A stretch of 64,000 nucleotides of DNA, from the IMG/VR virus record IMGVR_UViG_3300048839_000196, positions 9,883-73,882 of that record. One strand, written 5' to 3'. Below, piece by piece: positions 1 through 64,000 of this stretch. The position numbers were made by a program, and so were the translations under genes. The first letter of the stretch is position 1. Every line of letters starts with the position of its first letter. The DNA comes from a virus. Under the pieces are notes generated by a model. The model was not told the origin of the DNA and did no database searches. It saw only the letters and a program-made list of their open reading frames with translations.

Positions 1-2
1 TA

Positions 3-1085
3 TATCCTTATCAGTATTTATCATCTCAGGGTTTCGGGAGCTATGCTCAAATTGCAGCAGGTCTAAATCAAGCAGCTATTGACTTTGCGCCAATGGTTCA
101 ACGCGGAGATTTTGTTATGATAAACCTAAGCCTCGGTGGGGCTGGCACAGATGCCGCTGTTGAAGCTGCGCTTAAGCGCTGTAAGGATGCAGGCATCTTA
201 ATCTTCGTCGCAGCTGGAAATACAGGGCAAGTAGGTGTTCAGTTCCCGGGCAAAAGTATTAGCGTGAAAGCTATTGCCGCGCTAGAGCAAACGGCTGATT
301 ATGTTCGACGGGCCGGGTACTCCACAATGGGCCCAGAGGTATGGATGAGCGCGCCCGGATCAAATGTCTGGTCAACCTATGTTCCGGGCAATACTTACGC
401 ATCGCTATCTGGCACAAGTATGGCTACTCCGACTATGACTGGACTTGCTGCTATCCTAGCCTCCACTAAAAATAAGTACAACCCAGATCAAGTAGTAGCG
501 GCTCTTGAGCGAATAGCTACTGATTTACCTCCTGTCGGCAGGGACCAAGAGACAGGCCACGGCATAACCTTCATCGACAAAATCCTATCACTTCCAGACG
601 ACCCGGGCAGCGCTCCTAAGCCTGATCCTAAGCCAGACCCACAACCAGAGCCAAAGCCTGAGCCTGTATATCCGAAGCAGACGAACTACATAGATATCGG
701 CGCCACTCTATCGGCGCGCTGGGCTAGCAACGGAAAGAACAACTGGCAGGACACGAAGTTCGAGATGGAGATTGAATACACGCACGGGAAAGAGATCAAT
801 TCCGCTATTGCAGAGATCTCAAAGGTAACGCAGGCGCACTTTACAAACAGAGGGTATTTGCTTCTTGGAGATGACGACCTAGAGGATGCGTTGAAATGGT
901 TCGCCTACTTCTACGAAATGATCCTGAAGATGGAGGGCCACGAAGTAAGAGTTGCGAAGATACATACAGCTAGTGCAGACAGGCTTGTAGTCACAAACCC
1001 TGTAAGATCAAAGATTTCCGTGAAGAGCGCAAGGCAAGCAAAGCCCGTGCGACTAGGAGTCACTTCATTTAATTTAATTCGATAA
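3..1085 (+). CDS. Subtilisin-like S8 serine protease with Pro-rich linker and C-terminal domain (5'-truncated by window edge)
   Basis: INLSLG, VAAGN (oxyanion Asn), SAPG and GTSMATP (catalytic Ser) motifs. The frame is open back to nt 3, so the true start lies upstream of the window. Confidence 0.9.
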   Translation, partial: YPYQYLSSQGFGSYAQIAAGLNQAAIDFAPMVQRGDFVMINLSLGGAGTDAAVEAALKRCKDAGILIFVAAGNTGQVGVQFPGKSISVKAIAALEQTADYVRRAGYSTMGPEVWMSAPGSNVWSTYVPGNTYASLSGTSMATPTMTGLAAILASTKNKYNPDQVVAALERIATDLPPVGRDQETGHGITFIDKILSLPDDPGSAPKPDPKPDPQPEPKPEPVYPKQTNYIDIGATLSARWASNGKNNWQDTKFEMEIEYTHGKEINSAIAEISKVTQAHFTNRGYLLLGDDDLEDALKWFAYFYEMILKMEGHEVRVAKIHTASADRLVVTNPVRSKISVKSARQAKPVRLGVTSFNLIR

Positions 1086-1095
1086 AACATTAATC

Positions 1096-1692
1096 ATGGC
1101 TAAAGAGAGAGAACCAAAATTGAAGCCGATTGGCGACATCAGTGCAACAATCATGCGGCTTTTCTTGAACTTCACTGGAGCACAGCTTGAGAAGAAGATC
1201 GGGAACGAAGACGTAAAGGACGGAGTCATGCTGGCATTCCCGCTAGCAAAGACTATCATCGAGGTGCTTAATGATGAAATCCCAGAGAACGACAAGCAGG
1301 TGCGCGAGGCACTGCTCGATCACATTAATGGCCCGGTAGCTGACTTCTTGGACCGTATTCTCGGGCAAAAGATCGAGCCGATCGAGAATGAAGACGTTGA
1401 GGCTCTGCTGGTATTTATTAAGGACAAGGCTATTAGCGCTCTGCGCCTGATCACGGATGATGACGCACAGAACAAGGCCCAGCTCGATCTGTTCTTTGAC
1501 GAACTCATGCGTGACCCACAGTTCCATGCACTGGTCATAGACCGCATCTTGATCCCGATTGCCGTAAAGGCTGGCGCCACTGAAGAGTGGGTGGAGTTCC
1601 TGCGTGAAGTCATACAGACGACGCTTGATGGCCTACTCAAGGTAAAGGCGGCTCAGCTTCGCGCTCAGCTTAAGCAAATTCAGGAGGCATGA
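1096..1692 (+). CDS. Hypothetical helical protein
   Basis: 198-aa ORF in the operon; its stop overlaps the next start (ATGA). Confidence 0.7.
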   Translation: MAKEREPKLKPIGDISATIMRLFLNFTGAQLEKKIGNEDVKDGVMLAFPLAKTIIEVLNDEIPENDKQVREALLDHINGPVADFLDRILGQKIEPIENEDVEALLVFIKDKAISALRLITDDDAQNKAQLDLFFDELMRDPQFHALVIDRILIPIAVKAGATEEWVEFLREVIQTTLDGLLKVKAAQLRAQLKQIQEA

Positions 1693-2090
1693 GAACACTG
1701 GCCATTATTGCAGTGCTCATGATACACGGACTGACGCTGAGCGCACAGACGCTTGACCCATTCTACCGGTATGCAATCAGTGATACTATCACTGACACGG
1801 AGTCCGACACCATTACACTACCGGCGCTTATGCTTTCGCCATGGTCTTATAACTGGACCATACAGACTACACAACTCTCTGGAACACAGAACGTTGCGTG
1901 TGTCTTACAGGAAAGCGCAAGTGCCACAGGGACAGACTGGATTCAGATTGACTCGAAGACTACGACTGGATCTACTGATTTGGATCGTATGGTTGGCGCC
2001 TTAATCTATGGCCAGCGACAAAGGGTCATACTCACTGGAACCGGCACACAGAGTACTCGATACACCATCTACTTTGTAGCGAAGAAATAA
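1689..2090 (+). CDS. Secreted small beta-sandwich protein, putative virion decoration; paralog of 54496..54954
   Basis: Signal peptide MRTLAIIAVLMIHGLTLSA|Q; SGT-x6-LQ-x-S...W-x2-I pattern; two D-T-I sequons. Confidence 0.6.
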   Translation: MRTLAIIAVLMIHGLTLSAQTLDPFYRYAISDTITDTESDTITLPALMLSPWSYNWTIQTTQLSGTQNVACVLQESASATGTDWIQIDSKTTTGSTDLDRMVGALIYGQRQRVILTGTGTQSTRYTIYFVAKK

Positions 2091-2112
2091 ACGCTCCTTA
2101 ACCGTTATAGCA

Positions 2113-2146
2113 AAAGCCCCGGTCGGTTTGTCCGATCCGGGGCTTT
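2113..2146. terminator. Bidirectional intrinsic terminator between convergent operons
   Basis: AAAGCCCCGG-TCGG...CCGA-T-CCGGGGCTTT hairpin with A and T tracts on either side. Confidence 0.8.
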
Positions 2147-2150
2147 GTAT

Positions 2151-5100
2151 TTAATCACCTTTCTCTGCTTCTCGCAACTTCTTACGGAACCCGTCGCGCC
2201 CTCCGGATGAAACGATCGCCATGATCTTCTGGCGGTACGTCTTGCCATCGGAAGCCTTTCGATCAAGCTGACCTGAGCGCTGCATTTCAAGGGCTACGTT
2301 TACCATTTGTGAGTTAATATCCTGCTCGCGCAGAAGTTTCTCCCTTCGGATAACCTTAGCTGCTCTTGTCAGGTACTCGATCTCTTGGTCAGTCCAAGTC
2401 GGAGGAACAAGCGGAGCCTTAGCGCCGACGTCTGTCATAGACATAAAGTTATACATATCCTGTCGCTCATTCTGACTCAGGTTGGGCTTGTATGCGATCA
2501 GGTTTATTCTGCCCTGATCCCACATCCACTCAGTAAAGGTCTTATCCTCTTTGTCTTTGTCGGCGGATTTATTGAAGTCATCCCATGACTTTCCCCATCC
2601 GTACGCAAACTTTAGCGGATATAGTGTCCTTGTGTACGACTCAATAATATGTTCCATGTGCGTAGGAGATATGCTCAGTCCGGTAGCTGCGTACAACGAC
2701 GGCGTCAGATCTTTGTAGAACTGAAGCGTACGCTTGTTTGCCTGTGCGTACATTCGTGTATCTTCTCGGCTAAAGAGAATCTGCCTGCCCATCCAGTCCC
2801 GGTTAACAATAACCTCGGCGAAAGGACGCATCAAGGTAGGCACTGCATTTGTGATCTCACCACTGACAAATCCGATCGGATCGAGCGAAGTGAAGAATGC
2901 GCTCTTCACATCACTGGTCACGCTAAGCAGCGAGCGCTTGCCTAGACTTGCATCTACTACTCCATCAGCCACCAGACCAACAACTCGAAGCGCTCCGTAC
3001 GGCCTCGGGATTAACACAGGATCATCCACGTCAAACGGGTTCGGAATAGCTAGGTAAAACTGTCGCATGAATGCAGAGTTCATATAGCGATCGAGCCCGT
3101 GTTGCATAGTGATCTCGCCCTTCTCTTTGGGCTCTTCGTCATCATCTCCAGTGGCATATAGTGCATGAAGCATAACCCTGAAGGCAGTAGATCCCATGCC
3201 GTACAAGGCAAGCATCCTCCGGCCAGCAGGATTGGATAGTTGCTTAACCAGCTTTCGCCCTGACTGAAGACCCGCGTTCAAGAAGAGGTACAAGCCGGAG
3301 ATAAACCTACCTGCACTACCCCTAAAGAACTGCCCTTTCTTCTCGAAGTTCAACGTGATGTTCTTGGCGATAGCTGCTGCGCGAATGGGATCTACGCCAA
3401 GATCACGCATAGATGCGTAGGCGGCAAGGCGGGACACGTTCTCGAACCTAGCTGACAGACCCATCATCATTTCGATCATCGCATTCTTTGAGGTAGCCAG
3501 ATCTCTTGGAAGCCCAGATGCGGCCACCCGCTCTGCGTCACGGATGCGCTCATTTACTTTACCGGCGATATCGGTGAAGATGCCTGAGCTATCAAAGTTC
3601 CAGCCCATTGACGCACCTATTTGTAGGTACTCTGCGTAGTACCTATCCATATCTGAATGCACGCGCTTGCTTGCTATGAACGGGGTGATCTGCTGAGCAG
3701 CAGCTTCTCGCCAGCGCTTTCTCCAAGCCTTCTTCAGCTTCGTGTTGTTGATCTGCAAGAGATCATTCTCTACGCGGATATTAATCGAGCTTTCTTGTAT
3801 GTCACGCAGGAAGTTATTTAGAATAAATGTTGGAGAAAGCGAAGTAATACCGATGCGCATGACTCCAAGTATAGCGGAGTACCACTTCATGAACGTACTC
3901 ATTTCTCCTTCCACGTCTGGCGAACGAAGCATCGCCAACATCTGATCGCCCGGGTTGGAGAAGTAGATGTACTTCACCTTACCGCCTTCGTAAAACGGCA
4001 CAGAGTTCTCAAGGATCTCTTTTGGTAGCAGGCTTTGCGCGCCAACTATGTTGCCATACTTATCCATCTTGGGTACGTTCCTAGCAGAGAATACCCGAAT
4101 GCGATCAGTTGCCCCGTGTTGACGTGCAAGCTCAGCGAACCTACGCAGTGCATCCTGCCGGTGCTTCTGCCGGGTGGCTGAGGCGAGTCTTGCGAACGCC
4201 AGCTCTAGTGGTCGCACTACATCCTCGGCCTGCATATTCAGCAACTTGTGCCTAGTCTTTTGATCATACGGCTTTGACAAGCCTTCAATGCCATTCAGGT
4301 TTACAATGCGCTCGCCATTTGTGATCCCAAGTTCGTGATTCACAGCATCCTCCGAGTACATCATTGGCACATAGTACTTCCACTGTATAGTGGATTCATC
4401 ACTGGTGCCCTTGACTAAGTGATCATAGCGCTTTTGATCTATGCGACCGGCGGCCATGAGTGCGTCAAGGTATGGCGTCAGCATCTTGTCGCGGAACTCC
4501 TCATAGAATTGCATATACTTATTGAGTTCCGGGTTCGTGGGTAGTGGCTGACCGGGTTGAATAACTGGGAATGATTGCCCAGATATCCTACTCAAGAACT
4601 CAGCCTGTCGGTCAAGTGCCTTTATGTACGCATCGTTCATTTCAGCTATACGCTGTTGAAGATCATTAAACTTGGCGATAAGCCTAGCTAGGTTTGGATC
4701 GACTGAAGCCTGCTGATTGGCCACCTGCCAGAACTGAGCAGTACCTATTCCGGTAGTTTGTAATGAACTTATACCTTGCTGTGCCGATGCCATTAAGCGC
4801 TCTATGTCTGAGAATATATCCTTCTGATATTTCTCAAGTAGATCTAGCTTCCTAAGCAACCTCTCTGGCAGGTGTAGCGCCAGAAGAAACTCATTGAATT
4901 TATTCACACCGCCAAGTTGCTTTGTGACGCGTCCAACGAATGACTTATCCTTGGATGACTTACTACCGTTGTCACCCCAGAACCAGAGCGTGTGCGCCTG
5001 AAGTTCGTAGATAGATGCAGAGCTGTAAAGCTGCATAGCATCGTATGCATTGAGCGTCCCGGGTAGAAGTACCCCGATCTGCTTTTCTATATCCCGCTGA

Positions 5101-8100
5101 AACTTTCTTAATGGCGCTAAGAAGTTTCCAAAGCGGAAGTCAAATGAGTAGGCGAAGTCTCGCTTGTTCTTGACTTGACTATCGCCAAGTAACTTGCCCA
5201 TGCGGCGCCAGAAGCGATTAGCTTCTTCCACTGCCCCGGCCATAGGCGACCCCGGTGCCCGGTAGCCTCGGCCAGAAACAACCTCGAATAATTCTTTGGC
5301 ATCGCTCTCAAACATTCCGAAGTTCCTCGCCGTATTGCGAACGATCTCTAGGTCAGGTATGCGGTCGTAGTTGTCATTAACGTATTTGCGAGCAGCTTTG
5401 TACTCCGGGTATGCGCGAAGAGCTGGGCTGGCTTTTTGCTGGCGGATATCTATACCACTATCGCCATCCTTTATCGCCATGGCCTGCAACTCAAATCCAA
5501 ATTCATTCTGTGCCAGCTCAAAGAAAGCATCATCCCTACTCTGTGCCGGGATCTCATTCCAGATGGCGTTAAAGATCGACTCGACGACTGGTGTCTTCTG
5601 CCCGGTGGCCTGAGCAATGATGGATGCCCGGCTAGACATAGGTGTGACCTTGTAGTCAACACCCGGCTTTGGAGTGTAGCCCGTGGCGACTTTGTGCAAC
5701 AGACTGTCTTTTGCTACACGACCAAGCCCGACCACGGCAGCAGGTATAGACCTACCTTTCGTGTCGATTTTTGGCGAAATTTTCGACACGTTATACCCTT
5801 GTGTAGATTCCGCGTACGCATCTAATGTCGAATTAATTTTTTCTACGCGATTCTCAGCGGCATTGTCGTAAAGAGAAAGGAGCTGTTTCGCCTCAGCGCT
5901 ATCCAAACCTCCGGGCGTGTTAGCAAGAAGAGATACTGCATCTTCAACTCGCACCATTTGCTGACCATCCACGGTCGAAACGAACACATCGTCTATGGCG
6001 CCAACCACTCCGAGTACATCGTACACCGGAACTGCATCTTTATCCAGCGATGCGACAAGCGCTCCGCGCATCACATCCTCCCGGCTCACCTTTCCATCTT
6101 TGACAGTAGAGATTCGCTCTGTAATCCGGGACACCATTTCATAAAGTGGCCGGGCATTGTCAGATAGGGCAGCCTCCACCTTGGCCACATTGCCAACACT
6201 CCCGCCTTTCTCAAAAGCGACGAACGTCTTTCCAACCCTCTCAAGCGAAGATAAATCGTCGGTCTGTACAGATGAAGGGTGCTTGTCAAACATCGCCTCA
6301 TAGCGCTGCTTTGACTCCTGATGGTATGTTTCAGCCCTCTTGTTTGACTTTGCGGTAAAGTCAGATAAGTCAAAGACCGGGGGTTCGGAGCGCAGCTTTT
6401 CGGTCGTGTCGATCTTTTTCTGCTGACGGATATCCACTCCTTCTCCAAAGGTCATATTCGATCCGTCAGCAAGTTTGATCTGATTAGCAAACTCGTCGAA
6501 CACATGGATATGCGCGGTCATATCCTGCATGTCCATACTTGGGAAACGTACACTAGCATTTATGATGATGCCATCGTGGCCTAAATTTCTGAAAGTCTGG
6601 GCGACAATTTGAGAAGAAACTAATCTACCTTCTTCGTCCTCCGCGTATGGCAAGTCTCTACGAATAGCTGCTTCAAGCGCGGCGGTAGATATACTATCTT
6701 CATATATCCGATCCTCAAGAATCTGATCTGCCGTGGTAGTTTCTCTAGGCGCCCACTCGTCAATCGCATCTTGCAGCGCTTGAACTACGGTTAGTTCTTC
6801 GCCGGAAAGATCGAGTGCCCTTTGACGAACATCGAACTCATAATCTTCTAGCGCCTCCTCCGGAGTGATGTCATTCTCGTCAGCCATCTCTTGAGCCGCG
6901 TCTTCCATATAGGCAGACACGTCCGGCATCATGTCGATGTATTGATCATCGGCGATGCGCACCGGATTATTCAGCTTGACAAAAAGATCGAGAACTTTGT
7001 CCTCTCCTCCGTTGTGACGATTGTACGAAATAGCAAGCGCTAAAGACTCAAGGTCATTGCGATCAAATGTTTCGAGCTGAGCGTCCGTCAGGTTGAACAT
7101 ATCAATCACCTCTTCTGGTGATAGCCCGTCCATATCAAAAGACTGCGACAGGTCATCCGCATCGCGCCTGATCTTATACTCAAGGTCTGGGCCGCCCGTG
7201 GTGTAGTTGGCCTGCGCGTCATACTGATCGGATGTGAAATAATTCACCTTTCCAAACTGGCCACCTATCTCACCTTTCTCATTCGCCTTATCAAAAGAGT
7301 AGAAGGAGTTTGTCGTTCCATGGAAGGCTTGGATAACTACCGGCTGCCCGGTCTGAATTTCTAGGACATCCTCGCCATCGACAATAGGTGCATCGCCCAC
7401 CCATTTTCTGAAGTTCTCCTGCCCTTCAGGGCCGAGCCATTCAAAGTCTTCGACGGATAGTTTTTGCTGGCGGATTTCTGGTTGCTGATTAACGGCGCTC
7501 TGGACTTCGCTCAAAAAAATAATTGACTCTGTAGCAATATCGTAAAACTCAGATATTGGCATGACTTTCCGCTCTACATCTGTCAACTTTCTTCTTTGCT
7601 GAGCAGCCCTAGATTCAACTTCGCCAGCGGTTGCACGGTAAGCTGCGAAAGAATCCAAAATGCCTTTTAGTGGCCCTGTCAATTTCGACTTCTCACCATC
7701 TAGCTTAGCTTGCTCTTCCCTTCCTTTTCGGTAGTAATCATCAGCCATGCCGCTATCCTCCCATCTCTTCCTGAAGCTAGCAAGCATATCAGGGATATAA
7801 CTATACTCAACAGTGATAGGAACGAACGTTTCTGAAAATATCCTATACTGCATTATAGTTATCTTTTTATTCGCTAAATCTGGGTCTTGATTCAGCTTGT
7901 CTTCAGCAGCCATGAGTTCTTTCTCGTACTTAATTGCATCAAAAAATGCTCTTAAGTACCTAGACTCTAGGCGCCCAACTCGTTCCAAGATACTTTGGTA
8001 GTAGTTTGAATTAGCGCCAGATTCGAAGCCCTCGATGTATTGTATCGCGTGCTGGACTTCATGCGTAAAAGTTGAGTTTAAGTCATCTATGGACTTGGCT

Positions 8101-11100
8101 AACTTTTCATCGGACATCAATTTATCCCAAGCCTCATCCTTATGTACGAGATAGTAATTCTTGGCCATCGACATCGCATATCCATACACATCTGGATTTA
8201 TGTTTATGGTGCCAAATCCAGTCCGGCTCGGAGGCTTTCTAAATGCCCCTCGCCATGAACTATCATCTTCTTCTTGGAAGGTAACTCGGAACCTATCCTC
8301 AATAACATTTTCAGAGCGCACGATTAATTCGTCATTGTATAGGCGCACTATCTCTGAATCCGTACCAAGCGCAGCTCTCAGTCCGATAGAATTACCTCTG
8401 TCTAATCCTCGCGCAATCCTCGGCAGCGATTCCTTGCTTATTAAATCTTGATATGGCACTTCATATCTCCACTTCCCATCAACTCCCTTCTCCCATCCAG
8501 TTTGATTCCATATAGCTCGTCTTGATTTCTCGTACTCATCGCCAGATTTTTCGGCCAACTTCTTGGCGAACTCCAAGTTCTCTAGTATATCCGCCCTTAA
8601 GTCGGCGCGTTCGCCAACTATTTGCTTATACACCTTAAGCTTATCTTCTTTAGCTGCGTCAATACCTTCTTTCTCGACAGCCCCTACATTGGCCTCCGTA
8701 CTTGCAAACACCCCTCTCCTACCTTCAGCCGCCCGCCCAAACATCTGCATGGCCTGCTGCACGGCTTGACGGTCACCATACTGAAGACCTTTCTGCATGG
8801 TATTGAAAAGTGCTACCGCATCTCCAGATGTGGTAAGCCGGATCACCAACTTATTCTCTCCAATGATTGCAGCGATAAAGTCATTGATCGCCTTCTCTAT
8901 ACGGCCAAGCGCGGTCTTATCTTTAACCTCGGCTAGTCCTTGAGAAACAACGGCGCCAAGTTCGGCAAGGTATTCTTCGCTCTGTACGTCTTGTCGATCC
9001 TTGTATTGAGCAACAAAGAGATCTAGGTATTCGCCAACAGTTATCGTCCTGCCGTCCTTGAGTTTCACTGGCGTGCGCTGATTGACGTGCGGCTTTATCT
9101 TCTGCACAAGCGCATCTACCTCTTCTGGGCGCTGCGTGGCTGCGTGTTCTATGATAACGTGGAAGCCTTCATGTAATGCAGAGTCAGATGTTGCAGCGCC
9201 CCTATTTAGCATGATGATCTTCGACTTCCCTTTGCCGCCACTAGCGTACACAGCCCGGCTTCCGAGTACATTATCGGCACCCTCTTTGCCAAGCGTCTGC
9301 TCCAGCTTCGGCCTTGAAGACTCATCTACCACGAGCACCGGCACGCCAAGTCCTTTAAGCGCATCGGCTACGCGGTATGCAGACGAAAGAACCGGGTCAT
9401 TGTTTAGCTCGCCCATGTCCATGGCCTGCACATTCTGTACGGTGCGCCCATCAGTAAGTCCGAAGTCGCCCTTGTCTTTGGCCTGCATCCGGCCTATGAG
9501 GTCCGTCTCTGCGTCGCGGCGCTCCTGCTCAAGCCTAGCCCTTGTTTCTGGCGTGATACCCTGATCAGCCAATACCTCATCCAAGTACTCCACCCGCATC
9601 ACGCTCTCGCGTATGTCGTTAGCTGCTGCTTTCTCTTCTGTTAGGAATGCGACAACCTCCTCGCCACGGGTCACAGCTTGACGGTATTCAGGGCTTTCTT
9701 GTCCGAATTGCGCCTCTACTTTATCAAGGTGTGCATCGTATGCAACCTTCACCCCTTCGGCGTCGTCTGTTTCAGACACCGGGATCTGGGTTGCAATCAT
9801 CTTCGCTTCGTCGGAGTACTGCCTGCCGGTAGGCTGAGCTACCTCCTGCTGCTCTTGAATAGCATCGGCCTGCGCGTTCCTTCCTTGAGTAATACGACCG
9901 GCCTCTTCGCGCATGATATCTGCCCTAGCTTGATAGTCCTCTTGAGTTGGCGTAGTTCCTGCCATCATCTGGTCTGCGGCAGCACGACCTACTACCGGAG
10001 CTGCACCAATCGCTGCGCCAGTTGAAGTGACACCTCCACCGGCTATACCGCCAATGACCGCTGCATCGAGCACGCCTTCGAATATATTCCTGCCTTTGTC
10101 TATCGTAGCCTTGTCCACAATATTCTCCGCCAACTGAGCAAGCGCTTCACTGCCAGCTTCTTCAAGCGTGTTCCCTGCAATTCTGCCTAGCGTGTTTACA
10201 ATGGCAGCCTTTACACCTTTGACGGCGAAATCCCTGCCGTAGCGGGTGGCCATCTTCAGCGCCTCCTTGCCAATCTTACCACTCACTGCTTCCGTTATCC
10301 CCTCGAATGCTCCAGTGAGCACAGAGTTCAAGGCTTCCTTCGCTCCAATGTCATACCCTTCTTCGACGAGCTGTTCGTACTTCCCCTTACCGGCAGACAG
10401 ACCAACAGCAGTTGTCCCAACCCCGGGCACCATGGCCATCATCATATATGGCATAGATCCGATGGCTTCGATACTTGCCTTCCTGAATCCCTCGCTGATC
10501 CTACCTTGAGAAACTAGACTAGTGAATGTTTCATCTGCGTTCTCTAGCTTCGCACGAACTACTTTCGTGTTTGCGCGCTGACGATCCGCCCACTTATCAA
10601 GACCTCCAAATTCATCAGAGATGTATTCTGCTGCTTTGAGCATAGCGGGGCCGGGTGTCCAGTCCAACCCTCGCTCAACATTCCTTCTAATTGTTTCTTT
10701 TTTCTCGTCATGTTGCGCTTGAGTTATCTCCCCGCGCTTCAACCTCCTGTCTTCTTTCATCATCGCCACATCCGTCATTAAGGCGTAGTACACATCACGG
10801 ATGTATTCTGGCGCTTCAAGTGCATTAGCTACTGCTTCTTTCCCAACAGCTCCAATCATTGCTGAGCCTTGCTCTAGCACAGACTTTTCACTCAGCGGCC
10901 TAGCTCTTTCCTCCGCTTTCATTTTTTCCACAACGGGCGACGACTCCTCTACCCGGACGCCCGGATATGGAGACACCTGTCTGCGTGCGTTACGCGCCTG
11001 CCTTACCTCTTCGATTGCCTGATCGGCGCCTTTTATACCGAACTCAGAGAGCGTGGGGTTGCTCTTGACGCCTGCTGACGGGGTGGAGGGTGTGCCCGGT

Positions 11101-11468
11101 AGCCCAGCTATGTTTGTGGTCGCCACTGGAGCTACACCCTCCTCTATAAATTGCTTCTCTCTTCCAACTGCTACCGGCGCAGGAACCTCCTGCCCCGCAA
11201 AAGTCCTAGTGCCCAGACCTGAGCCAGCGGTTTCCACTGAGCCAGTCCCAGATTCTTGCACTGATGGATTTTTTTTTTCAACGGTCGTCAGGTGACCACG
11301 AACGAAAACATCTTCCGGATCAGCCGTGAGCTTATTCTCTAGCATAAATCCATGGAGTTTCCTCAATCCGTCTTCTGTGGACACATTATCCCTGAATGAC
11401 TTCTCGTCGATCTCGCCAAGTTTGCCGGTACCCTTGAGGTAGGCGTATAAATTTTTAATTGGGTCCAT
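2151..11468 (-). CDS. Giant polyvalent virion/ejection protein (two zincin HExxH modules, LPD23-like, ART-PolyVal-like, C-terminal LPD38-like)
   Basis: 3105 aa. Motifs: HEGFH; TGWEKGVDGKWRYE; HEVQHAIQYIEGF; FHGT...YFT...GHDGIII...QIK; IPRPYG...PFAEVIVNRDWMGRQI. It is the last gene of the tail operon. Confidence 0.75.
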   Translation of the reverse strand: MDPIKNLYAYLKGTGKLGEIDEKSFRDNVSTEDGLRKLHGFMLENKLTADPEDVFVRGHLTTVEKKNPSVQESGTGSVETAGSGLGTRTFAGQEVPAPVAVGREKQFIEEGVAPVATTNIAGLPGTPSTPSAGVKSNPTLSEFGIKGADQAIEEVRQARNARRQVSPYPGVRVEESSPVVEKMKAEERARPLSEKSVLEQGSAMIGAVGKEAVANALEAPEYIRDVYYALMTDVAMMKEDRRLKRGEITQAQHDEKKETIRRNVERGLDWTPGPAMLKAAEYISDEFGGLDKWADRQRANTKVVRAKLENADETFTSLVSQGRISEGFRKASIEAIGSMPYMMMAMVPGVGTTAVGLSAGKGKYEQLVEEGYDIGAKEALNSVLTGAFEGITEAVSGKIGKEALKMATRYGRDFAVKGVKAAIVNTLGRIAGNTLEEAGSEALAQLAENIVDKATIDKGRNIFEGVLDAAVIGGIAGGGVTSTGAAIGAAPVVGRAAADQMMAGTTPTQEDYQARADIMREEAGRITQGRNAQADAIQEQQEVAQPTGRQYSDEAKMIATQIPVSETDDAEGVKVAYDAHLDKVEAQFGQESPEYRQAVTRGEEVVAFLTEEKAAANDIRESVMRVEYLDEVLADQGITPETRARLEQERRDAETDLIGRMQAKDKGDFGLTDGRTVQNVQAMDMGELNNDPVLSSAYRVADALKGLGVPVLVVDESSRPKLEQTLGKEGADNVLGSRAVYASGGKGKSKIIMLNRGAATSDSALHEGFHVIIEHAATQRPEEVDALVQKIKPHVNQRTPVKLKDGRTITVGEYLDLFVAQYKDRQDVQSEEYLAELGAVVSQGLAEVKDKTALGRIEKAINDFIAAIIGENKLVIRLTTSGDAVALFNTMQKGLQYGDRQAVQQAMQMFGRAAEGRRGVFASTEANVGAVEKEGIDAAKEDKLKVYKQIVGERADLRADILENLEFAKKLAEKSGDEYEKSRRAIWNQTGWEKGVDGKWRYEVPYQDLISKESLPRIARGLDRGNSIGLRAALGTDSEIVRLYNDELIVRSENVIEDRFRVTFQEEDDSSWRGAFRKPPSRTGFGTININPDVYGYAMSMAKNYYLVHKDEAWDKLMSDEKLAKSIDDLNSTFTHEVQHAIQYIEGFESGANSNYYQSILERVGRLESRYLRAFFDAIKYEKELMAAEDKLNQDPDLANKKITIMQYRIFSETFVPITVEYSYIPDMLASFRKRWEDSGMADDYYRKGREEQAKLDGEKSKLTGPLKGILDSFAAYRATAGEVESRAAQQRRKLTDVERKVMPISEFYDIATESIIFLSEVQSAVNQQPEIRQQKLSVEDFEWLGPEGQENFRKWVGDAPIVDGEDVLEIQTGQPVVIQAFHGTTNSFYSFDKANEKGEIGGQFGKVNYFTSDQYDAQANYTTGGPDLEYKIRRDADDLSQSFDMDGLSPEEVIDMFNLTDAQLETFDRNDLESLALAISYNRHNGGEDKVLDLFVKLNNPVRIADDQYIDMMPDVSAYMEDAAQEMADENDITPEEALEDYEFDVRQRALDLSGEELTVVQALQDAIDEWAPRETTTADQILEDRIYEDSISTAALEAAIRRDLPYAEDEEGRLVSSQIVAQTFRNLGHDGIIINASVRFPSMDMQDMTAHIHVFDEFANQIKLADGSNMTFGEGVDIRQQKKIDTTEKLRSEPPVFDLSDFTAKSNKRAETYHQESKQRYEAMFDKHPSSVQTDDLSSLERVGKTFVAFEKGGSVGNVAKVEAALSDNARPLYEMVSRITERISTVKDGKVSREDVMRGALVASLDKDAVPVYDVLGVVGAIDDVFVSTVDGQQMVRVEDAVSLLANTPGGLDSAEAKQLLSLYDNAAENRVEKINSTLDAYAESTQGYNVSKISPKIDTKGRSIPAAVVGLGRVAKDSLLHKVATGYTPKPGVDYKVTPMSSRASIIAQATGQKTPVVESIFNAIWNEIPAQSRDDAFFELAQNEFGFELQAMAIKDGDSGIDIRQQKASPALRAYPEYKAARKYVNDNYDRIPDLEIVRNTARNFGMFESDAKELFEVVSGRGYRAPGSPMAGAVEEANRFWRRMGKLLGDSQVKNKRDFAYSFDFRFGNFLAPLRKFQRDIEKQIGVLLPGTLNAYDAMQLYSSASIYELQAHTLWFWGDNGSKSSKDKSFVGRVTKQLGGVNKFNEFLLALHLPERLLRKLDLLEKYQKDIFSDIERLMASAQQGISSLQTTGIGTAQFWQVANQQASVDPNLARLIAKFNDLQQRIAEMNDAYIKALDRQAEFLSRISGQSFPVIQPGQPLPTNPELNKYMQFYEEFRDKMLTPYLDALMAAGRIDQKRYDHLVKGTSDESTIQWKYYVPMMYSEDAVNHELGITNGERIVNLNGIEGLSKPYDQKTRHKLLNMQAEDVVRPLELAFARLASATRQKHRQDALRRFAELARQHGATDRIRVFSARNVPKMDKYGNIVGAQSLLPKEILENSVPFYEGGKVKYIYFSNPGDQMLAMLRSPDVEGEMSTFMKWYSAILGVMRIGITSLSPTFILNNFLRDIQESSINIRVENDLLQINNTKLKKAWRKRWREAAAQQITPFIASKRVHSDMDRYYAEYLQIGASMGWNFDSSGIFTDIAGKVNERIRDAERVAASGLPRDLATSKNAMIEMMMGLSARFENVSRLAAYASMRDLGVDPIRAAAIAKNITLNFEKKGQFFRGSAGRFISGLYLFLNAGLQSGRKLVKQLSNPAGRRMLALYGMGSTAFRVMLHALYATGDDDEEPKEKGEITMQHGLDRYMNSAFMRQFYLAIPNPFDVDDPVLIPRPYGALRVVGLVADGVVDASLGKRSLLSVTSDVKSAFFTSLDPIGFVSGEITNAVPTLMRPFAEVIVNRDWMGRQILFSREDTRMYAQANKRTLQFYKDLTPSLYAATGLSISPTHMEHIIESYTRTLYPLKFAYGWGKSWDDFNKSADKDKEDKTFTEWMWDQGRINLIAYKPNLSQNERQDMYNFMSMTDVGAKAPLVPPTWTDQEIEYLTRAAKVIRREKLLREQDINSQMVNVALEMQRSGQLDRKASDGKTYRQKIMAIVSSGGRDGFRKKLREAEKGD

Positions 11469-11538
11469 CCGTTATTATTTGAGCGGCAACTCCTGTCACC
11501 ATGAATATCAATAGTAATATGCCAAATAGCGCGATCAC
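11455..11538 (-). CDS. Possible 27-aa hydrophobic mini-ORF
   Basis: GTG start overlaps the upstream TGA; translates to MIALFGILLLIFMVTGVAAQIITDGPN and fills the intergenic gap exactly. Confidence 0.35.
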   Translation of the reverse strand: MIALFGILLLIFMVTGVAAQIITDGPN

Positions 11539-13145
11539 TGAGATCCGGGCGTTTTGTACATGAGTGGGACTGTGGGCCCGGTAACTTTCACTGGCTCTGG
11601 CGCCTTGAATAACTCCGACACATTGCTGGCCTTTTTTTCCGGCTGCGCTTGAGCTGGCTTTGCTGCGCCACCTTTCGTTCTAATTGGGTAAGAGAAGGTG
11701 GACATTCCATAGCCAGTGATGATTTGATTATACGAACTCCTTGAGTTTGCGTCACGAAGAGCGCCATCGAACAAAGATGGCGAGAATGGCAAGAACTCTG
11801 GGCGATTAGACACCGTTACTGTTTCAGAGTAAGAGTCGCCCTCAGTACCATCAACGCCTATCGAACGCTTTACATCCTTGGCGTAGGCTTCCATCCAAGC
11901 GTTCCCTTCTTGATCCACAAGCATCCTTCCGAACCGATAGGTCGGAGTTTCAATCCCTTGAGGAATGAGGCTTGACTGGCCGAGAAGTTTTGCTCCTGAA
12001 GCCGGTATAACTATGCGCTCGCCGTACTTCTCTGGCCGTTCTCCGGGCTTCAGCGGTTGGCCGGTTTCTTTATTAATTACCTTGCCTTCGTGATTCCGCA
12101 CATACTGCGCCTCATTGAAGCGGATATTTGCGAGATCCCATGCGCCGCGCTTCTCTTCGATAGTCTTGGCCGCGACGATTGCATTCGTAGCAAGTATCAG
12201 CGCATCCCCCGATGGCTGATCACCACCTCTTGCTGCCATCCTTGCTATGTTGTTCCGCTCGCGCTCAAGAGCTTGTTCAATCGCTGGATTCTTAACAAAG
12301 GTTCTCTTAATATCCCTTGTCACTTTGGCGCTGGTGTACGGAGCAAGAACTCTTGGAAGCTCAGCCAAACGATTGTCCTCGGTGAGTTCTACACCTCTGT
12401 CAGATAGGCGCCTATCGACAATGGCCTGTACGCGCTTGTCTGAAAGTAGTGCATCTGCGATGCCGCTATCCACAAGACCTTGTGGATCTTTGATCTTCAC
12501 TGTGCCGGTGGAAGTATCATACTCCATGACATTCGAGAACTCCATCTTGAAGGTCTCCTCGTCCATGCCAAAGTAGTGACGTGCGGCTGCGCCCTGTGCT
12601 GGCGTCAGGTTGCCCGGGGTGGTGATCTCACTGACCACTTTGCCGATCTGATCTAGCCGGTTCTTCATTACAATATCCTCATTGAGGGCGCCGGGTGTTT
12701 TGAGTAGCACGTCCTCTGCGTCCATGCCATTCATTATGTTTTTCTCCAGCTCGTCAAGCGTCCCTTCTTTAACATACTGCGCACGGATAGCCGCTAGCGC
12801 TGTTGGTGTATTCACCTCATTGTCAGCCTTATATACTGCTGCACTCTGTTCAATGAAGTCCTTGAACTGCTCTGAGTAGCCATACACTTTGGCGTACTCA
12901 GCCGCAGCCGCAGATACCTTTTGCTGATCCACGTCAAGGCTATCCCCGATCGCTTTGATCTGATCGGTCAGTAGCTTTGATGCCTGCTCAGCATACGGGC
13001 CATAGATCTGCTTAGCATCCATGATGCCTTGCAGTTTTTCCGTAGCTACGTCCTTGCGCTGACGTTGCCGCTTGGCTACATCTGCAAAGATTTCACTAAA
13101 GGACGGGTCTTGCCCGGAGAAATATGATCTGATTCCTGATCTCAT
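11535..13145 (-). CDS. Putative internal virion (cargo/ejection) protein
   Basis: 536 aa, helical N-terminus, located between the small Gly/Ala-rich ejection protein and the giant protein. Confidence 0.55.
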   Translation of the reverse strand: MRSGIRSYFSGQDPSFSEIFADVAKRQRQRKDVATEKLQGIMDAKQIYGPYAEQASKLLTDQIKAIGDSLDVDQQKVSAAAAEYAKVYGYSEQFKDFIEQSAAVYKADNEVNTPTALAAIRAQYVKEGTLDELEKNIMNGMDAEDVLLKTPGALNEDIVMKNRLDQIGKVVSEITTPGNLTPAQGAAARHYFGMDEETFKMEFSNVMEYDTSTGTVKIKDPQGLVDSGIADALLSDKRVQAIVDRRLSDRGVELTEDNRLAELPRVLAPYTSAKVTRDIKRTFVKNPAIEQALERERNNIARMAARGGDQPSGDALILATNAIVAAKTIEEKRGAWDLANIRFNEAQYVRNHEGKVINKETGQPLKPGERPEKYGERIVIPASGAKLLGQSSLIPQGIETPTYRFGRMLVDQEGNAWMEAYAKDVKRSIGVDGTEGDSYSETVTVSNRPEFLPFSPSLFDGALRDANSRSSYNQIITGYGMSTFSYPIRTKGGAAKPAQAQPEKKASNVSELFKAPEPVKVTGPTVPLMYKTPGSQ

Positions 13146-13146
13146 A

Positions 13147-13857
13147 TTAAATATATGGACTATTCGTAGGGAATGGAGCGTGCATTCCAGTGAATTTTGG
13201 CGCCCTCTTATTATTCATAAACAATCCCATCAGCGTTGACACCACCTTGTTATCCGCCTCAGCGGAGTACAGGTTCCCAAAGGTCGATCCAAGCGAGCGC
13301 AAGCCTCCGTAAACATTTGCCCCGCCCATGCCCATCATCTCAAGGCCAAGCGAAGAGCGCTGTTCGAAAGGCTGCATCTCGTTTATATCAAATGCCTTCT
13401 GCCGTTCACCGATCATTACACGCTGCGCTCCTTCAAGTCCGGACAAGCGCTCCTGATATGCGGCATCCTCCTGCATAGCTGTCTGACGAAGTGCCCGGTT
13501 TGTTTCAGCTTGGGTCGTTCCAATGGCGCCAAGTAGTGCAGCACTGCCGGGGGCAGCTTGCCGGGCGTTGTAGATAGTCCCTGCCTGATTGGCAAAGATA
13601 TCATTCTCCAGATCACGGAAAGCACCGGGCGTTGCGTTGAGCGTAGCTTGCCGCATACCCATCATCTGTCTAGCTTCCGGGGCGATGTCATACGTTGGTC
13701 GATTAGCGAACGAATCCTCAAACATCTTGCGACCACGGCGGCGATCGGCAATACCCTGAAAGATTCCATAAAGAGACGATCCTATATCGAACGCAGCCCC
13801 AATTCCACCGAGTGCTGCCATAGTTCCCATTTGAGTAGGTCCAGTAGGTCCAGCCAT
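13147..13857 (-). CDS. Putative ejection (DNA pilot/cargo) protein
   Basis: Gly/Ala-rich hydrophobic N-terminus followed by coiled coil, directly after the muzzle gene, the usual podovirus position. Confidence 0.6.
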   Translation of the reverse strand: MAGPTGPTQMGTMAALGGIGAAFDIGSSLYGIFQGIADRRRGRKMFEDSFANRPTYDIAPEARQMMGMRQATLNATPGAFRDLENDIFANQAGTIYNARQAAPGSAALLGAIGTTQAETNRALRQTAMQEDAAYQERLSGLEGAQRVMIGERQKAFDINEMQPFEQRSSLGLEMMGMGGANVYGGLRSLGSTFGNLYSAEADNKVVSTLMGLFMNNKRAPKFTGMHAPFPTNSPYI

Positions 13858-13893
13858 AGCTTTAAATTTTGCTGTAAATATACAAATATAGTT

Positions 13894-16800
13894 TTAACTT
13901 TGCAACATGGCGTGTCCTCTCGATACGTCATATTGAACAACAACGGTATTCATAGCAAAGTTCTGATCGAACTGTATTGCCAGTGGAAGATAAAGTCCCC
14001 TGACTTGTTCGCCAAAGATCAGAGCTTCTTCGTATGTCGTGTGCCCCGGGGACAATCTGTCCCTAAGAAAGGATGCGTAGAACATACTCTCCATGTGCGC
14101 GTATTCATCGGCCACTAGGTCGGTGCCCTGAATGAATGGCTGATCGCTCTTCAGGTGTGTCCACTCTGGCGCAACAGAAGAGGCTATACCTATACTTTGC
14201 GGTAGCTTCACCTCTATATCTCCGCTTCCAATCGGGAAGGATATGATCGACTTGAATGCCTGACCGTAGTAACTCATGCTACTACTGTCATGAATATAAA
14301 GGTCGGCGCCATTAAATGACAGAACGTACCTACTCACACAGGCCATCCAAGAGGGAATAAAATCCTGCGCTGTTGACCAGCCATTTACCTCCGGGTGATA
14401 GCGCCACACCTGACCGGCAGCAGGCTCATGCGGGTCGATCACCGTGGTGTCGTAGCCAAGTAGGCTATTAACCCCGATCTCATTTGGGATAAACACACAG
14501 TACTCGCTAGTCCTGCCGTCCACCGTGGCGTATAGCCTGTTCGATGAGTCTAGTTCGTACAAATTCTCCGTAAAGAACCGGGCCATGCCGTTCTCGCTGA
14601 TTGGTGTGAGTCCGTTTTGCGAGTACTGTACAACAAGGCCATTGATGCGATCTACGAAATATACCCTGCCTTCATCGACCGCTACGCTTTCCGGGTTCAC
14701 TGTGCCGTAGCTTCCGCGTAGGTTATTAATGGTACCTATGACAGCGCCAGACGTAGCAAGAATGGCTGCTCCTGCATTGTCAACCAGTCTTGTTTCGCCA
14801 AGGTAGATTGAGCTTGTCTCTGTTTCACAGATGGCGAGCATAATTGATCCATACTCTTGTGTCCGGATGGTTAGCTTGAGTGACCTGAGTGGACCAGCGT
14901 TGCTATCTAGGTCCACATAATCCAGCGCATCAAAGCTACTCAGCCCATTTACCTGTGTGTCAGCGAGGCGAACGTTCGAGTAGCAGATACTCCCGGGGCG
15001 AACCGATCTTGACCCATCAAGTATAACAATATTGGGGCGTCCTATGTCTGTGATCCACTGCTTCCAGTGCTGATCCGATGGGTTCATGGTTTCGACAAGA
15101 CCATCTCCGGTAAGTTCGTATGTTCGTTCCTTGATGGTTATGTCGCCAGATAGAACTACAGACGTAGCAGATAGAGATCTTGTTGGCGATCCGGGGTTCG
15201 TTACCGGGTGTACAGAGGCGACCTCATAGAATGTTTCCTCAAGGAATCCCCGCTTAGGTGTGATGATCTCGAACAAATGATTCTTGCCCGCCGAGGTCAA
15301 TGACCCTATATCCTTGCCCTGAATAACAACATACGAACCGACCGTATCAATAATCTCTGCGGTGTATTTCTCGCCTGACTCAAAGTACAGCTTGAGCACA
15401 TCGCCTTCAAGGAAAGAGTAACCCATGCCGAATGAAACAGCAGGAGATATGTTTATGGCAACGCCCTGTACTTTACTGGTGTCGAACGTGTCGGTCAGTA
15501 CAGCCCCGGGCGTGTCGGCGAACTGCCAATTCCCATCCTTGTCTTTGCCAACATACTGAATGTCAGTGCCAAACCCTTGCAGGAATGACTGATGCGTTAG
15601 TGACTTGGTGCGAACGACCTGATAATGTGTTGCCCACTCTGGGATCTGATTTGAAGTGAAGCTCAGTGTCACCGCTATATTCGGCGCTGCTGTTGGGCGC
15701 TGATAATCCCGATCTGGGATCAGGACCACTGCATCTTCTGGCGAATAAACCCCTGAGTTGCGACCAGCGAAGTCGTAGAAGACTACACCCACGCGATACC
15801 GGGCACCTGATTTGAATGCTGCGCCAGAGTCGAATACAGATGGCGTGCCGTCGATACCGTAGACGAGTGCATCCCCGTCTGGAGTACCGCCTGCGTATGT
15901 GCGGTTCACCAAGAATACTTCGACGGTTTGAAACTCCGGTGATATAGTGAGCTGATTCCTCAAGTAAAGCTCAAGTAGTGTGTCATCATCCCCTTCAGCT
16001 AGAGTTAGCACGCGCTTCAGTGGATCGAGTACAATGTTTGCCGGTAGGCTATTGGTAAAAAACCCGTTGTAAGAGATACTGTCTAGTCGGTAATATCCGT
16101 TGATCGAATCATCAAGACTATCTACCCTAATGAATAGCATATTGCTGGTTAGTTCACCAGCGCCAAAGACTGCGTTAGGGTCGCCCGGGTTGAACAGGTT
16201 TACGATGAGTGACGCATATACATACGTTCCCCAGATCGAAGACTCACCTACCTCCCCTGCTTCCGCTTGAGCCGTGATCGTGCCCTGCGTAACCGCCTCG
16301 TAACCGAATACGTTGTTTCCAAGGAAAAGGCGATTTTTCGCTGCTGCCAGAGCGCGAGAAGAGATTGGTACGTTGTCAAATAGTTTTGCTGAATACTCCT
16401 CCGATATTGCAATCCCATTCGTGTCGTTGTAAAAATTGTAGGAAAGCGATTGAACTCCTTGATTGTGTAGGTCTATGGCCTGACTATCTCGATCCTTGCG
16501 CCACTCCTTAATGGTGAAAAACGAACCGGTATTGCCAAGCCTGACATGCAAGCGTATCTTATCTACCTCGTAGTCAATGTTTTGCCTAGAGTCCATGGTC
16601 ACAACGATCGTGTCGAACTCTTCGTCTTCGCTGTTTTGAAGTGCGGCTCTTGAGTATGGAGAGATCACAGAGAACTCATAATCCCTGTACACAAATGAAA
16701 ACGCGAACTGAAAGGCATCGTCGTCTATGAGATTGAGCTCCCGATTGTTGTCCTGCTTTGAAACAAGTGGCGCATAACGTGGGTATGGCCGAATAAGTTC

Positions 16801-17310
16801 TACATCTTCTGCTGTTGGGCTGACATATATAACCGGCACTGATCCGTTTGGCGAAACGTAGGTTGCATTGTATGTACGAAGCCCGCGCTCTACATTTATT
16901 TTCTTTGGAGGCTTGTCATCTTGAACCCAATAGAGGATATCTCCAACCTTATCAACCCCGGTGATCGGTGTGTCGCCAAGCCCAAGGTATGCGCCGGTCG
17001 CAACAATTCGGATGGCCTCGGTGCGCTCATCGAACATCATAATGCGGTGTTCGGTAGATGCGTTGTACAGGAAATAGTACAGGCGACCCAGTTCTTTTTC
17101 TTCATAGGCGCCAACAACCACTGATCCGGCAAGCTGTATGCGCTCTGTGATCTTCCTATTCCCCGGCGTCGGCTTGACGCTGGTTATACTCCCGTCCTGA
17201 GCGATGACATAGCTGACGTTCTCCGCATTAAGCAGATCGGTTTCCGGGAACACGGAAAGGTCGGCATCACTATTAACCCTGCCGCTGAATATTTTCCTTT
17301 GTGTCTTCAT
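13894..17310 (-). CDS. Tail muzzle / stabilization protein (P22 gp10-like, crAss-like)
   Basis: 1138 aa beta-rich; N-terminal GRVNSD...NAEN, NRLFLGN, GVVFYDFAGR, YGTVNPES...YFVD...GLTPISENGM motifs typical of this family. Confidence 0.75.
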   Translation of the reverse strand: MKTQRKIFSGRVNSDADLSVFPETDLLNAENVSYVIAQDGSITSVKPTPGNRKITERIQLAGSVVVGAYEEKELGRLYYFLYNASTEHRIMMFDERTEAIRIVATGAYLGLGDTPITGVDKVGDILYWVQDDKPPKKINVERGLRTYNATYVSPNGSVPVIYVSPTAEDVELIRPYPRYAPLVSKQDNNRELNLIDDDAFQFAFSFVYRDYEFSVISPYSRAALQNSEDEEFDTIVVTMDSRQNIDYEVDKIRLHVRLGNTGSFFTIKEWRKDRDSQAIDLHNQGVQSLSYNFYNDTNGIAISEEYSAKLFDNVPISSRALAAAKNRLFLGNNVFGYEAVTQGTITAQAEAGEVGESSIWGTYVYASLIVNLFNPGDPNAVFGAGELTSNMLFIRVDSLDDSINGYYRLDSISYNGFFTNSLPANIVLDPLKRVLTLAEGDDDTLLELYLRNQLTISPEFQTVEVFLVNRTYAGGTPDGDALVYGIDGTPSVFDSGAAFKSGARYRVGVVFYDFAGRNSGVYSPEDAVVLIPDRDYQRPTAAPNIAVTLSFTSNQIPEWATHYQVVRTKSLTHQSFLQGFGTDIQYVGKDKDGNWQFADTPGAVLTDTFDTSKVQGVAINISPAVSFGMGYSFLEGDVLKLYFESGEKYTAEIIDTVGSYVVIQGKDIGSLTSAGKNHLFEIITPKRGFLEETFYEVASVHPVTNPGSPTRSLSATSVVLSGDITIKERTYELTGDGLVETMNPSDQHWKQWITDIGRPNIVILDGSRSVRPGSICYSNVRLADTQVNGLSSFDALDYVDLDSNAGPLRSLKLTIRTQEYGSIMLAICETETSSIYLGETRLVDNAGAAILATSGAVIGTINNLRGSYGTVNPESVAVDEGRVYFVDRINGLVVQYSQNGLTPISENGMARFFTENLYELDSSNRLYATVDGRTSEYCVFIPNEIGVNSLLGYDTTVIDPHEPAAGQVWRYHPEVNGWSTAQDFIPSWMACVSRYVLSFNGADLYIHDSSSMSYYGQAFKSIISFPIGSGDIEVKLPQSIGIASSVAPEWTHLKSDQPFIQGTDLVADEYAHMESMFYASFLRDRLSPGHTTYEEALIFGEQVRGLYLPLAIQFDQNFAMNTVVVQYDVSRGHAMLQS

Positions 17311-18047
17311 CCCTTGATGGACATTTTAATGTTGTCGCGCTCGATGTTCAACAAATCTTCTTTTGTTAGTGCGTAGTTAGCTGCCCGCATCTTGCGCTCA
17401 GCGTTGCGGTAGTCTCGCTGAAGGCGCTCTACTTCTCCGATCCGCTTGCCGGATAGCTTAGCTAGTTGCAAAGAGATGTAGGTTTCCACCGTCTCTTCTG
17501 CATATGCAGGAATGAAAGCTCCTGCGCTTGCGTACTGCGTCTGTCCGATGTACTCCACAACCACGGTCTCGCCAGCAGGAATGTGCTCCCCGATAAGCAT
17601 GGCGTTCCTTTCTGGGATTACTTTAAAAACATCCGTCTTCGTGCCTGTGCCAAGGCCATACAGGCGCCCAAGTTGTTCGCCATACTGAGAGATGTAGGAA
17701 GAGTTATACGGGTCGTATATGCCTGATATGCCGTAGCTATCGAACGGCACCTGATCGTTCGTCCTGATGGACGGACGGCGGCTGTACGATACATTCTGAC
17801 TCATAGGTACAACATAACGCCCGCGCTTGTGTCCGACCTTGATATAGTCGATATAATTGGCTGGCAGTTTAATCTCGCCGTTGTCGTCCACGGTTAGCTC
17901 TGCTGTCATAATAACGCCAGAGTGCAGCAAGTGGATCTCGCGAAGACAGCGGAGTGCCATCTGAAGTACGTTGACATAGTAGTGCATGGTCAATCCATTT
18001 GACGCTAGGGATGAACGCACTATTGAGTCTATGGTTGTTTGGTACAT
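17307..18047 (-). CDS. Tail ring/tube protein (crAss-like)
   Basis: LPANYIDYIKVG motif, size and synteny. Confidence 0.65.
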   Translation of the reverse strand: MYQTTIDSIVRSSLASNGLTMHYYVNVLQMALRCLREIHLLHSGVIMTAELTVDDNGEIKLPANYIDYIKVGHKRGRYVVPMSQNVSYSRRPSIRTNDQVPFDSYGISGIYDPYNSSYISQYGEQLGRLYGLGTGTKTDVFKVIPERNAMLIGEHIPAGETVVVEYIGQTQYASAGAFIPAYAEETVETYISLQLAKLSGKRIGEVERLQRDYRNAERKMRAANYALTKEDLLNIERDNIKMSIKG

Positions 18048-19177
18048 TATTGAATAGGTTGTTTATCGGTTCGTAAATCCGCTGGCCCATCCGCACTCAG
18101 GATATTTAGCACTGCTTCGATGACTGAGGACTCATAGTCAGCAGGGATGGGCAGCAAGTCGTTCTCTCCGATCTGTTCCGGGTCAACCACTACGAGTCGA
18201 ACACGCACTGTGCTAGGCATGACCGATGCTGGCTTATTAAATACTACGGTCTTGTGCCCGTACCACTCATAGGCTATCTGATCTGCCAAGATATCTGAAA
18301 GGCCGGTATGTGATACGCCAGACATAACCGACATCTCGTTTGGCTGTACCGGAATGTAAGCAGAAAAGTGATCAGTCGGATGGCCGATGTTCCAGATTCC
18401 CATGCCATGCGGCAAAGAGATCGGCTGAGTGGGCAGTGTGATCTTAGCCCGGCCTCTTGTGTCGGTGATTACTACATCGCAGCGCTGAAGGCTTGAGATA
18501 TTCTCGTAGTAGGTGTTGTTACCTACAAGGATGTTGTTCGTCTCGCCAACTAAAGTAAGCACCTCCTGCTCTAGCGTTAGTGAGTCCTGCCAGAAGTATT
18601 CAAAGCGCAGGAAGTTTTCGCCGACAACTATATCGCTCATGGCTATCAGTGCGAACTTACTTGGCGTTCCGTCTTGGGCGCCAACGAGTTCAATGTATGA
18701 ATTGTCTGTTCCCGCCCGGATGAATGACTCAAGGTTATCTGGAGTCTTGCCTTCGGGGAGTGTGAATCCAGAGATCAGAATGGTGTATTGTGCCTGAGAT
18801 ACTTCGGTTACTGCGATGGTCAATCCCTGACCACCTAATGCCCAATAGTCATCATCTTCCGTGGACCAGCCCTCTCCGTCCTGTATTGCCCAGACTTGGG
18901 ACGAGTACTTAAACTGTCCGAAGTCGTAACACTTTTGGTTGGTGACCCTTCCGCCTGTGTCTGAGGTGACGGCTAATTCATAGGTGGCAATCGCAGATCC
19001 GTTGACATAGCGCTCAACTAGTGGGATGTGGATATTGGTGTACTCCGTCTTGATCATGGCGTTGATTGACTTTATGATCAGGTCGTACACTTCCCGCTCG
19101 TCGATGTTCGCATCATCAGTGTAAGCAGCGCCATATCTCCTAAGCAGAATTTGCTCTGCCATTTGCTTTAGTGTCAT
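18047..19177 (-). CDS. Tail ring protein with apparent internal insertion
   Basis: N-terminal DDANIDERE helix, TLPTQPISLP and C-terminal LPIPADYE...IEAVL. Confidence 0.55.
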   Translation of the reverse strand: MTLKQMAEQILLRRYGAAYTDDANIDEREVYDLIIKSINAMIKTEYTNIHIPLVERYVNGSAIATYELAVTSDTGGRVTNQKCYDFGQFKYSSQVWAIQDGEGWSTEDDDYWALGGQGLTIAVTEVSQAQYTILISGFTLPEGKTPDNLESFIRAGTDNSYIELVGAQDGTPSKFALIAMSDIVVGENFLRFEYFWQDSLTLEQEVLTLVGETNNILVGNNTYYENISSLQRCDVVITDTRGRAKITLPTQPISLPHGMGIWNIGHPTDHFSAYIPVQPNEMSVMSGVSHTGLSDILADQIAYEWYGHKTVVFNKPASVMPSTVRVRLVVVDPEQIGENDLLPIPADYESSVIEAVLNILSADGPADLRTDKQPIQ

Positions 19178-19869
19178 TGGTTCGCTTTTTGGTAATTAGA
19201 GATCGCCAAGTCTTCTCGCATAGTCTCGCCGAGTAAAGCAATGGCTCTTTGAATAACGCGCACCATGGCCGAATCATTCCAAGGCATCTGTGTGGAGTTT
19301 GTTGCGTTGTATGTCACCGTGCGGCCATTGATTGTGCCCTGCCAATACGGTACAGGCGGGCGCTTTAGATAGTACACCTCACCCTCAAATGGCCGTTCTG
19401 GAAATATCTGTATGCGCCGGTGGCCAGAAGTGGATGACTCAGACAGGATGGCGATTGGCCGGGTTGCTGTCGGCATGCGTAGTACAGAGGTAAGTCGATG
19501 CGGAAGTTCGTCCTCGGATATAAACTTCACCGGTCTGAGGTCGCAATTCATGCCGGTGAGATACATGAAATCACTTGGGAGTGTAACAATGCCTGCTGGC
19601 CCTGATCCCATAGGTGATAGGGACTCATTGTAATTGTCGGCTGTGAATGCTAGTTTAGCTTTAAACGGTTGTAGGTCTATGTGTATTTTATAGGTAGCTC
19701 CGAAACTAACCAGCGGCATAGGCATCTTCCTATCGTCGCCATATAGGTGTGTGAACTCCTGCATCTGCGCTAAGTCAAGAGCCAAGTCTATCTGCCCGGG
19801 AGTCAGGTACCCTCCCTGATCCTTATTGAAGGCTTGTCGTACCTGTTTGTGGATGATGTCGAGATCCAT
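19174..19869 (-). CDS. Head-tail connector / ring protein (crAss-like)
   Basis: NKDQGGYLTP, TLPSDFMY and YLKRP motifs. Confidence 0.65.
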   Translation of the reverse strand: MDLDIIHKQVRQAFNKDQGGYLTPGQIDLALDLAQMQEFTHLYGDDRKMPMPLVSFGATYKIHIDLQPFKAKLAFTADNYNESLSPMGSGPAGIVTLPSDFMYLTGMNCDLRPVKFISEDELPHRLTSVLRMPTATRPIAILSESSTSGHRRIQIFPERPFEGEVYYLKRPPVPYWQGTINGRTVTYNATNSTQMPWNDSAMVRVIQRAIALLGETMREDLAISNYQKANQ

Positions 19870-19899
19870 TGTGCTTTATTATACCGCTAATGTAAAACA

Positions 19900-19934
19900 A
19901 AAAGCCGCCAACCGAGAAACGGCTGACGGCTTTT
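19900..19934 (-). terminator. Intrinsic terminator after the lysin genes
   Basis: AAAAGCCG...CGGCTTTT hairpin, usable in both directions. Confidence 0.7.
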
Positions 19935-19954
19935 GTCTGCGGGGTAGCTAAAAT

Positions 19955-20428
19955 TTAATCGTATTTGCGTAGCCCCTCCCGGTTAATGACGTTCATAACT
20001 TTGTCTCTATACCGCTTCTTGGCTTCGGCACTTGCGTACACGCCAACGTACGATTCGGATATACAGTCAACCCACTCTTCTGAAGTGGTGCAACTTTTGC
20101 ACCTGTTGTAGTATGGCTTGGTTGTAATGTGAATTCCAAAGTCGTTAAAGGATTCCCAAGCATTCGGATAGGCCCGGGTTTCGCCATCTTGACTGATCCA
20201 ATAGGAGCTATTGTACCGGCCCGAGATACCGAAGTAGGCGTTGTGCTTGCGTGCGCCCTCACTCGTGCCCCATCCGGACTCTACTGCGGAGATGCCGAGT
20301 TGTACACTAGCGGGGATTCCATAGCGCTCGCTCATGGATTGGGCCAGTGGAGCGAAGCGCTCCTGAAAAGAGGTCACATGCGCCGGTGTGGCAAAGAATA
20401 AGGTAATGATAAATAAAATCAGATTCAT
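19955..20428 (-). CDS. GH73 glucosaminidase/muramidase (FlgJ-like) with N-terminal signal or anchor
   Basis: YGIPASVQLGISAVESGWG, NAYFGI and RAY...ESF motifs; hydrophobic N-terminus. Confidence 0.8.
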   Translation of the reverse strand: MNLILFIITLFFATPAHVTSFQERFAPLAQSMSERYGIPASVQLGISAVESGWGTSEGARKHNAYFGISGRYNSSYWISQDGETRAYPNAWESFNDFGIHITTKPYYNRCKSCTTSEEWVDCISESYVGVYASAEAKKRYRDKVMNVINREGLRKYD

Positions 20429-20446
20429 AGTTGTTCTGTTTTTGAG

Positions 20447-21427
20447 TTAAAAAACAATGTCAATAAATTCATTCCGTCTAATTACCAGCTTCGCCCGGTC
20501 AAACTTCCCACGAGAGTAAAATATAACTAGCTGCGTGAGAAATTTCTGTGGATCTTTTCGCGTATCGAAGTCTAGTTTTTCGGTCAGCGATATCTGTCTG
20601 ACGTGCGTGGCGACCGAATCCTTGACGACCTTATACACACTGGTCTTGCCATGCGCAGATAGGATCAAGAAGCCTTCTCTCATTTCAAGATAGCCGCCAT
20701 CCATGGAGGATGATCGCTTACCTTTCTTTGAGAGCTGCGTGTACAGAATATCCGTTCGCTCTATATTCTCATAGCTGTAATCTTCGTGCGGATCTACCGT
20801 CAAGTATCTGGGCACTTGAGCTTCAGTTAAGCTACAAACAAACAACAGTGTGAACACAGCAAACAATCGGAGCGCTAAGCCCTTAACATACTCGTACACC
20901 TGCTGTGTGCGACGCAGCCAGCCGGTCAGAAACACACGGAGTGATGGGCGCCGGGTGACAAGGTTGCGATAAAATGCTTCGCGGACTGCGCGGTACTCAG
21001 AGTTTACCTCATCGCAGCCTTTGGCCCTGCAAAGATTGTTGATCGCCTGTATAGTTACCGGGCCGATCTTCCCATCCTTCGTCACACCCGTCATGCTCTG
21101 GATAGCCCGGATGGCCGTGGCGCCTGCGTTTACATGCCAGTCAAACACCTGTATTGCGAGTCCTTCGCATTCGATTTGATCTGCACGAATAGGTAGCCAG
21201 TACAGGGCGTGGTAGATATCCTTGGCGGTTTCGAGCGACATCTCACGCATGTCTTGCTCTGTTGGCGGGCGCTTCAGATATCGCTCATAAGTCGGCGCAG
21301 CAATACCGTGGTTAGTGCCGACCAATTCTTTACGGGAGTTGTAGTTCCCGCTATCGTTCTTGTGCTTCTGATACCCGCCTTCTTTTTTAAGGACGAGCGC
21401 CACGGCTCTATCGAATCTTGTTTCCAT
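20447..21427 (-). CDS. GH108 endolysin with peptidoglycan-binding motif, fused to a TM/signal segment and an extra domain
   Basis: EGGY...D.G...TNHGI, FDWHVNAG, DGKIGPVT and FLTGWLRR, followed by LFAVFTLLFVCSLTEA|Q. Confidence 0.85.
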   Translation of the reverse strand: METRFDRAVALVLKKEGGYQKHKNDSGNYNSRKELVGTNHGIAAPTYERYLKRPPTEQDMREMSLETAKDIYHALYWLPIRADQIECEGLAIQVFDWHVNAGATAIRAIQSMTGVTKDGKIGPVTIQAINNLCRAKGCDEVNSEYRAVREAFYRNLVTRRPSLRVFLTGWLRRTQQVYEYVKGLALRLFAVFTLLFVCSLTEAQVPRYLTVDPHEDYSYENIERTDILYTQLSKKGKRSSSMDGGYLEMREGFLILSAHGKTSVYKVVKDSVATHVRQISLTEKLDFDTRKDPQKFLTQLVIFYSRGKFDRAKLVIRRNEFIDIVF

Positions 21428-21922
21428 CTAGCGTTCTTTTACATCGAACTCACCAGCGCCGCCCATTAGGGCTAGGCACATGATTTCGCCGATGTTGTTA
21501 AAGAAATCTTCGCAAGACTGCGAAGTAATAAGGTCTTCCATGTCTGCTATCGCCCCTGCATCGAACCCAATATCAACCAGTAAGATCCCGTCGTTCCAGA
21601 CAAAGAACACATCCTTGTCGTTAACCCCTGTCAGGATCATAAGCTGAGCGGGTATGCCGTTTACTTCGATGTCGGTCATGCTCCTCTCCCTTGTCGGTAA
21701 GACACTGATACAGCGCCACACCTTTTCGGGCAAGTCCTTGCTGTCGATATACTTTACGATGATCTGATGGGGAACTTCGCAAGAGGCGATCTCGAAGCTG
21801 AATCCATCCTCGGATTTCAGCGTGCTGATGACCTCCTTTTCCATGAGGAGCGCTTCGTCCTCGCCTATAAATTCAAAGCTGTAATTCATGGCTGTGTGGT
21901 TAGGGCGCATGACTACTGCCAT
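21428..21922 (-). CDS. Hypothetical protein
   Basis: 164-aa acidic ORF in the operon. Confidence 0.6.
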   Translation of the reverse strand: MAVVMRPNHTAMNYSFEFIGEDEALLMEKEVISTLKSEDGFSFEIASCEVPHQIIVKYIDSKDLPEKVWRCISVLPTRERSMTDIEVNGIPAQLMILTGVNDKDVFFVWNDGILLVDIGFDAGAIADMEDLITSQSCEDFFNNIGEIMCLALMGGAGEFDVKER

Positions 21923-21934
21923 GCGCCCTGAGTT

Positions 21935-22855
21935 TTAGAATGGGAGATCGTCGTCGCCTACTGGCTCTGGATCAGGCTCGAAGCCGATCTTGCTGAGTTC
22001 CGCAGCAGCGGCCTTAAGCAGGTCTGCCTTGTCTTCAGCGGCAGGAGCAGCAGATTCTTTGGTGGCAGTAGCGGGTACGTCTCCGCGCTTACCAGCAAGG
22101 CGCTCATGGAGTACGCCAAGATAAGAGGCTTTAGCCTCGACGGCTTCGGTGAAGACATCAGCGGATTCTGGCGTGACCTTGGCAATCTGGAAGACAGGCG
22201 CAATGTAGCCCTCGCCTTTACCAGCATGGTCCTTGCCATCAGCATCAAGCATCACAAGATCTCCTTTGTACACGACAACATAAAAGCGGCGGTCATTCCC
22301 GTCGATCGCCCAGAGATTCGCGTTGGGCTGAACAGGTTTGCCCGGGTTTTCAAGCACAAAGAAAGCCCGGCGCACTGCGTTGTCCACCGTGTTGTTCATT
22401 TGTACGGTGACCAATTTCTTTGTGACTGGAGAGAAGAGCAGTAAGTAGCGGTAAGCACGGGTTTCCTTGGATGGAAACTCTTCTTTCAGATCGCTATACA
22501 ACCCGGACTTCCATTTCTCTCCGGCTCGATATAGCGTCATGACATCGCGCTTGATGTCAAGCACAGGAGAAGAAGTAATTTTGATGGCGCCTTGCCCGGT
22601 GAAGGTGTCAACTCTCCAGAATGTGCCGAGCAGGATCATCTCAAACTTGCTAACAGGAATGGATCTGGAATCCTCGGAGTTCCAATACGAGAATCCAGCA
22701 TCTCCAGCGGTTGACATGGATGCAAGGTCTTTTGCGACACGCTGCACCATGTTGGCTTGGATTTTCCCGCCTTTAAAACTGACCTGCATAGTTGCCGGAA
22801 GGCTAGCTCCAGACTTGGGTGCATCCTCTGCGGATGCTTCTTGATACCAACTCAT
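21935..22855 (-). CDS. Putative single-stranded DNA-binding protein
   Basis: Acidic C-terminal tail GDDDLPF; has its own promoter; lies next to the primase-helicase. Confidence 0.55.
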   Translation of the reverse strand: MSWYQEASAEDAPKSGASLPATMQVSFKGGKIQANMVQRVAKDLASMSTAGDAGFSYWNSEDSRSIPVSKFEMILLGTFWRVDTFTGQGAIKITSSPVLDIKRDVMTLYRAGEKWKSGLYSDLKEEFPSKETRAYRYLLLFSPVTKKLVTVQMNNTVDNAVRRAFFVLENPGKPVQPNANLWAIDGNDRRFYVVVYKGDLVMLDADGKDHAGKGEGYIAPVFQIAKVTPESADVFTEAVEAKASYLGVLHERLAGKRGDVPATATKESAAPAAEDKADLLKAAAAELSKIGFEPDPEPVGDDDLPF

Positions 22856-22893
22856 ACAATATGGTTTTGTGCAATGAAAAAATACTTACAACT

Positions 22894-22924
22894 CAAAGGT
22901 AAGAAAAAATACAATCCCGCGCAA
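22894..22924 (-). promoter_or_regulatory. Bacteroidota sigma70-type promoter
   Basis: TTG-N20-TACCTTTG on the minus strand. Confidence 0.75.
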
Positions 22925-22931
22925 GTTTTTA

Positions 22932-24767
22932 TCAGTCAAAATTTAAAACTTCTTGTCGGTTTGGCTCAATCTTCATATCCTTTACAAGCTGAGCCACTTC
23001 CCTAAAGGAATCGAATTGAAATTCCTCCAGCTCCTTTGTGTTCTTCATCCTAGCAAGCTCAGCCTTTGATACCTCGGTATAGTTCCCACCAGACTTCCAG
23101 TCAAACTGGATAGTGCGAGCACCCAGATCATGGATCGGGGCAACGAACTCCATGTTCTTTATTTTGCGGGTGACGACTTCCACTGCCGTGCTATCACGCC
23201 TAGCCATGGCGATGATGTTGTCGGTCAGGTTGTAGTAGTGACCTGATCCAAGGATGTCATACCCACTTGGAACCGGGAACTGACCAGACATATCGGCCTC
23301 TAGCTTTCTTGGATGCGCCACTAGGAATGTAGCAAGCCGGTACTTCTTTGTAAACGCTTTCACCTTTGCCATTAGCGCAGCAGCAGCATCGGATATGTTG
23401 TTCGCATTCGGCTGCTTAACATACGATAGGTTGTCAATCACAAGGATCTTTATCCCTCTTGACTTAACAAGCTGTTCGGCTCTATGCAGGATGTCTTCAA
23501 TAGTCAACAGCCCATCGCTGGATATGTAGAAGAAGTGGTCATTTAAGTGCGCTAATGCTGGCATAACCTCTTCTGTTGACACCTCTGCCTTGTTTAGATA
23601 CTTGCGCACAAGGCCGGTAATGTGCAAGGCTGATGACTTCTCGGCGCTCAGAACTCCAGAGCGCATGCCGGTTCTCGACATATTAACCGTAATGGCGTCA
23701 ACCAAATTTGATTTACCTGCGCCCGGAGGAGCCACGACAATTGTCACTTCTGACGGGTAGATTGTGAAAAGGTCATCAAGCCCCGGCACGCCTGTGTACA
23801 GTGTCTCTGGATAGCCATGAATAAGGTAGCGATACGCCTCATCCATGTTGTCCTGTACAGTTTCGATCCCGTCGATAGGAAACGGTACCGCTGACGCGAA
23901 GCAGTCTTTAAGTACAGGTACGCCATACTCAAGGCCAAATCGCTGGAGGACTTCGTTGCTGTCCTTTATGCCATCGGGGAATTTAATCAGCTTGCATTTC
24001 TCCCTGCCGATCCTATCGGCTAGTGTCAACGCAAGCTCAGTCCCTTTATTATCTGAGTCGGCTGCGATATAGACCGACTCGATCCTGTTGAAGATGTCCA
24101 TGCTATCATCCAAGTACGATGTATTGGATGATGCACCATTCGGAACTGACACCACGAGCTGATAGCCAGCAGCCCGCCAAGACAAAGCATCGAGTTCACC
24201 TTCGGTGATGATGGCGTACTTGTCGGCCAGCTTCAAATGGTCGATCAAATAGAGTGACAGCTTCGCGCCTCGCTCTAGTTGAAACGCCTTTTGCTTGAGG
24301 CTGCGGTACTTTGTATTGATGTGAACGCCGTTTTCATGGTAGTTAAAGGCGATGTACCCTTCTTTTGAAGTGGGGTGCAAATAGTACCCCACTTCACGCA
24401 TCTCAGCGATATCCTCTGGAAGGTTCCTGCTTTTCAGGAAAGCAATCAGATCTGGGTGTACCTCTGTGTACTCATGCTTCGGGCGCTGGTACAACTTCTC
24501 AGACTTACTTTTAAGTAGGGCGCCTTTACGGTCGCAGTGATGGCAGTGGTACAAACCATTACCCACATTGATAGACAGGCTCCTGTCTTTTGGGTTAGAT
24601 CGCGTGTCAATACAGAATGGGCAGACGACCTTTACGTTCTGACTCGGGCCCGGATTAGGGATGGGAATCCACTTCCCCGACTCCTGTTGGAGTAACATGG
24701 ACAACTCCTGTGTATTCATGATGGCTGGATTTTTAAAAAGAAGTGGGTCCCAATTTAACTCGTCCAA
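22932..24767 (-). CDS. T7 gp4/Twinkle-like DNA primase-helicase (start probably at an internal Met near 24720)
   Basis: Zinc finger CPFC...CHHC, TOPRIM EGELD and DSD, Walker A APPGAGKS, VIDN and VAHPRK. Confidence 0.92.
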   Translation of the reverse strand: MDELNWDPLLFKNPAIMNTQELSMLLQQESGKWIPIPNPGPSQNVKVVCPFCIDTRSNPKDRSLSINVGNGLYHCHHCDRKGALLKSKSEKLYQRPKHEYTEVHPDLIAFLKSRNLPEDIAEMREVGYYLHPTSKEGYIAFNYHENGVHINTKYRSLKQKAFQLERGAKLSLYLIDHLKLADKYAIITEGELDALSWRAAGYQLVVSVPNGASSNTSYLDDSMDIFNRIESVYIAADSDNKGTELALTLADRIGREKCKLIKFPDGIKDSNEVLQRFGLEYGVPVLKDCFASAVPFPIDGIETVQDNMDEAYRYLIHGYPETLYTGVPGLDDLFTIYPSEVTIVVAPPGAGKSNLVDAITVNMSRTGMRSGVLSAEKSSALHITGLVRKYLNKAEVSTEEVMPALAHLNDHFFYISSDGLLTIEDILHRAEQLVKSRGIKILVIDNLSYVKQPNANNISDAAAALMAKVKAFTKKYRLATFLVAHPRKLEADMSGQFPVPSGYDILGSGHYYNLTDNIIAMARRDSTAVEVVTRKIKNMEFVAPIHDLGARTIQFDWKSGGNYTEVSKAELARMKNTKELEEFQFDSFREVAQLVKDMKIEPNRQEVLNFD

Positions 24768-24903
24768 GATTTCGCCCGGTCTTAAGCTGCCGTCGCAGCT
24801 TAAGCACAGCTAATGCCCGGGGTACTCTCCCTCAAATTGTGTCCTGTCTGGCTAAGGGACCAGAAGCCGCTCTACTTTTCTGCGCCGAAGCGGGCGCCTC
24901 TAT

Positions 24904-25770
24904 CTAATCCTCTTCAGTGTCCTGCGCCTTCGCCTCTGCGGCGAGTCTCTGATAGACCCGCTGCTCTACGTTTTCTGGATCGTATGCAAATAGCTGGTCG
25001 GACTTCGTTTGCATCGCTTTTTCAACGATGTTGATGTGCTTTTGGGCGGCAATCAATCGCTCTGGGAATTTTGCTGGATCGCAGGCGCGCACGATATTGA
25101 TAAGGTGCTTGTACTTGTTGTCCCAATCGTACCGCATCCAGCGGAGAACGCCCATGACCTGAGTGATGCGAACCTCTGTGTGTCTATACATGAGCGCTTC
25201 AAGCGCAGCGTCTATGCTATCATCGGATGATAAGTACTGAGGGTTGCGACTTTTGATGTCAATCTTTTCCGCATACGTCTTCAGAACTTCCCTCCACTTG
25301 GTCCACTTCTCCGGGGTCGGAAGCTCCATGAGGTATGACCTGCCATTGAGGTATGTCGAGAAGTGCATTTTAAACACTCCTGTTACTTGGCAGTATCGGT
25401 TGTATCGAACTATCGCCTTGAGAACTTTCTCTTGCGTCTTCACGGACAGTCGGCGCCATGCTTTCTCGGCCCGCTGTTTTGACCCCATACTATACCCGTA
25501 TAGCTCCCATGCTGTCTCAAACGGGATGTTGTCTTTCTTTTTTTCGTACTCTGCGAGCGCTTCAAGCGCCATGCCTGACTGAATGAATGCCTCTAGCATG
25601 GCCACCTCATCAAGGCCAAAGCCCATGGCGCCTAGCTTTCTCACCCAGCCGTCCACGGTCTGCGGCCACTTAGAGAAATTCTGTGCCTTGATAGCAGCGC
25701 TGTCGCTAACTATCTCAGCTTCTTCTAGCGCCAGCGTTACTTGGTCGGTGTATTTTCTTTTAGCGGGCAT
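24904..25770 (-). CDS. Putative replication initiator / replisome organizer
   Basis: FETAWELY...KQRAEKAWRRL...HFSTYLN motif seen in phage replication proteins; upstream of the helicase. Confidence 0.5.
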   Translation of the reverse strand: MPAKRKYTDQVTLALEEAEIVSDSAAIKAQNFSKWPQTVDGWVRKLGAMGFGLDEVAMLEAFIQSGMALEALAEYEKKKDNIPFETAWELYGYSMGSKQRAEKAWRRLSVKTQEKVLKAIVRYNRYCQVTGVFKMHFSTYLNGRSYLMELPTPEKWTKWREVLKTYAEKIDIKSRNPQYLSSDDSIDAALEALMYRHTEVRITQVMGVLRWMRYDWDNKYKHLINIVRACDPAKFPERLIAAQKHINIVEKAMQTKSDQLFAYDPENVEQRVYQRLAAEAKAQDTEED

Positions 25771-26161
25771 GGCTTTTTATTTTGATCTTCACGCTGTGTG
25801 AAGACATGTTTCCAATAAAGACATTCAAATGTTCACGGCATTCCTCACAGCAGGAATGCTGCGTCTTGTCGCGTACATTTATATACGAGCTCGACGATAT
25901 GTACCAAACTGAGAAGTGCCTGCCTCCACAGGTACCACAGATAAAGTGCGGCTTCTGTGCCCGGCGAAGGAAGATGTGACAGTACTTTGATAGGTAGCAC
26001 TGCCGAGCAACTGGCAGTAGCGCCGGGTGTATGTTTGCAAACAGCCTTTCCTCTTCTTCTGCAAAGAACTTCTGCAAGTCCTCTGCATACCGGTCTGGCA
26101 TGTACGAAGCCATGGATCTGGCTTCCGGGTAGTCAAGTTCTATCTTCAGTTTGTTGCTCAT
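25760..26161 (-). CDS. Hypothetical Zn-finger protein
   Basis: CGTC and CEEC motifs; start chosen at MSNKLK. Confidence 0.5.
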   Translation of the reverse strand: MSNKLKIELDYPEARSMASYMPDRYAEDLQKFFAEEEERLFANIHPALLPVARQCYLSKYCHIFLRRAQKPHFICGTCGGRHFSVWYISSSSYINVRDKTQHSCCEECREHLNVFIGNMSSHSVKIKIKSHAR

Positions 26162-26348
26162 TGATCTTGTTTCTTTCATTCTCAAGATGTGATATCTTCT
26201 CCTGCCAGCGAGCGATCTCCAATTCGGATCGCTCTTTGTCCCCGGTGCCTTCAGCTATGGATAGTCTTGCCATAGCTATGGCGAATTTACATCGGAAGAT
26301 CTCTCTGTTTATCCGGTTTGTTTCGATCCACTTGAATAGGTCATTCAT
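26133..26348 (-). CDS. Hypothetical coiled-coil protein
   Basis: Overlaps its neighbours in the operon. Confidence 0.5.
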   Translation of the reverse strand: MNDLFKWIETNRINREIFRCKFAIAMARLSIAEGTGDKERSELEIARWQEKISHLENERNKINEQQTEDRT

Positions 26349-26745
26349 TGTATTTTATTTTCAAAATGGTACTACTTTCACTCATGTTTCTGAGCGTGAG
26401 CGACACCGCGATCATTGCCCGTCTGACACCGGGCAAGTCTTCGCTAGAATGCTCGATTAGCTTATGCCACTTTCGGCGAAGCTGATCAAGGCGAAAGGTA
26501 TTCTGCTGCCGAGTATCGCCAATAAGGAGAGGTGAGCACTGCTCCATAGCTGAGCGGTCAATGCGGTACATCTCGGCGATGCCGAAGACAACGACCTTTG
26601 GAAGCTCGTCCGTCCTGATTTTTAATTCAGGCAGTTGTACTACATCCGAAATGTCAGGTCTTCCCTTTAATTCACCCTCCCGAATTGCAAATGTTTTCCG
26701 GGTTGCTTTTACAATGGCGTCGAGTACTTGCGCTTGGTCTTTCAT
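26341..26745 (-). CDS. Hypothetical protein
   Basis: Translationally coupled ORF. Confidence 0.55.
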   Translation of the reverse strand: MKDQAQVLDAIVKATRKTFAIREGELKGRPDISDVVQLPELKIRTDELPKVVVFGIAEMYRIDRSAMEQCSPLLIGDTRQQNTFRLDQLRRKWHKLIEHSSEDLPGVRRAMIAVSLTLRNMSESSTILKIKYNE

Positions 26746-27761
26746 CTTTGCTCTGTTATTGTCAAATACTTTTTGTTCATTATTCTGTATCGGTCACTGA
26801 TGACTAAGTCGGCTCCGACCTTCTCCATGGCTAGGCGGATATGGTTCTTAGCTGCTTCAAGTTCTTTCTCTACGGCCTTCTTATCGGCATCGAGTTTCTT
26901 GATGCGCTCGGCCAGTGCGTCAAGGGCATCAGATTTGATCGTACTGTAAGGGTTGTCCGTCCGTAGCCCGGATAACATATCCTTGCTTCGGTCGGTGACG
27001 TAAAGCACATCGCTGTACCTGAGCATCAGCTCAAGTACTTCCGTTCGCTTTTCGTCTGAACTCAGGGTTGACGCCATAACATCGCGCCCTTCTTGTATGG
27101 CGTCAAAGAACTTAGGAAGGCGCCAGAAATGGCCAATGAAAGCCTTGTACTCAGGCATGCCTTTGTCAATCGTTCTGACATTCAGCTTCACCCCATCTTC
27201 GAGCAGGGCTATGCGCCCGAAGTCAAGGCCCAAGAAGTAGATGTAGCTACAAAGCTGGGCCAGATAGTACGTAGGAACTCCGCCGGGGTATTTACCAGCA
27301 GACATGCCATTTATCTTCTTAGCTTCTGCCACGCCCGTCATTCCGGGGTAGTCTTTATCACTCAGTATAATGCCGTCCACATTGAGCGCCATGTATGGAG
27401 CGCTTAGCGGTAAGAAAGTAACCGCTGGCTTATCTACCTTGCGGAACTTAACGCCAGCCTGATGATGGCTAGCCCAGACGTTGCCATCCCAGTGCTCAAG
27501 GCGCTCGATGATTCCGCCTTCGTCTATGTGCCCACCTTGAACGGCCTCCGATGTAATGAAGTTGTCCTCAATGAAGCCAATCTTCTTAGCCCACAATGAC
27601 AAGGCATCCTGATATGGATTTAGATTAAGGATCGCTCCTACCTCTGACCCGCCAATGTGTATCGACGCCTTTCTATACACCTGCCAGTCTTGTTGGCTCA
27701 TTCCGCTCAGATCAATGGCGTCAATATATCTATCCCCTAGTTGGTACTTCAATGTCGTCAT
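26742..27761 (-). CDS. YqaJ-like (lambda exonuclease family) recombination nuclease
   Basis: W...R...IGGSEVGAILNLNPY...LWAKK, NVDG, EAK and YYLAQ motifs. Confidence 0.88.
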   Translation of the reverse strand: MTTLKYQLGDRYIDAIDLSGMSQQDWQVYRKASIHIGGSEVGAILNLNPYQDALSLWAKKIGFIEDNFITSEAVQGGHIDEGGIIERLEHWDGNVWASHHQAGVKFRKVDKPAVTFLPLSAPYMALNVDGIILSDKDYPGMTGVAEAKKINGMSAGKYPGGVPTYYLAQLCSYIYFLGLDFGRIALLEDGVKLNVRTIDKGMPEYKAFIGHFWRLPKFFDAIQEGRDVMASTLSSDEKRTEVLELMLRYSDVLYVTDRSKDMLSGLRTDNPYSTIKSDALDALAERIKKLDADKKAVEKELEAAKNHIRLAMEKVGADLVISDRYRIMNKKYLTITEQR

Positions 27762-28252
27762 AGCACACTTTCTGAGGCAAAGAAGAGCGCCTGCTTTGAT
27801 AATAACTTATTTAGGTGGTCGAGCGCAGTAGGCTTGAGTTCATCGCTCAAACTATCGACGTACCTGCGCGCCTCGATCTCAGAGATGGCGAGCTTGCCGG
27901 ACACATTTGACAAGACATAGATCAAGTGCTGATTCATGTCTTCTTCAGATGCGATTTCTTCCTCTCCCTCCAGTAGGAAGCCCATCGCCCTGCTAACAGC
28001 CATTGTTTCTGCGGCTGAGTAGGCGGAGGTGTCCTTGATGCCTGAAATTTCCTCCTTAAAGTACACCATCTTGTGCCCTGTCGCGGAGAACAAAACTCCA
28101 TCACCGGGGTCAGTGATTTTGACCTTGGCTTTGGCTAAGACATAATCACCAATGATCTGGACTTCGGTATCTATGGCGTAGTACGCATTTAGGCTGGCGC
28201 ACAATTCATGGAATCGCTTACGGCGATCTGCGAACGTTTCTCTTTTTAACAT
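27758..28252 (-). CDS. Rad52/Sak-like single-strand annealing protein
   Basis: ATGH...AETMAVSRAMGFL...IASEEDM; paired with YqaJ; start reassigned to ATG 28252. Confidence 0.6.
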   Translation of the reverse strand: MLKRETFADRRKRFHELCASLNAYYAIDTEVQIIGDYVLAKAKVKITDPGDGVLFSATGHKMVYFKEEISGIKDTSAYSAAETMAVSRAMGFLLEGEEEIASEEDMNQHLIYVLSNVSGKLAISEIEARRYVDSLSDELKPTALDHLNKLLSKQALFFASESVL

Positions 28253-28517
28253 GGTATTGTTTTTGCTTTGACATGGCGAGATAAATGATGGACTTCGTAA
28301 GGTCATGGAGCAGGCATCCTTGCCAGTCCACCTGTCTAACCTCCGTGGTTGTTTCACTGGAGAATAAACCTTTTGGTGGGGTCGTTTGAATCCCTGTCTT
28401 CACAACAAACGCATCCAGAATGGATGGGTATGTCGTAATTAGGAGTTTCTTCGCATCCTCAATTGGGATGCGAAGATCTCCAAGTACAATAGTGTTATGC
28501 CTGAGCTCAGCCTTCAT
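28218..28517 (-). CDS. Hypothetical protein
   Basis: First ORF after the promoter at 28533. Confidence 0.5.
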   Translation of the reverse strand: MKAELRHNTIVLGDLRIPIEDAKKLLITTYPSILDAFVVKTGIQTTPPKGLFSSETTTEVRQVDWQGCLLHDLTKSIIYLAMSKQKQYHVKKRNVRRSP

Positions 28518-28532
28518 CTGATTTATTTCTTA

Positions 28533-28563
28533 CAAAGGTAGTGTTTTGTGCCGAGAAAAGCAA
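28533..28563 (-). promoter_or_regulatory. Bacteroidota sigma70-type promoter
   Basis: TTG-N20-TACCTTTG. Confidence 0.75.
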
Positions 28564-28584
28564 GAGGTGCGTGTATTTTTTTAC

Positions 28585-28647
28585 GCATAACTTTAGCTTT
28601 GTGTATATGCGCCTATGCGGCGCACATCGCAAATGCTGGAGTTAGCA
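28585..28647 (+). mobile_element. attC-like recombination hairpin (site 1)
   Basis: GCATAAC...GTTAGCA, a 63-bp imperfect palindrome with an extrahelical base (AACTTTAGC-TTTG / CAAA-T-GCTGGAGTT). Confidence 0.65.
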
Positions 28648-29102
28648 GCAACCTTAGCGGACACTGTCTAACCATTCAAAATCTTCTTTTGTACCATATT
28701 CCCAATCGTGGGACAAAACCTTCGGTTTGTAATTCAAATCAAGCAGACACATCACAAGGTTTAAAACAAAACCTTCTGCGTATTGACCACTTACACCAAA
28801 TGAGCCACTTACTCTTATGTAATGTGGGTTATCAAAATTCACATCACAAACAGGTAATCCAGCTAAACCTTGTTTATTAAACTTTGACAAATTAACCATT
28901 GCCGTATCAAAATCATTTTGACTAATCGGCTTTTCTTTACTTGCTATATAAAAAGAATATCCCATAATAAAAGGCTGCTGCCAACACCTGCTTTGCAAAA
29001 AAGGGGCAGACGGATGTAAGTCAGCGTTTGTTTATAAATCAACTTTTGTAGTTATGCCAAGCGAAGTGCAATAAATCCCCTTCTTCGCAAAGCATTGTAA
29101 CG
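28642..29102. mobile_element. Integron-type gene cassette
   Basis: Lower GC than the flanks, a single ORF, bounded by G|TT crossover points with cross-complementary R boxes. Confidence 0.6.
28654..28965 (-). CDS. Cassette-encoded hypothetical protein (103 aa, MGYSFYIASK...)
   Basis: AT-rich ORF that exactly fills the space between the two attC-like sites. Confidence 0.65.
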   Translation of the reverse strand: MGYSFYIASKEKPISQNDFDTAMVNLSKFNKQGLAGLPVCDVNFDNPHYIRVSGSFGVSGQYAEGFVLNLVMCLLDLNYKPKVLSHDWEYGTKEDFEWLDSVR

Positions 29103-29108
29103 TTATGC
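28979..29108 (+). mobile_element. attC-like recombination hairpin (site 2)
   Basis: TGCCAAC...GTTATGC, 130 bp, with arms TGCTTTGCAAAAAAGGGG / CCCCTTCTTCGCAAAGCA. Confidence 0.65.
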
Positions 29109-29176
29109 GAAAATAATTTGCATTAACCAGTTAAAAAATCAGCCACAATCTCTGGTGACTAAGTATAGATTCATGG

Positions 29177-30322
29177 CTATTTATTTATCTCGTCATCAAA
29201 TAATCCCTCCATACTCTCAAGAATGCGTGCATCCCGGCTGCCAGCTCTGCCAGTAACGATCTCATTGTACCCGTAAAGCGCCTTCGCCGTTTCATTGAAG
29301 GCAAAGTCCTTTACGAATGATGCGCGCTGTGTCACCGGGTCAACGTAGAACTCGCGTAAAGTTTTGATGTCATCGTGCCCGGTGTATAAGGCAGCTATAG
29401 TCTCAAGACTCATACCCATTGCTGCGTAGTAAGTTGCGCCTGACCTGCGCAGTAGGTGAGCAGCACGCGAGTATCTAGGGATGCTTATGTAAGAAGGCTC
29501 CCCCTTGAATGATACTGTCTTGATCGTTGCATCCGCACCAAAAGCAGTAGCCAGTGCTTTCCTAACGTCATGCACAAAGCGCCTTGACCTCGGATCGCCA
29601 GACACACAGGGCGTATCGAACTTCAGGAGGTACTTTGACTCCAAGTTCGGATCGCTCGGATCGTGCCCGAAGTATTTGAAGATGCGCGTCATCAGAGCGA
29701 AAGGCACAGGTGTGCTCATCCGTTTCTTTGTCTTTTCTGTAATGCGGGTGATCCAGTACGTCCTCCCATCTTTGGATAACTCTACATCGCCGACCCTCAA
29801 GCTGACAAGATCATTGACCCGCCAGCAGGTTATGAGTGCCAGCTTGGTGTTGATACTGGCTGAGCTGGTGTTTGGGAGTTGCAGGATTTTTTCTACCTGC
29901 TCTACACTCAAGGCAACCACCCGATCTTTCGGACGGATCTTTGTCTTAAAGAAATCGGGTACAGGTATCTGAAGTTTCACCCGCTTGAAGTTTCGCCAGT
30001 TCAGGAACACAACCAAGTTGGTTCTATGTTGATTGATTGTGCTGTGTTGCAGCCCCTCAATTGTATCAAGGAAATCCCGGAAGCCAAGAAAGAAATCTTC
30101 GAGCCACTGTCCCTTATCAAGGCGCTCTTGTGGTGAGCGGTTTACGGTGAAATCATAGTCGAACAGATCGAAATCTTCGATAAGTTCAGCCTGCATGTAC
30201 GCCAGCATCTTGTGGTATGTGCTTTGCCTATTGGTAGCTGTACTCGACGTGACGCGATTGCCGGTTTTTTGGTCGTCGCTCCACGCTTTCATTTGTTCAA
30301 GGAACATAAGTTTACTATTCAT
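29177..30322 (-). CDS. Tyrosine recombinase / integrase
   Basis: Catalytic set: R (TCWRVNDL), K (EKT), HxxR (HLLRRS), H (TGH), Y (EFY); N-terminal SAM-like region. Confidence 0.85.
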   Translation of the reverse strand: MNSKLMFLEQMKAWSDDQKTGNRVTSSTATNRQSTYHKMLAYMQAELIEDFDLFDYDFTVNRSPQERLDKGQWLEDFFLGFRDFLDTIEGLQHSTINQHRTNLVVFLNWRNFKRVKLQIPVPDFFKTKIRPKDRVVALSVEQVEKILQLPNTSSASINTKLALITCWRVNDLVSLRVGDVELSKDGRTYWITRITEKTKKRMSTPVPFALMTRIFKYFGHDPSDPNLESKYLLKFDTPCVSGDPRSRRFVHDVRKALATAFGADATIKTVSFKGEPSYISIPRYSRAAHLLRRSGATYYAAMGMSLETIAALYTGHDDIKTLREFYVDPVTQRASFVKDFAFNETAKALYGYNEIVTGRAGSRDARILESMEGLFDDEINK

Positions 30323-30464
30323 AGTTGCGTTTGTTTTTTACGAACATCACTGCGAAGGCAGTGAACAGCCCGATGATTGGTAAGAACGCCCAGAATTGTT
30401 CGGGCGATTCGAGATATATCGACGCCATGACGGCGACGAAAATTGAGGTTAATAGCTTGCCCAT
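30315..30464 (-). CDS. Small two-TM membrane protein (49 aa, not in ORF track)
   Basis: Manual translation MGKLLTSIFVAVMASIYLESPEQFWAFLPIIGLFTAFAVMFVKNKRNYE. Confidence 0.5.
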   Translation of the reverse strand: MGKLLTSIFVAVMASIYLESPEQFWAFLPIIGLFTAFAVMFVKNKRNYE

Positions 30465-30502
30465 CTTTAAAGTATTATGTGATCTTGAATAACCATATTA
30501 GC

Positions 30503-31252
30503 TTAGGATTTATTTTCGCGCATGAATAGGTTTGCATAAGCCATGATCGCAAGCGGCCAACTAAGCGAGAAGATGACGTGCGAAATCATCTCCGACTTAA
30601 TTACGCCCGTGACGCACAGATCGGTGATGATCTGTACGACGAAGAACGCCGTAAGCCAGATAGACCGAAGCGAAATCTCGTCTCCTCCAATAGTAATTTT
30701 CCGGTCATTAAAGTTGGCGCCGAAGAATACGCCGACCATCTCAAAGACCAGCGCTGCGGCCATGACTAGCCAGAACACAGCGCTCGCAATAGTGATGATG
30801 ATACCCATGTCTTTGAAGACGTCAATCGACAGCATCGCATACATGAACGCTTGGAATGCAAGCGCCAGTATAGCAAATACCATGTGTACAGTTGCGCTGC
30901 GCAGGAACACCATCCCGAAGTGTTCGCTGCTGATGTTCGGGAATGTAGCCGAAGTGGCAGGTTGCGTAGGCTGCTGGCTCTGAGCCTGTGCCTTTTGCGA
31001 GCTGTCTTCCATGATCCCTAACTGTATCAGTTTGGCCCGGAGTTCTGGTCGGGACAAAGCGATCAGGTCAGCGGCTTTTGCACGTGTGTCCGGGTGCTGA
31101 GCGGCGGCGGCGACCTGATTGAGCAAAGCCTCGGCCTGCTCTATCGAGATCATTCCGGCCGTAGTTCCTCCTCGGTTCTTCCGAGAGAGGAAAGTGTCGG
31201 CACTGTCGTAGGTAGTGCCGAGATGGTCCGTGAGTAATTGGAGGTTGATCAT
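30503..31252 (-). CDS. Membrane protein with soluble N-domain and 4 TM helices
   Basis: Four hydrophobic segments in the C-terminal half. Confidence 0.65.
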   Translation of the reverse strand: MINLQLLTDHLGTTYDSADTFLSRKNRGGTTAGMISIEQAEALLNQVAAAAQHPDTRAKAADLIALSRPELRAKLIQLGIMEDSSQKAQAQSQQPTQPATSATFPNISSEHFGMVFLRSATVHMVFAILALAFQAFMYAMLSIDVFKDMGIIITIASAVFWLVMAAALVFEMVGVFFGANFNDRKITIGGDEISLRSIWLTAFFVVQIITDLCVTGVIKSEMISHVIFSLSWPLAIMAYANLFMRENKS

Positions 31253-31515
31253 ACAGGTATTGTTTTGACTTCTGAAAAATCAGGGAATTTTCGCCGAAAT
31301 CTATTGGTCAGATTCACAATCTCCCGGCTTTTACCATATAAAGTTCGGCATATACACGGGCTGCCTTCGTTGTCAAGCGCAAGGTACGGCAGGGTTCCAT
31401 TCTGACTAGGCTGCCAAGAGCCAAGATAGCACCATTCTGACTTATCCTTTCCGACCTTGGCGGCATTCAACACAAGTCCAGATTTGTTTATGTAGAGATC
31501 AAATGAGTATGCCAT
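31249..31515 (-). CDS. Hypothetical protein
   Basis: Coupled ORF with A-rich leader. Confidence 0.55.
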   Translation of the reverse strand: MAYSFDLYINKSGLVLNAAKVGKDKSEWCYLGSWQPSQNGTLPYLALDNEGSPCICRTLYGKSREIVNLTNRFRRKFPDFSEVKTIPV

Positions 31516-31564
31516 AATGTTTTACTTTTGTTTGCCCCGACCTGTGAAAGCCGGGGCTATGTGT

Positions 31565-32239
31565 TTATAAATCAAGGAACTCCGACTCTTTATACACCTT
31601 AAATCCGGGGCGCATGACAGCAACCGTGGGATTATAGCAGCCGCTCGTATTTTGCTCTTCCCGATGGATCACTTCAAAACCAAACGGAAGTTTTGATGCT
31701 TCAACTCCGTAGTTGACCGAAGATGTCCCGATGTCGCAGATCGCAATTTCGTCGCCGGGGACGAGCACAAAATGCTGGCATGTTCCCCACTTCTCTTGCG
31801 TTGTGAACTCCGTAGTCATCGCGCCTTGGTGTACGCCTCTCCTGCCCCTGATTTGCTTTTCAAATCTCTTGGGATAGTGCACAACTACCCTATCGTCATA
31901 AGCCCTGAGCTCGTTTCCATGTTTCTCGCGATAGCTCTGAGTGACAGTGGTCCGCATCCAGCCTCTAGCCTCAGCAGGATTGTCACTGCTCGGCCATTTA
32001 GACGGGTACATGAAGTCAAACTCGGCTCTTGATTCTCGCTTAAACAGGGCCAGATTATCTTGCTGGCTGATTGGCATGTTGTCGTCAGGAGAAAGCGCCT
32101 CAATGAACTCGATGTTTGAAATGTTCTCATCTCTAGTTCTCGATGGAGAAACCACCCGGTTCTCAACGTACTTGCCATTGATTCTGAGCTGTGTCCCGCC
32201 GAACGCAGGTTTCCAAGTGCCGAAATCATAGATTTTCAT
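31565..32239 (-). CDS. Hypothetical protein
   Basis: 224-aa ORF followed by hairpin GCCCCG...CGGGGC near 31534-31557. Confidence 0.6.
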   Translation of the reverse strand: MKIYDFGTWKPAFGGTQLRINGKYVENRVVSPSRTRDENISNIEFIEALSPDDNMPISQQDNLALFKRESRAEFDFMYPSKWPSSDNPAEARGWMRTTVTQSYREKHGNELRAYDDRVVVHYPKRFEKQIRGRRGVHQGAMTTEFTTQEKWGTCQHFVLVPGDEIAICDIGTSSVNYGVEASKLPFGFEVIHREEQNTSGCYNPTVAVMRPGFKVYKESEFLDL

Positions 32240-32257
32240 ATTGATTGTTTTTTTGGT

Positions 32258-32623
32258 TTACAGATAGTTTACAATTTTCGTGGTCACGAACCCGTCCTCC
32301 GGGTCCATACTAAAGAGAACCCCTCTGACGAAAATCTCATCGTCATTCTTACAGAACGCCTCACCGAAACCCTGCTCGAAGTGGCGAAGCCTGAGCTTTG
32401 CTACCCTTAGCTGGTTTTCAAGGCGACGAACTTCCTGCTCGGCCTCGATTAATATTTCAACATCTACTGGATTATCGAACCCAACATATCCGCCCTCAGT
32501 GATATGCCCTTCGTCGAGTGGTTCAATGCAGTGAGCCATGTTTACTGACAACTGCCAGTCTGAATCGGCGAGAGCAAGGCAAACATCGCCCGTTTCCGGG
32601 TTGAAAAATAAGTCTTTCTTCAT
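32258..32623 (-). CDS. Hypothetical protein
   Basis: Early-region ORF. Confidence 0.55.
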   Translation of the reverse strand: MKKDLFFNPETGDVCLALADSDWQLSVNMAHCIEPLDEGHITEGGYVGFDNPVDVEILIEAEQEVRRLENQLRVAKLRLRHFEQGFGEAFCKNDDEIFVRGVLFSMDPEDGFVTTKIVNYL

Positions 32624-32642
32624 AGCTATTCAGGTTTTGCGT

Positions 32643-33014
32643 TTACAATTTATCCCCAAGTTTTGGCTCGCCCACTCCGGGTGGACTGACAAGGACATCC
32701 AAATAGCCATCGCCTCCGGACTGCCCAAGATTCATTGTCTTGGCGATTACTCCTTTACGAAGGAGAGCATGCTCTTCTTCCGGCAGAAAGTCGATCAGTT
32801 GCAGGATGAACTGCTTGAGATCGGCCACCGGGATATGGATTTCGCAGCTTGCCGGGCCACGGCTATTGATCGGAGTGATCTTTACATACAGTAGCGCGCC
32901 TTCGTACCCGCCTATAAATTCTGCTGTGTCAATCAGGTCAACGGCTTTGGAGGTCGCCCATCCTGAGCGGCCCCAATATGAGGCGGGGTGGGCGAATGGA
33001 ATTACTCTTCTCAT
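32643..33014 (-). CDS. Hypothetical protein
   Basis: Early-region ORF. Confidence 0.55.
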   Translation of the reverse strand: MRRVIPFAHPASYWGRSGWATSKAVDLIDTAEFIGGYEGALLYVKITPINSRGPASCEIHIPVADLKQFILQLIDFLPEEEHALLRKGVIAKTMNLGQSGGDGYLDVLVSPPGVGEPKLGDKL

Positions 33015-33042
33015 GGTTGGTTGGGTTGCTAGGTTATTAAAA

Positions 33043-33264
33043 TTACTGCGCGTATCGCTCCATCTCTTTGTGGATTACTGCACTTGGGTATTCATACACG
33101 GCATGCTGGTATTCAAGGCTAGCCAGCAAGTCTTCGTATGACTTTTCATCCTCGATGACCGCTCGCGGCAATTCGTCGTGGTCAATGACCACGACTCGTG
33201 AGGATTCGGAGGTAATCACATTCTGTACAATTCCTCCCTCTACAATAATGATTATGGTATTCAT
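33043..33264 (-). CDS. Hypothetical phage protein
   Basis: IIIVEGGIVQNV...VVVIDHD, a pattern common in small phage proteins. Confidence 0.6.
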   Translation of the reverse strand: MNTIIIIVEGGIVQNVITSESSRVVVIDHDELPRAVIEDEKSYEDLLASLEYQHAVYEYPSAVIHKEMERYAQ

Positions 33265-33283
33265 GTGGTTTTGTTTTTACAAT

Positions 33284-33529
33284 TCAAAACTTTGGCATTG
33301 GCCGGAAGGCCATGTCGATGAAAACGATCTGTATATCCCATCCAGTTTTTTGTTTCGTGTATTCCAGCATTCTTTCTGGTATCTGAATGTTTTTATTGCA
33401 TTGGGCCGTGTCATTGAAGAAAATTGCCTGCTTCTCATCTCCATCCTTACAGAGCCAGTACACTTCTCGAACTACAACCCAGCCTTGCTTGGGGTTGGTA
33501 ACGTCAATGGTATTATATCCTTTATTCAT
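33284..33529 (-). CDS. Hypothetical protein
   Basis: Early-region ORF. Confidence 0.55.
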   Translation of the reverse strand: MNKGYNTIDVTNPKQGWVVVREVYWLCKDGDEKQAIFFNDTAQCNKNIQIPERMLEYTKQKTGWDIQIVFIDMAFRPMPKF

Positions 33530-33575
33530 GGTCTATTGGATTCACGGGGCCAGCCGAAAGGCCGCCCTGATTTGG

Positions 33576-34289
33576 TTAATTCATTACTGCTGCGTAAACG
33601 CGCTGATTGACTTCCTCGTACGTCTTAGCTGAGCGCAGCCGACCTGCTGGGCGTTTCATGCCCGGAGCTTTGAACCCGCCATTGAGGATGCGCTCTTGAA
33701 GTACATTGAGCACGGTCCAGCGGTCCATGCCCTCATCTTCAGGGCGTGCCCTTTCGAGAAGGATTCGGGCCTGCTCAGGCGTGAAGGCTTTCTTCCAGCG
33801 GGCGGCGCTGGCTTTCATAGCCAGATTAATGGCCTGTTCCTCAGTGATCTCTTCGGCCTGCGCTTTCTCGATCTTTTGGCGCAGCTCTTGGATTTTCTCA
33901 ACCATTAATTTGGTGGATTCGATGGCGATTGACGCCTCATCACCTATGTGACGGACGGTGTACGCGCCAAATTCCTGATCTACGATGGTCATTCCGTTAC
34001 TGCAAACCAGCCGGAAGATACCGACCTGAACTGAGAACTTGGAGTTCCCGTTGTAAGAGTTCCGGATGACGATTTCGGGGTACAGAATTTCCCCTTTTGT
34101 GTTTGGAACGGCCTTGTCAAGGCGCATACGCACTATGTGGACGCCGCCTTTCTTACTAAGCCCCATTTGTTGCCGGAATTGCCAGCCGATAGTCGTCAAG
34201 TGCCCGACGAGGGCGTTTGTGCTTATGGTCCGGTAGAGTTTGGAGCGGCCAATTGGCCTTTCGTCGTAAGGTTGGAATTGATTTTGCAT
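33576..34289 (-). CDS. DUF932-family protein
   Basis: PEIVIRNSYNG...GIFRLVCSNG and WTVLNVLQE motifs. Confidence 0.8.
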   Translation of the reverse strand: MQNQFQPYDERPIGRSKLYRTISTNALVGHLTTIGWQFRQQMGLSKKGGVHIVRMRLDKAVPNTKGEILYPEIVIRNSYNGNSKFSVQVGIFRLVCSNGMTIVDQEFGAYTVRHIGDEASIAIESTKLMVEKIQELRQKIEKAQAEEITEEQAINLAMKASAARWKKAFTPEQARILLERARPEDEGMDRWTVLNVLQERILNGGFKAPGMKRPAGRLRSAKTYEEVNQRVYAAVMN

Positions 34290-34310
34290 GGTGGTTTGAT
34301 TTTGTTTTTA

Positions 34311-34341
34311 CAAAGGTATTAAACTTTATCTGAATTGTCAA
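34311..34341 (-). promoter_or_regulatory. Bacteroidota sigma70-type early promoter
   Basis: TTGACA...TACCTTTG with a 20-nt spacer after TTG. Confidence 0.8.
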
Positions 34342-34393
34342 GTGTTTTGTGATATTTTTTTTTGAAATTTAATTTATCTATGTTAAATTTTAG

Positions 34394-34526
34394 CCCGGCA
34401 GGTGGGATTCAAACCCACAACCCAGCCTTATTTTGCGCCGCTAAGCGCAACTTCTAGCCGGTTTTTTAGAGCAGCTTGGCCTTCGCCACTCATCATCGCG
34501 TCTGCGCAGTTTCCGCCACTGCCGGG
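34394..34526 (-). ncRNA. Expanded tRNA-like RNA (133 nt)
   Basis: Acceptor CCCGGCAG/CTGCCGGG, Leu-like D arm GCG-GAAACTGCGCAGA-CGC, T arm GTGGG-TTTGAAT-CCCAC, two long internal arms. Confidence 0.65.
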
Positions 34527-34532
34527 TATTTC

Positions 34533-34760
34533 TTACATCCAGCCCTGATCTACGATCTTAGGTTTGTTGTCTATGATTCGCCATACTTCCCGCCATTCGC
34601 CCCATTGGCCGCGGCGCTTGCGGAAAATCACCGCCTCGCTGTTTGCAGATGCGTCAATCATTCGCCGCACTGCCTTTAAAGCAGCCTTGTAATTTTTAAA
34701 GCATTCCCATACATGCGATCCTTTATCTTCGATCCAAATAGTTGGCCCGTTATGTTTCAT
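34533..34760 (-). CDS. Hypothetical protein
   Basis: Early-region ORF. Confidence 0.55.
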   Translation of the reverse strand: MKHNGPTIWIEDKGSHVWECFKNYKAALKAVRRMIDASANSEAVIFRKRRGQWGEWREVWRIIDNKPKIVDQGWM

Positions 34761-35077
34761 GGTAAGTTGTTTTTGATTTTTGTCCTGTAATTTTTGCGGT
34801 CAAACTCAGTGGCCACATAAGCAGCTATGCACTGCGTCCTGAACTCCTGATCATTTTTCTTGGCCAAGTTTTGAAGTAAATGCTTGCTCCTGATAGCCAG
34901 AAAACCACTTCCAGTTGCATTTGAGCAAAGCCTAACTAGCGCTAGGTTAATAATAAACCTCATTCGCTTAGGCAGGATGGGTACTTTTTCAAATAAGGAG
35001 CTGTAACGATCCATAGCGCAGGCGGTAGGGGTTTTTGAACGCGTTGGTGTATTACGGTCTGGTTTTTTGTTATACAT
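34757..35077 (-). CDS. Hypothetical protein
   Basis: Coupled ORF; start uncertain. Confidence 0.45.
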   Translation of the reverse strand: MYNKKPDRNTPTRSKTPTACAMDRYSSLFEKVPILPKRMRFIINLALVRLCSNATGSGFLAIRSKHLLQNLAKKNDQEFRTQCIAAYVATEFDRKNYRTKIKNNLP

Positions 35078-35089
35078 GGCAGGTTCTTT

Positions 35090-35353
35090 TTAAAGTCCAT
35101 AATAATTTAAAGCATTCTCCAGCGTTCCTTTTGTTCCGGGCTGTAATTCCGACCTTGCTGGAATGTAGTTTCTGTAGTAATCGCGTGTTGGTTTGTCTGG
35201 CAGCCAGCAAGCGCCAGACGTCAGGGCGACCATAGCTGCACGGCCCATTGATCCTTCAAATTTCCAGATTTCGCCGCTGTTAATAAGGCTTTGCATTTGG
35301 TCGTTTCCGGCTGCCTTTTGAGCCTTAATAAGCGCTTTAGTTGGGTTTTTCAT
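35090..35353 (-). CDS. Hypothetical phage protein
   Basis: QSLINSGEIWKFEGSMGRAAM, a pattern recurrent in phage early genes. Confidence 0.6.
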   Translation of the reverse strand: MKNPTKALIKAQKAAGNDQMQSLINSGEIWKFEGSMGRAAMVALTSGACWLPDKPTRDYYRNYIPARSELQPGTKGTLENALNYYGL

Positions 35354-35364
35354 GTTAGTAACCT

Positions 35365-35916
35365 TTACTTGCTGTGAATAAATATCCTGTCTAATGGATT
35401 TCTGTTTTGAACTCTTTTAATGTGTTCAAACATCCAGTCTGAAGGAGGGGCCGCGCATTCGTTCGCCACTAACAGCTTTAGCATGTCGTCGGCTGCCTTA
35501 TTAAGCGCGTAGTCTTTAAAATCCATCTCCAAATCTTTGCATACACGCGCAAACTTTCCATAAATCTTATTTATTTTTGGCCCGCAATTTTCACGGGCAA
35601 ATCTCCATTGGGATTGACTAGTCTTGCGATTATTTTTTACCCATGCTACAATATTTTCAAATTCGTTTTTTGCGTCAGGCTCATTGTCAAGCCACATAAA
35701 GAATTGATCTATAATATAGTAAGGTTGACCAGTATAGTTGAAGGCATTGCATATCCTTATTTCCCTTTCGGGGTAAAAGTACGCATTCCAACTGCCATTC
35801 TTTAGGTTTTGCTTATGAAATTCGCACAACCCTTCGCGAAGGGTTAAACAATCGCCGTAATTTCCAATAAAGATAGCCGTATTATTTGACAGCACAAAAT
35901 AAATATCTTCTTTCAT
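35365..35916 (-). CDS. Hypothetical protein
   Basis: Start moved to ATG 35916 because the track start overlaps the tRNA-like element. Confidence 0.55.
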   Translation of the reverse strand: MKEDIYFVLSNNTAIFIGNYGDCLTLREGLCEFHKQNLKNGSWNAYFYPEREIRICNAFNYTGQPYYIIDQFFMWLDNEPDAKNEFENIVAWVKNNRKTSQSQWRFARENCGPKINKIYGKFARVCKDLEMDFKDYALNKAADDMLKLLVANECAAPPSDWMFEHIKRVQNRNPLDRIFIHSK

Positions 35917-35939
35917 GGATTTTGTTTTTAATGCTTTAG

Positions 35940-36065
35940 CCCCCACCGGACGGCTCGAACGTCCTAAGTTTTTCCCGCAAGACTTACTTTATCTGATACG
36001 CTTCCAACGCTTTCCTCCGAAAGCCTCGCAGTACTCAACTATCTTGCCCTGTTGCAATGGTGGGG
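35940..36065 (-). ncRNA. Expanded tRNA-like RNA (126 nt)
   Basis: Acceptor CCCCACC/GGTGGGG, D arm TTGC-AACAGG-GCAA, T arm GGACG-TTCGAGC-CGTCC, long internal arms. Confidence 0.65.
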
Positions 36066-36077
36066 TAAGGGATGGTA

Positions 36078-36374
36078 TTATTTAACGTCTGTCAAGCTTC
36101 CATCCCACTTTTGGCCGTTCAGATACAATTTACCGCGTTTTTGCCATACCGAAACGCCGGGGATGCCATTCAGGCGGTCTCTAGTTGTTACAGTATTCCA
36201 GTATGCCGTTGTTACTGTCAGAGTCCTTTCAGGATCATTGTAACGATATGCAATTTCATTCCCATGTAACTTGAGGATTGTTACGTTTGGCAGTACTTCC
36301 ACAGAAGTATTGGAAGACCGGAATTTTTTGCCGTTCATAAAAGCGTCAATTGCTTGTCTTGTTACTTTTCTCAT
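36078..36374 (-). CDS. Hypothetical phage protein
   Basis: LHGNEIA...WNTVTTRDRLN, a recurrent phage early-protein pattern. Confidence 0.6.
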   Translation of the reverse strand: MRKVTRQAIDAFMNGKKFRSSNTSVEVLPNVTILKLHGNEIAYRYNDPERTLTVTTAYWNTVTTRDRLNGIPGVSVWQKRGKLYLNGQKWDGSLTDVK

Positions 36375-36395
36375 TTTAGTTGCTTTTTGATGGTA

Positions 36396-36426
36396 TAAAG
36401 ATACGAAAATTTATCTAACTTGTCAA
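36396..36426 (-). promoter_or_regulatory. Bacteroidota sigma70-type early promoter
   Basis: TTGACA...TATCTTTA with a 20-nt spacer after TTG. Confidence 0.7.
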
Positions 36427-36465
36427 TAGGTAGGGTGAAAAAATTTTCACCCTACCTATTTTTTT
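36425..36465. terminator. Perfect 16-bp hairpin, terminator-like
   Basis: AATAGGTAGGGTGAAA-AAAT-TTTCACCCTACCTATT with a T tract on the + strand. Confidence 0.6.
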
Positions 36466-36468
36466 GCT

Positions 36469-36750
36469 TCAAATTACAATATATTCCTTTCCGGCAAATT
36501 TCACAAATCGGATTGTATTTAAGTCTATGCGAATGAATCCGCCTTTGTTTACGTCAAAGGCTGTAAGGTAGTCAAGCGCAATTTTCCGGCGAATTTCGGC
36601 GCTTTGCACGCCTTTGACGCCTTTTTTAACGCCTTTTCGGATTGTCGCACAGCGTATTTCGCCGTCTTTTTTGGTGAAAATTACACGCGCAAACTTCCCA
36701 TTGGTTTGATTCAACAAGTTAACCGCACCTGCTTTGCTTATCGTTTTCAT
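36469..36750 (-). CDS. Small SH3/WYL-like phage protein
   Basis: GKFARVIFTKKDGEIR...FDVNKGGFIRI pattern. Confidence 0.6.
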   Translation of the reverse strand: MKTISKAGAVNLLNQTNGKFARVIFTKKDGEIRCATIRKGVKKGVKGVQSAEIRRKIALDYLTAFDVNKGGFIRIDLNTIRFVKFAGKEYIVI

Positions 36751-36761
36751 TGTTTTGATTT

Positions 36762-37511
36762 TTAGTGCTCAATGATGAAAATATTTTTACGTTTGTCGTT
36801 TTCCTTGCGCCCATTACATAGGCCACAATCTTCACAGGTTGTTTTATAACCGCTTTCTTTTGATGCGGGGCAATTAATAATGCCATTCCCTTTTTCCGGC
36901 GCTGTTTTTGTAGCCTGAAAACATCTCCAGCCCATAGCAGACGCCAAAAAAGTTTCTGAAATGTTATTTGTACTCGCCATAAAATACGATAGGTAAGGCT
37001 GAGCAAGGTCTGTTTTCCATTGGTGTGTATAACCTGTCCAATTTTTGGCATTTTTAGTCAGTGCTTCAACCCAAACAACAGGTAAAATAATAGACTCGCC
37101 ATACACACCAAATCGCATATACTTATCTTTGACATCATTAATAATGCCGCTTTCCGGCAGTTCTGGCAGTTCTGGTAGTTGTTCAAAAGTAGGGTAATTT
37201 TTTTTGACGTCATTTAAGACGTTCAAAAATGATAAGAATGAGTGAAATTTGTGCGTATAACAACCTCCGCCATTACCGGACGAAAAAGGACAATCAAAGC
37301 AAACATCTTTGTCAGCGCTGAAAAACGCCTTTAGGGGTTGCTTTTGGTCTTTTTTTTCAGCTTGTTCAAATTGACCTTTGGAAAATGAGTATTGTTGAAC
37401 AATTGGCGTTTTTGAGGATGTTATTTTATCGTTACTGGATGGCGCAACTTTAAAAATTATTATTGCGCCGTCCTTGCGATATGCGAAAATTTTCTTTTTA
37501 GCTGTTTTCAT
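36762..37511 (-). CDS. GP88-like Cys-rich phage protein
   Basis: CFDCPF...GCY, RFGVYGE, WTGYTHQW, FMAS, GWRCF and CPAS...CEDCGLC motifs. Confidence 0.65.
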   Translation of the reverse strand: MKTAKKKIFAYRKDGAIIIFKVAPSSNDKITSSKTPIVQQYSFSKGQFEQAEKKDQKQPLKAFFSADKDVCFDCPFSSGNGGGCYTHKFHSFLSFLNVLNDVKKNYPTFEQLPELPELPESGIINDVKDKYMRFGVYGESIILPVVWVEALTKNAKNWTGYTHQWKTDLAQPYLSYFMASTNNISETFLASAMGWRCFQATKTAPEKGNGIINCPASKESGYKTTCEDCGLCNGRKENDKRKNIFIIEH

Positions 37512-37534
37512 CTCTTGTTTTGTTTTTGATGAAA

Positions 37535-37565
37535 CAAAGGTAAAACAATTTACCTAATTTGTCAA
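37535..37565 (-). promoter_or_regulatory. Bacteroidota sigma70-type early promoter
   Basis: TTGACA...TACCTTTG with a 20-nt spacer after TTG. Confidence 0.8.
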
Positions 37566-37585
37566 GTGTTGACCGCAAATATTTT

Positions 37586-37810
37586 TTATTTATTTTTTGC
37601 GGTCCTTTTCCGCCTGAAATAAACTAAAGTAAATTTCAGGCTTTCCACTGCTCTATCAGGAGTATCACCATGACCATACATATTTGGAAATTCACCGCCT
37701 AATAATAAGGCGTAATACAACCCCGTAAAAACATTATAGCTTAAATGGTATCTGATAGAGTGACTGCCGTTTTTGTCCGTCCACTGATGGATAAAAATAT
37801 TATTTTCCAT
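37586..37810 (-). CDS. Small protein with HicB-like motif
   Basis: EFPNMYGHGDTPDRAVESL resembles the HicB/DUF1902 N-domain; has its own promoter. Confidence 0.4.
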   Translation of the reverse strand: MENNIFIHQWTDKNGSHSIRYHLSYNVFTGLYYALLLGGEFPNMYGHGDTPDRAVESLKFTLVYFRRKRTAKNK

Positions 37811-37823
37811 TACTTTCCTTTTT

Positions 37824-37901
37824 TTATTGAATACTGCAAAGCTATTTGTTTATTTGATACGGCACAAGTAATTAGGTAAATTTATTTTTGTTGGTGGTGT
37901 A
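37824..37901 (-). repeat. 78-bp promoter-containing direct repeat, copy 1
   Basis: 71/78 identical to 38555..38632 by manual alignment; contains TTG-N20-TAGCTTTG. Confidence 0.85.
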
Positions 37902-38028
37902 TTTTACTGGTTATTAGTTGTTTGTTATTGCGTGTATATACATTGATTGTTGTTGCGGGAATATAGTAAAAAAAAATGCCGTAACTTTTAATAAGACACG
38001 GCAATTTTTAGCGGATATTCTCAGCGAG

Positions 38029-38256
38029 TTATTTTAACATCTGTTTTAACTCGCTTTTTATCCGTTTTGCAGTTTCGCCTTTCCATGTTTGTGCGTTGGC
38101 AAGAAAGTACAAAACAATACTTTTGCCGGAGTCTTCGTAAAAATTGTCAGTGATTTTTTGGAGGGATTGCATTGCATCCAAATAAGGTACCGCCCCGAAA
38201 TAGGGTTTTTCCCAATCGGCTTTAATTTCGCGCGCAATTTCGTTTAACGTTCTCAT
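38029..38256 (-). CDS. Hypothetical phage protein
   Basis: EIAREIKADW.KPYFGAVPYLDAM...YFLANAQTWKGE, a recurrent early-protein pattern. Confidence 0.65.
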   Translation of the reverse strand: MRTLNEIAREIKADWEKPYFGAVPYLDAMQSLQKITDNFYEDSGKSIVLYFLANAQTWKGETAKRIKSELKQMLK

Positions 38257-38277
38257 TGTTTTAGTTTTTGTTAGTTG

Positions 38278-38538
38278 TTAAATATCCAAAGTGTAAAACG
38301 TGGTATATTTTCCCGCTTCGCCGTTACAATTGTAAAACTCAAACGAGTTAACAATTTGATCGAATGGCGTGAAATAGTGGTTATCTACCTCAGCGCCAAT
38401 ACTCCACGGTCCGAATGGCTTAAAATTTACGGGGCAAAGATGGATTTTTGTACCGCTGTTATATAGTTTCTTTGCAGTAGGTTTAGATACTTGTTTCCAA
38501 TATCTGCCTGCACTGTCTTTGAACCTTAAATTTCTCAT
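38278..38538 (-). CDS. Hypothetical protein
   Basis: First ORF after the outermost early promoter. Confidence 0.6.
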   Translation of the reverse strand: MRNLRFKDSAGRYWKQVSKPTAKKLYNSGTKIHLCPVNFKPFGPWSIGAEVDNHYFTPFDQIVNSFEFYNCNGEAGKYTTFYTLDI

Positions 38539-38554
38539 TGTTTTGGCTGTTTTG

Positions 38555-38632
38555 TTATTGAATACTGCAAAGCTATGTATTTATTTAATACGGAGCAAGT
38601 AATTGGATAAATTTATTTTTGTTGGTGGTGTA
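38555..38632 (-). repeat. 78-bp promoter-containing direct repeat, copy 2
   Basis: 71/78 identical to 37824..37901; contains TTG-N20-TAGCTTTG. Confidence 0.85.
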
Positions 38633-39117
38633 ATGCTTTTGTTTATTGGTATAACTAAACTTTCGTTGCTGTGACTAAAGGTTTAGTTGTGTAACTAAAG
38701 TTTTAGTTATACTCCATAGGTGCACCCTACCATAAGTATTTTTAATTCCTACTAAAAAGATAGGAATATCTTTTTTTATTACCTTTATATAACTTCTCCA
38801 CAAAGTTAGTCTATGTACAAACCAATGAACACGCGCAAAAAGAACTGTTTAACTGAATTGTATTGCAGTGGAGTATATTTTTCTCATCGTCGCAAGGCCA
38901 AAAAACGGAAATTTGTAGGTGTGCCCGGACGAGAATCCGCAAAGCCCAACGCGAGCGACACCCGCCCGATCCATAGATCCGCTCCCACTCCCCATTCGAT
39001 GTAACCCCTGCAAGAATCTTCAAAAATCTCCCCAACAAAATTCTTCGCCAAAAACAAAAGCGGCGCCGTCACATCCCTGTAACAAGCGCCGCCCTAACGA
39101 CCAACCTAAATTCCAAC

Positions 39118-39249
39118 CTAATTACCAGCTATCCTCCACCGAGTCGGCGGATCATACTCGTGATCTACGATTATCTGCGGTGGCCGTGCTGACATCCAGA
39201 TCTTGAGCATGAGGGTGTAGCACACCACTGCAAATAAAAATGAGATCAT
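39118..39249 (-). CDS. Small membrane-anchored protein (43 aa, not in track)
   Basis: MISFLFAVVCYTLMLKIWMS...; its ATGA overlaps the upstream stop. Confidence 0.4.
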   Translation of the reverse strand: MISFLFAVVCYTLMLKIWMSARPPQIIVDHEYDPPTRWRIAGN

Positions 39250-39737
39250 AAGCGAATAATTTTTGCGTGAGCTAATCTAATGAATGCGTTCTCTCTTATT
39301 GCAGACCCGCCATTAATGGTAGCCTGCGTCCTTGTTACTTCAGTTCGGTAGTCCATCTCGGCGCCCGTCTTGTAGTCGTAAGCGGTAAAGATCGCTAAGC
39401 AATCAGACATCTCGAAGTACACAATGATGAAGTAATTAATCTGATGCGCCTTGGCGTGGGCCACGCCACCTTTGATCTTCTCAGCGGTGATCAGATATTC
39501 ATCATACGCCTTCCCGTTGTACACCACCCGGCACTGCTCGTCTATCCCTGCGTTCCGGGACTTGGTTTCAAAGATGCCGGTGATCACGCCATTGACTACC
39601 ACATACCCGTCATACGGGGAAGAGGAGTAGTCAGGGAACCAAACAAAGCGCGGATGGCTCGCTTCAAATCTAGTCAGTGCTTCCTTTGCCCGTACTGCCG
39701 CATCGCGGCCTTTTCTAGTGTTGACCGCAAGCGCCAT
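39246..39737 (-). CDS. PD-(D/E)XK-like nuclease
   Basis: SPYDG...FETKSR motif. Confidence 0.55.
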   Translation of the reverse strand: MALAVNTRKGRDAAVRAKEALTRFEASHPRFVWFPDYSSSPYDGYVVVNGVITGIFETKSRNAGIDEQCRVVYNGKAYDEYLITAEKIKGGVAHAKAHQINYFIIVYFEMSDCLAIFTAYDYKTGAEMDYRTEVTRTQATINGGSAIRENAFIRLAHAKIIRL

Positions 39738-40468
39738 TATACGTTGCTTTTAGGGAAGTTGTTTGCAATGAACTCGACATACTGATGAGCAATAACTGCC
39801 CGATACTTCCAGCCTTTGCCAGTGTAGTAGCCTGCTTTCTTCAGACAGGCGCAAGTGTCGTCAATTTGTCGGCGCTTGCAATCCTTATACCGCTCTGAGT
39901 TAAAGACCTCCGCCCAATAATGCACCGCTTGGTCAAAGCTAGAGAACGACTCAAACGCGCAAGGTACCGGCCCGCAGTCGTCTTTCGCCATAACCACATT
40001 GGCTCTACCCCTGTACTTGATCCCTCCCGGGTTCCAGTGATCTGCCCAGAGGTCGGACTCCCTGCCTTCGATCGTGGCCTCTATGATAAAGTAAGCAAAC
40101 ACAACCGGCTCAGCAATCCCTGACTTTCGGGCAACCCGCTCATAGAGCGCTTTATAGTGCCAAGCTAGAAACAGACGCCGCATCATACTTAAGCTGAGAT
40201 CGTCAACGCCACGGAAGCCAGCCTCGCTGAGCATGGTGCGCAGCTCTGTCTCGGACATCTCTGCAATTGCCCTGCCAGCCTTATTGTGAGGCGGTGTGTT
40301 GGAGTGATAGTACGCCAAAGGCGCGGCTACCAGTTCCGTACCGGGTACATCAGACTCTACTGTTTCTGCCTTTCCTAATACGGCTACCCAGAAGATGCTA
40401 GAAATCACGAAGATCCCTAGCGCCATCTGTTTCACCTGATTTTCTGAGTAGTATCTCTCTGTCTTCAT
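39737..40468 (-). CDS. Membrane-anchored lysozyme-fold (GH73-like) protein
   Basis: N-terminal TM; AYFIIEA...NPGGIKY...FESFSS...YKDC...LKKAGYYT. Confidence 0.6.
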   Translation of the reverse strand: MKTERYYSENQVKQMALGIFVISSIFWVAVLGKAETVESDVPGTELVAAPLAYYHSNTPPHNKAGRAIAEMSETELRTMLSEAGFRGVDDLSLSMMRRLFLAWHYKALYERVARKSGIAEPVVFAYFIIEATIEGRESDLWADHWNPGGIKYRGRANVVMAKDDCGPVPCAFESFSSFDQAVHYWAEVFNSERYKDCKRRQIDDTCACLKKAGYYTGKGWKYRAVIAHQYVEFIANNFPKSNV

Positions 40469-40841
40469 CTGTCATTTTTTTGATTTGGACTCCGCCATAG
40501 ATCGACCAAATCTTAGTGGCGAATATGGTGTGCACACCTGCGTCATCAATAAGCATGGCGTCCATGAGTCCTTTTACAAAGTTATCTATATCTGGTTTTT
40601 GTTTGTGCGGCTTGCCAAGCATTTCACTATACTTCCTACCTGACCAAGATTTCGGCATCGGAATATAGAATACAGCGAACATCATACCGCTTGGTGTGAA
40701 GTCACACACATCCATGGCGGATTTCACTATGTCTTTAAACGACCAGTAGCGCTGCACGCATGGCCTCTTGGCCCAGCGATCGCGCTGAGTCATACGAGGC
40801 TTGGGCGCCGGGGCCACTGGTATGTACATGGAATCACTCAT
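40398..40841 (-). CDS. rusA: RusA-like Holliday junction resolvase
   Basis: PKPRMT and KPDIDNFVKGLMDAML.DDA.V motifs. Confidence 0.85.
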   Translation of the reverse strand: MSDSMYIPVAPAPKPRMTQRDRWAKRPCVQRYWSFKDIVKSAMDVCDFTPSGMMFAVFYIPMPKSWSGRKYSEMLGKPHKQKPDIDNFVKGLMDAMLIDDAGVHTIFATKIWSIYGGVQIKKMTDEDREILLRKSGETDGARDLRDF

Positions 40842-41037
40842 GCTCCTCTGAGTTTCTCAGGTCCTCCTCAAGCGCAGCGCGCCAAGACTGCTGTGCGTAA
40901 CCAAGCCCAAGCACGATAGCTTTCAGTACATCCAAGACATCATAGATATCGTGATCGCTGCCCGGCATCTCTATGGTGATCTTACGCCCATGACTTTCGC
41001 CGGTGAAAATAGTGTTGTTTTCTGCTGTCATTACCAT
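40834..41037 (-). CDS. Hypothetical protein
   Basis: Coupled ORF. Confidence 0.55.
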   Translation of the reverse strand: MVMTAENNTIFTGESHGRKITIEMPGSDHDIYDVLDVLKAIVLGLGYAQQSWRAALEEDLRNSEEHE

Positions 41038-41312
41038 ATTGTTTCGTCTAGGAACTTATCAACCAGTTCGGCGCTCGTACAGCGCTGGCCACTAATGCGA
41101 CCATTAAGTACCCAGATATCTCCAGAAGCTATCTGGCTGTGCTGGTGGTTTTCTTTGGCCATCCAATCAAGAAGATCAATAGCGAGCATACGCCTGAGCT
41201 CCATGTATGTGTCTTTAATCTGAAGCACATTACGCTCAAGCTCATTGAGCTTTTCCTGTCTATCTTCGCTCTCTTTGAGTAGCTGAAGAAACGCCTGTTC
41301 TGTGATCACCAT
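41031..41312 (-). CDS. Hypothetical protein
   Basis: ORF directly after the tRNA cluster. Confidence 0.55.
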   Translation of the reverse strand: MVITEQAFLQLLKESEDRQEKLNELERNVLQIKDTYMELRRMLAIDLLDWMAKENHQHSQIASGDIWVLNGRISGQRCTSAELVDKFLDETIW

Positions 41313-41328
41313 AAGATTTTGTTTTTTG

Positions 41329-41400
41329 ACGCGCAGCCGAGAGTCGAACTCGGGGCTGGGGATTATGAGACCCCTGTGTTACCAGCTACACCACCGCGCA
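41329..41400 (-). tRNA. tRNA with CAT anticodon (Met; Ile2 not excluded), CCA not encoded
   Basis: Cloverleaf TGCGCGG TG GTGT AGCTGGTA ACAC A GGGGT CTCATAA TCCCC AGCC CCGAG TTCGACT CTCGG CTGCGCG T. Confidence 0.85.
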
Positions 41401-41407
41401 AGTTTTG

Positions 41408-41475
41408 GCCCGCAGCCGGAATCGAACCGGACTCTGGGAGCGACCCAGCTATGCTACCATTACACCACTGCGAGC
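41408..41475 (-). tRNA. Aberrant tRNA-like gene (8-bp acceptor, 4-bp T stem, non-canonical anticodon loop)
   Basis: GCTCGCAG TG GTGT AATGGTA GCAT AG CTGGG TCGCT CCCAG AGT CCGG TTCGATT CCGG CTGCGGGC. Confidence 0.6.
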
Positions 41476-41481
41476 AAATTA

Positions 41482-41550
41482 CCCAACCGCCGCCACACGC
41501 CGCTCGTCCCCACTTACCTCAGACAAAGCCGGGCACATCACGGTTGGGAT
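41482..41550 (-). ncRNA. Candidate ~69-nt hairpin RNA heading the tRNA transcript
   Basis: Terminal stem CCCAACCG/CGGTTGGG starts at the predicted TSS. Confidence 0.4.
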
Positions 41551-41554
41551 AGGA

Positions 41555-41585
41555 CAAAGGTAAGGAATTTTTTAATACGATGCAA
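41555..41585 (-). promoter_or_regulatory. Bacteroidota promoter for the RNA cluster
   Basis: TTG-N20-TACCTTTG. Confidence 0.78.
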
Positions 41586-41638
41586 TAGCTGCGGTGAAAA
41601 AATCTCAAAACTTTTTTACGATAAAGTGCGTCAGCTAT

Positions 41639-41669
41639 TTGCATCTTAACGCAGAATGGCGTATATTTG
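41639..41669 (+). promoter_or_regulatory. Divergent Bacteroidota promoter
   Basis: TTG-N20-TATATTTG. Confidence 0.75.
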
Positions 41670-41673
41670 TGGC

Positions 41674-42747
41674 ATGATGAACCGTATCGAATATCACAAG
41701 CACACTATGCCGGTAAACATCGGCAGGTGGGCCTTGGCCGAAGGGCGCCACAGGGAACTGTTGGTGTACCTCTATGCCCGGGCCATAGCTAGTGTCAATG
41801 CGGGCTACATCCAAGATGACAAGCTGATCCTTATTCAAAGCGCTCTTGGCTGGACTAAGAAGCGCTTTGCTCGTTGGTTCGACCGGACCGTTGAGTGTGG
41901 ACTCATTGAGCGCCATGGTGCAAAGTGGCACGTTGTGGCCGCTCAAGTATTCCATGGCCGGTTGCTCACGGATTACTTCAAGGACAAGCGTTACGCCAAG
42001 ATGAAGGTGAACGTGAATCCGGAGTGGTACAAGGATCTGTCTGTCACACAATTCAAGGGGCTTTTGTATGGCTGGCTTAAAAGTGCTGACGCCAAACAGA
42101 AGTATCACCTTGAGAAGTTCCGCAATCCCGACGCATATAAGAGAGCGCAGTCGGTAAAAGAGTACGCTGAAGATGGCCTCTTGGCAGTTGCCAAGGATCG
42201 CGGAAATGCTTCCTATCGTTATTTCGCTGACGCACACATGAACATCGGGCTGCCGCTTTCCACGCAGTCTCGCCTGATGAAGGTGTGTGTAAGTAAGGGC
42301 TGGCTCTGGCGCAGCCTTGAGTGTGACCCGGAGTGTGACGCAAAGAAGATCACGACTTACGACGAGATGTCGGAGTTTCTGATCTCTAAGCGGCGCTTAG
42401 GTCACCTAGAGGGCTACGAGTCAAGCAGGGTGTTCCGCATGAATACCGGGCCATACGCCGGTCAGTTGCGGATCTTGCGCAGGGTGTACTCCCGGGCGAA
42501 GACGAAGGAGGTGACTGTGTTTTCTTCAAAGGTGGGCATACCTAAAGGGTTATCATACGATGAACCTAAAAAAGTGATCGCGCCAATTTTTGAAGCTATT
42601 AGGACTGTTGGAGGGTTTGGAGAGTTTAAATCAAGTGGAGATCTCTTCTCTTTCTTGGATGAATTAGTAGAAGTAAAGCAAAGTAATAAATGCTCCTCTA
42701 ATTCTTCTCCTTCTACTTCTAATAATTATTATAGTAATATAGTATAA
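41674..42747 (+). CDS. Basic hypothetical protein, possibly DNA-binding and probably leaderless
   Basis: The track start 41656 lies inside the promoter; ATG 41674 coincides with the predicted TSS. Confidence 0.6.
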   Translation: MMNRIEYHKHTMPVNIGRWALAEGRHRELLVYLYARAIASVNAGYIQDDKLILIQSALGWTKKRFARWFDRTVECGLIERHGAKWHVVAAQVFHGRLLTDYFKDKRYAKMKVNVNPEWYKDLSVTQFKGLLYGWLKSADAKQKYHLEKFRNPDAYKRAQSVKEYAEDGLLAVAKDRGNASYRYFADAHMNIGLPLSTQSRLMKVCVSKGWLWRSLECDPECDAKKITTYDEMSEFLISKRRLGHLEGYESSRVFRMNTGPYAGQLRILRRVYSRAKTKEVTVFSSKVGIPKGLSYDEPKKVIAPIFEAIRTVGGFGEFKSSGDLFSFLDELVEVKQSNKCSSNSSPSTSNNYYSNIV

Positions 42748-42877
42748 GAGCCCCATCCCCGGAGAAGGGTACTCTTTTATTAGTTCCAATTTAGGCAATG
42801 CACCAAAGCAAAGCCTGATTTTCTATTTTACAAAAGAAGCAAACCGAAACAAAGTGAAAATAAATCCAAAAATAAAC

Positions 42878-42908
42878 TTGCGCAAGACCAAACAAAGGTT
42901 TATCTTTG
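42878..42908 (+). promoter_or_regulatory. Bacteroidota promoter
   Basis: TTG-N20-TATCTTTG. Confidence 0.78.
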
Positions 42909-42930
42909 TCGGAGCAAAAACAAAAATGAT

Positions 42931-43161
42931 ATGACACATCAAGAGATGCAAGATCAATACAATCAAGACATCATTGAGTTCCACCGGAAGAAAGGATGGA
43001 GCGAAGAGCGGTTAAAGGCTCTGCCGCAATTGCCACTTCCGCATCTAATTGTTGATGAAAAGCGCGAGATACTTTGCCATGATGATGAAAAGGAGTTCCC
43101 GGAAGAAATAGCTAAGGAGACTGAACAATTCATTAATAGACTAAAAGAAAGAATGCCATGA
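42931..43161 (+). CDS. Hypothetical protein
   Basis: ORF after the promoter. Confidence 0.55.
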   Translation: MTHQEMQDQYNQDIIEFHRKKGWSEERLKALPQLPLPHLIVDEKREILCHDDEKEFPEEIAKETEQFINRLKERMP

Positions 43162-43691
43162 CAAACCTTATCGAAAAAGTAATCGACTGGGCAAACGAAA
43201 GAAGCCTAGTCAAGCCATACGCCCAATACGCTCAGACGGTCAAGTTATCCGAAGAGCTTGGCGAGATATCAAGAGCAATCCTGAAAGAAGATCACGACGC
43301 ACTCAAAGACGGCATCGGTGATGTCCTTGTCGTCTTGATCATCCTCTGTGCGCAAAAAGGAATCGACATCAGGCCATTCTTTAGTGAAAGTAACTTTGCC
43401 AAATGGAATGAGTCTTACCGTTTTTATGAAACCCACAAAGAAAAAATCTTCGATTGGAAGTACGGATTCGTTATCGGACTTCAAAGCGATGTCGGGTTAA
43501 TCTCGCAATCTATATACAAGCTTAGGCTTGATTCATTCACCGACCAATTGAAAGAAACACTTATAAGCCTCCACCACCTAGCCAAGCAGCACGATCTCAC
43601 ACTAGAAGAATGCCTACAAGCCGCCTACGATGAGATCAAAGACCGCAAAGGACAAACCATAAACGGAACCTTTATAAAGCAACAGCAATGA
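43158..43691 (+). CDS. MazG-like nucleotide pyrophosphohydrolase with internal duplication
   Basis: KLSEELGE...DGIGDVLVVL and ECLQAAYDEIKDRKG...GTFIK motifs. Confidence 0.85.
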   Translation: MTNLIEKVIDWANERSLVKPYAQYAQTVKLSEELGEISRAILKEDHDALKDGIGDVLVVLIILCAQKGIDIRPFFSESNFAKWNESYRFYETHKEKIFDWKYGFVIGLQSDVGLISQSIYKLRLDSFTDQLKETLISLHHLAKQHDLTLEECLQAAYDEIKDRKGQTINGTFIKQQQ

Positions 43692-44008
43692 GCGGAGGAA
43701 GATTTGACTATGATCAATACAGGATCAAGGATATCGCCGAGAAGATCGACCTGATCTTGAGGAGACAGGGCGATAAAAAATATCCAGAGGATCACTGGCA
43801 GGCAGATCTCTTCAGGCAATACCCGGAGCTTGGATTTTACGAAACATATTCACCGGAGGTTCAAGAGGCGATGAAGAAAGCGGTGAACATTTTAAATGAA
43901 TCTTTTGTTTACGCACAAAGAATCGACTACTTCCTATCTTCCGATGATTCCGAGGAGTCCTTTCTGAAGCGGCTTAAAGAAGACTTAGATAAACTAAAGA
44001 AGCTATAA
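43688..44008 (+). CDS. Hypothetical phage protein
   Basis: MSGGRFDY...RIDYFLSSDD.EESF pattern. Confidence 0.65.
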   Translation: MSGGRFDYDQYRIKDIAEKIDLILRRQGDKKYPEDHWQADLFRQYPELGFYETYSPEVQEAMKKAVNILNESFVYAQRIDYFLSSDDSEESFLKRLKEDLDKLKKL

Positions 44009-44044
44009 CTGCTTGTTTTGTTTTGTTTTGTTTTCATATTTTAG

Positions 44045-44081
44045 ATCCCGGGCAGCCGTAGAGCTTCCGGGATTTTTTTTT
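44045..44081 (+). terminator. Intrinsic terminator
   Basis: ATCCCGG...CCGGGAT hairpin followed by a T tract. Confidence 0.7.
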
Positions 44082-44090
44082 GAAAAAGAC

Positions 44091-44121
44091 TTGACAAGAA
44101 CGGAATAAAAGACTATCTTTG
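44091..44121 (+). promoter_or_regulatory. Bacteroidota promoter
   Basis: TTGACA...TATCTTTG with a 20-nt spacer after TTG. Confidence 0.8.
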
Positions 44122-44136
44122 TAGAAACAAAAGGAC

Positions 44137-44328
44137 ATGGATGAATTGCAGACCAATAATATCCCGATACTCAATGAAAAGCAGATCAAAGAAGAGATGG
44201 AGCGCATGTTCTGGGATGGGGTAGAATTGTTCTGGAGGCAAGAAGGCCATAATAATAAGCCAGACCAAGAGGTCGCGAAAGAACTTGAAGACAGGTACGA
44301 GCAGATTATCAACTTACTAGAATCTTAA
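44137..44328 (+). CDS. Hypothetical protein
   Basis: ORF after the promoter. Confidence 0.55.
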   Translation: MDELQTNNIPILNEKQIKEEMERMFWDGVELFWRQEGHNNKPDQEVAKELEDRYEQIINLLES

Positions 44329-44333
44329 AGGAC

Positions 44334-44474
44334 ATGATCGGACACTGGACAGAACACGTTAAGCAATGGCACATCAAGAGCGTTGCATTCTTAGCCTTGA
44401 TAGGCGCCATAGCCTTAGTGGCCGTTGCAATTGAAACTCTTTTATTGATCATCGAAACAATCAGAGCACTATGA
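44334..44474 (+). CDS. Small membrane protein (46 aa, not in track)
   Basis: MIGHWTEHVKQWHIKSVAFLALIGAIALVAVAIETLLLIIETIRAL; stop overlaps the next start. Confidence 0.5.
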   Translation: MIGHWTEHVKQWHIKSVAFLALIGAIALVAVAIETLLLIIETIRAL

Positions 44475-44689
44475 GCAACCAATTTTTCTGGGCAGTGCCG
44501 AAATGGCGCACGAACAAAGAAGTTGTGGAGTATAACCCACGCTCGAACGCATATTTCAGACCCGGTTTTGAGGAGATATACTTGGAAAAAGACTTCGACT
44601 GGATCTCAGACACGCCGATCCAAATGCCGGATATTCAAACCAAAACCTGTGCAAACTACGAAGCCGACTATGATGAAGTCCCCGAGTAA
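44471..44689 (+). CDS. Hypothetical protein
   Basis: Coupled ORF. Confidence 0.5.
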   Translation: MSNQFFWAVPKWRTNKEVVEYNPRSNAYFRPGFEEIYLEKDFDWISDTPIQMPDIQTKTCANYEADYDEVPE

Positions 44690-45269
44690 CCACTACATTG
44701 TCGCCTTTCCAAAGGAACGTAAAGTTGGCAGCTTATTCCTGCCGACGCACCTTGGCGAAGAAGAGGGACTCTTTGCTCCAGAGGTAGGCCGGGTAGTTGG
44801 ACTTCCTATGAAGTTCACGAATAAGATGGCCATCCCATGCTCAGCGTTCGGCGAGTCCATGACCGTCAAGGATATCGAGCATAGCTTCTCGAACATTAAA
44901 CTCGGCGATCAGGTCTTCTGTTCTTACCTTGCAACAGCGGATGAAGACAAACACATCATGGATGATGGCGATGATATGATCTACGCAGTACCAGCACACC
45001 TGCTTATAGCCATTGTCAACGGAGAAGAACTCATCCCAACGGCGGACAAGGTAATTGTCATCCCGGCGGAAAAGCAGCTCAGTCAAATCGTTAAAGGCAT
45101 CGAAGGCAAGGACTACGGCATGGGCACCATTGCCTTTAATTGCGATGGATTCACCAAAGGTCAGCGCGTAGTGTACTTAGAGAAATTCTCCTATGAGTTT
45201 AAATTTAAAAACCAAGCATACGAAGCGGTGTATTCATCCGAGGTGTATGCTACAATTGAAAACAAATGA
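44670..45269 (+). CDS. Tandem GroES-like co-chaperonin
   Basis: Two GroES-like repeats (GSLFL...GRVVGLP...GDQVF; PTADKVIV...GTIA...GQRVVY); start moved to ATG 44670. Confidence 0.55.
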   Translation: MMKSPSNHYIVAFPKERKVGSLFLPTHLGEEEGLFAPEVGRVVGLPMKFTNKMAIPCSAFGESMTVKDIEHSFSNIKLGDQVFCSYLATADEDKHIMDDGDDMIYAVPAHLLIAIVNGEELIPTADKVIVIPAEKQLSQIVKGIEGKDYGMGTIAFNCDGFTKGQRVVYLEKFSYEFKFKNQAYEAVYSSEVYATIENK

Positions 45270-45351
45270 GCAGTTTCCCAATCTATCTATTCTTTGCGAT
45301 ACTCGCAGTTTGCGTGGTGCTGAGTATCAAGCTGGCTAAAGAAATGAGCCA

Positions 45352-45579
45352 GTGGTAGAGTACACGCGACTTGCCACAAACGCGCCTCCGCTTCCAGATA
45401 AGATCGAGGTGTACACCAGAACATACGAGGTGCTAGGGTACTACCGGCAACAATCCGGAAAGAAAGTTACGGTGCATAAAGACAAGGTTGTTCTGAAGAA
45501 CATGAAAACAGAAGACATAATTATTACCAACTGGCCGATGAACATCCGATTCGGTCACTACAAAGAGATCTATGGTTAG
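45352..45579 (+). CDS. Hypothetical protein
   Basis: Operon ORF. Confidence 0.45.
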   Translation: MVEYTRLATNAPPLPDKIEVYTRTYEVLGYYRQQSGKKVTVHKDKVVLKNMKTEDIIITNWPMNIRFGHYKEIYG

Positions 45580-46081
45580 GCTGACAATAATAGAAACAGG
45601 CGACAAGGTACAGATCGACGAAACAAAAGCAGCGATCTATAAGGTCAGTAATGGCGATGAAATTTCGCTTGCTCGCTGGCACGAGATTATTTCGTCTGAC
45701 CTGCACGACGTCATAATGAATTACGCGGAAGATCAAAACAACTTATCTGACGCCCAGAAAACCATCAGTAGGCTCTGGAGTGAGCTAGGACGAACGATCG
45801 GTATAGAGGTGGAGTATAGTGACCTCCTTCATGCAATCATCAAACCAGAGGCTTCTGATGACGCTGTGGTGTTGCTTGCCGATTACTTCCTAACCATCAG
45901 AACATCTCTGATCGGGAATATCGAGCTGGTCTTCCCAGCTAAGCGATACGAAGCGTATGCCAGAAACCACAGACAGTGGTTCATAGACTATATCGCAGAT
46001 ATGGACAAACAGACAAAAAAACTATTCCGCTCTAAATTAGAGCAGACACTTAAAAATCAGGAGCAATGCACGGAAAGATAA
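45572..46081 (+). CDS. Hypothetical protein
   Basis: Operon ORF. Confidence 0.55.
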   Translation: MVRLTIIETGDKVQIDETKAAIYKVSNGDEISLARWHEIISSDLHDVIMNYAEDQNNLSDAQKTISRLWSELGRTIGIEVEYSDLLHAIIKPEASDDAVVLLADYFLTIRTSLIGNIELVFPAKRYEAYARNHRQWFIDYIADMDKQTKKLFRSKLEQTLKNQEQCTER

Positions 46082-46614
46082 TCGGTATCACTGGCCTATA
46101 TGGTGCAGGTAAAGACACAGTAGCGGATATCATCTGTATGATGTACCCGGAGTTCGGCTTCTCCAAGCTATCTTTGGCTGATGGAGTACGCCGGGTTTTC
46201 ACTCAGATCACAGGCGAGGATGTGCCAAACGAGTACACACAGGACTGGAAGGCGCAATACAACTCGGTGATCGGAAAGACGAATCGGGAGATCCTTGAAG
46301 GGATCGGCAACGGCCTCCGGGAATCTATCTCCCCGGATATCTGGATAAACAGCCTGCTCATTCAGTTAAAGCGCGGCGGGAACTATGTCATCCCGGATGT
46401 CCGTTACGAGAATGAACTCCGCGCTATTGAGCAGCGCGGCGGGCTGATGATCCGGGTGGTTCGGCCAGACAATCCTACACCGCAAACAAACTCAGCTTCC
46501 AACAGCGATCTGAGTGGGTTTGATATGATCACGATTGAAAACTCCGGGCAAGTTGGCGACCTACTTAGCAAAGTGATTTCCGTAACCGAACAATACATAA
46601 CAGGTGGCAAATAA
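46066..46614 (+). CDS. Deoxynucleoside monophosphate kinase (T4 gp1-like)
   Basis: IIGITGLYGAGKDT, REIL..IG..LR...PDIW and IPDVRYENE motifs. Confidence 0.88.
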   Translation: MHGKIIGITGLYGAGKDTVADIICMMYPEFGFSKLSLADGVRRVFTQITGEDVPNEYTQDWKAQYNSVIGKTNREILEGIGNGLRESISPDIWINSLLIQLKRGGNYVIPDVRYENELRAIEQRGGLMIRVVRPDNPTPQTNSASNSDLSGFDMITIENSGQVGDLLSKVISVTEQYITGGK

Positions 46615-46867
46615 ATTCATCGAGTCGATCCAGCAAAAGGAGTTCACCTCTGGAGCAGAAGTGATGGCTTTATTCAACGAATGCAAGAAGTACTGGAGTC
46701 ACAGCGACCTGATCTTTATTGGTGAGGACTTCGGCGCCTTTAACACAGCAACGCTGAACGATGAGGCTATCATACTTGCGTTCCTAGAAAACAATAGCTT
46801 ACATGAGTTCATAGAGGACTCCAAGATAAGTAAAGGCGGTGGATTCAAGTTCAAAATCACGGTATAA
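46604..46867 (+). CDS. Hypothetical protein
   Basis: Operon ORF. Confidence 0.5.
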   Translation: MANKFIESIQQKEFTSGAEVMALFNECKKYWSHSDLIFIGEDFGAFNTATLNDEAIILAFLENNSLHEFIEDSKISKGGGFKFKITV

Positions 46868-47475
46868 TGAGCAGTATATTCAAGGCATCCGATTTTCACA
46901 AGATGCGCTGGAATGCGTATAGGGCCAAGGACGAAGAGTCTCTTGGCCTTTCGCGTGATGTTCCGGCGGCTAAACGAATAATCAGTAACAAGCTCGAAGT
47001 ACAAAAGTACTTCTGCTTTATGTACGATGTGAACTCTCCCCTGAATAAGCGGATTCAGAATGTCATGGAGCGAAAAGAAATGGCAGCACAGATGGCTGGC
47101 TTTGATCGCACGCTTGTTTCGACGATCAACGCTTTGCAGCAGCTTTTTAAGCTGGCGCTACCGATTCATCAGGAGGTTCTAGCTCAGATGCTTCGCGTAC
47201 AGCACAATAGATCCTTTGATCGGATCGTTGCTGAAGAGAACCTATTCTACCAATGCGTCGAGATCATCAACACGCCCCTTGAGTTTGGTGAAGATGTCGA
47301 TCCGGAGAAAACCATTAAAGCGCTCAATGCGAAGCAGGTAACCCGTAAGATTATGGCGGAAACGGACGAGGCGTTACTCGCTCTACGGGCAAAGGTATTC
47401 TTTAATGAAGATGACCCAGCAAATGCAGTGGTCGAGAAGATGATCTCTTGGTCGCCAGAGGGAGTATCAGAGTAG
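46867..47475 (+). CDS. Hypothetical protein, candidate terminase small subunit
   Basis: Helical, immediately upstream of terL; FMYD.NSP motif. Confidence 0.45.
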   Translation: MSSIFKASDFHKMRWNAYRAKDEESLGLSRDVPAAKRIISNKLEVQKYFCFMYDVNSPLNKRIQNVMERKEMAAQMAGFDRTLVSTINALQQLFKLALPIHQEVLAQMLRVQHNRSFDRIVAEENLFYQCVEIINTPLEFGEDVDPEKTIKALNAKQVTRKIMAETDEALLALRAKVFFNEDDPANAVVEKMISWSPEGVSE

Positions 47476-47483
47476 TATGAAAT

Positions 47484-49544
47484 ATGGAAAATAAAGATTG
47501 GTCACTCTGTGGACAGGGGCACGAGTCCTACATTTCTTGCCCGCTACCGGATGACTGGAGCTACGAGATCATTCAGGGTGTGCAGTGCGCCATACCTCCG
47601 GTTGGCTATGTACTCATGCCCGGGACTTCCGATCTGATATATATAGGCATAGACAAGAAGAACAAAGAGGAGGATGACTTCTACTGGATTCGCAATGGCC
47701 TACCTGATAACTACGAAGAAAAGCGAGCCGAGGAGATAATTAAGAAAGGCGAAGAGGAGAACTACGCCGATCCGGAGCTAGAGGCTTTCAGACAAGCGGC
47801 TTGGATTCGTAGGATATCCGGATGTTGGTTTGCTAACGGGCCAAAAGGAGAGCCCGTGTACATCTCAGGGAATCATTACTTCTACCTTGAATGGTGTTTC
47901 ATCGCTGCCGAAGAGAACAACGGCTACCCATCTTTCCGGGAAACAGACCGGCGCCTATTCCTTTTCCTAGAACACTGTGTCCAAAATCCAAACTCATACG
48001 GCATCCTTCTACTAACAAAGCGACGGAACGGGAAGACGCAAGCCAGCGCTTCGTTCGGGCTTAATCGGGTGACTAGAAAGAAGTATGCCAACTTAGGCAT
48101 TCAGTCAAAGACTGCCGAGGATGCAGAAAAGGTAGTCTTCAAGGATGCAGTCATGCGCATGTTCCAACGCATGCCGCACTTCTTTCAACCAATACATGAC
48201 TTTAGGAGAGCGGCCAATGCTAAGAACACCTTTGTCTTCAAGCCAGCTCAAGGGGACATAAAGGCTATACAAGAAAAAAAATTCTTGGGTGGATGGATCG
48301 AGTGGAGGTCTTCCTCAGAAACAGCATTCGATGGTACCAAACTATCCGCATACATAGGCGATGAAATCTTCAAGACGCCCGTGGAAGTAGATATTTACAG
48401 CCGTTGGAATATTGTCAAGTACTGTTTGATCAATAACGGTCAGATATTCGGGAAGGCTATGCTTACCTCCACAGTAGAAGAGATTGAAGGCGCCATTGAC
48501 GTGTACACAAAGTTCTGGAGAGATAGCGATCACCTGTACGCCAAAGGTAATGGCAAGTCAAAGACCGGTCTTTTCCGCTTCTTCATCCCCGGGGACGAGG
48601 CAAGGAATTATGACAAGTACGGATATACAGACAAGACAAAGAACCGCAGTGAGATCCTTCAGGAGCGCGAGATGTTTAAGACGGATGTGCAGGTGTACAA
48701 CTCCATTGTGCGCAAAGACCCGCTTAGTGTGGATGAAGCGTTCCGATTTGTCTCCCGGGAATCTTTGTTCAACACGATAAAAATCTCAGACCAACTTGAT
48801 GCCATTGCTTGGCGTGAAGACGAACTCCTAGAGCGGGGCAACCTGATCTGGACGGAGCACATGAAAGACTGCAAGTGGGTTCCATCACAGTCTGGTCGCT
48901 GGGTTCGCGTTCGTAAGATTCAGTGGCCAGACGGGCCACTCACCACAGTGAAGGAGGAATATTCCAAGTCGTATATCCTTAACGGCGAGACTAAGTTCGT
49001 CATGGGCGTAGACCCTTACAGGCACTCAAAGACGGAGTCCGGTTCTGGCTCTGATGGCGTTGGGTATATTCGCCTGAAGCACAATCCGCTCGATCCGGAC
49101 AACTCAGATATGCCGGTCATGTGCTATGCCTACCGGCACAAGATCGTAGATAAATTCCATGACGATATCTTAATCACGGCATTTTACTTGGGCTGCAAGG
49201 TGCTCTTCGAGAATCAGATCATGGGGCTTGGCGAGTACTTCGAGGAGTACGGAGCCAGACAATTCCTTATAAAGGTTGGCGGAAACTCCAACTACGGCAT
49301 AGCCGCTTCAAAGAAAACGCTAGTTACTATGTGTAGCCTGATTGAAACAGACATAGAGAATAACTGCGACAAGAACTACTTCCCGGTACTTCTGCGTGAC
49401 ATAGCGAATTTTGACATAAACAACACGCAGCGATTTGACCACACCATGGCCTACGGATATTCTCTGCTTGCTGACAACCGAGTGCTAATCACCAAGAAAA
49501 AGCACGAATCGCTTAAGATGATAGACATCGGCGATTTATTCTAA
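47484..49544 (+). CDS. terL: Terminase large subunit
   Basis: ISGNHYFYL, Walker A KRRNGKT, Walker B YIGDE, nuclease MGVDP and FEN motifs. Confidence 0.92.
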   Translation: MENKDWSLCGQGHESYISCPLPDDWSYEIIQGVQCAIPPVGYVLMPGTSDLIYIGIDKKNKEEDDFYWIRNGLPDNYEEKRAEEIIKKGEEENYADPELEAFRQAAWIRRISGCWFANGPKGEPVYISGNHYFYLEWCFIAAEENNGYPSFRETDRRLFLFLEHCVQNPNSYGILLLTKRRNGKTQASASFGLNRVTRKKYANLGIQSKTAEDAEKVVFKDAVMRMFQRMPHFFQPIHDFRRAANAKNTFVFKPAQGDIKAIQEKKFLGGWIEWRSSSETAFDGTKLSAYIGDEIFKTPVEVDIYSRWNIVKYCLINNGQIFGKAMLTSTVEEIEGAIDVYTKFWRDSDHLYAKGNGKSKTGLFRFFIPGDEARNYDKYGYTDKTKNRSEILQEREMFKTDVQVYNSIVRKDPLSVDEAFRFVSRESLFNTIKISDQLDAIAWREDELLERGNLIWTEHMKDCKWVPSQSGRWVRVRKIQWPDGPLTTVKEEYSKSYILNGETKFVMGVDPYRHSKTESGSGSDGVGYIRLKHNPLDPDNSDMPVMCYAYRHKIVDKFHDDILITAFYLGCKVLFENQIMGLGEYFEEYGARQFLIKVGGNSNYGIAASKKTLVTMCSLIETDIENNCDKNYFPVLLRDIANFDINNTQRFDHTMAYGYSLLADNRVLITKKKHESLKMIDIGDLF

Positions 49545-49583
49545 TGGCGAACAATAGTTTACTTTTGTAGCAAACAGGTTTTT

Positions 49584-51893
49584 ATGCAGGAATTTCCTAA
49601 GCTCGATATAGATGCCCGCAAGAAAGACAAGGCTTGGGGCATATCATTTGCAAAAGCTGCGTTTGATAATTATCACACCGGCGGATGGGGTTCGCTATTT
49701 GCGAATCGCAATCGCTATCGGGAGTTCGCCGACTACTCCATGAACCGGCAGAGCGTAGAGCGCTACAAGCGTATGCTTAAGGTGGACGAGTCGCCAGACC
49801 CAACGTTCCAGAATCTAAACTGGACACCACTGCCAATCCTCCCAAAGATTATAGAGCTTGCTCTCGCTATCACAAAGAAGGCAGACTTCGATATCATCGC
49901 TACACCTATAGATCCTATGTCTAGGCTGGAAACTCAGCGCTTCTTTGCTCAGCAAGAAGCAAAGATCAGGATTCGTAAAGAGCTTGAGCGAATGGCGCCG
50001 GGCCTTGCTGAGCAATCGCCAATCCGAAAACAGGAGAACGAACCAAGCGATCTTGAAGAGCTGGAGATCCAGCGCATGTTTACATATAAACACGCAGCCG
50101 CAACAGAGATCGAGCAGTTCCTCAGTGTAGTTTCTCTCCAGAATAACATGGAGGAGATCAGGGCAGAGATAAAGCGCTCCGTACTTGTAAATGGGATCTC
50201 AGCCGTAAAGGAGTATGTTGATACAGATGGGATTATCCGGATAAGGAATGTCAACCCAGCAAACATGATATGCTCCCGCGTGATCCGAAGGGACTTCAAG
50301 GACGCTGCATTTATCGGCGAAGTGATCGAACTAAACCCATCAGATGTAATGGAGATGGCAGCAGGTGAAGTAACGCCGGAGCAACTAAAGGATATGCAGA
50401 ACGGCATAAATAGAACCGCTTCTGCCTATGGCCTTCCAGCAGCTACCGTGTCACCGGGATCTTTCTTCGACGGTAAGATCAGGGTACTTGACCTAGAGTG
50501 GCTGGCCTATGATCCGATTGCTATGGTGGTAAATACGGACAAGTATGGCAACAAGCATGTCAGCAGGACTAGCCCTGAGAAGGCTTCAAAGGTACAGTAC
50601 GTCAAGACAATCTACAAAATAAAGTGGGTGATCGGCACAGACATCTGCTTTGACTTTGGCCGGGTTACAAACATGAAGCGCAAGTCTTCATCACTCTCCG
50701 AGACAAGTCTTTCTTATCACGTCTTCGCCCCTAGTTTTGATTACTTCTCTATGTCTGCTACCAGTAAGGTCGAGCAGGTCATGGGTATTGTCGATCAGAT
50801 CAATCTGGCATGGTATCAGCTTCAGCACGCTATTGCTAAGTCAAGGCCAAAAGGGGTGACTATTGAGATTGGCGCCCTTGAAGATGTGAACGTAGGTAAA
50901 GGCGGGCAGGCTTTAACGCCAAAGGATCTTATTGAAGTGTACAATCAGACCGGCAACGTGTACTATCGTCAACGCGACCTAGAGGGTAATATGTCGAACT
51001 ATCGTCCGATCACAGAACTTCAGGGCGGTATGGGCGTAGTTGCTCAGGAGTTTATGACCCTGATGCAGTATAACATCGGGCTACTCAAAGAGGTAGTTGG
51101 AATCAACGACGCAACAGATGGGTTTACCGGGCAAAGATCGTACTCAGCCGCCGTTAATGCTGGGGTAGAGGCGACAAACAATGCACTCTACTCGATCATA
51201 GAGTCGGATAGAGAGATCCTTCAGTCGCTTGCTGATGCGCTTGTTCTCCGCATTCAGTCGCTCGCCCGGTCAAAGAACATCAATCCAACCTATATCGCAT
51301 CACTAGGAAAGCCATCCATGGATTTCTTTAAATCCATCGGCGATATATCTGCTATTGAGTTCGGTATATCGCTAGACCCAAGGCCGAATCAACTAGAGCG
51401 CGAGCTATTCTTCCAAGACTTAAACAAGCTGATAGATGCCGGGCAGGTAGATGTAGATGATGCAATCTATCTCAGGCAGATCCCATCACTCAAAGCGGCC
51501 ACTGCGCTTCTGGCCTATAAGGTGAAGAAGAAGCGCGAAAAGGCATTTGAGCAGCAGCAGCAGATGATGACGCAGAATGCGCAAGTGCAACAGCAGAGCG
51601 CCATGATGAATGAGCAGGCTAAGCAACAGACAATACAGATGCAGGCCGAGCTTGAATCACAAATCCTGCAACTCAAGCACCAGCAAGCCATGGAGCTTAA
51701 ACAAATGGATATGCAGATACAGGCCATGAAAGCACAGATTGTTGCAGCTCAGACCATTGATGCGGAACAACTGAAGAGTGAAAGCAAGGAGTATATCGCT
51801 GAGCTTGCAGCAGAGGCAAGAAAGACAATGACTGAGCAACAGGGATCAGCTTCTAGGCGCCCATCACAGACGCTTAGTGATGCTGTTCGCTAA
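49584..51893 (+). CDS. Portal protein (crAss-like)
   Basis: 769 aa after terL; NWTPLPILPK and GINDATDG motifs; Gln-rich C-terminal coiled-coil barrel. Confidence 0.88.
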   Translation: MQEFPKLDIDARKKDKAWGISFAKAAFDNYHTGGWGSLFANRNRYREFADYSMNRQSVERYKRMLKVDESPDPTFQNLNWTPLPILPKIIELALAITKKADFDIIATPIDPMSRLETQRFFAQQEAKIRIRKELERMAPGLAEQSPIRKQENEPSDLEELEIQRMFTYKHAAATEIEQFLSVVSLQNNMEEIRAEIKRSVLVNGISAVKEYVDTDGIIRIRNVNPANMICSRVIRRDFKDAAFIGEVIELNPSDVMEMAAGEVTPEQLKDMQNGINRTASAYGLPAATVSPGSFFDGKIRVLDLEWLAYDPIAMVVNTDKYGNKHVSRTSPEKASKVQYVKTIYKIKWVIGTDICFDFGRVTNMKRKSSSLSETSLSYHVFAPSFDYFSMSATSKVEQVMGIVDQINLAWYQLQHAIAKSRPKGVTIEIGALEDVNVGKGGQALTPKDLIEVYNQTGNVYYRQRDLEGNMSNYRPITELQGGMGVVAQEFMTLMQYNIGLLKEVVGINDATDGFTGQRSYSAAVNAGVEATNNALYSIIESDREILQSLADALVLRIQSLARSKNINPTYIASLGKPSMDFFKSIGDISAIEFGISLDPRPNQLERELFFQDLNKLIDAGQVDVDDAIYLRQIPSLKAATALLAYKVKKKREKAFEQQQQMMTQNAQVQQQSAMMNEQAKQQTIQMQAELESQILQLKHQQAMELKQMDMQIQAMKAQIVAAQTIDAEQLKSESKEYIAELAAEARKTMTEQQGSASRRPSQTLSDAVR

Positions 51894-51953
51894 TTGATTA
51901 CAACTATACGCAAGAAGGTTATAATATTTGCACATCGGTAAAACACACACAAT

Positions 51954-53042
51954 ATGCCCAAAATTGGAAACATTGAATTTAACGTCGGTTCGTCGCCGCA
52001 GGATCAGACGCCTGCTGCACCAAGTGCTCAGGAAGGAACGGCAACTGCGCCTACTGCCGAGGCTAATACAGCTCCAGTTGCAAGCGCAACTGAGTCACCC
52101 GAAGGCACAAATGCTACTGCTGCACAGCAACCGGAGCAAGCTCAGTATAGTGCTGAGCAACCGAAAGCGCAGGCTGCAAGCACAGATCAACCGGCTGTTG
52201 TCCCACGGGAATGGGAGATCCTACTAGCTGACGAAACATTCAAGTCACTTGCTCAGTCATTCTTGGCTGGTGACGAAGATGCAGTACTCAGCGTAATGTC
52301 CGAGCAGGTCGGACGCTTGAAAGAATTAAGGACGGATTATAAGTCCATGGATGCTGACTCAGTTATCCGGGCGAAAGTCCAGAAAGAATATCCTGACCTG
52401 TATGGCCGGGCGCTAGAGAAAGCCATAGAGCGGTATCATGCCGCAAACTTTGGCGAGGCGCCAGATCCAGACAGTGATGATGACGGAGACATCTCTCTTT
52501 ACAACTCCACCAAGAACCGCCATGCGCAGAAATTGCGGGCAGAACTATTGGCAGAGCAAGAAAAGCTGAGATCGAAGTCCATTGATCATTTGAAATTAGA
52601 GGTAGAAGAGCACCTGAGTAAACAAAAGCAAGAGCAAGAAAAAGCGCAAAAGGCGTGGGAAGCTCAGCTCATGGGTAATCAGGTGATTGCATCAGCGATT
52701 AAAGATGGCTCCATTAATGTTGGTAAACCCGACAAGCCAGTGCTTTTTAAGCTCCCCGATCAGGAGCGATTCAAAAAAGCAGTCGCAGAAGATGCAGAGT
52801 TCTTCAGCCTATTTGCTACCGGCGATAAAGAAAAGCCGGTTGACTTATCACGCTGGGCGAGAGTAGTTGCCTTTGCGCTTGACCCAGAAGGGTACGATGC
52901 TGCGATCTTGGCAGCCGGAAGTTCTTCAGGCAAAGAAGCCATCATGGATGAACTAATCAATCCGGCTAAACCAAACCCGACATCACCTCCTTCACCGTCA
53001 ACGCTTGGCGACGCAATCTTGTCGGCAATTCGTAAACGATAA
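51954..53042 (+). CDS. Scaffolding protein
   Basis: Low-complexity acidic N-terminus and coiled coil, between portal and capsid genes. Confidence 0.65.
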   Translation: MPKIGNIEFNVGSSPQDQTPAAPSAQEGTATAPTAEANTAPVASATESPEGTNATAAQQPEQAQYSAEQPKAQAASTDQPAVVPREWEILLADETFKSLAQSFLAGDEDAVLSVMSEQVGRLKELRTDYKSMDADSVIRAKVQKEYPDLYGRALEKAIERYHAANFGEAPDPDSDDDGDISLYNSTKNRHAQKLRAELLAEQEKLRSKSIDHLKLEVEEHLSKQKQEQEKAQKAWEAQLMGNQVIASAIKDGSINVGKPDKPVLFKLPDQERFKKAVAEDAEFFSLFATGDKEKPVDLSRWARVVAFALDPEGYDAAILAAGSSSGKEAIMDELINPAKPNPTSPPSPSTLGDAILSAIRKR

Positions 53043-53055
53043 AAAGTAAACTCAA

Positions 53056-54426
53056 ATGCCTACATTTGGAACTACCACTAAGGGCCGCGTATCTGCCCTA
53101 ACCGTGCCGAACATCATCGACCGGCGCGAAATCTTGAACCACGTTCTGAACGTGACGAACGAAGAGATCTCCTTTGTCGAGGTCATGCAGCTCATGGGCC
53201 GCATGGTGCCTACCGACCAAGTCGAGTACTACAACCTCATCAACGAGGAACTTAGCGTGAATGTAACCGTAACTGCGATTGACGACAGCACATACAGCAC
53301 TGCTCGCCCACTCGTTACGCTCAGTGCTGGCGACTATGCGAAAGTCCGTGAAGGCGAATTGGTTATATGTCCGAACAAGCAAGTTGGTTACATTGTAGCC
53401 AAGTCCAGCTACGGGTCAGTAACTCTTGGCGCCAATCAAATCGAACTCAAGAACGGCGCTGACGGCGTTAGCCTTGGTCTTGCAATTGGCTCAAAGCTCG
53501 CTGTGTTCTCCAACGCATCCGGTGAAGGAAGCTCTGCCCCTGCGAATCGTCGCTACGATGTCTCCAAGGAAGTAAACCACATCCAGACCTTTAAGGAGAG
53601 CTACAAGGTCACGGATATCGAAATGGGCAGCAAGGCCGAGTTCGAGTTTGAAGGCAAGCCAATGTACTTCAGCTACGAGCAGGCTCAAGTGTATGCCAAG
53701 TTCTTGCAGGCGGTTTCCGCTGGCTTGCTTTTTGGCCGTCAGTCCACCGATACCTTCAACGATGCCGTGACTTCTGCTACGCTTACCGACAAGTCCGGGA
53801 ACATTGTCTCCCTGACCAAAGGTTTGAACCAGTACTGCGAAGAAGGCATCTCTGTTTCCGGCTCTGGAATCTCCACGACGACCTATGCTGACTACGCTCG
53901 CTTGCTTGCAAAGGCTCGTGCTCCGAAGCAGTATATGATCCTCATGGGTACCGAGATGAGCATAGCTCACGATAACATGTTAAAAGCGCTCAACGACACA
54001 GACGCGATCTCGCCTCTGGCGAGATTCTCCGTTGACGGCAAGAGCCTTGACTTCGGCGCCGATGCGTTTAAGCTGTATGGTTTCACTTTCACCAAAAAAG
54101 TGATGCCTGTCTTTGATCACCAGACTTTAATCAACTTCACGGGCAGCGCCGGTTATCAGAACCGCGCACTGTTCGTGCCTCTTGACAGCGTGAACACGGT
54201 TGGTGGTCCGTCTATGCCGCGCATCTCCCTGCGTCACATTGTACTTCCTGCAACCAACCAGATCAACGCGACCACCGATGCAAATGGTGTGTTCCGCGAA
54301 CTGGAGCTTGGTGGCTTTGCAGACGGTGTTGCTACTTCCAGCGACTCTAACCGCGAGTTCATCTATGAGGCTCGCCTTGGCTTGCAGGTTTTGGGTAAGC
54401 AGCATTTCATGGTTGTTGACCTTTAG
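53056..54426 (+). CDS. Major capsid protein
   Basis: 456 aa, strongly biased codons, NHIQTFKESY and GLLFG...TKGL motifs, followed by a strong terminator. Confidence 0.85.
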   Translation: MPTFGTTTKGRVSALTVPNIIDRREILNHVLNVTNEEISFVEVMQLMGRMVPTDQVEYYNLINEELSVNVTVTAIDDSTYSTARPLVTLSAGDYAKVREGELVICPNKQVGYIVAKSSYGSVTLGANQIELKNGADGVSLGLAIGSKLAVFSNASGEGSSAPANRRYDVSKEVNHIQTFKESYKVTDIEMGSKAEFEFEGKPMYFSYEQAQVYAKFLQAVSAGLLFGRQSTDTFNDAVTSATLTDKSGNIVSLTKGLNQYCEEGISVSGSGISTTTYADYARLLAKARAPKQYMILMGTEMSIAHDNMLKALNDTDAISPLARFSVDGKSLDFGADAFKLYGFTFTKKVMPVFDHQTLINFTGSAGYQNRALFVPLDSVNTVGGPSMPRISLRHIVLPATNQINATTDANGVFRELELGGFADGVATSSDSNREFIYEARLGLQVLGKQHFMVVDL

Positions 54427-54433
54427 GTTATTG

Positions 54434-54463
54434 AGTGGCAAGGGCATTCGTGTCCTTGCCACT
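54434..54463 (+). terminator. Terminator after the capsid gene
   Basis: AGTGGCAAGGGCA-TTCG-TGTCCTTGCCACT. Confidence 0.8.
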
Positions 54464-54495
54464 TCTATTGTTTAAAAATCAAACTCAATCAAACG

Positions 54496-54954
54496 ATGAA
54501 TAAGACTATTAAGTATTTTCTTGGCGCCGCTGTCCTGCTCTTTATCGGCATGATCCTTCAGAGCGCGTCTGGTGAGGCTGGCCCAACGTCAGATCAGATC
54601 GTACAGCCTGATGCTGTAACTATCAATCAGACTGACAGTGTCAAGTACATCGCCTTCAACTCGCGTGAGATCAAGGCTGACTACAAGGTTTCCTGCCATG
54701 TCGAGCTGGTTGAAAACTCCGGCACAGTAACCACTACGTTTACTCTGCAAGGAAGCAACTTCCCGCCTTCGCTTGGATTCTGGGATGACATCAGTGCAGT
54801 TACGCTCAGCGACACGGGCGACAGTACTATCACTACTGCAACAACTTCTCCTTCTTACGCTTACTACCGTTTGGCAGTAGCAAAGGCTACGAACTCCGGC
54901 AACTATTCGGTGACCGTAAATGCCTCTGCTAAGTTCAACACATTCTGGCGTTAA
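54496..54954 (+). CDS. Signal-peptide-bearing small beta-sandwich protein, putative capsid decoration
   Basis: MNKTIKYFLGAAVLLFIGMILQSA; SGT-x6-LQGS...W-x2-I...YYRL; directly after the capsid gene. Confidence 0.6.
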   Translation: MNKTIKYFLGAAVLLFIGMILQSASGEAGPTSDQIVQPDAVTINQTDSVKYIAFNSREIKADYKVSCHVELVENSGTVTTTFTLQGSNFPPSLGFWDDISAVTLSDTGDSTITTATTSPSYAYYRLAVAKATNSGNYSVTVNASAKFNTFWR

Positions 54955-54971
54955 TCACCACGCACACACTC

Positions 54972-55010
54972 GGCCCGGGCATAACTTGTCCGGGCCACTC
55001 CCTTTTTATT
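54972..55010 (+). terminator. Intrinsic terminator
   Basis: GGCCCGGGCA...TGTCCGGGCC with a nearby T tract. Confidence 0.65.
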
Positions 55011-55032
55011 AATCGGTAAAACACAATAACAA

Positions 55033-55884
55033 ATGTTCACAACAGACGAGTTCAACAACCTACCAAAGTCTGTCCTTGCTAGGATTCCAAAGCTGGAGGG
55101 TCAGACCGTTAAGTTCCGCGTAATGGGCGGATATCGAGATCACCACAATGGCGGAGTGATCAGATTCCCATACATGAAAACTGTGCCATCAACCGACATG
55201 ATTGTTGGCGAAAACAACGACGTGCATCAAATTGCACACATCACCCGGCGCGGTGGTCAGCCAGAAATGATCCTGTTTGAAAACTCCAATGCCGGACACA
55301 TCCTTATCTCTCCGGATCAAAGCGGCAAGTACCGGCCAGCAGACATTATCATGTATGAATACCTGATGCTCTGCAACTACAATGCGAACAACCCGCACCG
55401 CGACACAACAAAAGAGATCATCTTCGAGGAAGTGAACGACGCAAAGGCCGCTGAAGCTAAAGTCGAGAGTAAGCTATCCTCTATCGAGCTGATCCGTAGG
55501 GTCGCTGTATTGAGTGATGACCAAGTCCGGCTTGTGTCCGCAAAGCTCGGTACGAGCGAACCAACGGACTCTGTTCAATCCTTACGCGTCAAGCTCATGG
55601 ATGCAGCCGAAAGCGACTTCGATCAGCTCAATTCAATCATTCAGCAGGTCGAAGCAGACGGTGAACACTTGATCGCTGTTCAACGTGCCATGGATCTTCA
55701 GGTAATCTACCTAGACCGGCGCAACTTCGTATGGAAGTGGAAGACAACCAAACTGGATATCAAGGAAGGCGATCGGCAAAAAACCATCGCTGACAACGTA
55801 ACCTCATTTGCAAGGTGGCTCAGAGATAGTGACGATGGATCGAAAGTGTACGCCACCATCTTAGCGGCACTAAAAACCGATTAG
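55033..55884 (+). CDS. Conserved head-module protein (no signal peptide)
   Basis: 283 aa; position and helical C-half like the protein that follows the capsid gene in crAss-like phages. Confidence 0.5.
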   Translation: MFTTDEFNNLPKSVLARIPKLEGQTVKFRVMGGYRDHHNGGVIRFPYMKTVPSTDMIVGENNDVHQIAHITRRGGQPEMILFENSNAGHILISPDQSGKYRPADIIMYEYLMLCNYNANNPHRDTTKEIIFEEVNDAKAAEAKVESKLSSIELIRRVAVLSDDQVRLVSAKLGTSEPTDSVQSLRVKLMDAAESDFDQLNSIIQQVEADGEHLIAVQRAMDLQVIYLDRRNFVWKWKTTKLDIKEGDRQKTIADNVTSFARWLRDSDDGSKVYATILAALKTD

Positions 55885-55900
55885 TGTTTTGCCGATCTCA

Positions 55901-55938
55901 GCAAGTCCCTTGGCGCGATGCACGCGCTGAGGGCTTGT
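55901..55938 (+). terminator. Hairpin / terminator
   Basis: GCAAGTCCCTTGGCGCG...CGCGCTGAGGGCTTGT. Confidence 0.55.
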
Positions 55939-56014
55939 TATTTACGGTAGAAAACTACGGCTAATTATTAGGGTAAGCAGTAGTTTTCTACATTTGTACC
56001 ATAAACCAATTCAA

Positions 56015-57676
56015 ATGAAGAAGTTACTGACATTTACCGCACTACTGTCTTTGGTTGCAATTTCGTGCAACGCTCAGTGGGTGCGACCAAATACATTCAC
56101 AGAGGACACGGCGCCTACGAATGCAACATTCGAGGTGTACTCACAGAAGAACGGCCTGCCGCGCAGAGCGTCACTGGACAACCTGAAGAAGTTCTTCGAT
56201 CAGCGCATCTACACTTCTGGAGATTCGCTCTGCATCACAAGGACGGTAGGAGATACCTGCATATACCTACCGGCAGGGACCAGCGCCGGGGCAGATTATG
56301 ACGTCTGGGCGCTACGCTCTTCTGGCGCAAGCTACCTGCTTTCCGCTGATACTGTTGACAAGTACAACTATATGTACATTCAATACGAGGCAATCACAAC
56401 TCCTAGCGGGAGTACGATTACGTTACCGAATGTAACGGCTTCGATGATTGGGAAAGTTGTGGAGGTGAGCGTATTTTATACTGGCGCATCCGGCCTTTCC
56501 AGTGCATCCATTGCGGGCCCACTGACTATTGTGAATGGCACGAGTGTTACATATCCATCAAGCTATACTGCAACAACAGGAACTTATAAGTTTGTCGCAA
56601 CGCTCGCCATTGATCAGGTGGCCACATACCGCTGGCAGTTACTATCTACTGGCGGGTCGGGTTCCTCTTCATCCAAAAGGGTTAATGTGTCTCAAGCCAC
56701 AAGCACTACCATCACATTAACGTCTGGAGATTTCACGAGCACTGATATCTGGCATTTTTACGCCAACGCATCAAGCGGTAACTCTGGCGTCGTTCTCCCA
56801 AATCCAAGCGCCGATCTGGTTGGGAAGACGGTGTTTTTCTACCCGTTCGCGACAGCTCCGAATACCAACTCAATTAATGCTTCTTCGTTATTCCTGATCA
56901 AGTTTACTGGCCCAAATACTTTCACCAGCGCATCTTCAGTGACTATATCAAGACCGATCGCCATTGTCTGTATTCCAGCTCCAATCGGATTCTCTGGCTA
57001 CTATTGGGCATGGGACTACCTAGACCCGCTTGACGAAATACAGACTCTTACCTTTACAAACGACACGCTTTCAATCTCTGGCGGGAACTCGGTGTATATT
57101 CCATCCGGCGACTCTGTGCTGCTTGGCAATATCCAAGACATCTCTACAAACCGCCTACTTGGAAGATATACCGCTGGCACGGGTCCGGTTGAACAGCTTA
57201 CAATAGGCTCTGATTTCTCTACCGCTGGAGGCACGCTTGCACTGGCAAGCGCATCAGCTACCGGGTACAGCTTCCATATCGCCACTTTAGCAGGAGGTGG
57301 CCGCGTCATAGTGACATACTTCGGAGCAGCGCCAAGTGTATCTGGATCTACCGGCAACTACACGATCACATTCCCAGCGTCCTGTCGCCCGATCTCATTT
57401 ACGGTGAACGGCGGAGCAGGTGACCTCACTGGAGGCGGCGCCTTGAACATAACTTGTACATGGACAAGCCTTCCATCTTCGCTCAATACGAGCGAACTGC
57501 TTATGGTTATACCTGCGATAACTATTACTGAGACGACTACCGCAAGTAATATCCAACTCAGCAATCAGGGCACAGGCTATCAGATCACGCATCCGACGAT
57601 CTCTGCTGGCTCTACAACAACAACGATCACCGGCGTTTCCGGCATCGGTTCATATTCTATAAAAGGTGTATTCTAA
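56015..57676 (+). CDS. Secreted fibre/appendage protein A
   Basis: Start MKKLLTFTALLSLVAISCNA|Q; S/T/G-rich; TLP...GK modules; fibre motif QDISTNRLLGR.TAGTGPVEQLT. Confidence 0.75.
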   Translation: MKKLLTFTALLSLVAISCNAQWVRPNTFTEDTAPTNATFEVYSQKNGLPRRASLDNLKKFFDQRIYTSGDSLCITRTVGDTCIYLPAGTSAGADYDVWALRSSGASYLLSADTVDKYNYMYIQYEAITTPSGSTITLPNVTASMIGKVVEVSVFYTGASGLSSASIAGPLTIVNGTSVTYPSSYTATTGTYKFVATLAIDQVATYRWQLLSTGGSGSSSSKRVNVSQATSTTITLTSGDFTSTDIWHFYANASSGNSGVVLPNPSADLVGKTVFFYPFATAPNTNSINASSLFLIKFTGPNTFTSASSVTISRPIAIVCIPAPIGFSGYYWAWDYLDPLDEIQTLTFTNDTLSISGGNSVYIPSGDSVLLGNIQDISTNRLLGRYTAGTGPVEQLTIGSDFSTAGGTLALASASATGYSFHIATLAGGGRVIVTYFGAAPSVSGSTGNYTITFPASCRPISFTVNGGAGDLTGGGALNITCTWTSLPSSLNTSELLMVIPAITITETTTASNIQLSNQGTGYQITHPTISAGSTTTTITGVSGIGSYSIKGVF

Positions 57677-59091
57677 TGAGAAAATTACTTGTCATACTGA
57701 TCACAGTACTTTCGCTAGAGGGGTACGCTCAGGACACACTGATTCGCAAGTTCAATGCAACAGTGACGTTCTCTGGCTTTGCTATTACTCCGACGTCGAG
57801 ATACGCTGGTACGCTTCTAGTCAATGATCAGACGAATACCTATACGGCATCCAGTGTGACAGTAGGCGATTATGTATTCACGTCGGCAGGTGGAACTTAT
57901 GTGGTTGATACCGTCGGCGCCGCATCATTATTCTCTATACCTGTTACGATCCGGCAGATCAGCGGGCAGACTGCGGTGCCTTCCGGAGTTGGGGATGTAA
58001 CAAAGCCAAGTACAAATTACGGACTCTTTACATTCACACCAGATAATCAGAACGGCGTATCTTCTCAAATGCAGTTTATAAAGCTCAGCGGACTAGTTCA
58101 TCGAATCGACTCTATCTTTCAGTCTGGCGGCAACGGACTCATCTCAGCGCTCCCTCTGGGTAGTGTAACAATAGACGCCAATGGTAACACACTTCGACTT
58201 GACACTATTAATACGTTCACTGCCATGTACTCAGCGACAGCGGGGATCACTAAGGGTAGGACAAGCTATTCGACCATGGCGTCAACTCCAAGGAACGACA
58301 TCAATAACGGGCTTGTGTTGAACAACGCAGGCGGAGCTTATCTGCATTTTACAAACGGAACGACTGCTGGAAATGTGCAGGCGTTCACCGACAGATCCGG
58401 TCTGCGTGCATGGGGCGCAACTCAGCTTGTCGCAGATATTGAGGTTAATGCTACAAATACAGTTCATGTAAGGTCTTATAATCCATCATCTGGAGTAATA
58501 GAAAGCAGCGTTACATTAAATGGGAAGACAATGACCATTGATGCCGACTCCATTATAAAGATGTACGACATATACAATCTGCCAAATGCGACCCCACCTT
58601 CAGATGGAACGCCATACGTTATGTCATGGACGAATAACACTCCGTCATTTTCTTCTGCCGTGGCCGCAAGTACATATGATGCGGGCAACGGCGCCTTTGT
58701 TACAGCTACCGGTGGCGGGGTGACATTCTCAAGGACAGACGGTGTAACTGGCACCTTCACTATTCCGGCTGGAGTAGAACTTCTTAGTGGATCAATACAT
58801 CACTCTTCTGCTCAAAACCCGGGCAGCGTGTACTATATTCGGTTCGACTTCCAAGGAAGCAGGGCGACGAACACGGGTATAAATACACTTTCTCCACCGA
58901 TCGTAAGAGTGATCAACAAGTATCTAGCTGCTCCAAGTAGGACGAACCCAGCCACGTTTGACTCTACGAGCGGAACGATAAACCTTACTGCTCGGGTTAC
59001 TGGTGTGTCGCCACTTGAAATGAAGCTAGAGAACTATAACAACTCCGTTGTTGGTGGATCGCAAGAAACGATGATTAAATTCGTGTTCTGA
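57676..59091 (+). CDS. Secreted fibre/appendage protein B
   Basis: MRKLLVILITVLSLEGYA|Q; beta-rich. Confidence 0.75.
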   Translation: MRKLLVILITVLSLEGYAQDTLIRKFNATVTFSGFAITPTSRYAGTLLVNDQTNTYTASSVTVGDYVFTSAGGTYVVDTVGAASLFSIPVTIRQISGQTAVPSGVGDVTKPSTNYGLFTFTPDNQNGVSSQMQFIKLSGLVHRIDSIFQSGGNGLISALPLGSVTIDANGNTLRLDTINTFTAMYSATAGITKGRTSYSTMASTPRNDINNGLVLNNAGGAYLHFTNGTTAGNVQAFTDRSGLRAWGATQLVADIEVNATNTVHVRSYNPSSGVIESSVTLNGKTMTIDADSIIKMYDIYNLPNATPPSDGTPYVMSWTNNTPSFSSAVAASTYDAGNGAFVTATGGGVTFSRTDGVTGTFTIPAGVELLSGSIHHSSAQNPGSVYYIRFDFQGSRATNTGINTLSPPIVRVINKYLAAPSRTNPATFDSTSGTINLTARVTGVSPLEMKLENYNNSVVGGSQETMIKFVF

Positions 59092-59897
59092 TGAAGAAAA
59101 TAATTATCCCATTTCTATTGCTACCAGTCTTCCTGTTCGCTCAGGCGGACTTCAATGGTTTTGGGGATGTTACACAATCAACTTATGTCAATGATAGTAC
59201 CTTTACTGTTCGGATTATATTCACTGGAGCTTACTATGACGGAGGACAGCACATTGTAGATAGCGTAAAAACCGGGGACTACTTCTACACTGACTGCTCA
59301 GCTTACAGGATATCTACAATCACGATAAAGACTAGCGGCGTATTTGAGGGTAATATCGTAAAGCGTGGGACTGGAGGCCAGCCGGGCGTTGGATTCAGGG
59401 CAACATTATTCCGTAGGACACCATCAAGGTTACTGCTTCGAGGTACGATATATGGAAATGATAATTACGGGATAGCGGCAAATGAGTACAATTGCATACT
59501 CCAGAGCTTGATCACACAGCTAGATACGATTGGCACTGTAAGCGGAGGTGGGGTGGTTGACTCTACTCGAATCATTCAGGATTCGATTGCAGTTTACTAT
59601 CAAGCTGGTATTGAGATAGGTAGAGATACTATTCGTCCGTCAGGTACTATCGGAGGTGGCGATGATTGGGGCGCACAGGTGGTTGTTACAGACGCGATGA
59701 CCTTATCAGGTAATGGGACACCGGGTGATCCATTAAAAGTAGAGGTTGGTACTATGCGAACAAAATTATCTGTTGGTACTTATGCAAACGACACATCAGC
59801 AGGGGCCGGTGGAGTTCTTACCGGCGAGTGGTATATTCTTTCAGCAACAAATACACTTGGGCTTCCACCCGGTACATTAAGACAAAAAATCTATTAG
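59091..59897 (+). CDS. Secreted fibre/appendage protein C
   Basis: MKKIIIPFLLLPVFLFA|Q; fibre motifs TLSGNGTPGDPLKV and YANDTSAGAGGV. Confidence 0.75.
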   Translation: MKKIIIPFLLLPVFLFAQADFNGFGDVTQSTYVNDSTFTVRIIFTGAYYDGGQHIVDSVKTGDYFYTDCSAYRISTITIKTSGVFEGNIVKRGTGGQPGVGFRATLFRRTPSRLLLRGTIYGNDNYGIAANEYNCILQSLITQLDTIGTVSGGGVVDSTRIIQDSIAVYYQAGIEIGRDTIRPSGTIGGGDDWGAQVVVTDAMTLSGNGTPGDPLKVEVGTMRTKLSVGTYANDTSAGAGGVLTGEWYILSATNTLGLPPGTLRQKIY

Positions 59898-59899
59898 CA

Positions 59900-60790
59900 G
59901 TGAGAATCTTGTTGGCATTTATCTTGCTTGCCGCATTTTCTGCGGCGTTCGCCCAAACATCAATTATCGGTGGGTCTGGGGTAACTATTGTAAATGGAAA
60001 CCCAAACTCAAACGCCGATCTAGCTGATCAGGACTTGAGGTATGAGGCTGGTATAGCGCTAGATACCACGAACAACTTGCTGTACATCTACCGACATGAC
60101 GCAGCGCCCGGGTCGAAATGGGTGGACTACTCAGCAGTGGTATCTTCTGATACAGATACTCGACTGAATAATTTCACCTACTCTGGCGGGAAGATCAGGT
60201 GGGATGTGTATAATGTAAAAACGTCATCTGTTATTTCCAGCGACTCTCTTGATATTTCAGCAGTGAATACAGACGCACAGAACCTAACATTCACTGGTGC
60301 GTCTTCTCCATTTACGCTAGACATATCTGGAGGTACGGATGTAACAATAGCATCTGGTACAGGTATAACTTTATCGATGAGCACCAATGAGCTGACGGTA
60401 ACCAACTCAGCTCCAGACCAAACGGTTTCTATATCCGGGACAGGCATTACAGTTGGCGGCACATACCCATCATTTACTCTTACTGCGACTGACCAATCAG
60501 TGACGAATGAAGCACAGACTATATCTTCATCTGCTGTCTCTGCTAGTGCATCTAACCTCACGCTTAATCAAGTCGGAGGCGCAGGAGGAGGCACGGTTGC
60601 GGTGAGCGGAGCAGGAGGTGTGGTACTGACTGGCGGAGCGAATACATTGACTTTCGGCACATCTGCTGTTACGGCTAAAAACTTTGCGGATGCAAACACG
60701 CAGGGCGTAGTTGTTGGTGGGTATTTCTACGCATCTCAGGATAATACAATGGGCTTGACGCCCGGGAGTTATGTTCGCCGAATGTTTTAA
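59900..60790 (+). CDS. Secreted fibre/appendage protein D
   Basis: GTG start 59900 gives MRILLAFILLAAFSAAFA|Q; SGTGIT fibre repeats and NSAPDQTVSISG. Confidence 0.75.
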   Translation: MRILLAFILLAAFSAAFAQTSIIGGSGVTIVNGNPNSNADLADQDLRYEAGIALDTTNNLLYIYRHDAAPGSKWVDYSAVVSSDTDTRLNNFTYSGGKIRWDVYNVKTSSVISSDSLDISAVNTDAQNLTFTGASSPFTLDISGGTDVTIASGTGITLSMSTNELTVTNSAPDQTVSISGTGITVGGTYPSFTLTATDQSVTNEAQTISSSAVSASASNLTLNQVGGAGGGTVAVSGAGGVVLTGGANTLTFGTSAVTAKNFADANTQGVVVGGYFYASQDNTMGLTPGSYVRRMF

Positions 60791-60801
60791 AAAGGAGTAC
60801 T

Positions 60802-63800
60802 ATGTATAAACTTATTCTGACTTTATTTATTTCATTAGCTTCAGTATCGCTTGTTGGGCAGGCGGTAGTCGGTGGGTCTGGAGTTTGCGTGGTAAGTGGA
60901 AACCCAAACAGCATGAGTGCTATTGAGGATCAGGACTTCCGCGTGAACTGCTTGATTGCTTACGACACATCCACGAAGATCCTTTATTGGTATGACAAGA
61001 CATTCTCTATTGGGAATCGTTGGCGCCAAGTAAATCCATCAGAAAGATACAGTAAGTATTTTGAGTCAACAGGTGCAGACTTGCCGTCAGACAGCACTAA
61101 CCTGTACAAGTTGTCCGCGTCATTTGTAAGTGTTTACTTGCGTTTGCAATCCGGAGCGTCGTCCAACTTGCTAATGAATTTTGACAATCCATTGTCATCT
61201 GATTTAGGGAAAGTATTCATAATTACAGCAGACGACGAAGACGGCACTTGGGCTGTACAATTATCTGGGTTGATTAGAGTTTCTGGATCGACAGTTACCA
61301 CATACACAATGGTTCATGGCGAGACGGTCATTTTAACCGCACAGGAAACAGATGATGGCAATAGATGGGTAATGTCTTCAGTGAGTCAATCTAAAGTTGC
61401 GTCAATGATTGTGGATAGCCTATCTGGGTATTCAACACTAGTGGATTCGACGCGCATCATATCCGACAGCGTAGCCGTGTATTATCAAAACGGCTCCGAG
61501 GTTGGCAGGGACACTATCAGAGTGCCAAGCTCAGGCGGCGGATCAGGCACAGTGACAAGTGTAGCGACAGGCGTAGGTCTTACAGGCGGCCCGATCACGA
61601 CAACGGGAGTAATTAGCGTAGATCATGGCACTCAGTTCTATAATTATACTTTCACGCAGGCGGCGGCAAGCATGAGCGACACTGGCAGGGACGGGAGCGC
61701 GCTTGTACAGATGGGGGATTATCTTTTCTTGCTTGGCGGATGGAACCCGGCATATACGCCACAGACCTTTTCTTCTCAATTTCGTGCCCACAAAAACAGC
61801 CCCCAAACATGGGTAAAACTCAAAGACGCGCCTTGGTATCGTCGGCATACAGTAGGGCACGGAGTTATCGGAGATACTGCTTTTATATGGGGGCAAGATT
61901 ATTACAGCTCTTCTAATGCAAATGATATATGGAAAGGTTATTTGAATGGGGATACTATAGTTTGGGCGCTGGTTGACACATTGCCATACCCTAGAAGCCG
62001 CATTCTTTTTGGCGGGACTGTACATAATGGGTGTTTGTTTACCGTCGGCGGGCAGGTAACACTGAACGACACTACAAGCACGCGCAATGATGTATGGAGA
62101 AGCTGCGACAACGGAAAAACATGGTCGCAGGTTGCAAGTGGATTAAGCTGGGCGAATAAAAACCTTTGGGGCGCGGTAGCTTCGTATAATGGGTATTTAT
62201 GGGCAGTTTCCGGCGGGTATTATTTGACGCCAAAAAGTTACACAAATACAATATATCGCAGCATAGACGGTGTTACATGGGAACAAATGCCTAATTATCC
62301 TTTTCTAGGCGTGGATTATCCGCAGACTGTTGTGCATGATGGAAAATTATGGGTATTACATGGCGGCGCAAGTTCCAATAATCTAGGCATTGACACAATC
62401 GCTTATATGGACAGCGGAGGGAACTGGCGACAAGTTCTTAATTCAATGCCCGGCAGACATGCCGCCGCCGCTATTTCAGTAGATGTTGGCACGGATTCAA
62501 GTAAGCTAGTAGTGATGACTGGCACACTTGGCAGCGGTCCTCTTTCAAGTGATGTGTGGATTGTAGAAAGATCAGGCTATGACTACATTACTGCTGGGCA
62601 AGACGCTATTTTGCGAAAACTAGAAGTGAGAGATTCATTATTTTCAACACTAATTGTGCCAAAATCAGGGACATCTGTTAATGTAATCAATAATGCGCTA
62701 TACGTATCAAGTAACAAAATAGGAATCAATCAAACTCCGGCAAATTTACCCGGAGCAATGAATTTCAACGCAGTGAACATGTATGTAGGCGCTAATATTG
62801 GATCCGCTGGCGGCGGGAATCTTTATGAGGGAACCGGACGAACCGCAAACACTGAAAAGTCTTTCATAATGACTATGCCGTCATATAGTGGGACATCTGA
62901 CAGAATAGGGCTGATATCCGCGTATAATTACGGCGCAACAAATAACCGTTTTTATATTGGGTCAGCTGGCGCTATTAGCCTCGCAGGTCCTGATTACATT
63001 ACAATAGGGCCAAAAGTAGCAACCGGATCGCGTCCCACAGCATGGACATCGGGGCAAACAACAAATACCCGAGGTACGTTTGGTGTTGGCGCTTGGAATG
63101 ATGGCATTCCAAGTTATGGCGTCGGCGCTTTTGAAAACACGGACTATCAGACACACACTTCAGGCCATCGTGCTGCATATACAGGCGGTGGTGGATTTGT
63201 GGCGTCATCAGGAAATGGGACATGGGCGTTAATAGACCTTAGGGATAATATCGTCCAAACAGGAACCGCGACCGGCGCAACTTGGGGGCTAAGAATACGC
63301 CCTTCTATTACCGCAGCGCCTAATTGGACTGCTATATCAATAGAAAGCAATCAAGGGATTGGAGTGTATCAATCCGGCGCAAGCGCAACAAATAACTTCG
63401 CAGGCTCTACCCGCATAGGCTCCACGTCGGCCCCGGCCCGTCGCTTACATGTTTCCGGCGTGGTGCGCTTAGATTCGCTTGCATCATTCACCCCGACGCG
63501 CGTTGTCGGCGCTAACACGGATGGGGATTTAGGCGCGTGGACTATGAGCGTGTTAGCGGATAGCATCGACAACTATATTACCACGTCCGGGGTAACGGAC
63601 GGCGACAAAGGCGACATAGACGTGACAAGCTCCGGGGCCGTGTGGACAATAGACACGGCGGCGGTTAATACGCTGAAAATCGCAGACGGCGCGGTAACCT
63701 CCGACAAGCTCGCAAGCGGGGCCGCAGGTGGGGCGAAATTGGGCGGGTTGACTTACTTAAGCGTAGATGACGCAGATGTGGACTTAAGCAATTATCTGAC

Positions 63801-64000
63801 AATCGACTGGATAAGCAACTATTCACAGCTTGTTGTCTGGCTGCGCATCGGAAACACAGCGAGCCGGACGGTAACTTTCCCGGAGCCGTCAAGTACATAC
63901 GCAGGGAAAATAGTTGAAGTGTTTTTCGGAACAACAAACGGCGGTACGCACTTCGGGCAGATCACAAGCGGCGGCACAAACCGCCTGACGTACCGGGATG
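60802..64000 (+). CDS. Secreted fibre/receptor-binding protein E with Kelch-like beta-propeller (>1066 aa, 3'-truncated, not in ORF track)
   Basis: Manual translation is open to the window end: MYKLILTLFISLASVSLVG|Q; GTVTSVATGVGLTGGPITTTG; Kelch/Asp-box repeats (LFLLGG, LFTVGG, VWRSCDNGKTW, YRSIDGVTW); DGDKGDIDV; KIADGAVTSDKLA. Confidence 0.85.
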   Translation, partial: MYKLILTLFISLASVSLVGQAVVGGSGVCVVSGNPNSMSAIEDQDFRVNCLIAYDTSTKILYWYDKTFSIGNRWRQVNPSERYSKYFESTGADLPSDSTNLYKLSASFVSVYLRLQSGASSNLLMNFDNPLSSDLGKVFIITADDEDGTWAVQLSGLIRVSGSTVTTYTMVHGETVILTAQETDDGNRWVMSSVSQSKVASMIVDSLSGYSTLVDSTRIISDSVAVYYQNGSEVGRDTIRVPSSGGGSGTVTSVATGVGLTGGPITTTGVISVDHGTQFYNYTFTQAAASMSDTGRDGSALVQMGDYLFLLGGWNPAYTPQTFSSQFRAHKNSPQTWVKLKDAPWYRRHTVGHGVIGDTAFIWGQDYYSSSNANDIWKGYLNGDTIVWALVDTLPYPRSRILFGGTVHNGCLFTVGGQVTLNDTTSTRNDVWRSCDNGKTWSQVASGLSWANKNLWGAVASYNGYLWAVSGGYYLTPKSYTNTIYRSIDGVTWEQMPNYPFLGVDYPQTVVHDGKLWVLHGGASSNNLGIDTIAYMDSGGNWRQVLNSMPGRHAAAAISVDVGTDSSKLVVMTGTLGSGPLSSDVWIVERSGYDYITAGQDAILRKLEVRDSLFSTLIVPKSGTSVNVINNALYVSSNKIGINQTPANLPGAMNFNAVNMYVGANIGSAGGGNLYEGTGRTANTEKSFIMTMPSYSGTSDRIGLISAYNYGATNNRFYIGSAGAISLAGPDYITIGPKVATGSRPTAWTSGQTTNTRGTFGVGAWNDGIPSYGVGAFENTDYQTHTSGHRAAYTGGGGFVASSGNGTWALIDLRDNIVQTGTATGATWGLRIRPSITAAPNWTAISIESNQGIGVYQSGASATNNFAGSTRIGSTSAPARRLHVSGVVRLDSLASFTPTRVVGANTDGDLGAWTMSVLADSIDNYITTSGVTDGDKGDIDVTSSGAVWTIDTAAVNTLKIADGAVTSDKLASGAAGGAKLGGLTYLSVDDADVDLSNYLTIDWISNYSQLVVWLRIGNTASRTVTFPEPSSTYAGKIVEVFFGTTNGGTHFGQITSGGTNRLTYRD

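Follow-up and report, generated by a model that had tools for sequence, protein, structure and literature searches.

How did a small AT-rich gene flanked by two imperfect palindromes come to lie in a phage genome, and is it an integron-type cassette, as the original prediction held? The window (the whole stretch of 64,000 nucleotides analysed here) contains a discrete mobile cassette, confirming the earlier observation. We consider it probable that this cassette belongs to a hairpin-site family of Bacteroidota and is integron-like in its working; the interpretation first placed on the locus is therefore partly supported, and we describe the element as an integron-like cassette. The cassette and its gene are positioned as follows:

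28641..29102, minus strand: mobile cassette of 461 bp, delimited by the ends of homology and by a drop in GC content
28654..28965, minus strand: cargo open reading frame (ORF) of 103 amino acids, encoding a conserved protein

Two pairs of inverted repeats flank the AT-rich ORF, as had been reported. The outer pair (28577–28595 with 29098–29116; 19 nt, 84 per cent) holds the exact complementarity CGCATAAC/GTTATGCG between the left box of site 1 and the right box of site 2, and the inner pair (28632–28655 with 28971–28994; 24 nt, 79 per cent) holds the match at 13 of 15 positions that was described for the left box of site 2. The ORF and the cassette have a GC content of 0.34–0.36, whereas the phage genes next to them are at about 0.50; the difference suggests that the cassette was recently acquired from a phage or bacterial pool of low GC content.

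The cassette block is 92–98 per cent identical in at least three unrelated contigs, giving at least four contexts for one cassette, with breakpoints resolved to the base level. Homology ends 1–5 nt from the predicted G|TT points (28641|28642 and 29102|29103). Specifically, the copy in L005 matches at 92 per cent identity over 28640–29106 only and has unrelated flanks; a 35.9-kb contig of run X3 matches 28641–29105 with ten differences and has other flanks; a contig of run X4, also with other flanks, matches 28641–29107; and homology to a second X4 contig stops at 29104. Runs X3 and X4 come from two further studies. Because homology to unrelated contigs ends there, we place the cassette boundary at G|TT, in agreement with the predicted movement of the block as a unit. 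The ends are ambiguous within the GTT/AAC triplets common to both ends: cleavage of the plus strand at G|TT would give a cassette of 28642–29102, and cleavage of the minus strand at AAC|G a cassette of 28641–29101.

These breakpoints bear on the view that the cassette is an ordinary moron that arrived by homologous or illegitimate recombination at regulatory hairpins, comparable to T4-type promoter/stem-loop cassettes and lacking any site-specific step. The hairpin does lie within the 5′ leader of the gene, and short motifs are common to the hairpins of different cassettes. Moreover, the homologous cassette of L002 has a different upstream hairpin, yet its ORF is 84 per cent identical to the copy in L003, and hairpin and cargo can therefore be reassorted. 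However, the flanks of the window, L005, X3 and X4 have in common only the AAC/GTT triplet and 1–4 further bases; recombination of this kind gives no role to the co-varying complementarity of the end boxes (see below); and in bacteria these sites are found in arrays, with a dedicated recombinase next to them. We regard a moron origin as very improbable.

In the window, L005, X3, X4, L003 and L004 alike, ORF and upstream hairpin travel together. We accordingly rejected the hairpin downstream of the ORF, the partner that classical polarity would assign to it. We also rejected a terminal-inverted-repeat element with the two boxes as its limits, as the mobile block reaches ~125 nt past one box. 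Relatives of the phage that carry the locus, or the empty site anticipated in the original prediction, were not found in searches with the integrase, the exonuclease and a neighbouring ORF as queries (megablast searches of phages and of E. coli genomes, tblastn searches of phages, and scans of viral contigs). One phage relative, L025, was recovered, and it breaks off 215 nt upstream of the exonuclease gene. The phage backbone was present in runs X1 and X2 only, in contigs of 151 and 241 nt that stop short of the site and for which no joints were reported; neither an excised circle nor a population variant was seen.

Homologues of the cargo protein fall into 54 clusters with 53–98 per cent identity, every one of them starting with MGY, and the protein is absent among 50,697 deposited phage records. 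It matches no family in Pfam, PHROG or NCBIfam and has no PDB or Atlas assignment, with CdiI-like and ZipA-like fold rows at chance level. The predicted fold is an alpha/beta, ferredoxin-like sandwich (AlphaFold2 pLDDT of 96.9), for which a structure search returned no specific match (best Foldseek E-value of 0.011; best VIA Z of 7.3, in the range of a common arrangement).

The hairpin that travels with the cassette, and the box with which it would pair, are located as follows:

28972..29113, minus strand: site 2, an attC-like hairpin site of 142 nt (covariance model R1, 71.3 bits, E-value of 5e-13)
28641..28653, minus strand: R box at the cassette end, with AAC at its minus-strand end, complementary to the GTT box at 28973–28985

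Read along the minus strand, site 2 consists of a target box ending in AAC (29114–29102), a 7-nt spacer, a stem arm (29094–29077), a 70-nt variable loop, the second stem arm (29006–28989), a 3-nt spacer and the GTT box (28985–28973); the site contains the inverted repeat I4 (18 nt, 89 per cent). Rfam has no matching family at the locus. The expectation that the bottom strands would fold into attC-like structures is borne out for site 2, with a single-stranded DNA fold z of −2.75 for the minus and −1.88 for the plus strand, and less so for site 1, where the fold is weak (z of only −1.3 to −1.5).

The covariance model R1, built from 15 sites, matches site 2 on the minus strand only. The model replaced a simple stem scanner (12 of 14 pairs), which was dropped because shuffled sequence matched it as often; a consensus fold from a MAFFT alignment alone recovered part of the stem, because registers differ between sites. 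R1 recovers five further sites in phage arrays, each of them on the strand that carries the cargo, and it has matches in 59 of 151 sampled Bacteroidota genomes, clustered on the same strand. Covariation in the stem is 0.427, compared with 0.150 in shuffles (none of 500 reach 0.427), and 11 of 13 pairs are compensated. The 27 bacterial sites outside the training set have 93 per cent paired cells and a covariation of 0.764, versus 0.198 in shuffles, with the caveat that alignments fitted to R1 lean towards the R1 structure. The AAC and GTT triplets are invariant in all 19 phage-type sites with letters and in all 27 bacterial sites. Within the stems, G.T wobbles are conserved at two positions and some cells are unpaired. 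At 40 of 47 sites (18 of 20 and 22 of 27), the fold of the model strand is more stable than that of its complement.

Strand-biased folding would also be expected of a non-autonomous single-strand transposon of the IS200/IS605 type, mobilized by an HUH transposase and inserted 3′ of a TAAC-like target, and insertions do always fall right after (T/A)AAC, with TAAC as the element's own end. Such a transposon, however, would have two subterminal hairpins in place of the single hairpin and end-to-end stem observed here. No TnpA-like gene or transposase is present among the annotated genes of the arrays examined, and the conserved neighbours of these arrays are tyrosine recombinases. This origin is extremely improbable.

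The 10-nt boxes beside AAC and GTT pair between the two ends of one cassette and not within one genomic site. The mean match is 7.4 of 10 positions for boxes of the same cassette, versus 3.2–4.0 within one genomic site and 3.3 in other combinations. A complementarity of at least 8 of 10 positions occurs in 3.7 per cent of controls (variable part shuffled, best match in the same search window), and a match of at least 7 of 10 in 2.3 per cent of non-cognate box pairs. In the window, the cassette-end R box matches the GTT box at 8 of 10 variable positions plus the triplet, and homologous cassettes have the same end-box arrangement with co-varying letters. Phage and bacterial arrays are alike in this swapping. 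Since swapped R boxes are the signature of an integrated circle, the halves are exchanged as was expected of circle integration, and in the excised circle the cassette-end R box and the GTT box would pair.

The original prediction also held that the phage carries an attC landing site. The candidate is the palindrome on the other side of the gene:

28585..28641, strand unassigned: site 1, a putative landing site with an imperfect 49-nt hairpin and complementary flanking boxes

The part of this claim that stands is the complementarity of the boxes. The far box of site 1, CGCATAAC (28585–28592), is complementary to the box across the cassette (29102–29109, extending to 29114), and the agreement at 8 of 10 positions plus the core has a chance of ~1e-3 to 1e-2 by our own arithmetic. 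The hairpin, on the other hand, lies outside the R1 family (5.4 bits, E-value of about 2). A CALIN (cluster of attC sites lacking an integrase) is defined by at least two neighbouring attC sites and no integron integrase; of the two sites in the window, 330 nt from each other, one is strong (71 bits) and the other is weak and consists of boxes only (5.4 bits). The insertion target in L005 has no hairpin, and an ‘attC × attC’ event is therefore not required.

Which enzyme would act on these sites? A phage gene for a recombinase adjoins the cassette:

29177..30322, minus strand: phage tyrosine integrase (PF00589, 8e-11; phrog_1, 2.7e-16), ending 68 nt upstream of the cassette

Among NCBIfam models it scores best with XerA/integron-integrase, where its 43 bits compare with a cut-off of 220, and it does not match TIGR02249. 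It is a generic tyrosine recombinase and a candidate catalyst. In one explanation, this integrase (30322..29177) itself captured the cassette, which would have entered by site-specific recombination of that enzyme, with site 1 and its flanking boxes as the attachment site (attP, or an attI equivalent). An insertion 68 nt past the integrase stop codon is in the usual place for attP or attI, complementary boxes surround the hairpin at the target, and in the arrays of G071 and G047 the recombinase gene likewise lies on the model strand and adjoins the last site. However, the L005 copy has the same ends and no integrase-sized ORF within 5 kb, and the cassette is also found in arrays of a 203-kb viral contig from which PF00589 genes are entirely absent. 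The integrase is only 28 per cent identical to an array recombinase and nearly unique in databases, with a sole homologue among 5.8 billion clusters. Across 401 Bacteroidota genomes, the site-1 region has no attB-like match, only chance-level matches of 19–32 nt. Capture by the phage integrase is, on this evidence, unlikely.

Phage-type arrays comprise at least seven plus seven cassettes in the 203-kb viral contig and at least four in L003; neither the phage nor the 203-kb contig, with its two arrays, encodes a recombinase of the array type. Bacterial arrays lie 0.5–13 kb from a subtype of Xer-like recombinase (G013, G126, G047, G071, G082 and G003). These are tyrosine recombinases without the IntI insertion: the region has ~17–27 residues, versus about 60 in IntI models, and the stretch from GKKDR to HTLRHSFAT is about 65 amino acids long.

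These neighbours also bear on the possibility of a classical integron cassette, with an attC on which a host IntI would act. In favour of it, the site is built as an attC is (a stem and a variable loop, with unpaired spacers and AAC/GTT cores), the cassette boundaries coincide with G|TT and the R boxes have changed places. Additionally, HattCI called a member of the family in Polaribacter phage P12002L an attC (PMC9892861), and true IntI genes (425–430 bits) are present in two of five array-bearing genomes (G013:C5 and G047:C10). Nonetheless, neither the phage nor the 203-kb viral contig has a match to TIGR02249, and the recombinases beside the arrays lack the IntI insertion. No R1 sites adjoin the two true IntI genes, although both genes are at contig ends and are hence uninformative in this respect. 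The core boxes in the window (TGCCAAC/GTTAGCA) agree only loosely with the RYYY/RRRY consensus. The P12002L site, P12002L_attC1, was the sole one of six phage attC sites that IntI1 did not recombine (Qi et al. 2023, PMC9892861). We judge a strictly classical cassette to be quite unlikely, and of the original label ‘integron-type’ we retain the attC-like architecture and not the strict dependence on IntI.

We propose instead an integron-like cassette in which the folded recombination site comes first and a single small gene after it; on the sense strand of the gene, the site runs AAC, spacer, a stem of 13–18 bp with conserved G.T wobbles, variable loop, spacer and GTT. In the excised circle, which we infer from the swapped boxes, the two boxes would close a continuous structure of R stem, spacer, L stem and loop. 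Strand exchange by a tyrosine recombinase would then join the circle, as a folded single strand, to a target with the same AAC/GTT triplet, at that triplet. In the window, the target would lie 68 nt downstream of the phage integrase gene, and insertion would split the R stem of the cassette across both ends of the insert. Recombination of a single strand via a circular intermediate would account for this arrangement; the enzyme would most likely be the array-type Xer-like recombinase of the host, or possibly the phage's own integrase.

The proposed cassettes resemble those of integrons in several respects: a circular cassette (inferred here) in which a single imperfect palindrome folds; AAC/GTT cores that do not vary, spacers that stay unpaired, a variable terminal loop and strand-biased folding; a G|TT crossover that splits the R box between neighbouring cassettes; and arrays of promoter-poor small genes. 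They differ in that the phage has no IntI and the conserved neighbour of the arrays is Xer-like and without the IntI insertion, in that R stems of the family reach about 13 bp, and in that conserved G.T wobbles were seen in the family in place of the documented extrahelical bases in the L box that set strand choice in attC. A further difference is polarity. Relative to the model strand, cargo is antisense in bacteria, and all seven of the phage-type loci that were scanned have it in sense orientation. As the phage cargo is on the recombinogenic (‘bottom’-like) strand, the site lies ahead of the gene and not behind it, both in the window and in the scanned phage-type arrays, whereas bacterial arrays keep the classical order. 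The antisense orientation first noticed in the window thus extends to every scanned phage-type array of the family. Phage polarity would also put the site in the 5′ leader of each gene.

The bacterial arrays resemble the published rAID-1 arrays (recombinase-associated acquired interbacterial defence arrays) of Bacteroidales, whose repeated intergenic element was called ‘reminiscent of integrons’ (Ross et al. 2019, bioRxiv 10.1101/471110). In that study, rAID-1 arrays were defined by a 5′ XerD-like recombinase at least 44 per cent identical to B. fragilis BF9343_RS08045, at least two co-directional downstream genes with GC content of at most 41 per cent, and a repetitive intergenic sequence, and were found in 226 of 423 genomes (bioRxiv 10.1101/471110). 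How rAID biogenesis works is still called open (2025 preprint, PMC12247911). Both sets of arrays have a repeated intergenic element and a Barstar-like immunity gene in the cargo, and the prevalence of rAID-1 is similar to that of R1 in our sample. In arrays that have the other defining features, the R1 sites resemble the intergenic repeat in role. Co-directional low-GC genes in the required number are found in the bacterial arrays L077, L075 and L078, and the window has a single low-GC cassette gene. Among the genes of the bacterial arrays examined here there are, additionally, a complete Type I restriction-modification system and transporters. The window differs from rAID-1 in having a single phage cassette, inverted cargo and an unrelated adjoining integrase; given the 28 per cent identity of that integrase to an array recombinase, the window would very probably fall outside the recombinase criterion.

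On the phage side, attC-like sites have been reported to flank small genes in virulent and temperate phages as CALINs (Qi et al. 2023, PMC9892861). P12002L_attC1 (30006–30058, minus strand) overlaps an R1 match and has the same architecture. Qi et al. treat these sites as substrates of IntI, whereas the tested member of the present family was not recombined by IntI1; they drew no link to the recombinase-associated arrays of Bacteroidota, and their account includes neither cassette mobility between contexts nor inverted cargo polarity (PMC9892861).

Phage attC-like sites (Qi et al. 2023) and integron-like arrays of Bacteroidales (Ross et al. 2019) were previously known separately. Our analysis adds a structural site model that links phage and bacterial arrays, and a testable rule by which strands would be exchanged at AAC|G on the better-folding strand and the halves of the R stem swapped. 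We tentatively suggest, as a conjecture with somewhat less than even prospects, that Bacteroidota phages keep arrays of their own on the rAID-like hairpin site of their hosts, with inverted polarity, and shuffle small genes through a probably shared Xer-like recombinase of the host that acts on folded single strands; defence and counter-defence genes would then have a direct route between host arrays and phage genomes. The inverted polarity of phage cargo should bear on cassette expression and on which strand is single-stranded during phage replication. If the enzyme is the array recombinase of the host, phage genomes would join the gene-exchange pool of host immunity and defence arrays.

The window is a phage genome with genes for the large terminase, a portal protein, a primase-helicase and an endolysin, and the source IMG/VR record (73.9 kb) is rated complete. 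The inverted pairs and the AT-rich ORF at 28585-29108 are present in the sequence as originally described:

28577-28595 with 29098-29116: outer inverted pair, with an exact CGCATAAC/GTTATGCG match inside
28632-28655 with 28971-28994: inner inverted pair
28989-29006 with 29077-29094: inverted repeat (18 nt, 89 per cent) enclosing a 70-nt loop
28965..28654, minus strand: cargo ORF of 103 aa, between the inverted pairs
30322..29177, minus strand: tyrosine integrase gene, whose end precedes the outer box by 68 nt

GC content is 0.34-0.36 in the cargo ORF DNA, compared to about 0.50 on both sides. The cargo ORF is a real gene; its protein has 54 homologous clusters (53-98 per cent identity), every one beginning with MGY and about 102 aa long. 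The predicted fold is a small alpha/beta sandwich (pLDDT 96.9), and structure and family searches with the protein gave no specific match. By eye, the stretch 28537-28544 (minus strand) reads as a -7 promoter box of the Bacteroidota type, TACCTTTG; the ORF 28517..28218 starts about 20 nt downstream, and the box fits a Bacteroidota host. Phage backbone (28223-28463) also occurs, with 0 and 4 differences, in short contigs of two wetland-metagenome runs (X1 and X2) that end short of the cassette. Given this full or near identity, those samples contain the phage or a near relative.

The 28641-29102 block is a discrete unit. On L005, a 64-kb metagenome contig with small phage-like ORFs and two PHROG matches, 92 per cent identity to the window extends across 28640-29106, and the sequences are unrelated outside. 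Public contigs aligned to the locus contributed two further studies: a 35.9-kb freshwater contig (run X3) carries 28641-29105 with 10 differences and other flanks, and among viral-metagenome contigs (run X4) one carries 28641-29107 and a similar site end stops at 29104. The bases common beyond the predicted G|TT points (28641|28642 and 29102|29103) are the GTT/AAC triplet and 1-4 more letters. The original prediction had named breakpoints away from G|TT as the outcome that would count against it; since all homology ends within 1-5 nt of the predicted points, it withstood this test.

On the sense strand of the gene, homologous loci share one order: a box ending in TAAC, G and a spacer, a stem arm, a loop of about 70 nt, the second stem arm, a short spacer, GTTA with about 10 nt, the ORF, and a box ending in TAAC that is complementary to the approximately 10 nt after GTTA. 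Such units are consecutive on a Bacteroidota MAG contig (L003, at least four) and on G001, a 203-kb IMG/VR contig (two arrays, at least seven in each). A covariance model trained on 15 sites (R1) recovered five additional sites in phage-type arrays, every one on the cargo strand, and its sole match in the window is 28972-29113 (minus strand, 71 bits, E 5e-13, filters off). Compensatory changes occur at 11 of the 13 stem pairs, and stem covariation is 0.427 compared to 0.150 when shuffled (reached in 0 of 500 shuffles; slid controls at most 0.19). Because two stem positions have conserved G.T wobbles, the strand that R1 matches (the model strand) folds better than its complement, as seen in 18 of 20 sites. 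Several cargo ORFs of the G001 arrays (L002:3207-3260, 3600-3660; L035:10650-10720) start inside the variable loop and continue through the second stem arm and the GTT box; recombination site and coding sequence therefore overlap.

Boxes were compared as the 10 nt that follow GTT and the 10 nt that precede AAC. In phage-type sites, the box after GTT and the next downstream box before AAC, which belong to the same cassette, mostly match at 8-9 of 10 positions (mean 7.4, some lower scores being due to boxes located 3 nt off by the script), whereas the two boxes that flank a single genomic site match at a mean of 3.2. As a control, the best match in the same comparison window after shuffling the variable part of the box averages 5.5 of 10, with 8 or more in 3.7 per cent. 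Same-cassette boxes of three bacterial arrays also average 7.4, compared to 3.3 for other box combinations (7 or more in 2.3 per cent), and box letters co-vary between cassettes. The predicted swapping of R boxes is thus borne out, and the pattern is the expected trace of circle integration by exchange at the AAC/GTT core. An ORF of classical polarity with its own downstream hairpin was rejected as a description of the unit, because it is the upstream hairpin that travels with the ORF, or is homologous, across the window, L005, X3, X4, L003 and L004, while the downstream hairpins all differ. The exception is L002, where an ORF 84 per cent identical to the L003 copy has a different hairpin and boxes; therefore, reassortment occurs.

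R1 matches were found in 59 of 151 sampled Bacteroidota genomes (E <=1e-4). Nearly all are 142-146 nt long, in same-strand clusters with a spacing of 1-8 kb. Across 27 sites from three bacterial genomes, all outside the training set, AAC/GTT is invariant, 93 per cent of cells are paired, and covariation is 0.764 vs 0.198. One tyrosine recombinase subtype lies 0.5-13 kb from the clusters in six genomes (G013, G126, G047, G071, G082 and G003). Its match to the IntI profile TIGR02249 is split in two (about 120 and about 100 bits), with about 17-27 residues in place of about 60 in the profile, at the position of the IntI-specific insertion. In the full-length G003 protein, about 65 aa separate the GKKDR and HTLRHSFAT motifs, the length found in Xer proteins as judged against IntI1 and XerD. 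The G013 array begins with the recombinase, followed by a whole Type I restriction-modification system and a site, a TauD-like and an unknown gene and a site, an MFS transporter and a site, and, as the fourth cassette, a Barstar-like and an unknown gene and a site. The HsdM, HsdS and HsdR genes form a single cassette (L077:2617-8642, on G013:C1) from the recombinase to the first R1 site.

This order of recombinase and intergenic sites resembles rAID-1, the defining features of which are a XerD-like recombinase at the 5' end, low-GC genes in one direction and an intergenic repeat element that its authors termed 'reminiscent of integrons' (10.1101/471110); the mechanism of rAID biogenesis was still open in a 2025 preprint (PMC12247911). 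The bacterial R1 arrays are probably rAID-1 arrays. G003, a Bacteroidia MAG, also contains a remnant of the recombinase 3' end, roughly 59 aa long, in about nine copies (C31:25159-25335, C14:30919-31041, C55:119510-119644, C28:3-161, C8:1-162, C4:104-286 and others; also L058:5130-5340). Several of them border contig ends, several precede R1 sites by 1-3 kb and are on the strand opposite to these, and the only full-length copy (C9) reaches the end of its contig; the remnants look like repeated junctions of recombinase end and first cassette. Separately, two genomes with R1 arrays carry true IntI genes (TIGR02249, 425-430 bits; G013:C5:61111-62052 and G047:C10:300-1241), on other contigs and at contig ends, so that any cassette arrays of their own would lie beyond the sequence.

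Integron parts have been reported in 21 phages, and five of six phage attC sites tried with IntI1 recombined (Qi et al.; PMC9892861). The one that IntI1 failed to integrate, P12002L_attC1 (PMC9892861), shows the architecture of the R1 family: its primer sequence maps to phage positions 30006-30058 (minus strand) and overlaps an R1 match at 29998-30064. R1-family sites had therefore already been seen and named attC, and the only functional IntI test of one is negative. In P12002L, an isolated lytic phage (L080), R1-type sites of 20-38 bits flank Mom-like and methyltransferase genes (38025-39253, 32213-32933 and 29998-30963, minus being the gene strand) and outnumber the two tested in the 2023 paper (PMC9892861).

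Of the predicted attC landing site, the boxes are complementary, but the hairpin falls outside the R1 family. Read on the minus strand, the phage-side box that precedes the cassette (29114-29102) and the box at 28592-28580, which follows site 1 (the putative landing site), agree at 8 of 10 positions plus the triplet, for which we estimate a chance of about 1e-3 to 1e-2 in random sequence. The imperfect hairpin of site 1 is no more stable than shuffles (z -1.3 to -1.5) and scores only 5.4 bits with R1. The L005 insertion target has no hairpin, and G001 array B passes into plain sequence at its last site; therefore, a palindromic landing site is not required for insertion, although one is plausible in the window phage. 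Exchange at G|TT would have brought the cassette in, its cargo being inverted. The phage's own integrase, which adjoins the cassette, is a live alternative as catalyst, but we favor a host-encoded array recombinase, because a profile search did not identify the adjoining integrase as IntI, it is only 28 per cent identical to an array recombinase, it has one homolog among 5.8 billion protein clusters, and no tyrosine recombinase gene was found on G001, which carries two arrays, although this contig is estimated to be only 66 per cent complete. The element works like the predicted integron-type cassette, with exchange at G|TT and inverted cargo, but IntI was sought and not found for it, so that 'classical integron cassette' is not the right label. 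Most probably, it is part of the Bacteroidota system of recombinase-associated arrays.

Cargo polarity in phage arrays is opposite to that in bacterial arrays, which keep the classical order of gene, then site.

Cargo polarity (aa in ORFs, relative to the model strand)
G071, bacterial array: 4245 opposite, 0 same
G126 (L078), bacterial array: 4152 opposite, 708 same
G126 (L079), bacterial array: 1447 opposite, 657 same
G013, bacterial array: 3280 opposite, 0 same
G001 array A, viral contig (IMG/VR): 1394 same, 0 opposite
G001 array B, viral contig (IMG/VR): 597 same, 100 opposite
L003, phage-like contig binned in MAG: 297 same, 0 opposite
G003:C18, short contig with small co-directional ORFs, binned in MAG: 625 same, 0 opposite
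Polaribacter phage P12002L, isolated phage: 2758 same, 0 opposite

The inverted cargo first noticed in the window recurs in L005 and in the phage-type arrays scanned, the window and L005 both following the phage pattern. With the cargo oriented as in phages, the mRNA leader would contain the hairpin in its stable, G.U-containing version.

Follow-up and report, generated by a model that had tools for sequence, protein, structure and literature searches.

The stretch of DNA analysed here (the window) spans 64 kb, namely bases 9883-73882 of a 73.9-kb IMG/VR virus record that is rated complete. The virus is a temperate phage of the Bacteroidota type, with an integrase gene at 29177-30322 and, on the minus strand, promoters of the Bacteroidota type (TTG .. 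TAnnTTTG) at 41562, 38575, 37844, 37542, 34318 and 28540. On the same strand, at 34394..34526, lies the feature under study, element 1, which is 133 nt long if its eighth terminal pair, C-1:G73, is counted, and 131 nt long (34395-34525) if it is read as a tRNA-like RNA with a 7-bp acceptor stem. Element 1 is the last member of an early unit of about 2 kb, which comprises a Kyano_Gp96-like ORF, a second tRNA-like element (element 2), three to four small ORFs and, finally, element 1 itself. The promoter of this unit is near 36426; at 36398-36460, a sigma-70-like promoter (TTGACA..TATCTT) is overlapped by a perfect 16-bp hairpin (36425-36460) with T-runs on both strands, which probably terminates transcription in both directions where the unit of elements 2 and 1 starts. 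Both elements begin 6-12 nt past a stop codon: in the case of element 1, the TAA stop of the 75-aa ORF upstream (34533..34760, minus strand) is located 6 nt before the element. Directly downstream come the DUF932 gene and its promoter (34290..34345, minus strand), a Bacteroidota-type promoter with the boxes TTGACA .. TACCTTTG (the -7 box is at 34318) and the A-rich leader of the gene. No intrinsic terminator was found behind element 1.

Read 5' to 3' along the minus strand, element 1 starts with a terminal (acceptor) stem, in which the 5' strand CCCGGCAG (34519..34526) and the 3' strand CUGCCGGG (34394..34401) form eight Watson-Crick pairs, 34526-34519 with 34401-34394; both strands are identified by sequence and by RNAfold, and the 5' strand also by covariation in the family described below. 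The same stem can be read as a 7-bp acceptor extended by the C-1:G73 pair, with G34394 as the discriminator; there are eight terminal pairs because C-1 pairs with G73. The dinucleotide UG leads from this stem to a Leu-type D arm (GCG-GAAACUGCGCAGA-CGC, 34498..34516), which consists of a 3-bp stem and a 13-nt loop that lacks GG, and which aligns to the family sequence GGCGGAA..UGGUAGACGC in covariance model R2 (see below). A 6-nt linker, GAUGAU, joins the D arm to hairpin 1 (GAGUGGC-GAAGGCCAA-GCUGCUC, 34469..34491), with a 7-bp stem and a 9-nt loop, in the position of the anticodon arm. After the linker UAAAAAA comes hairpin 2 (CCGGCU-AGAAG-UUGCGCU-UAGC-GGCGCAA-AAUAA-GGCUGG, 34422..34461), in the position of the variable arm, with 6 + 7 bp, a 5x5 internal loop and a UAGC loop; both hairpins are returned by RNAfold. 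The trinucleotide GUU separates hairpin 2 from the T arm (GUGGG-UUUGAAU-CCCAC, 34402..34418), which has a 5-bp stem and a 7-nt loop with U at position 56, and which abuts the 3' acceptor strand directly, without a spacer. The acceptor strand is followed by CUAAAA, so that the trailer reads G-CUA-AAA, and CCA is not encoded.

Watson-Crick pairing is perfect throughout the acceptor and T stems (13 pairs), and the 78-nt insert that replaces the anticodon and variable arms is predicted to fold into two long, almost perfect hairpins. Because of this replacement, the RNA cannot read codons. The predicted fold of element 1 has an energy of -58.2 kcal/mol (z = -2.83; none of 200 shuffled sequences was equally stable), and the plus strand of the same region folds less well than the minus strand. 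The sequence-only reading of this DNA had described an 8-bp terminal stem, a Leu-type D arm, a T arm and two hairpins, and had remarked on the lack of a 7-nt anticodon loop and of CCA; all these features are present as described, the loops of the hairpins being 9 and 4 nt long and the trailer being CUA. That reading also spoke of an intact elbow and acceptor. The acceptor stem is, indeed, perfect, and the elbow is unproven, since the D loop lacks GG, position 56 is U and there is no evident A19; for the first two of these reasons, the canonical G18-psi55 and G19-C56 contacts cannot form in the way they do in the family. The flanks are of the tRNA type: the arrangement N73-C-U/A-A-AAA is common to element 1 and to the phage's own tRNA-Met, the trailer of which is U-CAA-AAA.

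Element 2, a 125-nt tRNA-like frame at 35941..36065 on the minus strand, follows the same design with a different frame and belongs to the same unit, where it sits between two cistrons, 1.4 kb upstream of element 1. Its stem is CCCCACC/GGUGGGG, its D arm (UUGC-AACAGG-GCAA) contains GG, its T arm (GGACG-UUCGAGC-CGUCC) has a canonical T loop, the trailer is G-CUA-AAG, and the insert is 78 nt long. Element 2 matches neither Rfam at E<=5 nor the Leu-type covariance models. One more region of the minus strand with tRNA-like features, 41405-41552, is located between the promoter at 41562 and the tRNA-Met gene; it contains a 66-nt stem-loop closed by CCCAACCG/CGGUUGGG and a 70-nt tRNA-shaped element (GCUCGCA/UGCGGGC, T arm CCGG-UUCGAUU-CCGG), in which the loop of the 'anticodon' hairpin is 5 nt long and which gives a sub-threshold match to tRNA-Sec (22 bits vs 47).

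With default settings, ARAGORN makes no call on element 1, as the sequence-only reading had anticipated, and reports a single tRNA in the 64-kb window, tRNA-Met(CAT) at 41328-41400. In Rfam, no family matches element 1 either at the gathering thresholds or at E<=10, and tRNA-Met is the only match in the window at gathering. When ARAGORN was relaxed to the 80% threshold with introns allowed, it returned the same outer boundaries by forcing an unconvincing 49-nt 'intron' into element 1. A custom scanner, which looks for the T-loop consensus and for a 5-bp T stem next to a 7-bp acceptor, yields five matches in the window, against 0.235 expected from 200 Markov shuffles. Only elements 1 and 2 among these five are intergenic, and both lie on the strand that encodes the early region; the matches at 6623-6690, 47137-47233 and 54696-54817, which lie inside long ORFs and have no D arms, are attributed to chance.

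Several known kinds of RNA can be discarded for element 1. It is not a tmRNA: it contains no G3-U70 pair, no pseudoknots and no tag frame with a hydrophobic tail, it receives no Rfam call, and the tmRNA search of ARAGORN, the relaxed threshold included, gave no match. A YrlA-type Y RNA is rejected on the grounds that element 1 ends at the acceptor stem, not at an anticodon-side Ro-binding stem, and has no Rfam match; in addition, Pfam and PHROGs scans of the 30 neighbouring early ORFs revealed no Ro60-type family. The 78-nt insert compares with a core of at least 200 nt in a group I intron residing in a tRNA gene, and there is no Rfam intron match; an intron-containing tRNA, a C/D-box K-turn and a hammerhead were ruled out by ARAGORN, Rfam and inspection. 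An attP remnant was rejected as well, the integrase gene being 4 kb away and both acceptor halves being present. The 22-codon frame that runs through the insert, from an ATG at the D-arm junction to a TAA in hairpin 2, is attributed to chance and is absent from similarly built relatives such as L106.

Close relatives of element 1 were sought in several ways. BLAST searches with the element and with the 10 kb around it found no match among the INPHARED phages; the IMG/VR loci reached via the neighbouring DUF932 and 193-aa proteins held no close homologue; and exact probes, one for the T arm plus acceptor and one for the 5' part, gave only chance matches for element 1. The insert has no homologue in about 4 Mb of fetched phage DNA. 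As for antisense targets of the insert, the best match in the window is 13 nt long and on the wrong strand (about 0.2 expected), and none in the phage is above chance. Scans for DUF932 in metagenomes and genomes brought up relatives of at most 43% identity, and a protein search showed a relative with 91% identity (P0001).

Elements of the same design are, nevertheless, found at distant DUF932 loci from IMG/VR and metagenomes, always on the strand of the DUF932 gene. These relatives have in common the acceptor RGUCAGG/CCUGACY, the D arm UGGCGGAAU..AGACGC and the T arm; their middles are 40 to 130 nt long and unrelated to each other. In an alignment of element 1 with nine such relatives, 98% of the cells are paired over the 15 pairs of the frame, and 9 of the 15 pairs change on both sides, which none of 500 shuffles reaches; covariation of the frame, which the sequence-only reading had proposed to look for across phages, is thereby found. 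The Rfam tRNA model matches several of the expanded relatives only by skipping 55-59 nt at the anticodon arm. A single 15-nt probe for the 5' part led to at least 120 further IMG/VR loci; Rfam has no model for these Leu-type anticodon-less phage RNAs.

The anatomy of the family was counted on 111 complete IMG/VR elements. They measure between 60 and 270 nt, most often 100-110 nt, and ARAGORN calls only 24 of the 111, assigning haphazard anticodons at odds with a Leu frame. Outside the probe, the 3' half is nearly invariant, and the inserts show no similarity between members. With respect to the flanks, U-1 is present in 86%, A73 in 85% and C74 in 95% of the elements, and CCA is encoded in 2 of the 111; the 208 genuine tRNAs at those loci have U-1 in 69% and a similar A-rich trailer of the C-A/U-A type. 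Members with U56 all have A19 (3 of 3), and members with C56 have G19 (66), a pattern that reads as covariation of the tertiary elbow pair, G19-C56 to A19-U56. The family frame appears, by these counts, to be under strong structural selection, down to a tertiary pair. Element 1 itself, with C-1, G73, C74 and CUA, agrees with the family only at C74 and in the lack of CCA, and it has U56, yet no assignable G18 or A19 in GAAACUGCGCAGA.

The modular character of the family is seen in L292:350-3480 (minus strand), where five Leu-frame elements with identical frames and unrelated inserts of 84-115 nt are found within about 3.2 kb. A second phage (L326) carries one of the inserts of this array, with three A-to-G changes. 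In another group of elements (L101:136-310, L113:2234-2408, L152:139-312, L108:2240-2422 and L035:1380-1520), there is an extra D-loop hairpin of 25-40 nt along with an enlarged hairpin 1. L101 equals L106 plus two loop insertions, which suggests that the family grows by insertion into loops, in the manner of rRNA expansion segments. Expanded tRNA-like RNAs of non-Leu type occur in unrelated phages (L177:2578-2687; L273:853-963, minus strand; L213:74-193, minus strand; L209:515-636; L086:4143-4263); this set includes one with a Ser-type D arm, a 110-nt body and covarying acceptors, one with a canonical D arm and a 70-nt middle, and one with an insert that holds a second T-arm-like hairpin.

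The assignment of element 1 to this family relies on covariance model R2, which was built from 24 IMG/VR elements, with no sequence of the window included. In the 64-kb window, element 1 is the sole match of R2 (27.9 bits, E 3.5e-4), and the match runs over model positions 1-104, i.e. the full length. The same model finds T5 RNA1 at 36.6 bits, also over the full length, and matches T4 rnaC in part, at 21 bits. A second model, R1, which was trained on expanded elements, scores genuine phage tRNA-Leu genes at 38-48 bits. With the end-to-end match to R2 and flanks like those of tRNA-Met, the description of element 1 as a tRNA mimic, offered by the sequence-only reading, is supported. Judged by sequence and predicted fold, element 1 appears to be a real, divergent member of a very large kind of phage RNA that is typified by T5 RNA1.

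The protein neighbours of the family are diverse. When the 1771 ORFs located up to 3 kb from 135 family elements were clustered, no cluster extended to more than 8 of 120 loci; those at the top were terminase, helicase and unknowns, and, in the same clustering, no defence or anti-defence gene was consistently adjacent. The DUF932 gene is found in 9 of 120 RNA-probe loci, as compared to 0 of 117 control loci. In marine loci, DUF932 genes are located 0.4-1.5 kb upstream of tRNA arrays that start with tRNA-Leu(UAA); such loci are L013, L016, L096, L099, L103, L121-L124, L135, L144, L159-L161 and others, and 23 of 160 loci carry any tRNA call. In freshwater relatives, expanded Leu-type tRNA-like RNAs are at the position held by the tRNA arrays in marine loci. 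We treat the link to DUF932 as shared ancestry of the early-region layout rather than as a functional pair. The predicted fold of the DUF932 protein (pLDDT 79) has no Foldseek match in PDB at E<=0.001.

The public sequencing runs listed for this DNA include no RNA run; two DNA runs from lake water were compared with positions 33400-36500 of the window. The lake relatives cover the DUF932 gene, its promoter and 35112-35971, and nothing covers 34365-34543; one lake contig joins 34343 to 35112 and so bypasses element 1 and two ORFs. Since the relatives in two metagenomes are without this whole module, it appears to be accessory and dispensable. A lake contig aligns to 35346-35971, with 96% identity over the 193-aa ORF and the 3' part of element 2, and then shows 12 letters equal to the D arm of element 2 (36057-36046). 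This hints at a relative without the 74-nt insert (35972-36045), in which the D arm would run straight into the letters that precede the T arm; 12 letters of that D arm are visible.

What is observed is the structure, the frame covariation, the flanks of tRNA type, the operon position and the membership in the family; transcription, processing and stability of the RNA, along with any role in trans, are inferred. The reading that we prefer, and to which we give somewhat less than an even chance, is that element 1 encodes an RNA that does not decode and that descends from a tRNA of class II (leucine type), with the tRNA part as the handle and the insert as the payload. The upper half of the molecule, i.e. 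the acceptor stacked coaxially on the T arm, together with the Leu-type D arm, would make element 1 a substrate for the host enzymes of tRNA maturation. RNase P would cut at the 5' side, and trimming of the 3' side and completion of CCA would occur at the G-C-U-A end; excision would release a stable molecule of about 131 nt and, concomitantly, set the 3' end of the upstream mRNA. The tRNA part would then provide processing and stability, and the 78-nt insert would be a lineage-specific payload, that is, a binding site or a decoy. RNase P cleavage and 3' maturation would be the best-supported step, because the family frame has the same flanks as real tRNAs; the design as a handle plus a payload is suggested by the invariance of the frames and by inserts that are unrelated or, sometimes, absent. 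Three functions had been envisaged by the sequence-only reading. An RNase P/Z processing signal is plausible, given that element 1 closes an early unit and lies 6 nt past a stop. Element 1 is unlikely to serve as a decoy for anticodon nucleases, since it has no loop resembling that of an anticodon arm. The invariant frame and the unrelated inserts would fit best with an aptamer or guide scaffold; no target was found.

The main alternatives differ in what they make of the insert and of the conserved frame. On balance, we consider it unlikely that element 1 acts only in cis as punctuation of the early mRNA, namely as a site of RNase P and 3' processing or as protection of the 3' end, with the excised RNA having no job. 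Such a role would suit the location of both elements 6-12 nt past a stop, with element 2 between cistrons and element 1 ending a unit without a terminator, and flanks that match those of genuine tRNAs. However, the acceptor/T-arm helix and the elbow are all that RNase P requires, so that large structured inserts are left over; the near-invariant Leu-type D arm, A73 and the five-copy array with different inserts are not accounted for, and T5 RNA1 and T4 rnaC are annotated as stable RNAs. The near-invariant D arm and the 19-56 covariation of the family exceed what a mere cleavage signal needs. Conservation of exactly the acceptor end, the discriminator, the D arm and the elbow pair, in genes that are early and accessory, is what could be expected if the upper half were a decoy that titrates a host factor targeting the acceptor end or elbow of tRNAs, e.g. 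a defence toxin that cuts or modifies their 3' ends, while decoding is left undisturbed. We deem this proposition a weak contender, and rather improbable: it leaves the large, structured, copy-specific inserts without explanation, element 1 has lost A73, U-1 and GG, and there is no consistently adjacent defence or anti-defence gene.

These same losses, together with that of C56, would be natural in a decaying or neutral remnant of a former gene of the tRNA-Leu-type family that has lost its function in this phage, as would relatives without the module and an insert without a homologue in about 4 Mb of phage DNA. A remnant is, however, hard to reconcile with the perfect Watson-Crick pairing of 13 out of 13 acceptor and T pairs, with long and nearly perfect insert hairpins, with a fold 2.8 standard deviations more stable than the shuffles and with the presence, 1.4 kb upstream, of another element of this design within the unit, and we regard it, as an alternative for this copy only, as quite improbable. 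By far the least credible, in our opinion, is an aminoacylated non-decoding tRNA that is charged by LeuRS and serves either as a donor of leucine off the ribosome or as a LeuRS sponge. In E. coli tRNA-Leu, A73, the D arm and the 19-56 pair are LeuRS determinants, whereas the anticodon and variable arms are dispensable. The family, with A73 in 85% of the members, a Leu-type D arm and a kept 19-56 pair, is in line with such charging; element 1 has G73, engaged in the C-1:G73 pair, and no G18G19, so that the main determinant is missing, and no aminoacyl-transferase gene was found in the early region. Leucylation of element 1 is not predicted, because of the C-1:G73 pair, the D loop without GG and U56 without an evident A19.

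The preferred reading of a tRNA-derived handle with a payload can be carried further. The upper half of a Leu-tRNA could be a natural scaffold for cassettes, a universal handle for processing, stability and, possibly, charging, with interchangeable modules and with flanks that serve as recombination sites; the payload of element 1 would then hit a factor of the host or of its defence. We put this forward as a speculation that is more probably wrong than right by a wide measure. If it were true, phages would acquire, discard and exchange modules such as aptamers, decoys and antisense pieces.

The genome records of T4 and T5 list stable RNAs of tRNA shape that lack an anticodon, and give no function for them. 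These RNAs date from the 1970s-80s and, to our knowledge, have never been explained. Element 1 adds a divergent member from a Bacteroidota phage to a kind that is very common in uncultured phages. The value of this copy by itself is modest; if a function were found, be it that of a decoy, of a scaffolded regulator or of a charged tRNA that does not decode, it would account for a class of genes that is widespread in phages and would be a natural precedent for the engineered tRNA scaffolds that are used for expressing RNAs.

Element 1 can be set against a series of known RNAs. Like a canonical tRNA (RF00005), it has a 7-bp acceptor stacked on a 5-bp T stem and a 7-nt T loop; unlike it, element 1 lacks the 5-bp anticodon stem and the 7-nt loop with U33 and a purine at 37. 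With class II tRNA-Leu (RF00005), it shares the D arm GCG-GAA..AGA-CGC and an arm in the position of the variable arm, and differs in the 6-nt linker that replaces nucleotide 26, in G73 and in the absence of G18G19. In the tRNA-like domain of tmRNA, the acceptor and T arm are kept and the anticodon arm is swapped for other RNA, as in element 1, and processing like that of tRNA would be common to both; tmRNA is far larger. Engineered 'tRNA scaffold' RNAs and viral tRNA-linked small RNAs (the TMERs of MHV68) exploit the tRNA body for processing and nuclease resistance. The working idea is the same as the one proposed for element 1, but those are laboratory constructs or eukaryotic Pol III units; in units of the TMER type, the cargo is beside the tRNA, whereas in element 1, which belongs to a bacterial virus, it takes the place of the anticodon and variable arms.

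The phage RNAs come closer. The T4 species 1 and 2 RNAs, rnaC (139 nt) and rnaD (119 nt), are encoded at 70908-71171 of AF158101 and annotated as 'small, stable RNA', with no function; these stable RNAs of 120-140 nt end a cluster of phage tRNA genes. Like element 1, rnaC has internal hairpins and a T arm, the latter of canonical sequence (GGUUCGAAUCC), and it is closed by an acceptor-like stem, but this stem is imperfect and there is no Leu-type D arm; for rnaD, RNAfold gives no tRNA-like fold. In T5, RNA1 (AY543070, 30501-30644) and RNA2 are annotated as 'tRNA-like stable RNA with unknown functions', and the likeness of RNA2 to element 1 is looser. T5 infects E. coli, whereas the phage of element 1 has Bacteroidota-type promoters; T5 RNA1 is 'stable' according to its GenBank annotation, whereas for element 1 a stable RNA is predicted from the DNA sequence; and T5 RNA1 keeps the GG of the D loop that element 1 lacks. 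The likeness of the two is, for all that, extensive: T5 RNA1, 144 nt long as compared to 131 nt for element 1, has the Leu-type D arm (CCGGAAUUGGUAGACGG), the acceptor and the T arm, it sits, as does element 1, among small early ORFs and phage tRNA genes, and its middle is replaced, as in element 1, by an unrelated structured RNA, the sequences of the two inserts being dissimilar.

Follow-up and report, generated by a model that had tools for sequence, protein, structure and literature searches.

The stretch of DNA analysed here (the window: 64,000 nucleotides, positions 9,883 to 73,882 of IMG/VR record IMGVR_UViG_3300048839_000196) belongs to the 73,882-base genome of an uncultured crAss-like podophage of Bacteroidota, whose phage markers include a P22-type portal, an SU10-type capsid protein and a crAss muzzle protein. 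At 56015-64000 lie five consecutive late genes of fibre type, referred to below as A to E, each of which opens with a leader, and the reading frames are present as the initial annotation had described them (Table 1). The start of gene B shares one base with the gene A stop codon, and gene D most likely starts at the GTG at 59900, two bases past the gene C stop, rather than at 59828; the contig ends within gene E, inside a repeat common to E and a paralogue. A 152-aa protein, kept in related phages and encoded after the capsid gene and before gene A, has a hydrophobic segment that could serve as a leader or stay uncleaved as an anchor.

Table 1. Features of the window; positions are those of the window, motifs are D-[ST]-[AILVMT], and a slash marks the predicted cut.
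Feature	Position	Strand	Details
Gene A	56015..57676	+	553 aa; 5 motifs; mature start QWVRPN
Leader of A	56015-56074	+	MKKLLTFTALLSLVAISCNA
Gene B	57676..59091	+	471 aa; 6 motifs; mature start QDTLIR
Leader of B	57676-57729	+	18 aa
Gene C	59091..59897	+	268 aa; 6 motifs
Leader of C	59091-59141	+	17 aa
Gene D	59900..60790	+	296 aa; GTG start; 2 motifs, without excess
Leader of D	59900-59953	+	MRILLAFILLAAFSAAFA
Gene E	60802..64000	+	>1066 aa; 14 motifs; 3' end lost at contig end
Leader of E	60802-60858	+	19 aa
152-aa protein	54496..54954	+	hydrophobic N-terminal segment, not of Gln +1 type
Subtilisin-type (S8) protease	1..1085	+	leader MKKIIILLLQFLCIGMHA/Q; gene begins 396 bases before the window
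133-aa protein	1689..2090	+	leader ...GLTLSA/Q
Glucosaminidase-type lysin	19955..20428	-	hydrophobic N-terminal leader

Leaders cut before Gln are carried by at least 10 ORFs of the genome, and two further ORFs have other hydrophobic leaders. All leader-bearing ORFs lie in the late block on the plus strand except the lysin, an exported endolysin of a known kind. Genes A to E are grouped with paralogues of 886, 243 and 426 aa just outside the window and with the S8 protease and the 133-aa protein; in Phaeodactylibacter, too, a leader-bearing protease adjoins leader-bearing fibres. In two related phages (L005 and L004), gene order and leaders are unchanged. The Bacteroidota promoter pattern TTTG...TAnnTTTG occurs five times where 1.3 occurrences are expected, but never upstream of gene A. 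The closest cultured relatives of the portal are all from phages of Flavobacteriia, genes of the D family are present in Phaeodactylibacter and one other Bacteroidota genome, and Bacteroidota is supported by sequence as the host phylum. DNA and protein searches of cultured phage records with the capsid protein, the A to E region and protein E returned no matches, and the 886-aa paralogue matched there only through a short shaft motif in cyanophages. A scan of viral contigs with the capsid protein found no related loci, and a narrowed scan with the D-family alignment yielded one viral and three genomic loci. A search for sequencing runs listed none, and no RNA data set either.

Leaders and fibre-like modules

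The leaders of A to E end SCNA/Q, GYA/Q, LFA/Q, AFA/Q and LVG/Q, as first annotated, and all five combine a basic start of one or two Lys/Arg, a hydrophobic core and a small residue at -1, by calls that used our own hydrophobicity and cut-site rules together with conservation. The sequences and the gene junctions leave no room for an alternative start. Gln at +1, found in 5 of 5, is specific to Bacteroidota substrates of signal peptidase I (PMC5837995), a Q-rule of the Sec/signal-peptidase-I pathway also covered elsewhere (PMC10653852). Among homologues with an intact N-terminus, leader and Gln +1 are kept in 22 of 22 relatives of A, and those of B differ in the leader but are conserved throughout from Gln19; in the family defined by the common N-domain of D and E, Gln +1 occurs in 43 of 43 clusters, with the N-domain always directly behind the leader. 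Among the best 150 relatives of D, 94 have leaders, 90 of which are of the x/Q form. A leader whose sequence drifts while its length, charge, small -1 residue and Gln +1 stay fixed has the hallmarks of a signal that is cut off and not those of a structural element, and its retention in relatives of A, B and D/E upholds the reading of these leaders as real, selected Bacteroidota-type signals for Sec and signal peptidase I. On this sequence evidence, export of A to E by Sec is very probable.

The cysteines, initially said to come mostly in pairs, do so only in part: mature A to E hold 5, 0, 2, 0 and 4, respectively. In the D/E family, a Cys pair directly behind the leader (Cys29/Cys50 in E) is complete in 26 cases, missing altogether in 18 and never reduced to a single residue, as expected of a disulfide in an oxidising compartment. 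The suggestion that A might be a lipoprotein, with ISC as its lipobox, did not survive, since Cys is never at +1 and a lipobox is found in none of its 22 homologues; most of them lack the Cys, and in the others it lies at -2 to -4, with Gln after the cut. Type IX secretion cargo was likewise rejected, no Por_Secre_tail or other C-terminal domain (CTD) model matching A to E, the paralogues or ten D-family members.

That A to E are fibre-type proteins is probable, and the fibre-like, mosaic character first ascribed to them is borne out by common modules, by recurrence of the D repeat in tail-fibre proteins and by a trimer model of D. Swappable N- and C-terminal modules are common to A to E and their paralogues: the N-domain of B (about 150 aa) is also found in proteins with other C-termini and is resembled by that of C; a 27-aa module of C holding three motifs recurs in E and the 886-aa paralogue; the C-terminal 40 aa are common to C and D; and E joins a D-type N-domain, followed by a weak Kelch-like stretch, to a C-terminal 350 aa with 58% identity to the 886-aa paralogue. 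D itself consists of a conserved N-domain, a repeat shaft and the conserved C-terminal 40 aa, and its repeat recurs in leaderless proteins with C-terminal matches to PHROG tail-fibre families. The model of mature D is an intertwined homotrimer with an ipSAE of 0.73 (best control, 0.00), a mark reached by 20 of 30 solved same-chain pairs and 1 of 23 solved single chains in a calibration that is only rough for D, given the use of three copies and of our own alignment. The modelled contacts run along residues 120-255, with agreement between runs in at least 87% of contacts and a partner pLDDT of at least 83. The monomer model of D has a pLDDT of 69, and the AlphaFold model of B, at 37.5, is unusable. 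Searches of Pfam, PHROG and NCBIfam assigned A to E to no curated tail-fibre family and gave only a sub-threshold Kelch match for E; the D model had no Foldseek match at E ≤ 0.001, and VIA-align gave weak matches (Z at most 4.3), the best being to N-terminal parts of phage tailspikes. Solved structures searched by sequence gave nothing useful, and the ESM Atlas only sub-threshold leads with scores of at most 0.85.

An excess of the D-[ST]-[AILVMT] motif

In Bacteroidota, D-(S/T)-(A/I/L/V/M/T) is the motif of periplasmic O-glycosylation (PMC8550257, PMC8729774, PMC12871550). Our recount agrees with the manual one that had drawn attention to it: the 33 motifs of A to E (5, 6, 6, 2 and 14) take up 33 of 141 Asp, against 2 of 24 in the capsid protein. 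Composition-preserving shuffles of A to E, the check proposed at the outset, contain 13.5 ± 3.5 motifs (p ≤ 0.001), which makes the observed number 2.45 times that of the shuffles, and a first-order Markov expectation gives 17.7 (p = 5e-7). Taken singly, B, C and E each show a clear excess, A a marginal one (p = 0.08) and D none (p = 0.6), and in the wider A family 132 motifs compare with 55 in shuffles. The motif total of 54, against 23.7 ± 4.6 in shuffles (2.3-fold), contrasts with the 46 leaderless ORFs of the phage, where 43 motifs against 47.3 in shuffles amount to no excess. The excess depends on Asp, on the orientation of the motif and on its third residue, there being no enrichment of control motifs with Glu, Asn or Gly first, of the reversed motif or of D[ST] followed by any other third residue; after D[ST], one of AILVMT follows in 75% of cases, as compared with 43% for all Ser/Thr (p = 2e-8). 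Mere Ser/Thr richness, which would have undone the original proposal, is thus ruled out as the cause by the shuffles, the Markov expectation and the third-residue test.

The excess is a property of this phage lineage, not one general to the wider D-like family. A set of 89 D-like proteins from other sources, all with leaders, does not show it (0.72 times shuffles) and is at the same level as 39 leaderless ones (0.68 times); nor do gp085, gp086 and gp087 of the Cellulophaga phage phi18:3, discussed below, which have one motif each against about three. Together with its absence in D, this means that glycosylation is not a constant companion of the leader. The lack of excess in the wider family and in phi18:3 also lends weight to a rival account of this step alone, in which the motif excess is a by-product of a recurrent fold element (a hydrophobic strand and an Asp-Ser/Thr turn) and of shared ancestry, as would suit the hydrophobic-hydrophobic-D-S/T-hydrophobic context of most sites and the location of several in duplicated modules. 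We consider this account a serious contender, if the less probable one: with the duplicated modules removed, 47 of 64 D[ST] dipeptides still lie in motifs (p = 8e-7); the excess extends to proteins that are unrelated, namely A, B and the 243-aa protein, and to a different fibre of L005; and it is lacking in the reversed and N-, E- or G-first analogues, as it is in structural proteins without leaders, both in this phage and in the Cellulophaga phage Calle_1. On balance we lean towards glycosylation of A to E at these motifs.

A possible periplasmic arm of assembly and its alternatives

A leader combined with a host sugar-attachment motif suggests that these parts probably mature in the periplasm and not in the cytoplasm. 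Our proposal is that A to E are mosaic trimeric host-recognition fibres made as Sec preproteins, exported, glycosylated and joined to particles at lysis, a sequence of events to which, as a whole, we give an even chance. Late in infection, the host Sec system would export A to E, and signal peptidase I would cut before the Gln, which would then cyclise to pyroglutamate. The proteins would fold and trimerise in the periplasm, those with the covarying Cys pair (such as E) forming a disulfide, and would receive the host general O-glycan at the motifs. Once holin and lysins had opened the envelope, the fibres could meet the cytoplasmically built particles and dock by way of the conserved modules at their ends; the leaderless 742-aa and 406-aa proteins, whose genes lie among theirs, are possible docking partners. 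We know of no route by which periplasmic proteins join tailed-phage particles, which counts against the proposal.

The final placement of A to E on the virion is the step on which our analysis is evenly divided. The 426-aa protein, which has a leader, and its 406-aa paralogue, which has none, each match phrog_1645, 'virion structural protein', and their homologues in cyanophages and HMO-2011 are annotated as virion proteins, the translated S-RIM8 homologue being without a leader. The 742-aa protein is conserved and leaderless in all 27 homologues, and was not found in two related viral records, both fragments. With leaderless virion candidates (742 aa, 406 aa) among these genes, the particle need not depend on A to E. 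In a rival reading, A to E are exported but do not join the virion, and act in the periplasm, or once lysis has released them, as unattached fibre-like binders or enzymes that mask receptors on debris or neighbours, loosen surface polymers or exclude superinfection, leaving adsorption to the leaderless 742-aa, 406-aa and muzzle proteins. A leaderless 406-aa protein beside a leader-bearing 426-aa one would fit a virion copy and an exported copy, the conserved leaderless 742-aa protein and the exported S8 protease that accompanies the fibres would also suit free effectors, and Q-rule proteins without known function in P. gingivalis prophages, noted but not tied to virion parts, have been read as modifiers of the host envelope (PMC10367356). 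We nonetheless judge this unlikely: the genes take about a fifth of the genome and lie within the structural block, the swappable modules at the ends of the proteins resemble docking modules, and no route to the cell surface is known for them, since A to E and ten D-family proteins have no type IX C-terminal domain and A has no lipoprotein signal. Furthermore, leader-bearing proteins of the cultured phage phi18:3 (Pachyviridae, NC_021794; on Cellulophaga baltica) have been found in virions: gp085, gp086 and gp087, whose leaders end ..FGYS/Q, ..GVSA/Q and ..GLNA/Q, carry annotations, based on MS/MS, as virion or tail proteins, although such detection could reflect co-purified material.

That the hydrophobic N-termini are instead uncleaved anchors or structural helices, tethering fibres to the inner membrane up to lysis or packing in the tail, is highly improbable, for although Gln +1 is missing behind the hydrophobic N-termini of the 152-aa protein and the lysin and residues 2-19 of D are predicted to be helical in the monomer model, drift of the leader around a Gln +1 fixed in every D/E cluster and specific to signal-peptidase-I substrates of Bacteroidota (PMC5837995) speaks against it, and a signal anchor would place the protein body in the periplasm anyway.

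Extended to Bacteroidota tailed phages, the idea of fibres exported and attached at lysis is more tentative: some of their virion may be put together outside the cytoplasm, with fibres that are Sec-exported, pyroglutamate-capped, disulfide-bonded and coated with O-glycan, giving host-glycan-coated virions. Textbook tailed-phage assembly is wholly cytoplasmic. If the idea is true, a conserved leader on host-recognition fibres would denote a second, periplasmic arm of virion assembly, in which fibres could gain host-type glycans and disulfides and lysis and final assembly would need joint timing; expression of fibres for host-range or structural work would have to account for the export route, and annotation pipelines that treat signal peptides as anti-structural evidence would need correcting. 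It is open to test in phi18:3, because leader-bearing proteins of that phage have already been detected in virions.

Comparison with known systems

Our literature search turned up no paper that describes secretion or glycosylation of tail fibres in Bacteroidota phages, and none remarking on the leaders of phi18:3. Like the present phage, phi18:3 (about 71 kb) is a podophage of Bacteroidota; the two have homologous portals and muzzle proteins, and in phi18:3 three consecutive large late proteins with Gln +1 leaders adjoin lysis genes. It differs in that gp085-087 have no detectable sequence similarity to A to E and no motif excess, and the leader set of the present phage, with at least ten proteins, is far larger. 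Calle_1, with ordinary cytoplasmic tail fibres, has a related portal and mosaic fibre genes too, but its tail and structural proteins lack both leaders and motif excess.

Outside phages, the mosaic adhesive trimer (MAT) fibres of Bdellovibrio bacteriovorus (PMC10769870) share with A to E a Sec signal peptide directly before a conserved beta-rich N-domain, an intertwined trimeric shaft (as modelled for D), variable tips and a mosaic, phage-tail-fibre-like make-up. The likeness is one of layout, and MAT fibres, unlike A to E, are encoded by a bacterium of another phylum, displayed on its own surface, and without the Q-rule or the Bacteroidota glycosylation motif. Leader architecture and Gln +1 are as in Bacteroidota substrates of the Q-rule, and the motif is as in exported substrates of general O-glycosylation (PMC5837995, PMC10653852, PMC8550257, PMC12871550), but those substrates are cellular proteins, whereas A to E are the products of phage late genes of fibre type.

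Leader peptides and probable export

The five late genes A to E lie consecutively on the plus strand, and their open reading frames (ORFs) and leaders (putative N-terminal export signals with a predicted cut before a Gln at +1) match the initial annotation, which proposed that they encode exported, O-glycosylated fibres. B starts on the last base of the stop codon of A, as does C after B, D most likely starts at a GTG at 59900, two bases 3′ of the stop of C, and none of the five has a start codon that would bypass its leader. The pattern was also confirmed to reach past the coordinates first proposed: at least ten ORFs genome-wide carry Gln-cut leaders, namely A to E, three paralogues of 886, 243 and 426 residues encoded in L002 (the first 9882 bases of the same record), an S8 protease that could act on the exported proteins as a processing enzyme or be directed against surface proteins of the host, and a 133-aa protein. 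Other hydrophobic N-termini occur on a 152-aa protein encoded 3′ of the capsid gene and on the glucosaminidase lysin.

The leaders were assessed by their conservation among homologues. In ten homologues of B, residues 1-18 vary freely yet remain hydrophobic, with strong conservation from Gln19 on, and all 22 homologues of A have a leader and the Gln. With D as query against 1.8 billion representative proteins, 784 matches were obtained; leaders are present in 94 of the best 150, and in 90 of these 94 a small residue is followed by Gln. A profile of the N-domain common to D, E and the 886-aa protein gathered 44 clusters, and the 43 of these whose start is intact all place the domain directly behind a Gln +1 leader. 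Two related phage contigs share the gene order portal, scaffold, capsid, small membrane protein, 284-aa protein, A, B and a further fibre, and all their fibres bear leaders. Such drift of a leader next to a fixed cut site reads as the mark of a signal that is removed, and a Gln at this position is a feature specific to the Bacteroidota (PMC5837995, PMC10653852). On this conservation, it is well supported that A to E would be exported via Sec and cleaved before Gln, as had been claimed. The two N-domain cysteines occur together in 26 of the 44 clusters, are both missing in 18 and are never found singly, an all-or-none pattern expected if they form a disulfide in an oxidising compartment. The alternative that A is a lipoprotein, raised by its ISC sequence, fails because the Cys of ISCNA is absent or displaced in most of the 22 homologues.

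The gap 5′ of A contains a long hairpin (GTAGAAAACTAC...GTAGTTTTCTAC). It also has a TACATTTG box, some 23 bases upstream of the start of A, similar to the Bacteroidota -7 promoter element, and A to E may therefore form a separate transcription unit.

Positions of features in the window, in L002 (the start of the same record) and in L007 (a Phaeodactylibacter locus)
Feature	Position	Remarks
S8 subtilisin-type protease	window 1-1085	Gln +1 leader; gene start 396 bases upstream; same late block
3105-aa protein	window 2151-11468, - strand	no Cys
tRNA-Met	window 41328-41400, - strand	single tRNA gene; transcription direction switches here
Gap 5′ of A	window 55884-56015	long hairpin
Gene D	window 59900-60790	conserved C-terminal 40 aa
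Repeat common to E and the 886-aa paralogue	window 63400-64000; L002:5300-5920
phrog_1645 paralogue pair	L002:2168-3388; L002:8209-9489	one leaderless, one with Gln +1 leader
Fibre-like block of Phaeodactylibacter xiamenensis	L007:9332-15741	NZ_JPOS01000079; three leader-bearing genes

Excess of the O-glycosylation motif

The motif D-[ST]-[AILVMT], the Bacteroidota O-glycosylation site, had been counted 5, 6, 6, 2 and 14 times in A to E, at 33 of their 141 Asp residues as against 2 of 24 in the capsid protein, and these figures were exactly reproduced. The excess withstands the shuffle check: A to E hold 33 motifs where shuffles lead one to expect 13.5, and the mature parts of 12 leader proteins hold 54 (expected, 23.7 ± 4.6), as against 43 in 46 leaderless ORFs (expected, 47.3) and 18 in the leaderless structural proteins of the Cellulophaga phage Calle_1 (expected, 23). 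Control motifs that begin with Glu, Asn or Gly, that reverse the order, or that put another residue after D[ST] are not enriched. One of AILVMT follows 54 of 72 D[ST] dipeptides, compared with 43% of all Ser/Thr (first-order Markov expectation, p = 2e-8), and 47 of 64 once duplicated modules are taken out (p = 8e-7); the leaderless ORFs give no excess by this test (p = 0.24). Since shuffles, control motifs and Markov test all leave the excess in place, Ser/Thr richness is excluded as its cause.

The A family as a whole has 132 motifs where 55 are expected, and the excess extends to the fibres of L005, one of the related phage contigs. It is absent from gene D taken alone and from the three leader proteins of the Cellulophaga phage phi18:3 (gp085-087), and in 89 leader-bearing D-like proteins of other origin the motif stands at 0.72 times the level of their shuffles, no different from the 0.68 times of 39 leaderless ones. 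By these comparisons, the excess characterises this phage lineage and not leader-bearing fibres generally. Most sites have the context hydrophobic-hydrophobic-D-S/T-hydrophobic, which leaves room for a structural cause. On purely statistical grounds, glycosylation of A to E is plausible in this lineage.

Probable fibre character and a possible route to the particle

Searches of A to E against curated fibre families gave no match, and their fibre nature is moderately supported. B and C have an N-domain in common, C and D their C-terminal 40 residues, D, E and the 886-aa protein another N-domain, and E and the 886-aa protein are 58% identical over 350 C-terminal residues; the sharing of such modules marks A to E as mosaic proteins. 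The N-domain of B is found on other proteins with quite different C-terminal parts, while the central repeat of D is seen again in two kinds of protein, giant ones with leaders and leaderless ones whose termini match tail-fibre families of PHROG. A three-copy model of mature D came out as an intertwined trimer with an ipSAE score of 0.73 against 0.00 for the best control (a level reached by 20 of 30 proteins with solved structures of same-chain pairs and 1 of 23 with solved single-chain structures; calibration is only rough here), with contact agreement between runs of at least 87% and pLDDT of at least 83. Fold searches yielded weak leads only, to N-terminal parts of phage tailspikes (Z at most 4.3). 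The C-terminal 40 residues of C, D and many small relatives carry a conserved ..NTMGxxPGTxxRRxF with an aromatic last residue, for which docking and folding roles are possibilities.

Whether such proteins would reach the particle can be judged indirectly from two comparisons. The leader-bearing 426-aa protein and its leaderless 406-aa paralogue, 37% identical to each other, both match phrog_1645, "virion structural protein"; relatives from cyanophages and phage HMO-2011 carry virion-protein annotations, and the translated S-RIM8 homologue is leaderless. In phi18:3, which has homologues of the portal and muzzle proteins of this phage, gp085, gp086 and gp087 have the leaders ..FGYS|Q, ..GVSA|Q and ..GLNA|Q, respectively, and are annotated in RefSeq as virion or tail proteins "based on experimental MS/MS proteomics analysis", although they are not homologous to A to E. 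By contrast, Calle_1, which is also a relative, has leaderless tail proteins. The 742-aa and 406-aa proteins, well conserved, leaderless and encoded in the same block as A to E, could serve the particle, in which case a virion role of A to E would not be necessary. From the one experimental analogy, we infer that A to E may attach to particles at lysis.

The phage, its host and known systems

The IMG/VR virus record totals 73,882 bases, of which the window covers 9883-73882, and is rated complete by CheckV. The contig breaks off within E, in a sequence of at least 100 bases that the 886-aa paralogue also contains; at its other end the first ORF is short by only 22 codons, a full 742-aa version being present on the record of another contig. 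Hence this nominally linear record probably represents a circle opened at the repeat and lacking a few hundred bases. The phage encodes a P22-type portal, an SU10-type capsid protein, a crAss-type muzzle protein, two lysins and a giant 3105-aa protein. The ORF for the last adjoins muzzle and tail genes, the position at which Cellulophaga podophages encode their giant virion proteins (gp123 in phi18:3). Because the closest cultured portals (~24% identity) all come from podophages of Flavobacterium, Cellulophaga, Tenacibaculum and Maribacter, and D-family genes are present in Phaeodactylibacter genomes and one other Bacteroidota genome, sequence comparison places the host in the Bacteroidota.

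In addition to its three leader-bearing fibre-like genes, the P. xiamenensis locus encodes a homologue of the 187-aa protein of the phage, a small membrane protein and a protease with a leader. Upstream of these genes is one for a 235-aa P-loop ATPase that gives a weak terminase-like match, and the locus may represent a prophage or other mobile element carrying the same exported-fibre block. A literature search found no paper describing exported or host-glycosylated tailed-phage fibres. Prophages of P. gingivalis encode proteins of unknown function with leaders that follow the Q rule, interpreted as envelope modifiers (PMC10367356). The closest working analogue is provided by the MAT fibres of Bdellovibrio, in which a signal peptide is followed by a conserved beta-rich N-domain and an intertwined trimer with variable tips (PMC10769870).

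Follow-up and report, generated by a model that had tools for sequence, protein, structure and literature searches.

Five consecutive genes of an uncultured phage, here termed A to E, encode fibre-like proteins that share their terminal modules in an alternating manner, and the question raised by this arrangement is whether, and through which ends, the proteins join one another. They lie in a window of 64,000 nt, the whole stretch of DNA analysed here, which comes from a roughly 74-kb, short-tailed Bacteroidota phage that has distant kin among Cellulophaga and Flavobacterium podophages and encodes a crAss-type muzzle protein, and they are found in its late operon, directly 3' of the portal, scaffold and capsid genes. 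Among cultured phages, the portal was the sole protein with a match, at about 25% identity, and none was obtained for the head genes (as DNA), for E, D or B, for the head of an N1 fibre or for one of the four-copy C1 proteins described below.

All five genes are on the plus strand, and their products are built from a leader followed by modules that we label by the end at which they reside. Protein A (56015-57676, 553 aa) comprises a leader (residues 1-20, ..CNA/Q), an N-terminal domain N3 (21-70), two copies of a domain R (98-213 and 228-331) and a C-terminal C2 module (443-553), and B (57676-59091, 471 aa) a leader (1-18, ..YA/Q), the β-barrel N2 (26-147) with a helix (130-151) and the β-sandwich C2 (330-469). 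Protein C (59091-59897, 268 aa) carries a leader (1-17, ..FA/Q), N2 (31-146), a short module M1 (155-193) and C1 (231-262), and D (59900-60790, 296 aa, with a GTG start) a leader (1-18, ..FA/Q), N1 (22-75), fibre repeats (about 120-250) and C1 (260-289). Gene E starts at 60802 and extends beyond 64000, its 3' part being lost at the contig end; the at least 1066 residues encoded comprise a leader (1-19, ..VG/Q), N1 (22-74), a domain (86-193) that N2 fibres of relatives also possess, M1 (213-247), a stretch of six Kelch-like blades (about 290-600), then fibre repeats and, from residue 993, an R domain. The stop codon of A overlaps the start of B by 1 nt (TAATG), as does that of B the start of C (TGATG), which suggests coupled translation, and the start of D lies 2 nt past the stop of C. 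In the 130-nt spacer 5' of A (55885-56014, plus strand), which may mark an operon boundary and contain a promoter, we noted a hairpin rich in GC and a TAnnTTTG-like box (TACATTTG).

Searches of Pfam (E<=0.1), PHROGs and NCBIfam returned no match for A-D, and for E only a weak Kelch signal in Pfam (Kelch_6, 16.9 bits at a cut-off of 25.3; Kelch_1, 15.4 bits at a cut-off of 20.1), the six blades being visible in the translation as 'hhhhGG ... W' repeats. The model of B, with a pLDDT of 94-98 for N2 and about 95 for C2 around a low-confidence middle, gave generic small β-barrel and β-sandwich matches only (Foldseek E>=6e-3; VIA Z<=6.5), and a fold search with D gave nothing above Z 3.7. B has 150 relatives and D 80, and only three close ones were found for C.

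The original prediction had described a chain of shared ends, in which A and B as well as C and D share their C-termini, and B and C as well as D and E their N-termini. The strings that it quoted are all found in the translations, and when we compared the ends by Smith-Waterman scores against 500 shuffles, and by profile, all four links were significant in one way or the other. For N1, the N-termini of D and E align with 43% identity over 58 columns (z=21.6, p∼5e-13), for the ∼32-aa C1 the C-termini of C and D score z=7.4 (p∼4e-5), and for N2 the N-termini of B and C z=6.8 (p∼9e-5). When homologues of the B N-domain were collected from a library of 1.8 billion proteins, with C left out, the resulting HMM matched C at residues 31-146 (E=3.8e-7), and the C1 of C is recovered by HMM at E=3.6e-13. 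The likeness between the C2 modules of A and B is undetectable pairwise (z=0.5, p=0.27) and emerges by profile: the HMM of the B C-domain matches A at residues 443-543 with E=9.8e-7 (runner-up among the 78 proteins of the genome above 0.05), and it matches the C-termini of A orthologues in three relatives (L082, L084 and L085) at about 1e-11.

Sharing is not confined to the ends. The LP.P....GK.V module previously noted in A and E is a real domain of ∼105 aa, R, which occurs twice in A (98-213 and 228-331), at the truncated end of E (993-1066) and also in F (771-878), a sixth fibre protein encoded at the opposite end of the contig. Residues 817-1066 of E are 75% identical to F, a likeness missed earlier, and the contig breaks off E within an exact 127-nt repeat of gene F; N1 gives a weak match in F as well. 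The 35-39-aa module M1, likewise overlooked, is found in C (155-193), E (213-247) and F (251-289), with 69-82% identity between copies.

The C1 and N1 modules recur as neighbours in other uncultured Bacteroidota phages. In our window they are encoded, all on the plus strand, at 59781-59876 (C1 of C), 59963-60124 (N1 of D), 60677-60766 (C1 of D, in the last 40 residues, modelled at pLDDT 85-91) and 60865-61023 (N1 of E). In the other phages, out of 26 distinct N1-headed genes 20 lie directly 3' of a C1-ended gene; conversely, out of 26 distinct C1-ended genes 20 have an N1 gene directly 3' of them, with five more at a distance of one gene. The background frequency of C1 carriers is 32 in 2373 ORFs, and the majority of the loci were recovered via the central fibre repeat, not via C1 or N1. 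The carriers of C1 have unrelated bodies, and include tail completion or terminator proteins, proteins of 100 aa, a virion protein of 819 aa and proteins with four C1 copies in tandem, one of which had only scores below 0.9 against the protein atlas. PF11367 was detected in two C1-ended proteins, with 36.2 bits in L040:8202-8792 and 41.5 bits in L061:2263-3075 (cut-off 24.5; E-values in C1-ended tail terminators of 7.5e-9 and 1.7e-10), and phrog_347 matches, that of L056:2892-3443 among them, have E=1e-11 to 8e-15. A distant lineage (L034, L035 and L007) keeps the triad of a C-like protein with N2 and a weak C1, a D-like protein with N1 and C1, and an E-like protein with N1. Copies of N1 within the same phage are 43%, 40% and 39% identical, as compared to 30-37% between orthologues of different phages. 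In fold searches N1 comes closest to the N-terminal regions of podophage tailspikes, but a Z of 3.7 or less provides a hint only.

For C2 and N2, encoded on the plus strand at 57341-57673 (C2 of A), 57751-58116 (N2 of B) and 58663-59082 (C2 of B), a similar picture is drawn from fewer cases, as support for a C2-N2 pairing comes from three lineages only. In a library clustered at 50%, the 57 carriers of N2 (141-1548 aa) have it at the N-terminus without exception, after a leader and Q, and the 106 carriers of C2 (154-1039 aa) all have it within 15 aa of the C-terminus, many of the C2-ended representatives being ordinary fibre bodies without a leader. C2-ended genes were found in two unrelated loci only, L059 and L062, and in each an N2-headed gene follows within 8 nt (E=6.5e-9 and 3.1e-11). 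The L059 gene (4115-5290) also contains the N3 domain of A, and so joins an A-type N-end to a B-type C-end. In the relatives L081 and L082, on the other hand, an N2 gene without a C2 end is followed by a second N2-headed gene, so that one socket per plug is not a strict rule. A metagenome scan with N2 found two loci, both from close relatives of the source phage; the same search in 401 Bacteroidota genomes gave one weak match (E=2.8e-4), and in five genomes with D-repeat loci none. Scans for related loci with the capsid protein, D alone, the C2 alignment and two N2 subfamilies returned no loci, and the protein preceding A, compared with N3 in search of a third module pair, showed no similarity to it.

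Because a C1-ended gene lies directly 5' of an N1-headed one, and a C2-ended gene likewise 5' of an N2-headed one, it is unlike ends that would meet, head-to-tail. We thus propose, at a confidence evenly poised between acceptance and rejection, that A-E form a translationally coupled operon of mosaic fibres, of the receptor-binding or adhesin type and built from exchangeable modules, in which the C-terminal module of one protein, as a socket, would dock the N-terminal module of the protein encoded next, as a plug. There would be two cognate pairs, with the C2 of A and B receiving the N2 of B and C, and the C1 of C and D receiving the ∼55-aa N1 of D and E, yielding the order A>B>C>D>E; D, in which a fibre stretch separates plug from socket, could then serve as an extender or adaptor, and branching would be possible because there are two candidate plugs per socket type. 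The homologies, the modular distribution and the gene adjacency are observed directly, and it is from them that we infer physical binding, its stoichiometry and the site of assembly. The original prediction that the filament ends in E is not required by this scheme, given that the distal parts of E and F are alike and that E is cut by the contig end.

That prediction had been right about the alternating ends, and assembly in gene order is plausible, but it took like ends of neighbours to pair, tail-to-tail and head-to-head (the C2 of A with that of B, the N2 of B with that of C, the C1 of C with that of D, and the N1 of D with that of E). The alternating pattern of this one genome agrees with such a scheme, and homologous oligomerisation domains are able to form mixed oligomers; it is nevertheless unsupported, and at odds with the comparative data, as what is conserved is the adjoining of unlike modules, C1 then N1 and C2 then N2. 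In many phages the sampled locus has a single N1 gene and a single C1 gene (L045, L048, L049, L051, L054, L056 and L057, as well as L061, L039, L043, L044, L065 and L067), leaving no paralogue to pair with, so the conserved role of N1 and C1 cannot be pairing with a paralogue's copy; L034, for its part, has one detected N2 gene. Mixed trimers would, moreover, need to resolve fibre bodies of unequal length, and we regard like-with-like joining as highly improbable. A stronger contender, which we nonetheless hold to be somewhat unlikely, is that A-E are mosaic paralogues and nothing else, their shared N-ends serving as common anchors at a single site of the particle and their shared C-ends as distal domains for receptor recognition or folding, with no binding between the proteins. 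Phages commonly have paralogous fibres with shared N-terminal anchors, the modules are shuffled widely among architectures, and the consecutive N2 fibres of L081 and L082, with no C2 between them, are in keeping with such a role. The fold of C2 resembles sugar-binding β-sandwiches (Z about 5), as would suit a fibre tip, and C2 may simply be a receptor-binding tip. As less than about 100 nt separate the coding sequences of the paired modules, linkage alone could hold them together through recombination. Left unexplained, however, are the occurrence of C1 on carriers as unrelated as the terminator, 100-aa, 819-aa and four-copy proteins, each beside an N1 gene, and the fact that the four-copy proteins have three of their C1 copies far away from the junction.

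The leaders bear on where docking would take place. All five proteins begin with a Sec-type n-h-c leader that has a small residue at -1 and is followed by Gln (+1), and across the alignments of the N1, N2 and D families conservation of Q19 is complete or at least 90%. Gln at +1 characterises substrates of signal peptidase I in Bacteroidota (PMC5837995), and proteins following this Q-rule in Porphyromonas phages have been read as host-envelope modifiers of unknown function (PMC10367356); leader and Gln are likewise kept in the families described here, whereas the carriers are long fibre-type proteins from a structural operon. Together with an excess of the sequon D[ST][AILVMT] in A-E (33 versus 13.5 expected from shuffles), these features would suit proteins that are not particle parts at all and are exported to the periplasm or the surface of the host, where they might, for instance, remodel the envelope or exclude other phages, a role that the shared modules would serve. 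We consider this quite improbable, since the bodies are typical fibre repeats, with PF07880, PF13884 or PF24243 in some relatives, the genes belong to the late operon right after portal, scaffold and capsid, and C1 also occurs on tail-terminator proteins without a leader. Reading the shared C-ends as T9SS sorting domains (Por_Secre_tail/TIGR04183, TIGR04131) was dropped, as none was found in A-E with NCBIfam (E<=1) or Pfam (E<=0.1).

Returning to docking between unlike ends, the N1 and N2 proteins have a leader and several C1 carriers, such as the tail terminators, lack a Sec-type one, which weighs against the proposal, since docking would then need to occur across compartments or after lysis. 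A more specific scenario, speculative and on balance unlikely in its entirety, is that exported and perhaps O-glycosylated fibres click together head-to-tail outside the cytoplasm, N1 entering C1 and N2 entering C2, and are fixed after lysis to the C1 sockets of cytoplasmically made particle proteins (the tail terminator, for instance), with sockets and plugs acting as a portable docking standard for the swapping, extension and branching of fibres. If the docking pairs are real, the fibre architecture of a large group of uncultured Bacteroidota phages could be read from the sequence by a simple rule that tells on which partner each protein sits, which proteins act as adaptors and at what points the fibre branches, and the module pairs would be small, portable parts for fixing new receptor-binding proteins to a particle; combined with the conserved export leaders, they sharpen the question of where and when fibres are attached. 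If adjacency reflects genetic linkage only, the finding shrinks to ordinary tail-fibre mosaicism.

The modules N1, N2, C1 and C2 lie outside any described family. In the long tail fibre of T4, segments encoded by consecutive genes (gp34, gp35, gp36 and gp37) join via unlike ends in gene order to form a jointed fibre. The arrangement proposed here would resemble it in end-to-end, gene-order joining through unlike ends, with joints predicted from the gene neighbourhood; no sequence relation to the T4 segments was found, and these, unlike A-E, have no export leaders. In the branched complexes of podophages and of the CBA120, G7C and Kp7 type, several spikes or fibres are encoded next to each other, and one docks with its N-terminal domain on a domain of its partner. 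The model of N1 weakly resembles residues 14-82 of Kp7 gp52 (Z 3.0) and 16-84 of AS12 gp42 (Z 3.6), both below the level of kinship, and PF07880, the T4 gp10-like adaptor of branched tailspike complexes, is absent from A-E in Pfam searches and was seen only on distant relatives, of about 212 aa, of the D repeat region. The mosaic fibres of lambdoid, P2 and T-even phages, in which anchor, shaft and tip modules are recombined and paralogues of the same genome share ends, are comparable to A-E in precisely these respects; they differ in that here the N-end modules invariably stand behind a Sec-type leader, and a specific pair of C-end and N-end persists across gene boundaries on unrelated carriers.

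The five consecutive fibre genes of this phage are plus-strand open reading frames, of which A (56015-57676), B (57676-59091) and C (59091-59897) are joined by one-base overlaps (TAATG between A and B, TGATG between B and C), D (59900-60790) begins at a GTG two bases past the C stop codon, and E, from 60802 onwards, is still open where the contig ends. The 130-base spacer upstream of A (55885-56014) contains a GC-rich hairpin as well as a TACATTTG box of the Bacteroidota -7 type (TAnnTTTG-like). A sixth fibre protein, F (885 aa, genome 3388-6045), is encoded near the contig start; residues 817-1066 of E are 75% identical to residues 591-844 of F, and the final 127 bases of the contig (window 63874-64000) are an exact copy of a segment of gene F (genome C1:5794-5920, C1 here being the contig label). 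E is therefore truncated, with about 40 C-terminal residues missing, and this repeat is probably where the assembly broke off, despite the CheckV rating of the contig as complete.

The original prediction held that A to E share terminal domains in daisy-chain fashion. When local alignment scores were compared with those of 500 shuffles, the common N-terminus of D and E (z=21.6, p~5e-13), the common C-terminus of C and D (z=7.4, p~4e-5) and the common N-domain of B and C (z=6.8, p~9e-5) were all recovered, while the C-termini of A and B showed no pairwise similarity (z=0.5, p=0.27). An exhaustive search with B returned 187 relatives, which form two groups, one carrying an N-terminal module (N2) and the other a C-terminal module (C2). 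The N2 profile, built without C, matches C 31-146 at E=3.8e-7, and the C2 profile matches A 443-543 at E=9.8e-7 and the A orthologues of three related phages at ~1e-11. Together, shuffle scores and profile matches identify all four links as real homologies at the sequence level, the A-B link being visible to profiles only. The LP.P....GK.V module noticed in A and E proved to be a domain of about 105 aa, present in two copies in A and also terminally in E and F. The end-sharing is confirmed and extended.

N2 is N-terminal in every carrier (141 to 1548 aa), behind a leader and Gln, and C2 lies at most 15 residues from the C-terminus in every carrier (154 to 1039 aa), many of which are ordinary leaderless fibre bodies. 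In the predicted structure of B, a small β-barrel (26-125, pLDDT 94-98) and a β-sandwich (330-471) are confident, with a long helix (130-151) after the barrel; barrel and sandwich are both generic folds. The N-terminal module of D and E (N1, ~55 aa) follows a leader in these two and in 37 further distinct sequences; the C-terminal module of C and D (C1, ~32 aa, consensus Y.nD.aAi.gGL..G.yY.l...N..G.P.G) is located 5-9 residues from the C-terminus and is the best-predicted part (pLDDT 85-91) of an overall poor model of D. In another phage, a 391-aa protein (L059:4115-5290) combines the A-type N-domain and the B-type C2 domain with a collagen-like GPA repeat, which hints that these fibres are trimers.

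The resulting order, A(..C2), B(N2..C2), C(N2..C1), D(N1..C1), E(N1..), fits two descriptions equally: like ends facing each other, or C2 before every N2 and C1 before every N1. We fetched 75 loci with the D family from other uncultured Bacteroidota phages, most of them caught via the central fibre repeat of D, and called their open reading frames. A C1-ended gene stands directly upstream of 20 of the 26 distinct N1-headed genes; conversely, 20 of the 26 distinct C1-ended genes have an N1-headed gene directly downstream and five more have one a gene away, L055 being the only locus where a C1-ended gene occurs and no N1 was seen. The background of C1 is 32 in 2373 open reading frames, many loci have a single N1 and a single C1 gene, and the C1 carriers are mutually unrelated, comprising 100-aa proteins, proteins with four tandem C1 copies, an 819-aa virion protein and tail completion/terminator proteins (PF11367, phrog_347). 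Only two C2-ended genes were found among these unrelated loci (L059:4115-5290 and L062:6031-7449), and in both cases the next gene, no more than 8 bases away, encodes a leader and N2 (E=6.5e-9 and 3.1e-11). A distant lineage (L034, L035, L007) retains the order of a C-like (N2 and weak C1), a D-like (N1 and C1) and an E-like (N1) protein.

Judged by these gene orders, only the second description holds in other phages, and the pairing of like ends, tail-to-tail and head-to-head, that had been proposed for A to E is without support. Our proposal, therefore, is that unlike modules form two cognate pairs, C1/N1 and C2/N2, in which the C-terminal socket of one protein would dock the N-terminal plug of the next; D-like proteins would then be extenders and four-copy C1 proteins branching adaptors. 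One protein that looks like such an adaptor (L038:7897-9033) carries a leader, N1 and four tandem C1, and the next gene encodes an 1848-aa N1-headed fibre. This putative head-to-tail docking is the best-supported reading, to which we give roughly even chances. Plain mosaicism without docking, its main rival, seems less likely to us. Several points limit the docking reading: less than about 100 bases separate the coding stretches of the two modules in a pair, and linkage alone could hold them together; L081 and L082 have consecutive N2 genes without an intervening C2; the support for C2 before N2 is drawn from three lineages only; and C2 may be no more than a tip that binds the receptor.

Proteins with N1 and N2 bear leaders obeying the Bacteroidetes Q-rule (PMC5837995) and several C1 carriers have none, so that, if the leaders work, plug-and-socket docking would have to occur after lysis or across compartments. 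Outside A-E, at least five other late proteins (genome C1:3388-11972, the last part being window 1-2090) begin with a Sec-type leader and Gln, among them F, a 243-aa protein, a 426-aa protein, an S8 protease and a 133-aa protein; a 152-aa protein adjoining the capsid gene has a hydrophobic N-terminus. The 426-aa protein (genome C1:8209-9489) has a 406-aa paralogue (genome C1:2168-3388; 37% identity over 259 aa), and of the two only the former has a leader. Sequons of the host O-glycosylation type, D[ST][AILVMT], number 33 in A-E (expectation from shuffling, 13.5) and zero in portal and terminase. A short module common to C (155-193, 59553-59669), E (213-247, 61438-61542) and F, 69-82% identical between these proteins, bears three such sequons.

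The window, bases 9883-73882 of the 73,882-base IMG/VR virus contig, also encodes terminase, portal and capsid protein (PHROGs matches) and lysis enzymes. The portal has ~25% identity to its counterparts in Cellulophaga and Flavobacterium podophages, and the metagenome bins with relatives of the fibre modules belong to Bacteroidota (Saprospiraceae, Chitinophagales, Sphingobacteriales, Flavobacteriales), which makes a Bacteroidota host very probable. On the minus strand lie a 3105-aa polyvalent protein (2151-11468) with LPD38 and LPD23 domains and a weak ADP-ribosyltransferase match, and an 1138-aa protein (13894-17310) with matches to phrog_14478 and, at 34 bits, to the crAss muzzle family PF25731. 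With no detectable kinship of A-E to either system, the proposed docking would work in the same way as in the T4 long fibre and in branched tailspike complexes.
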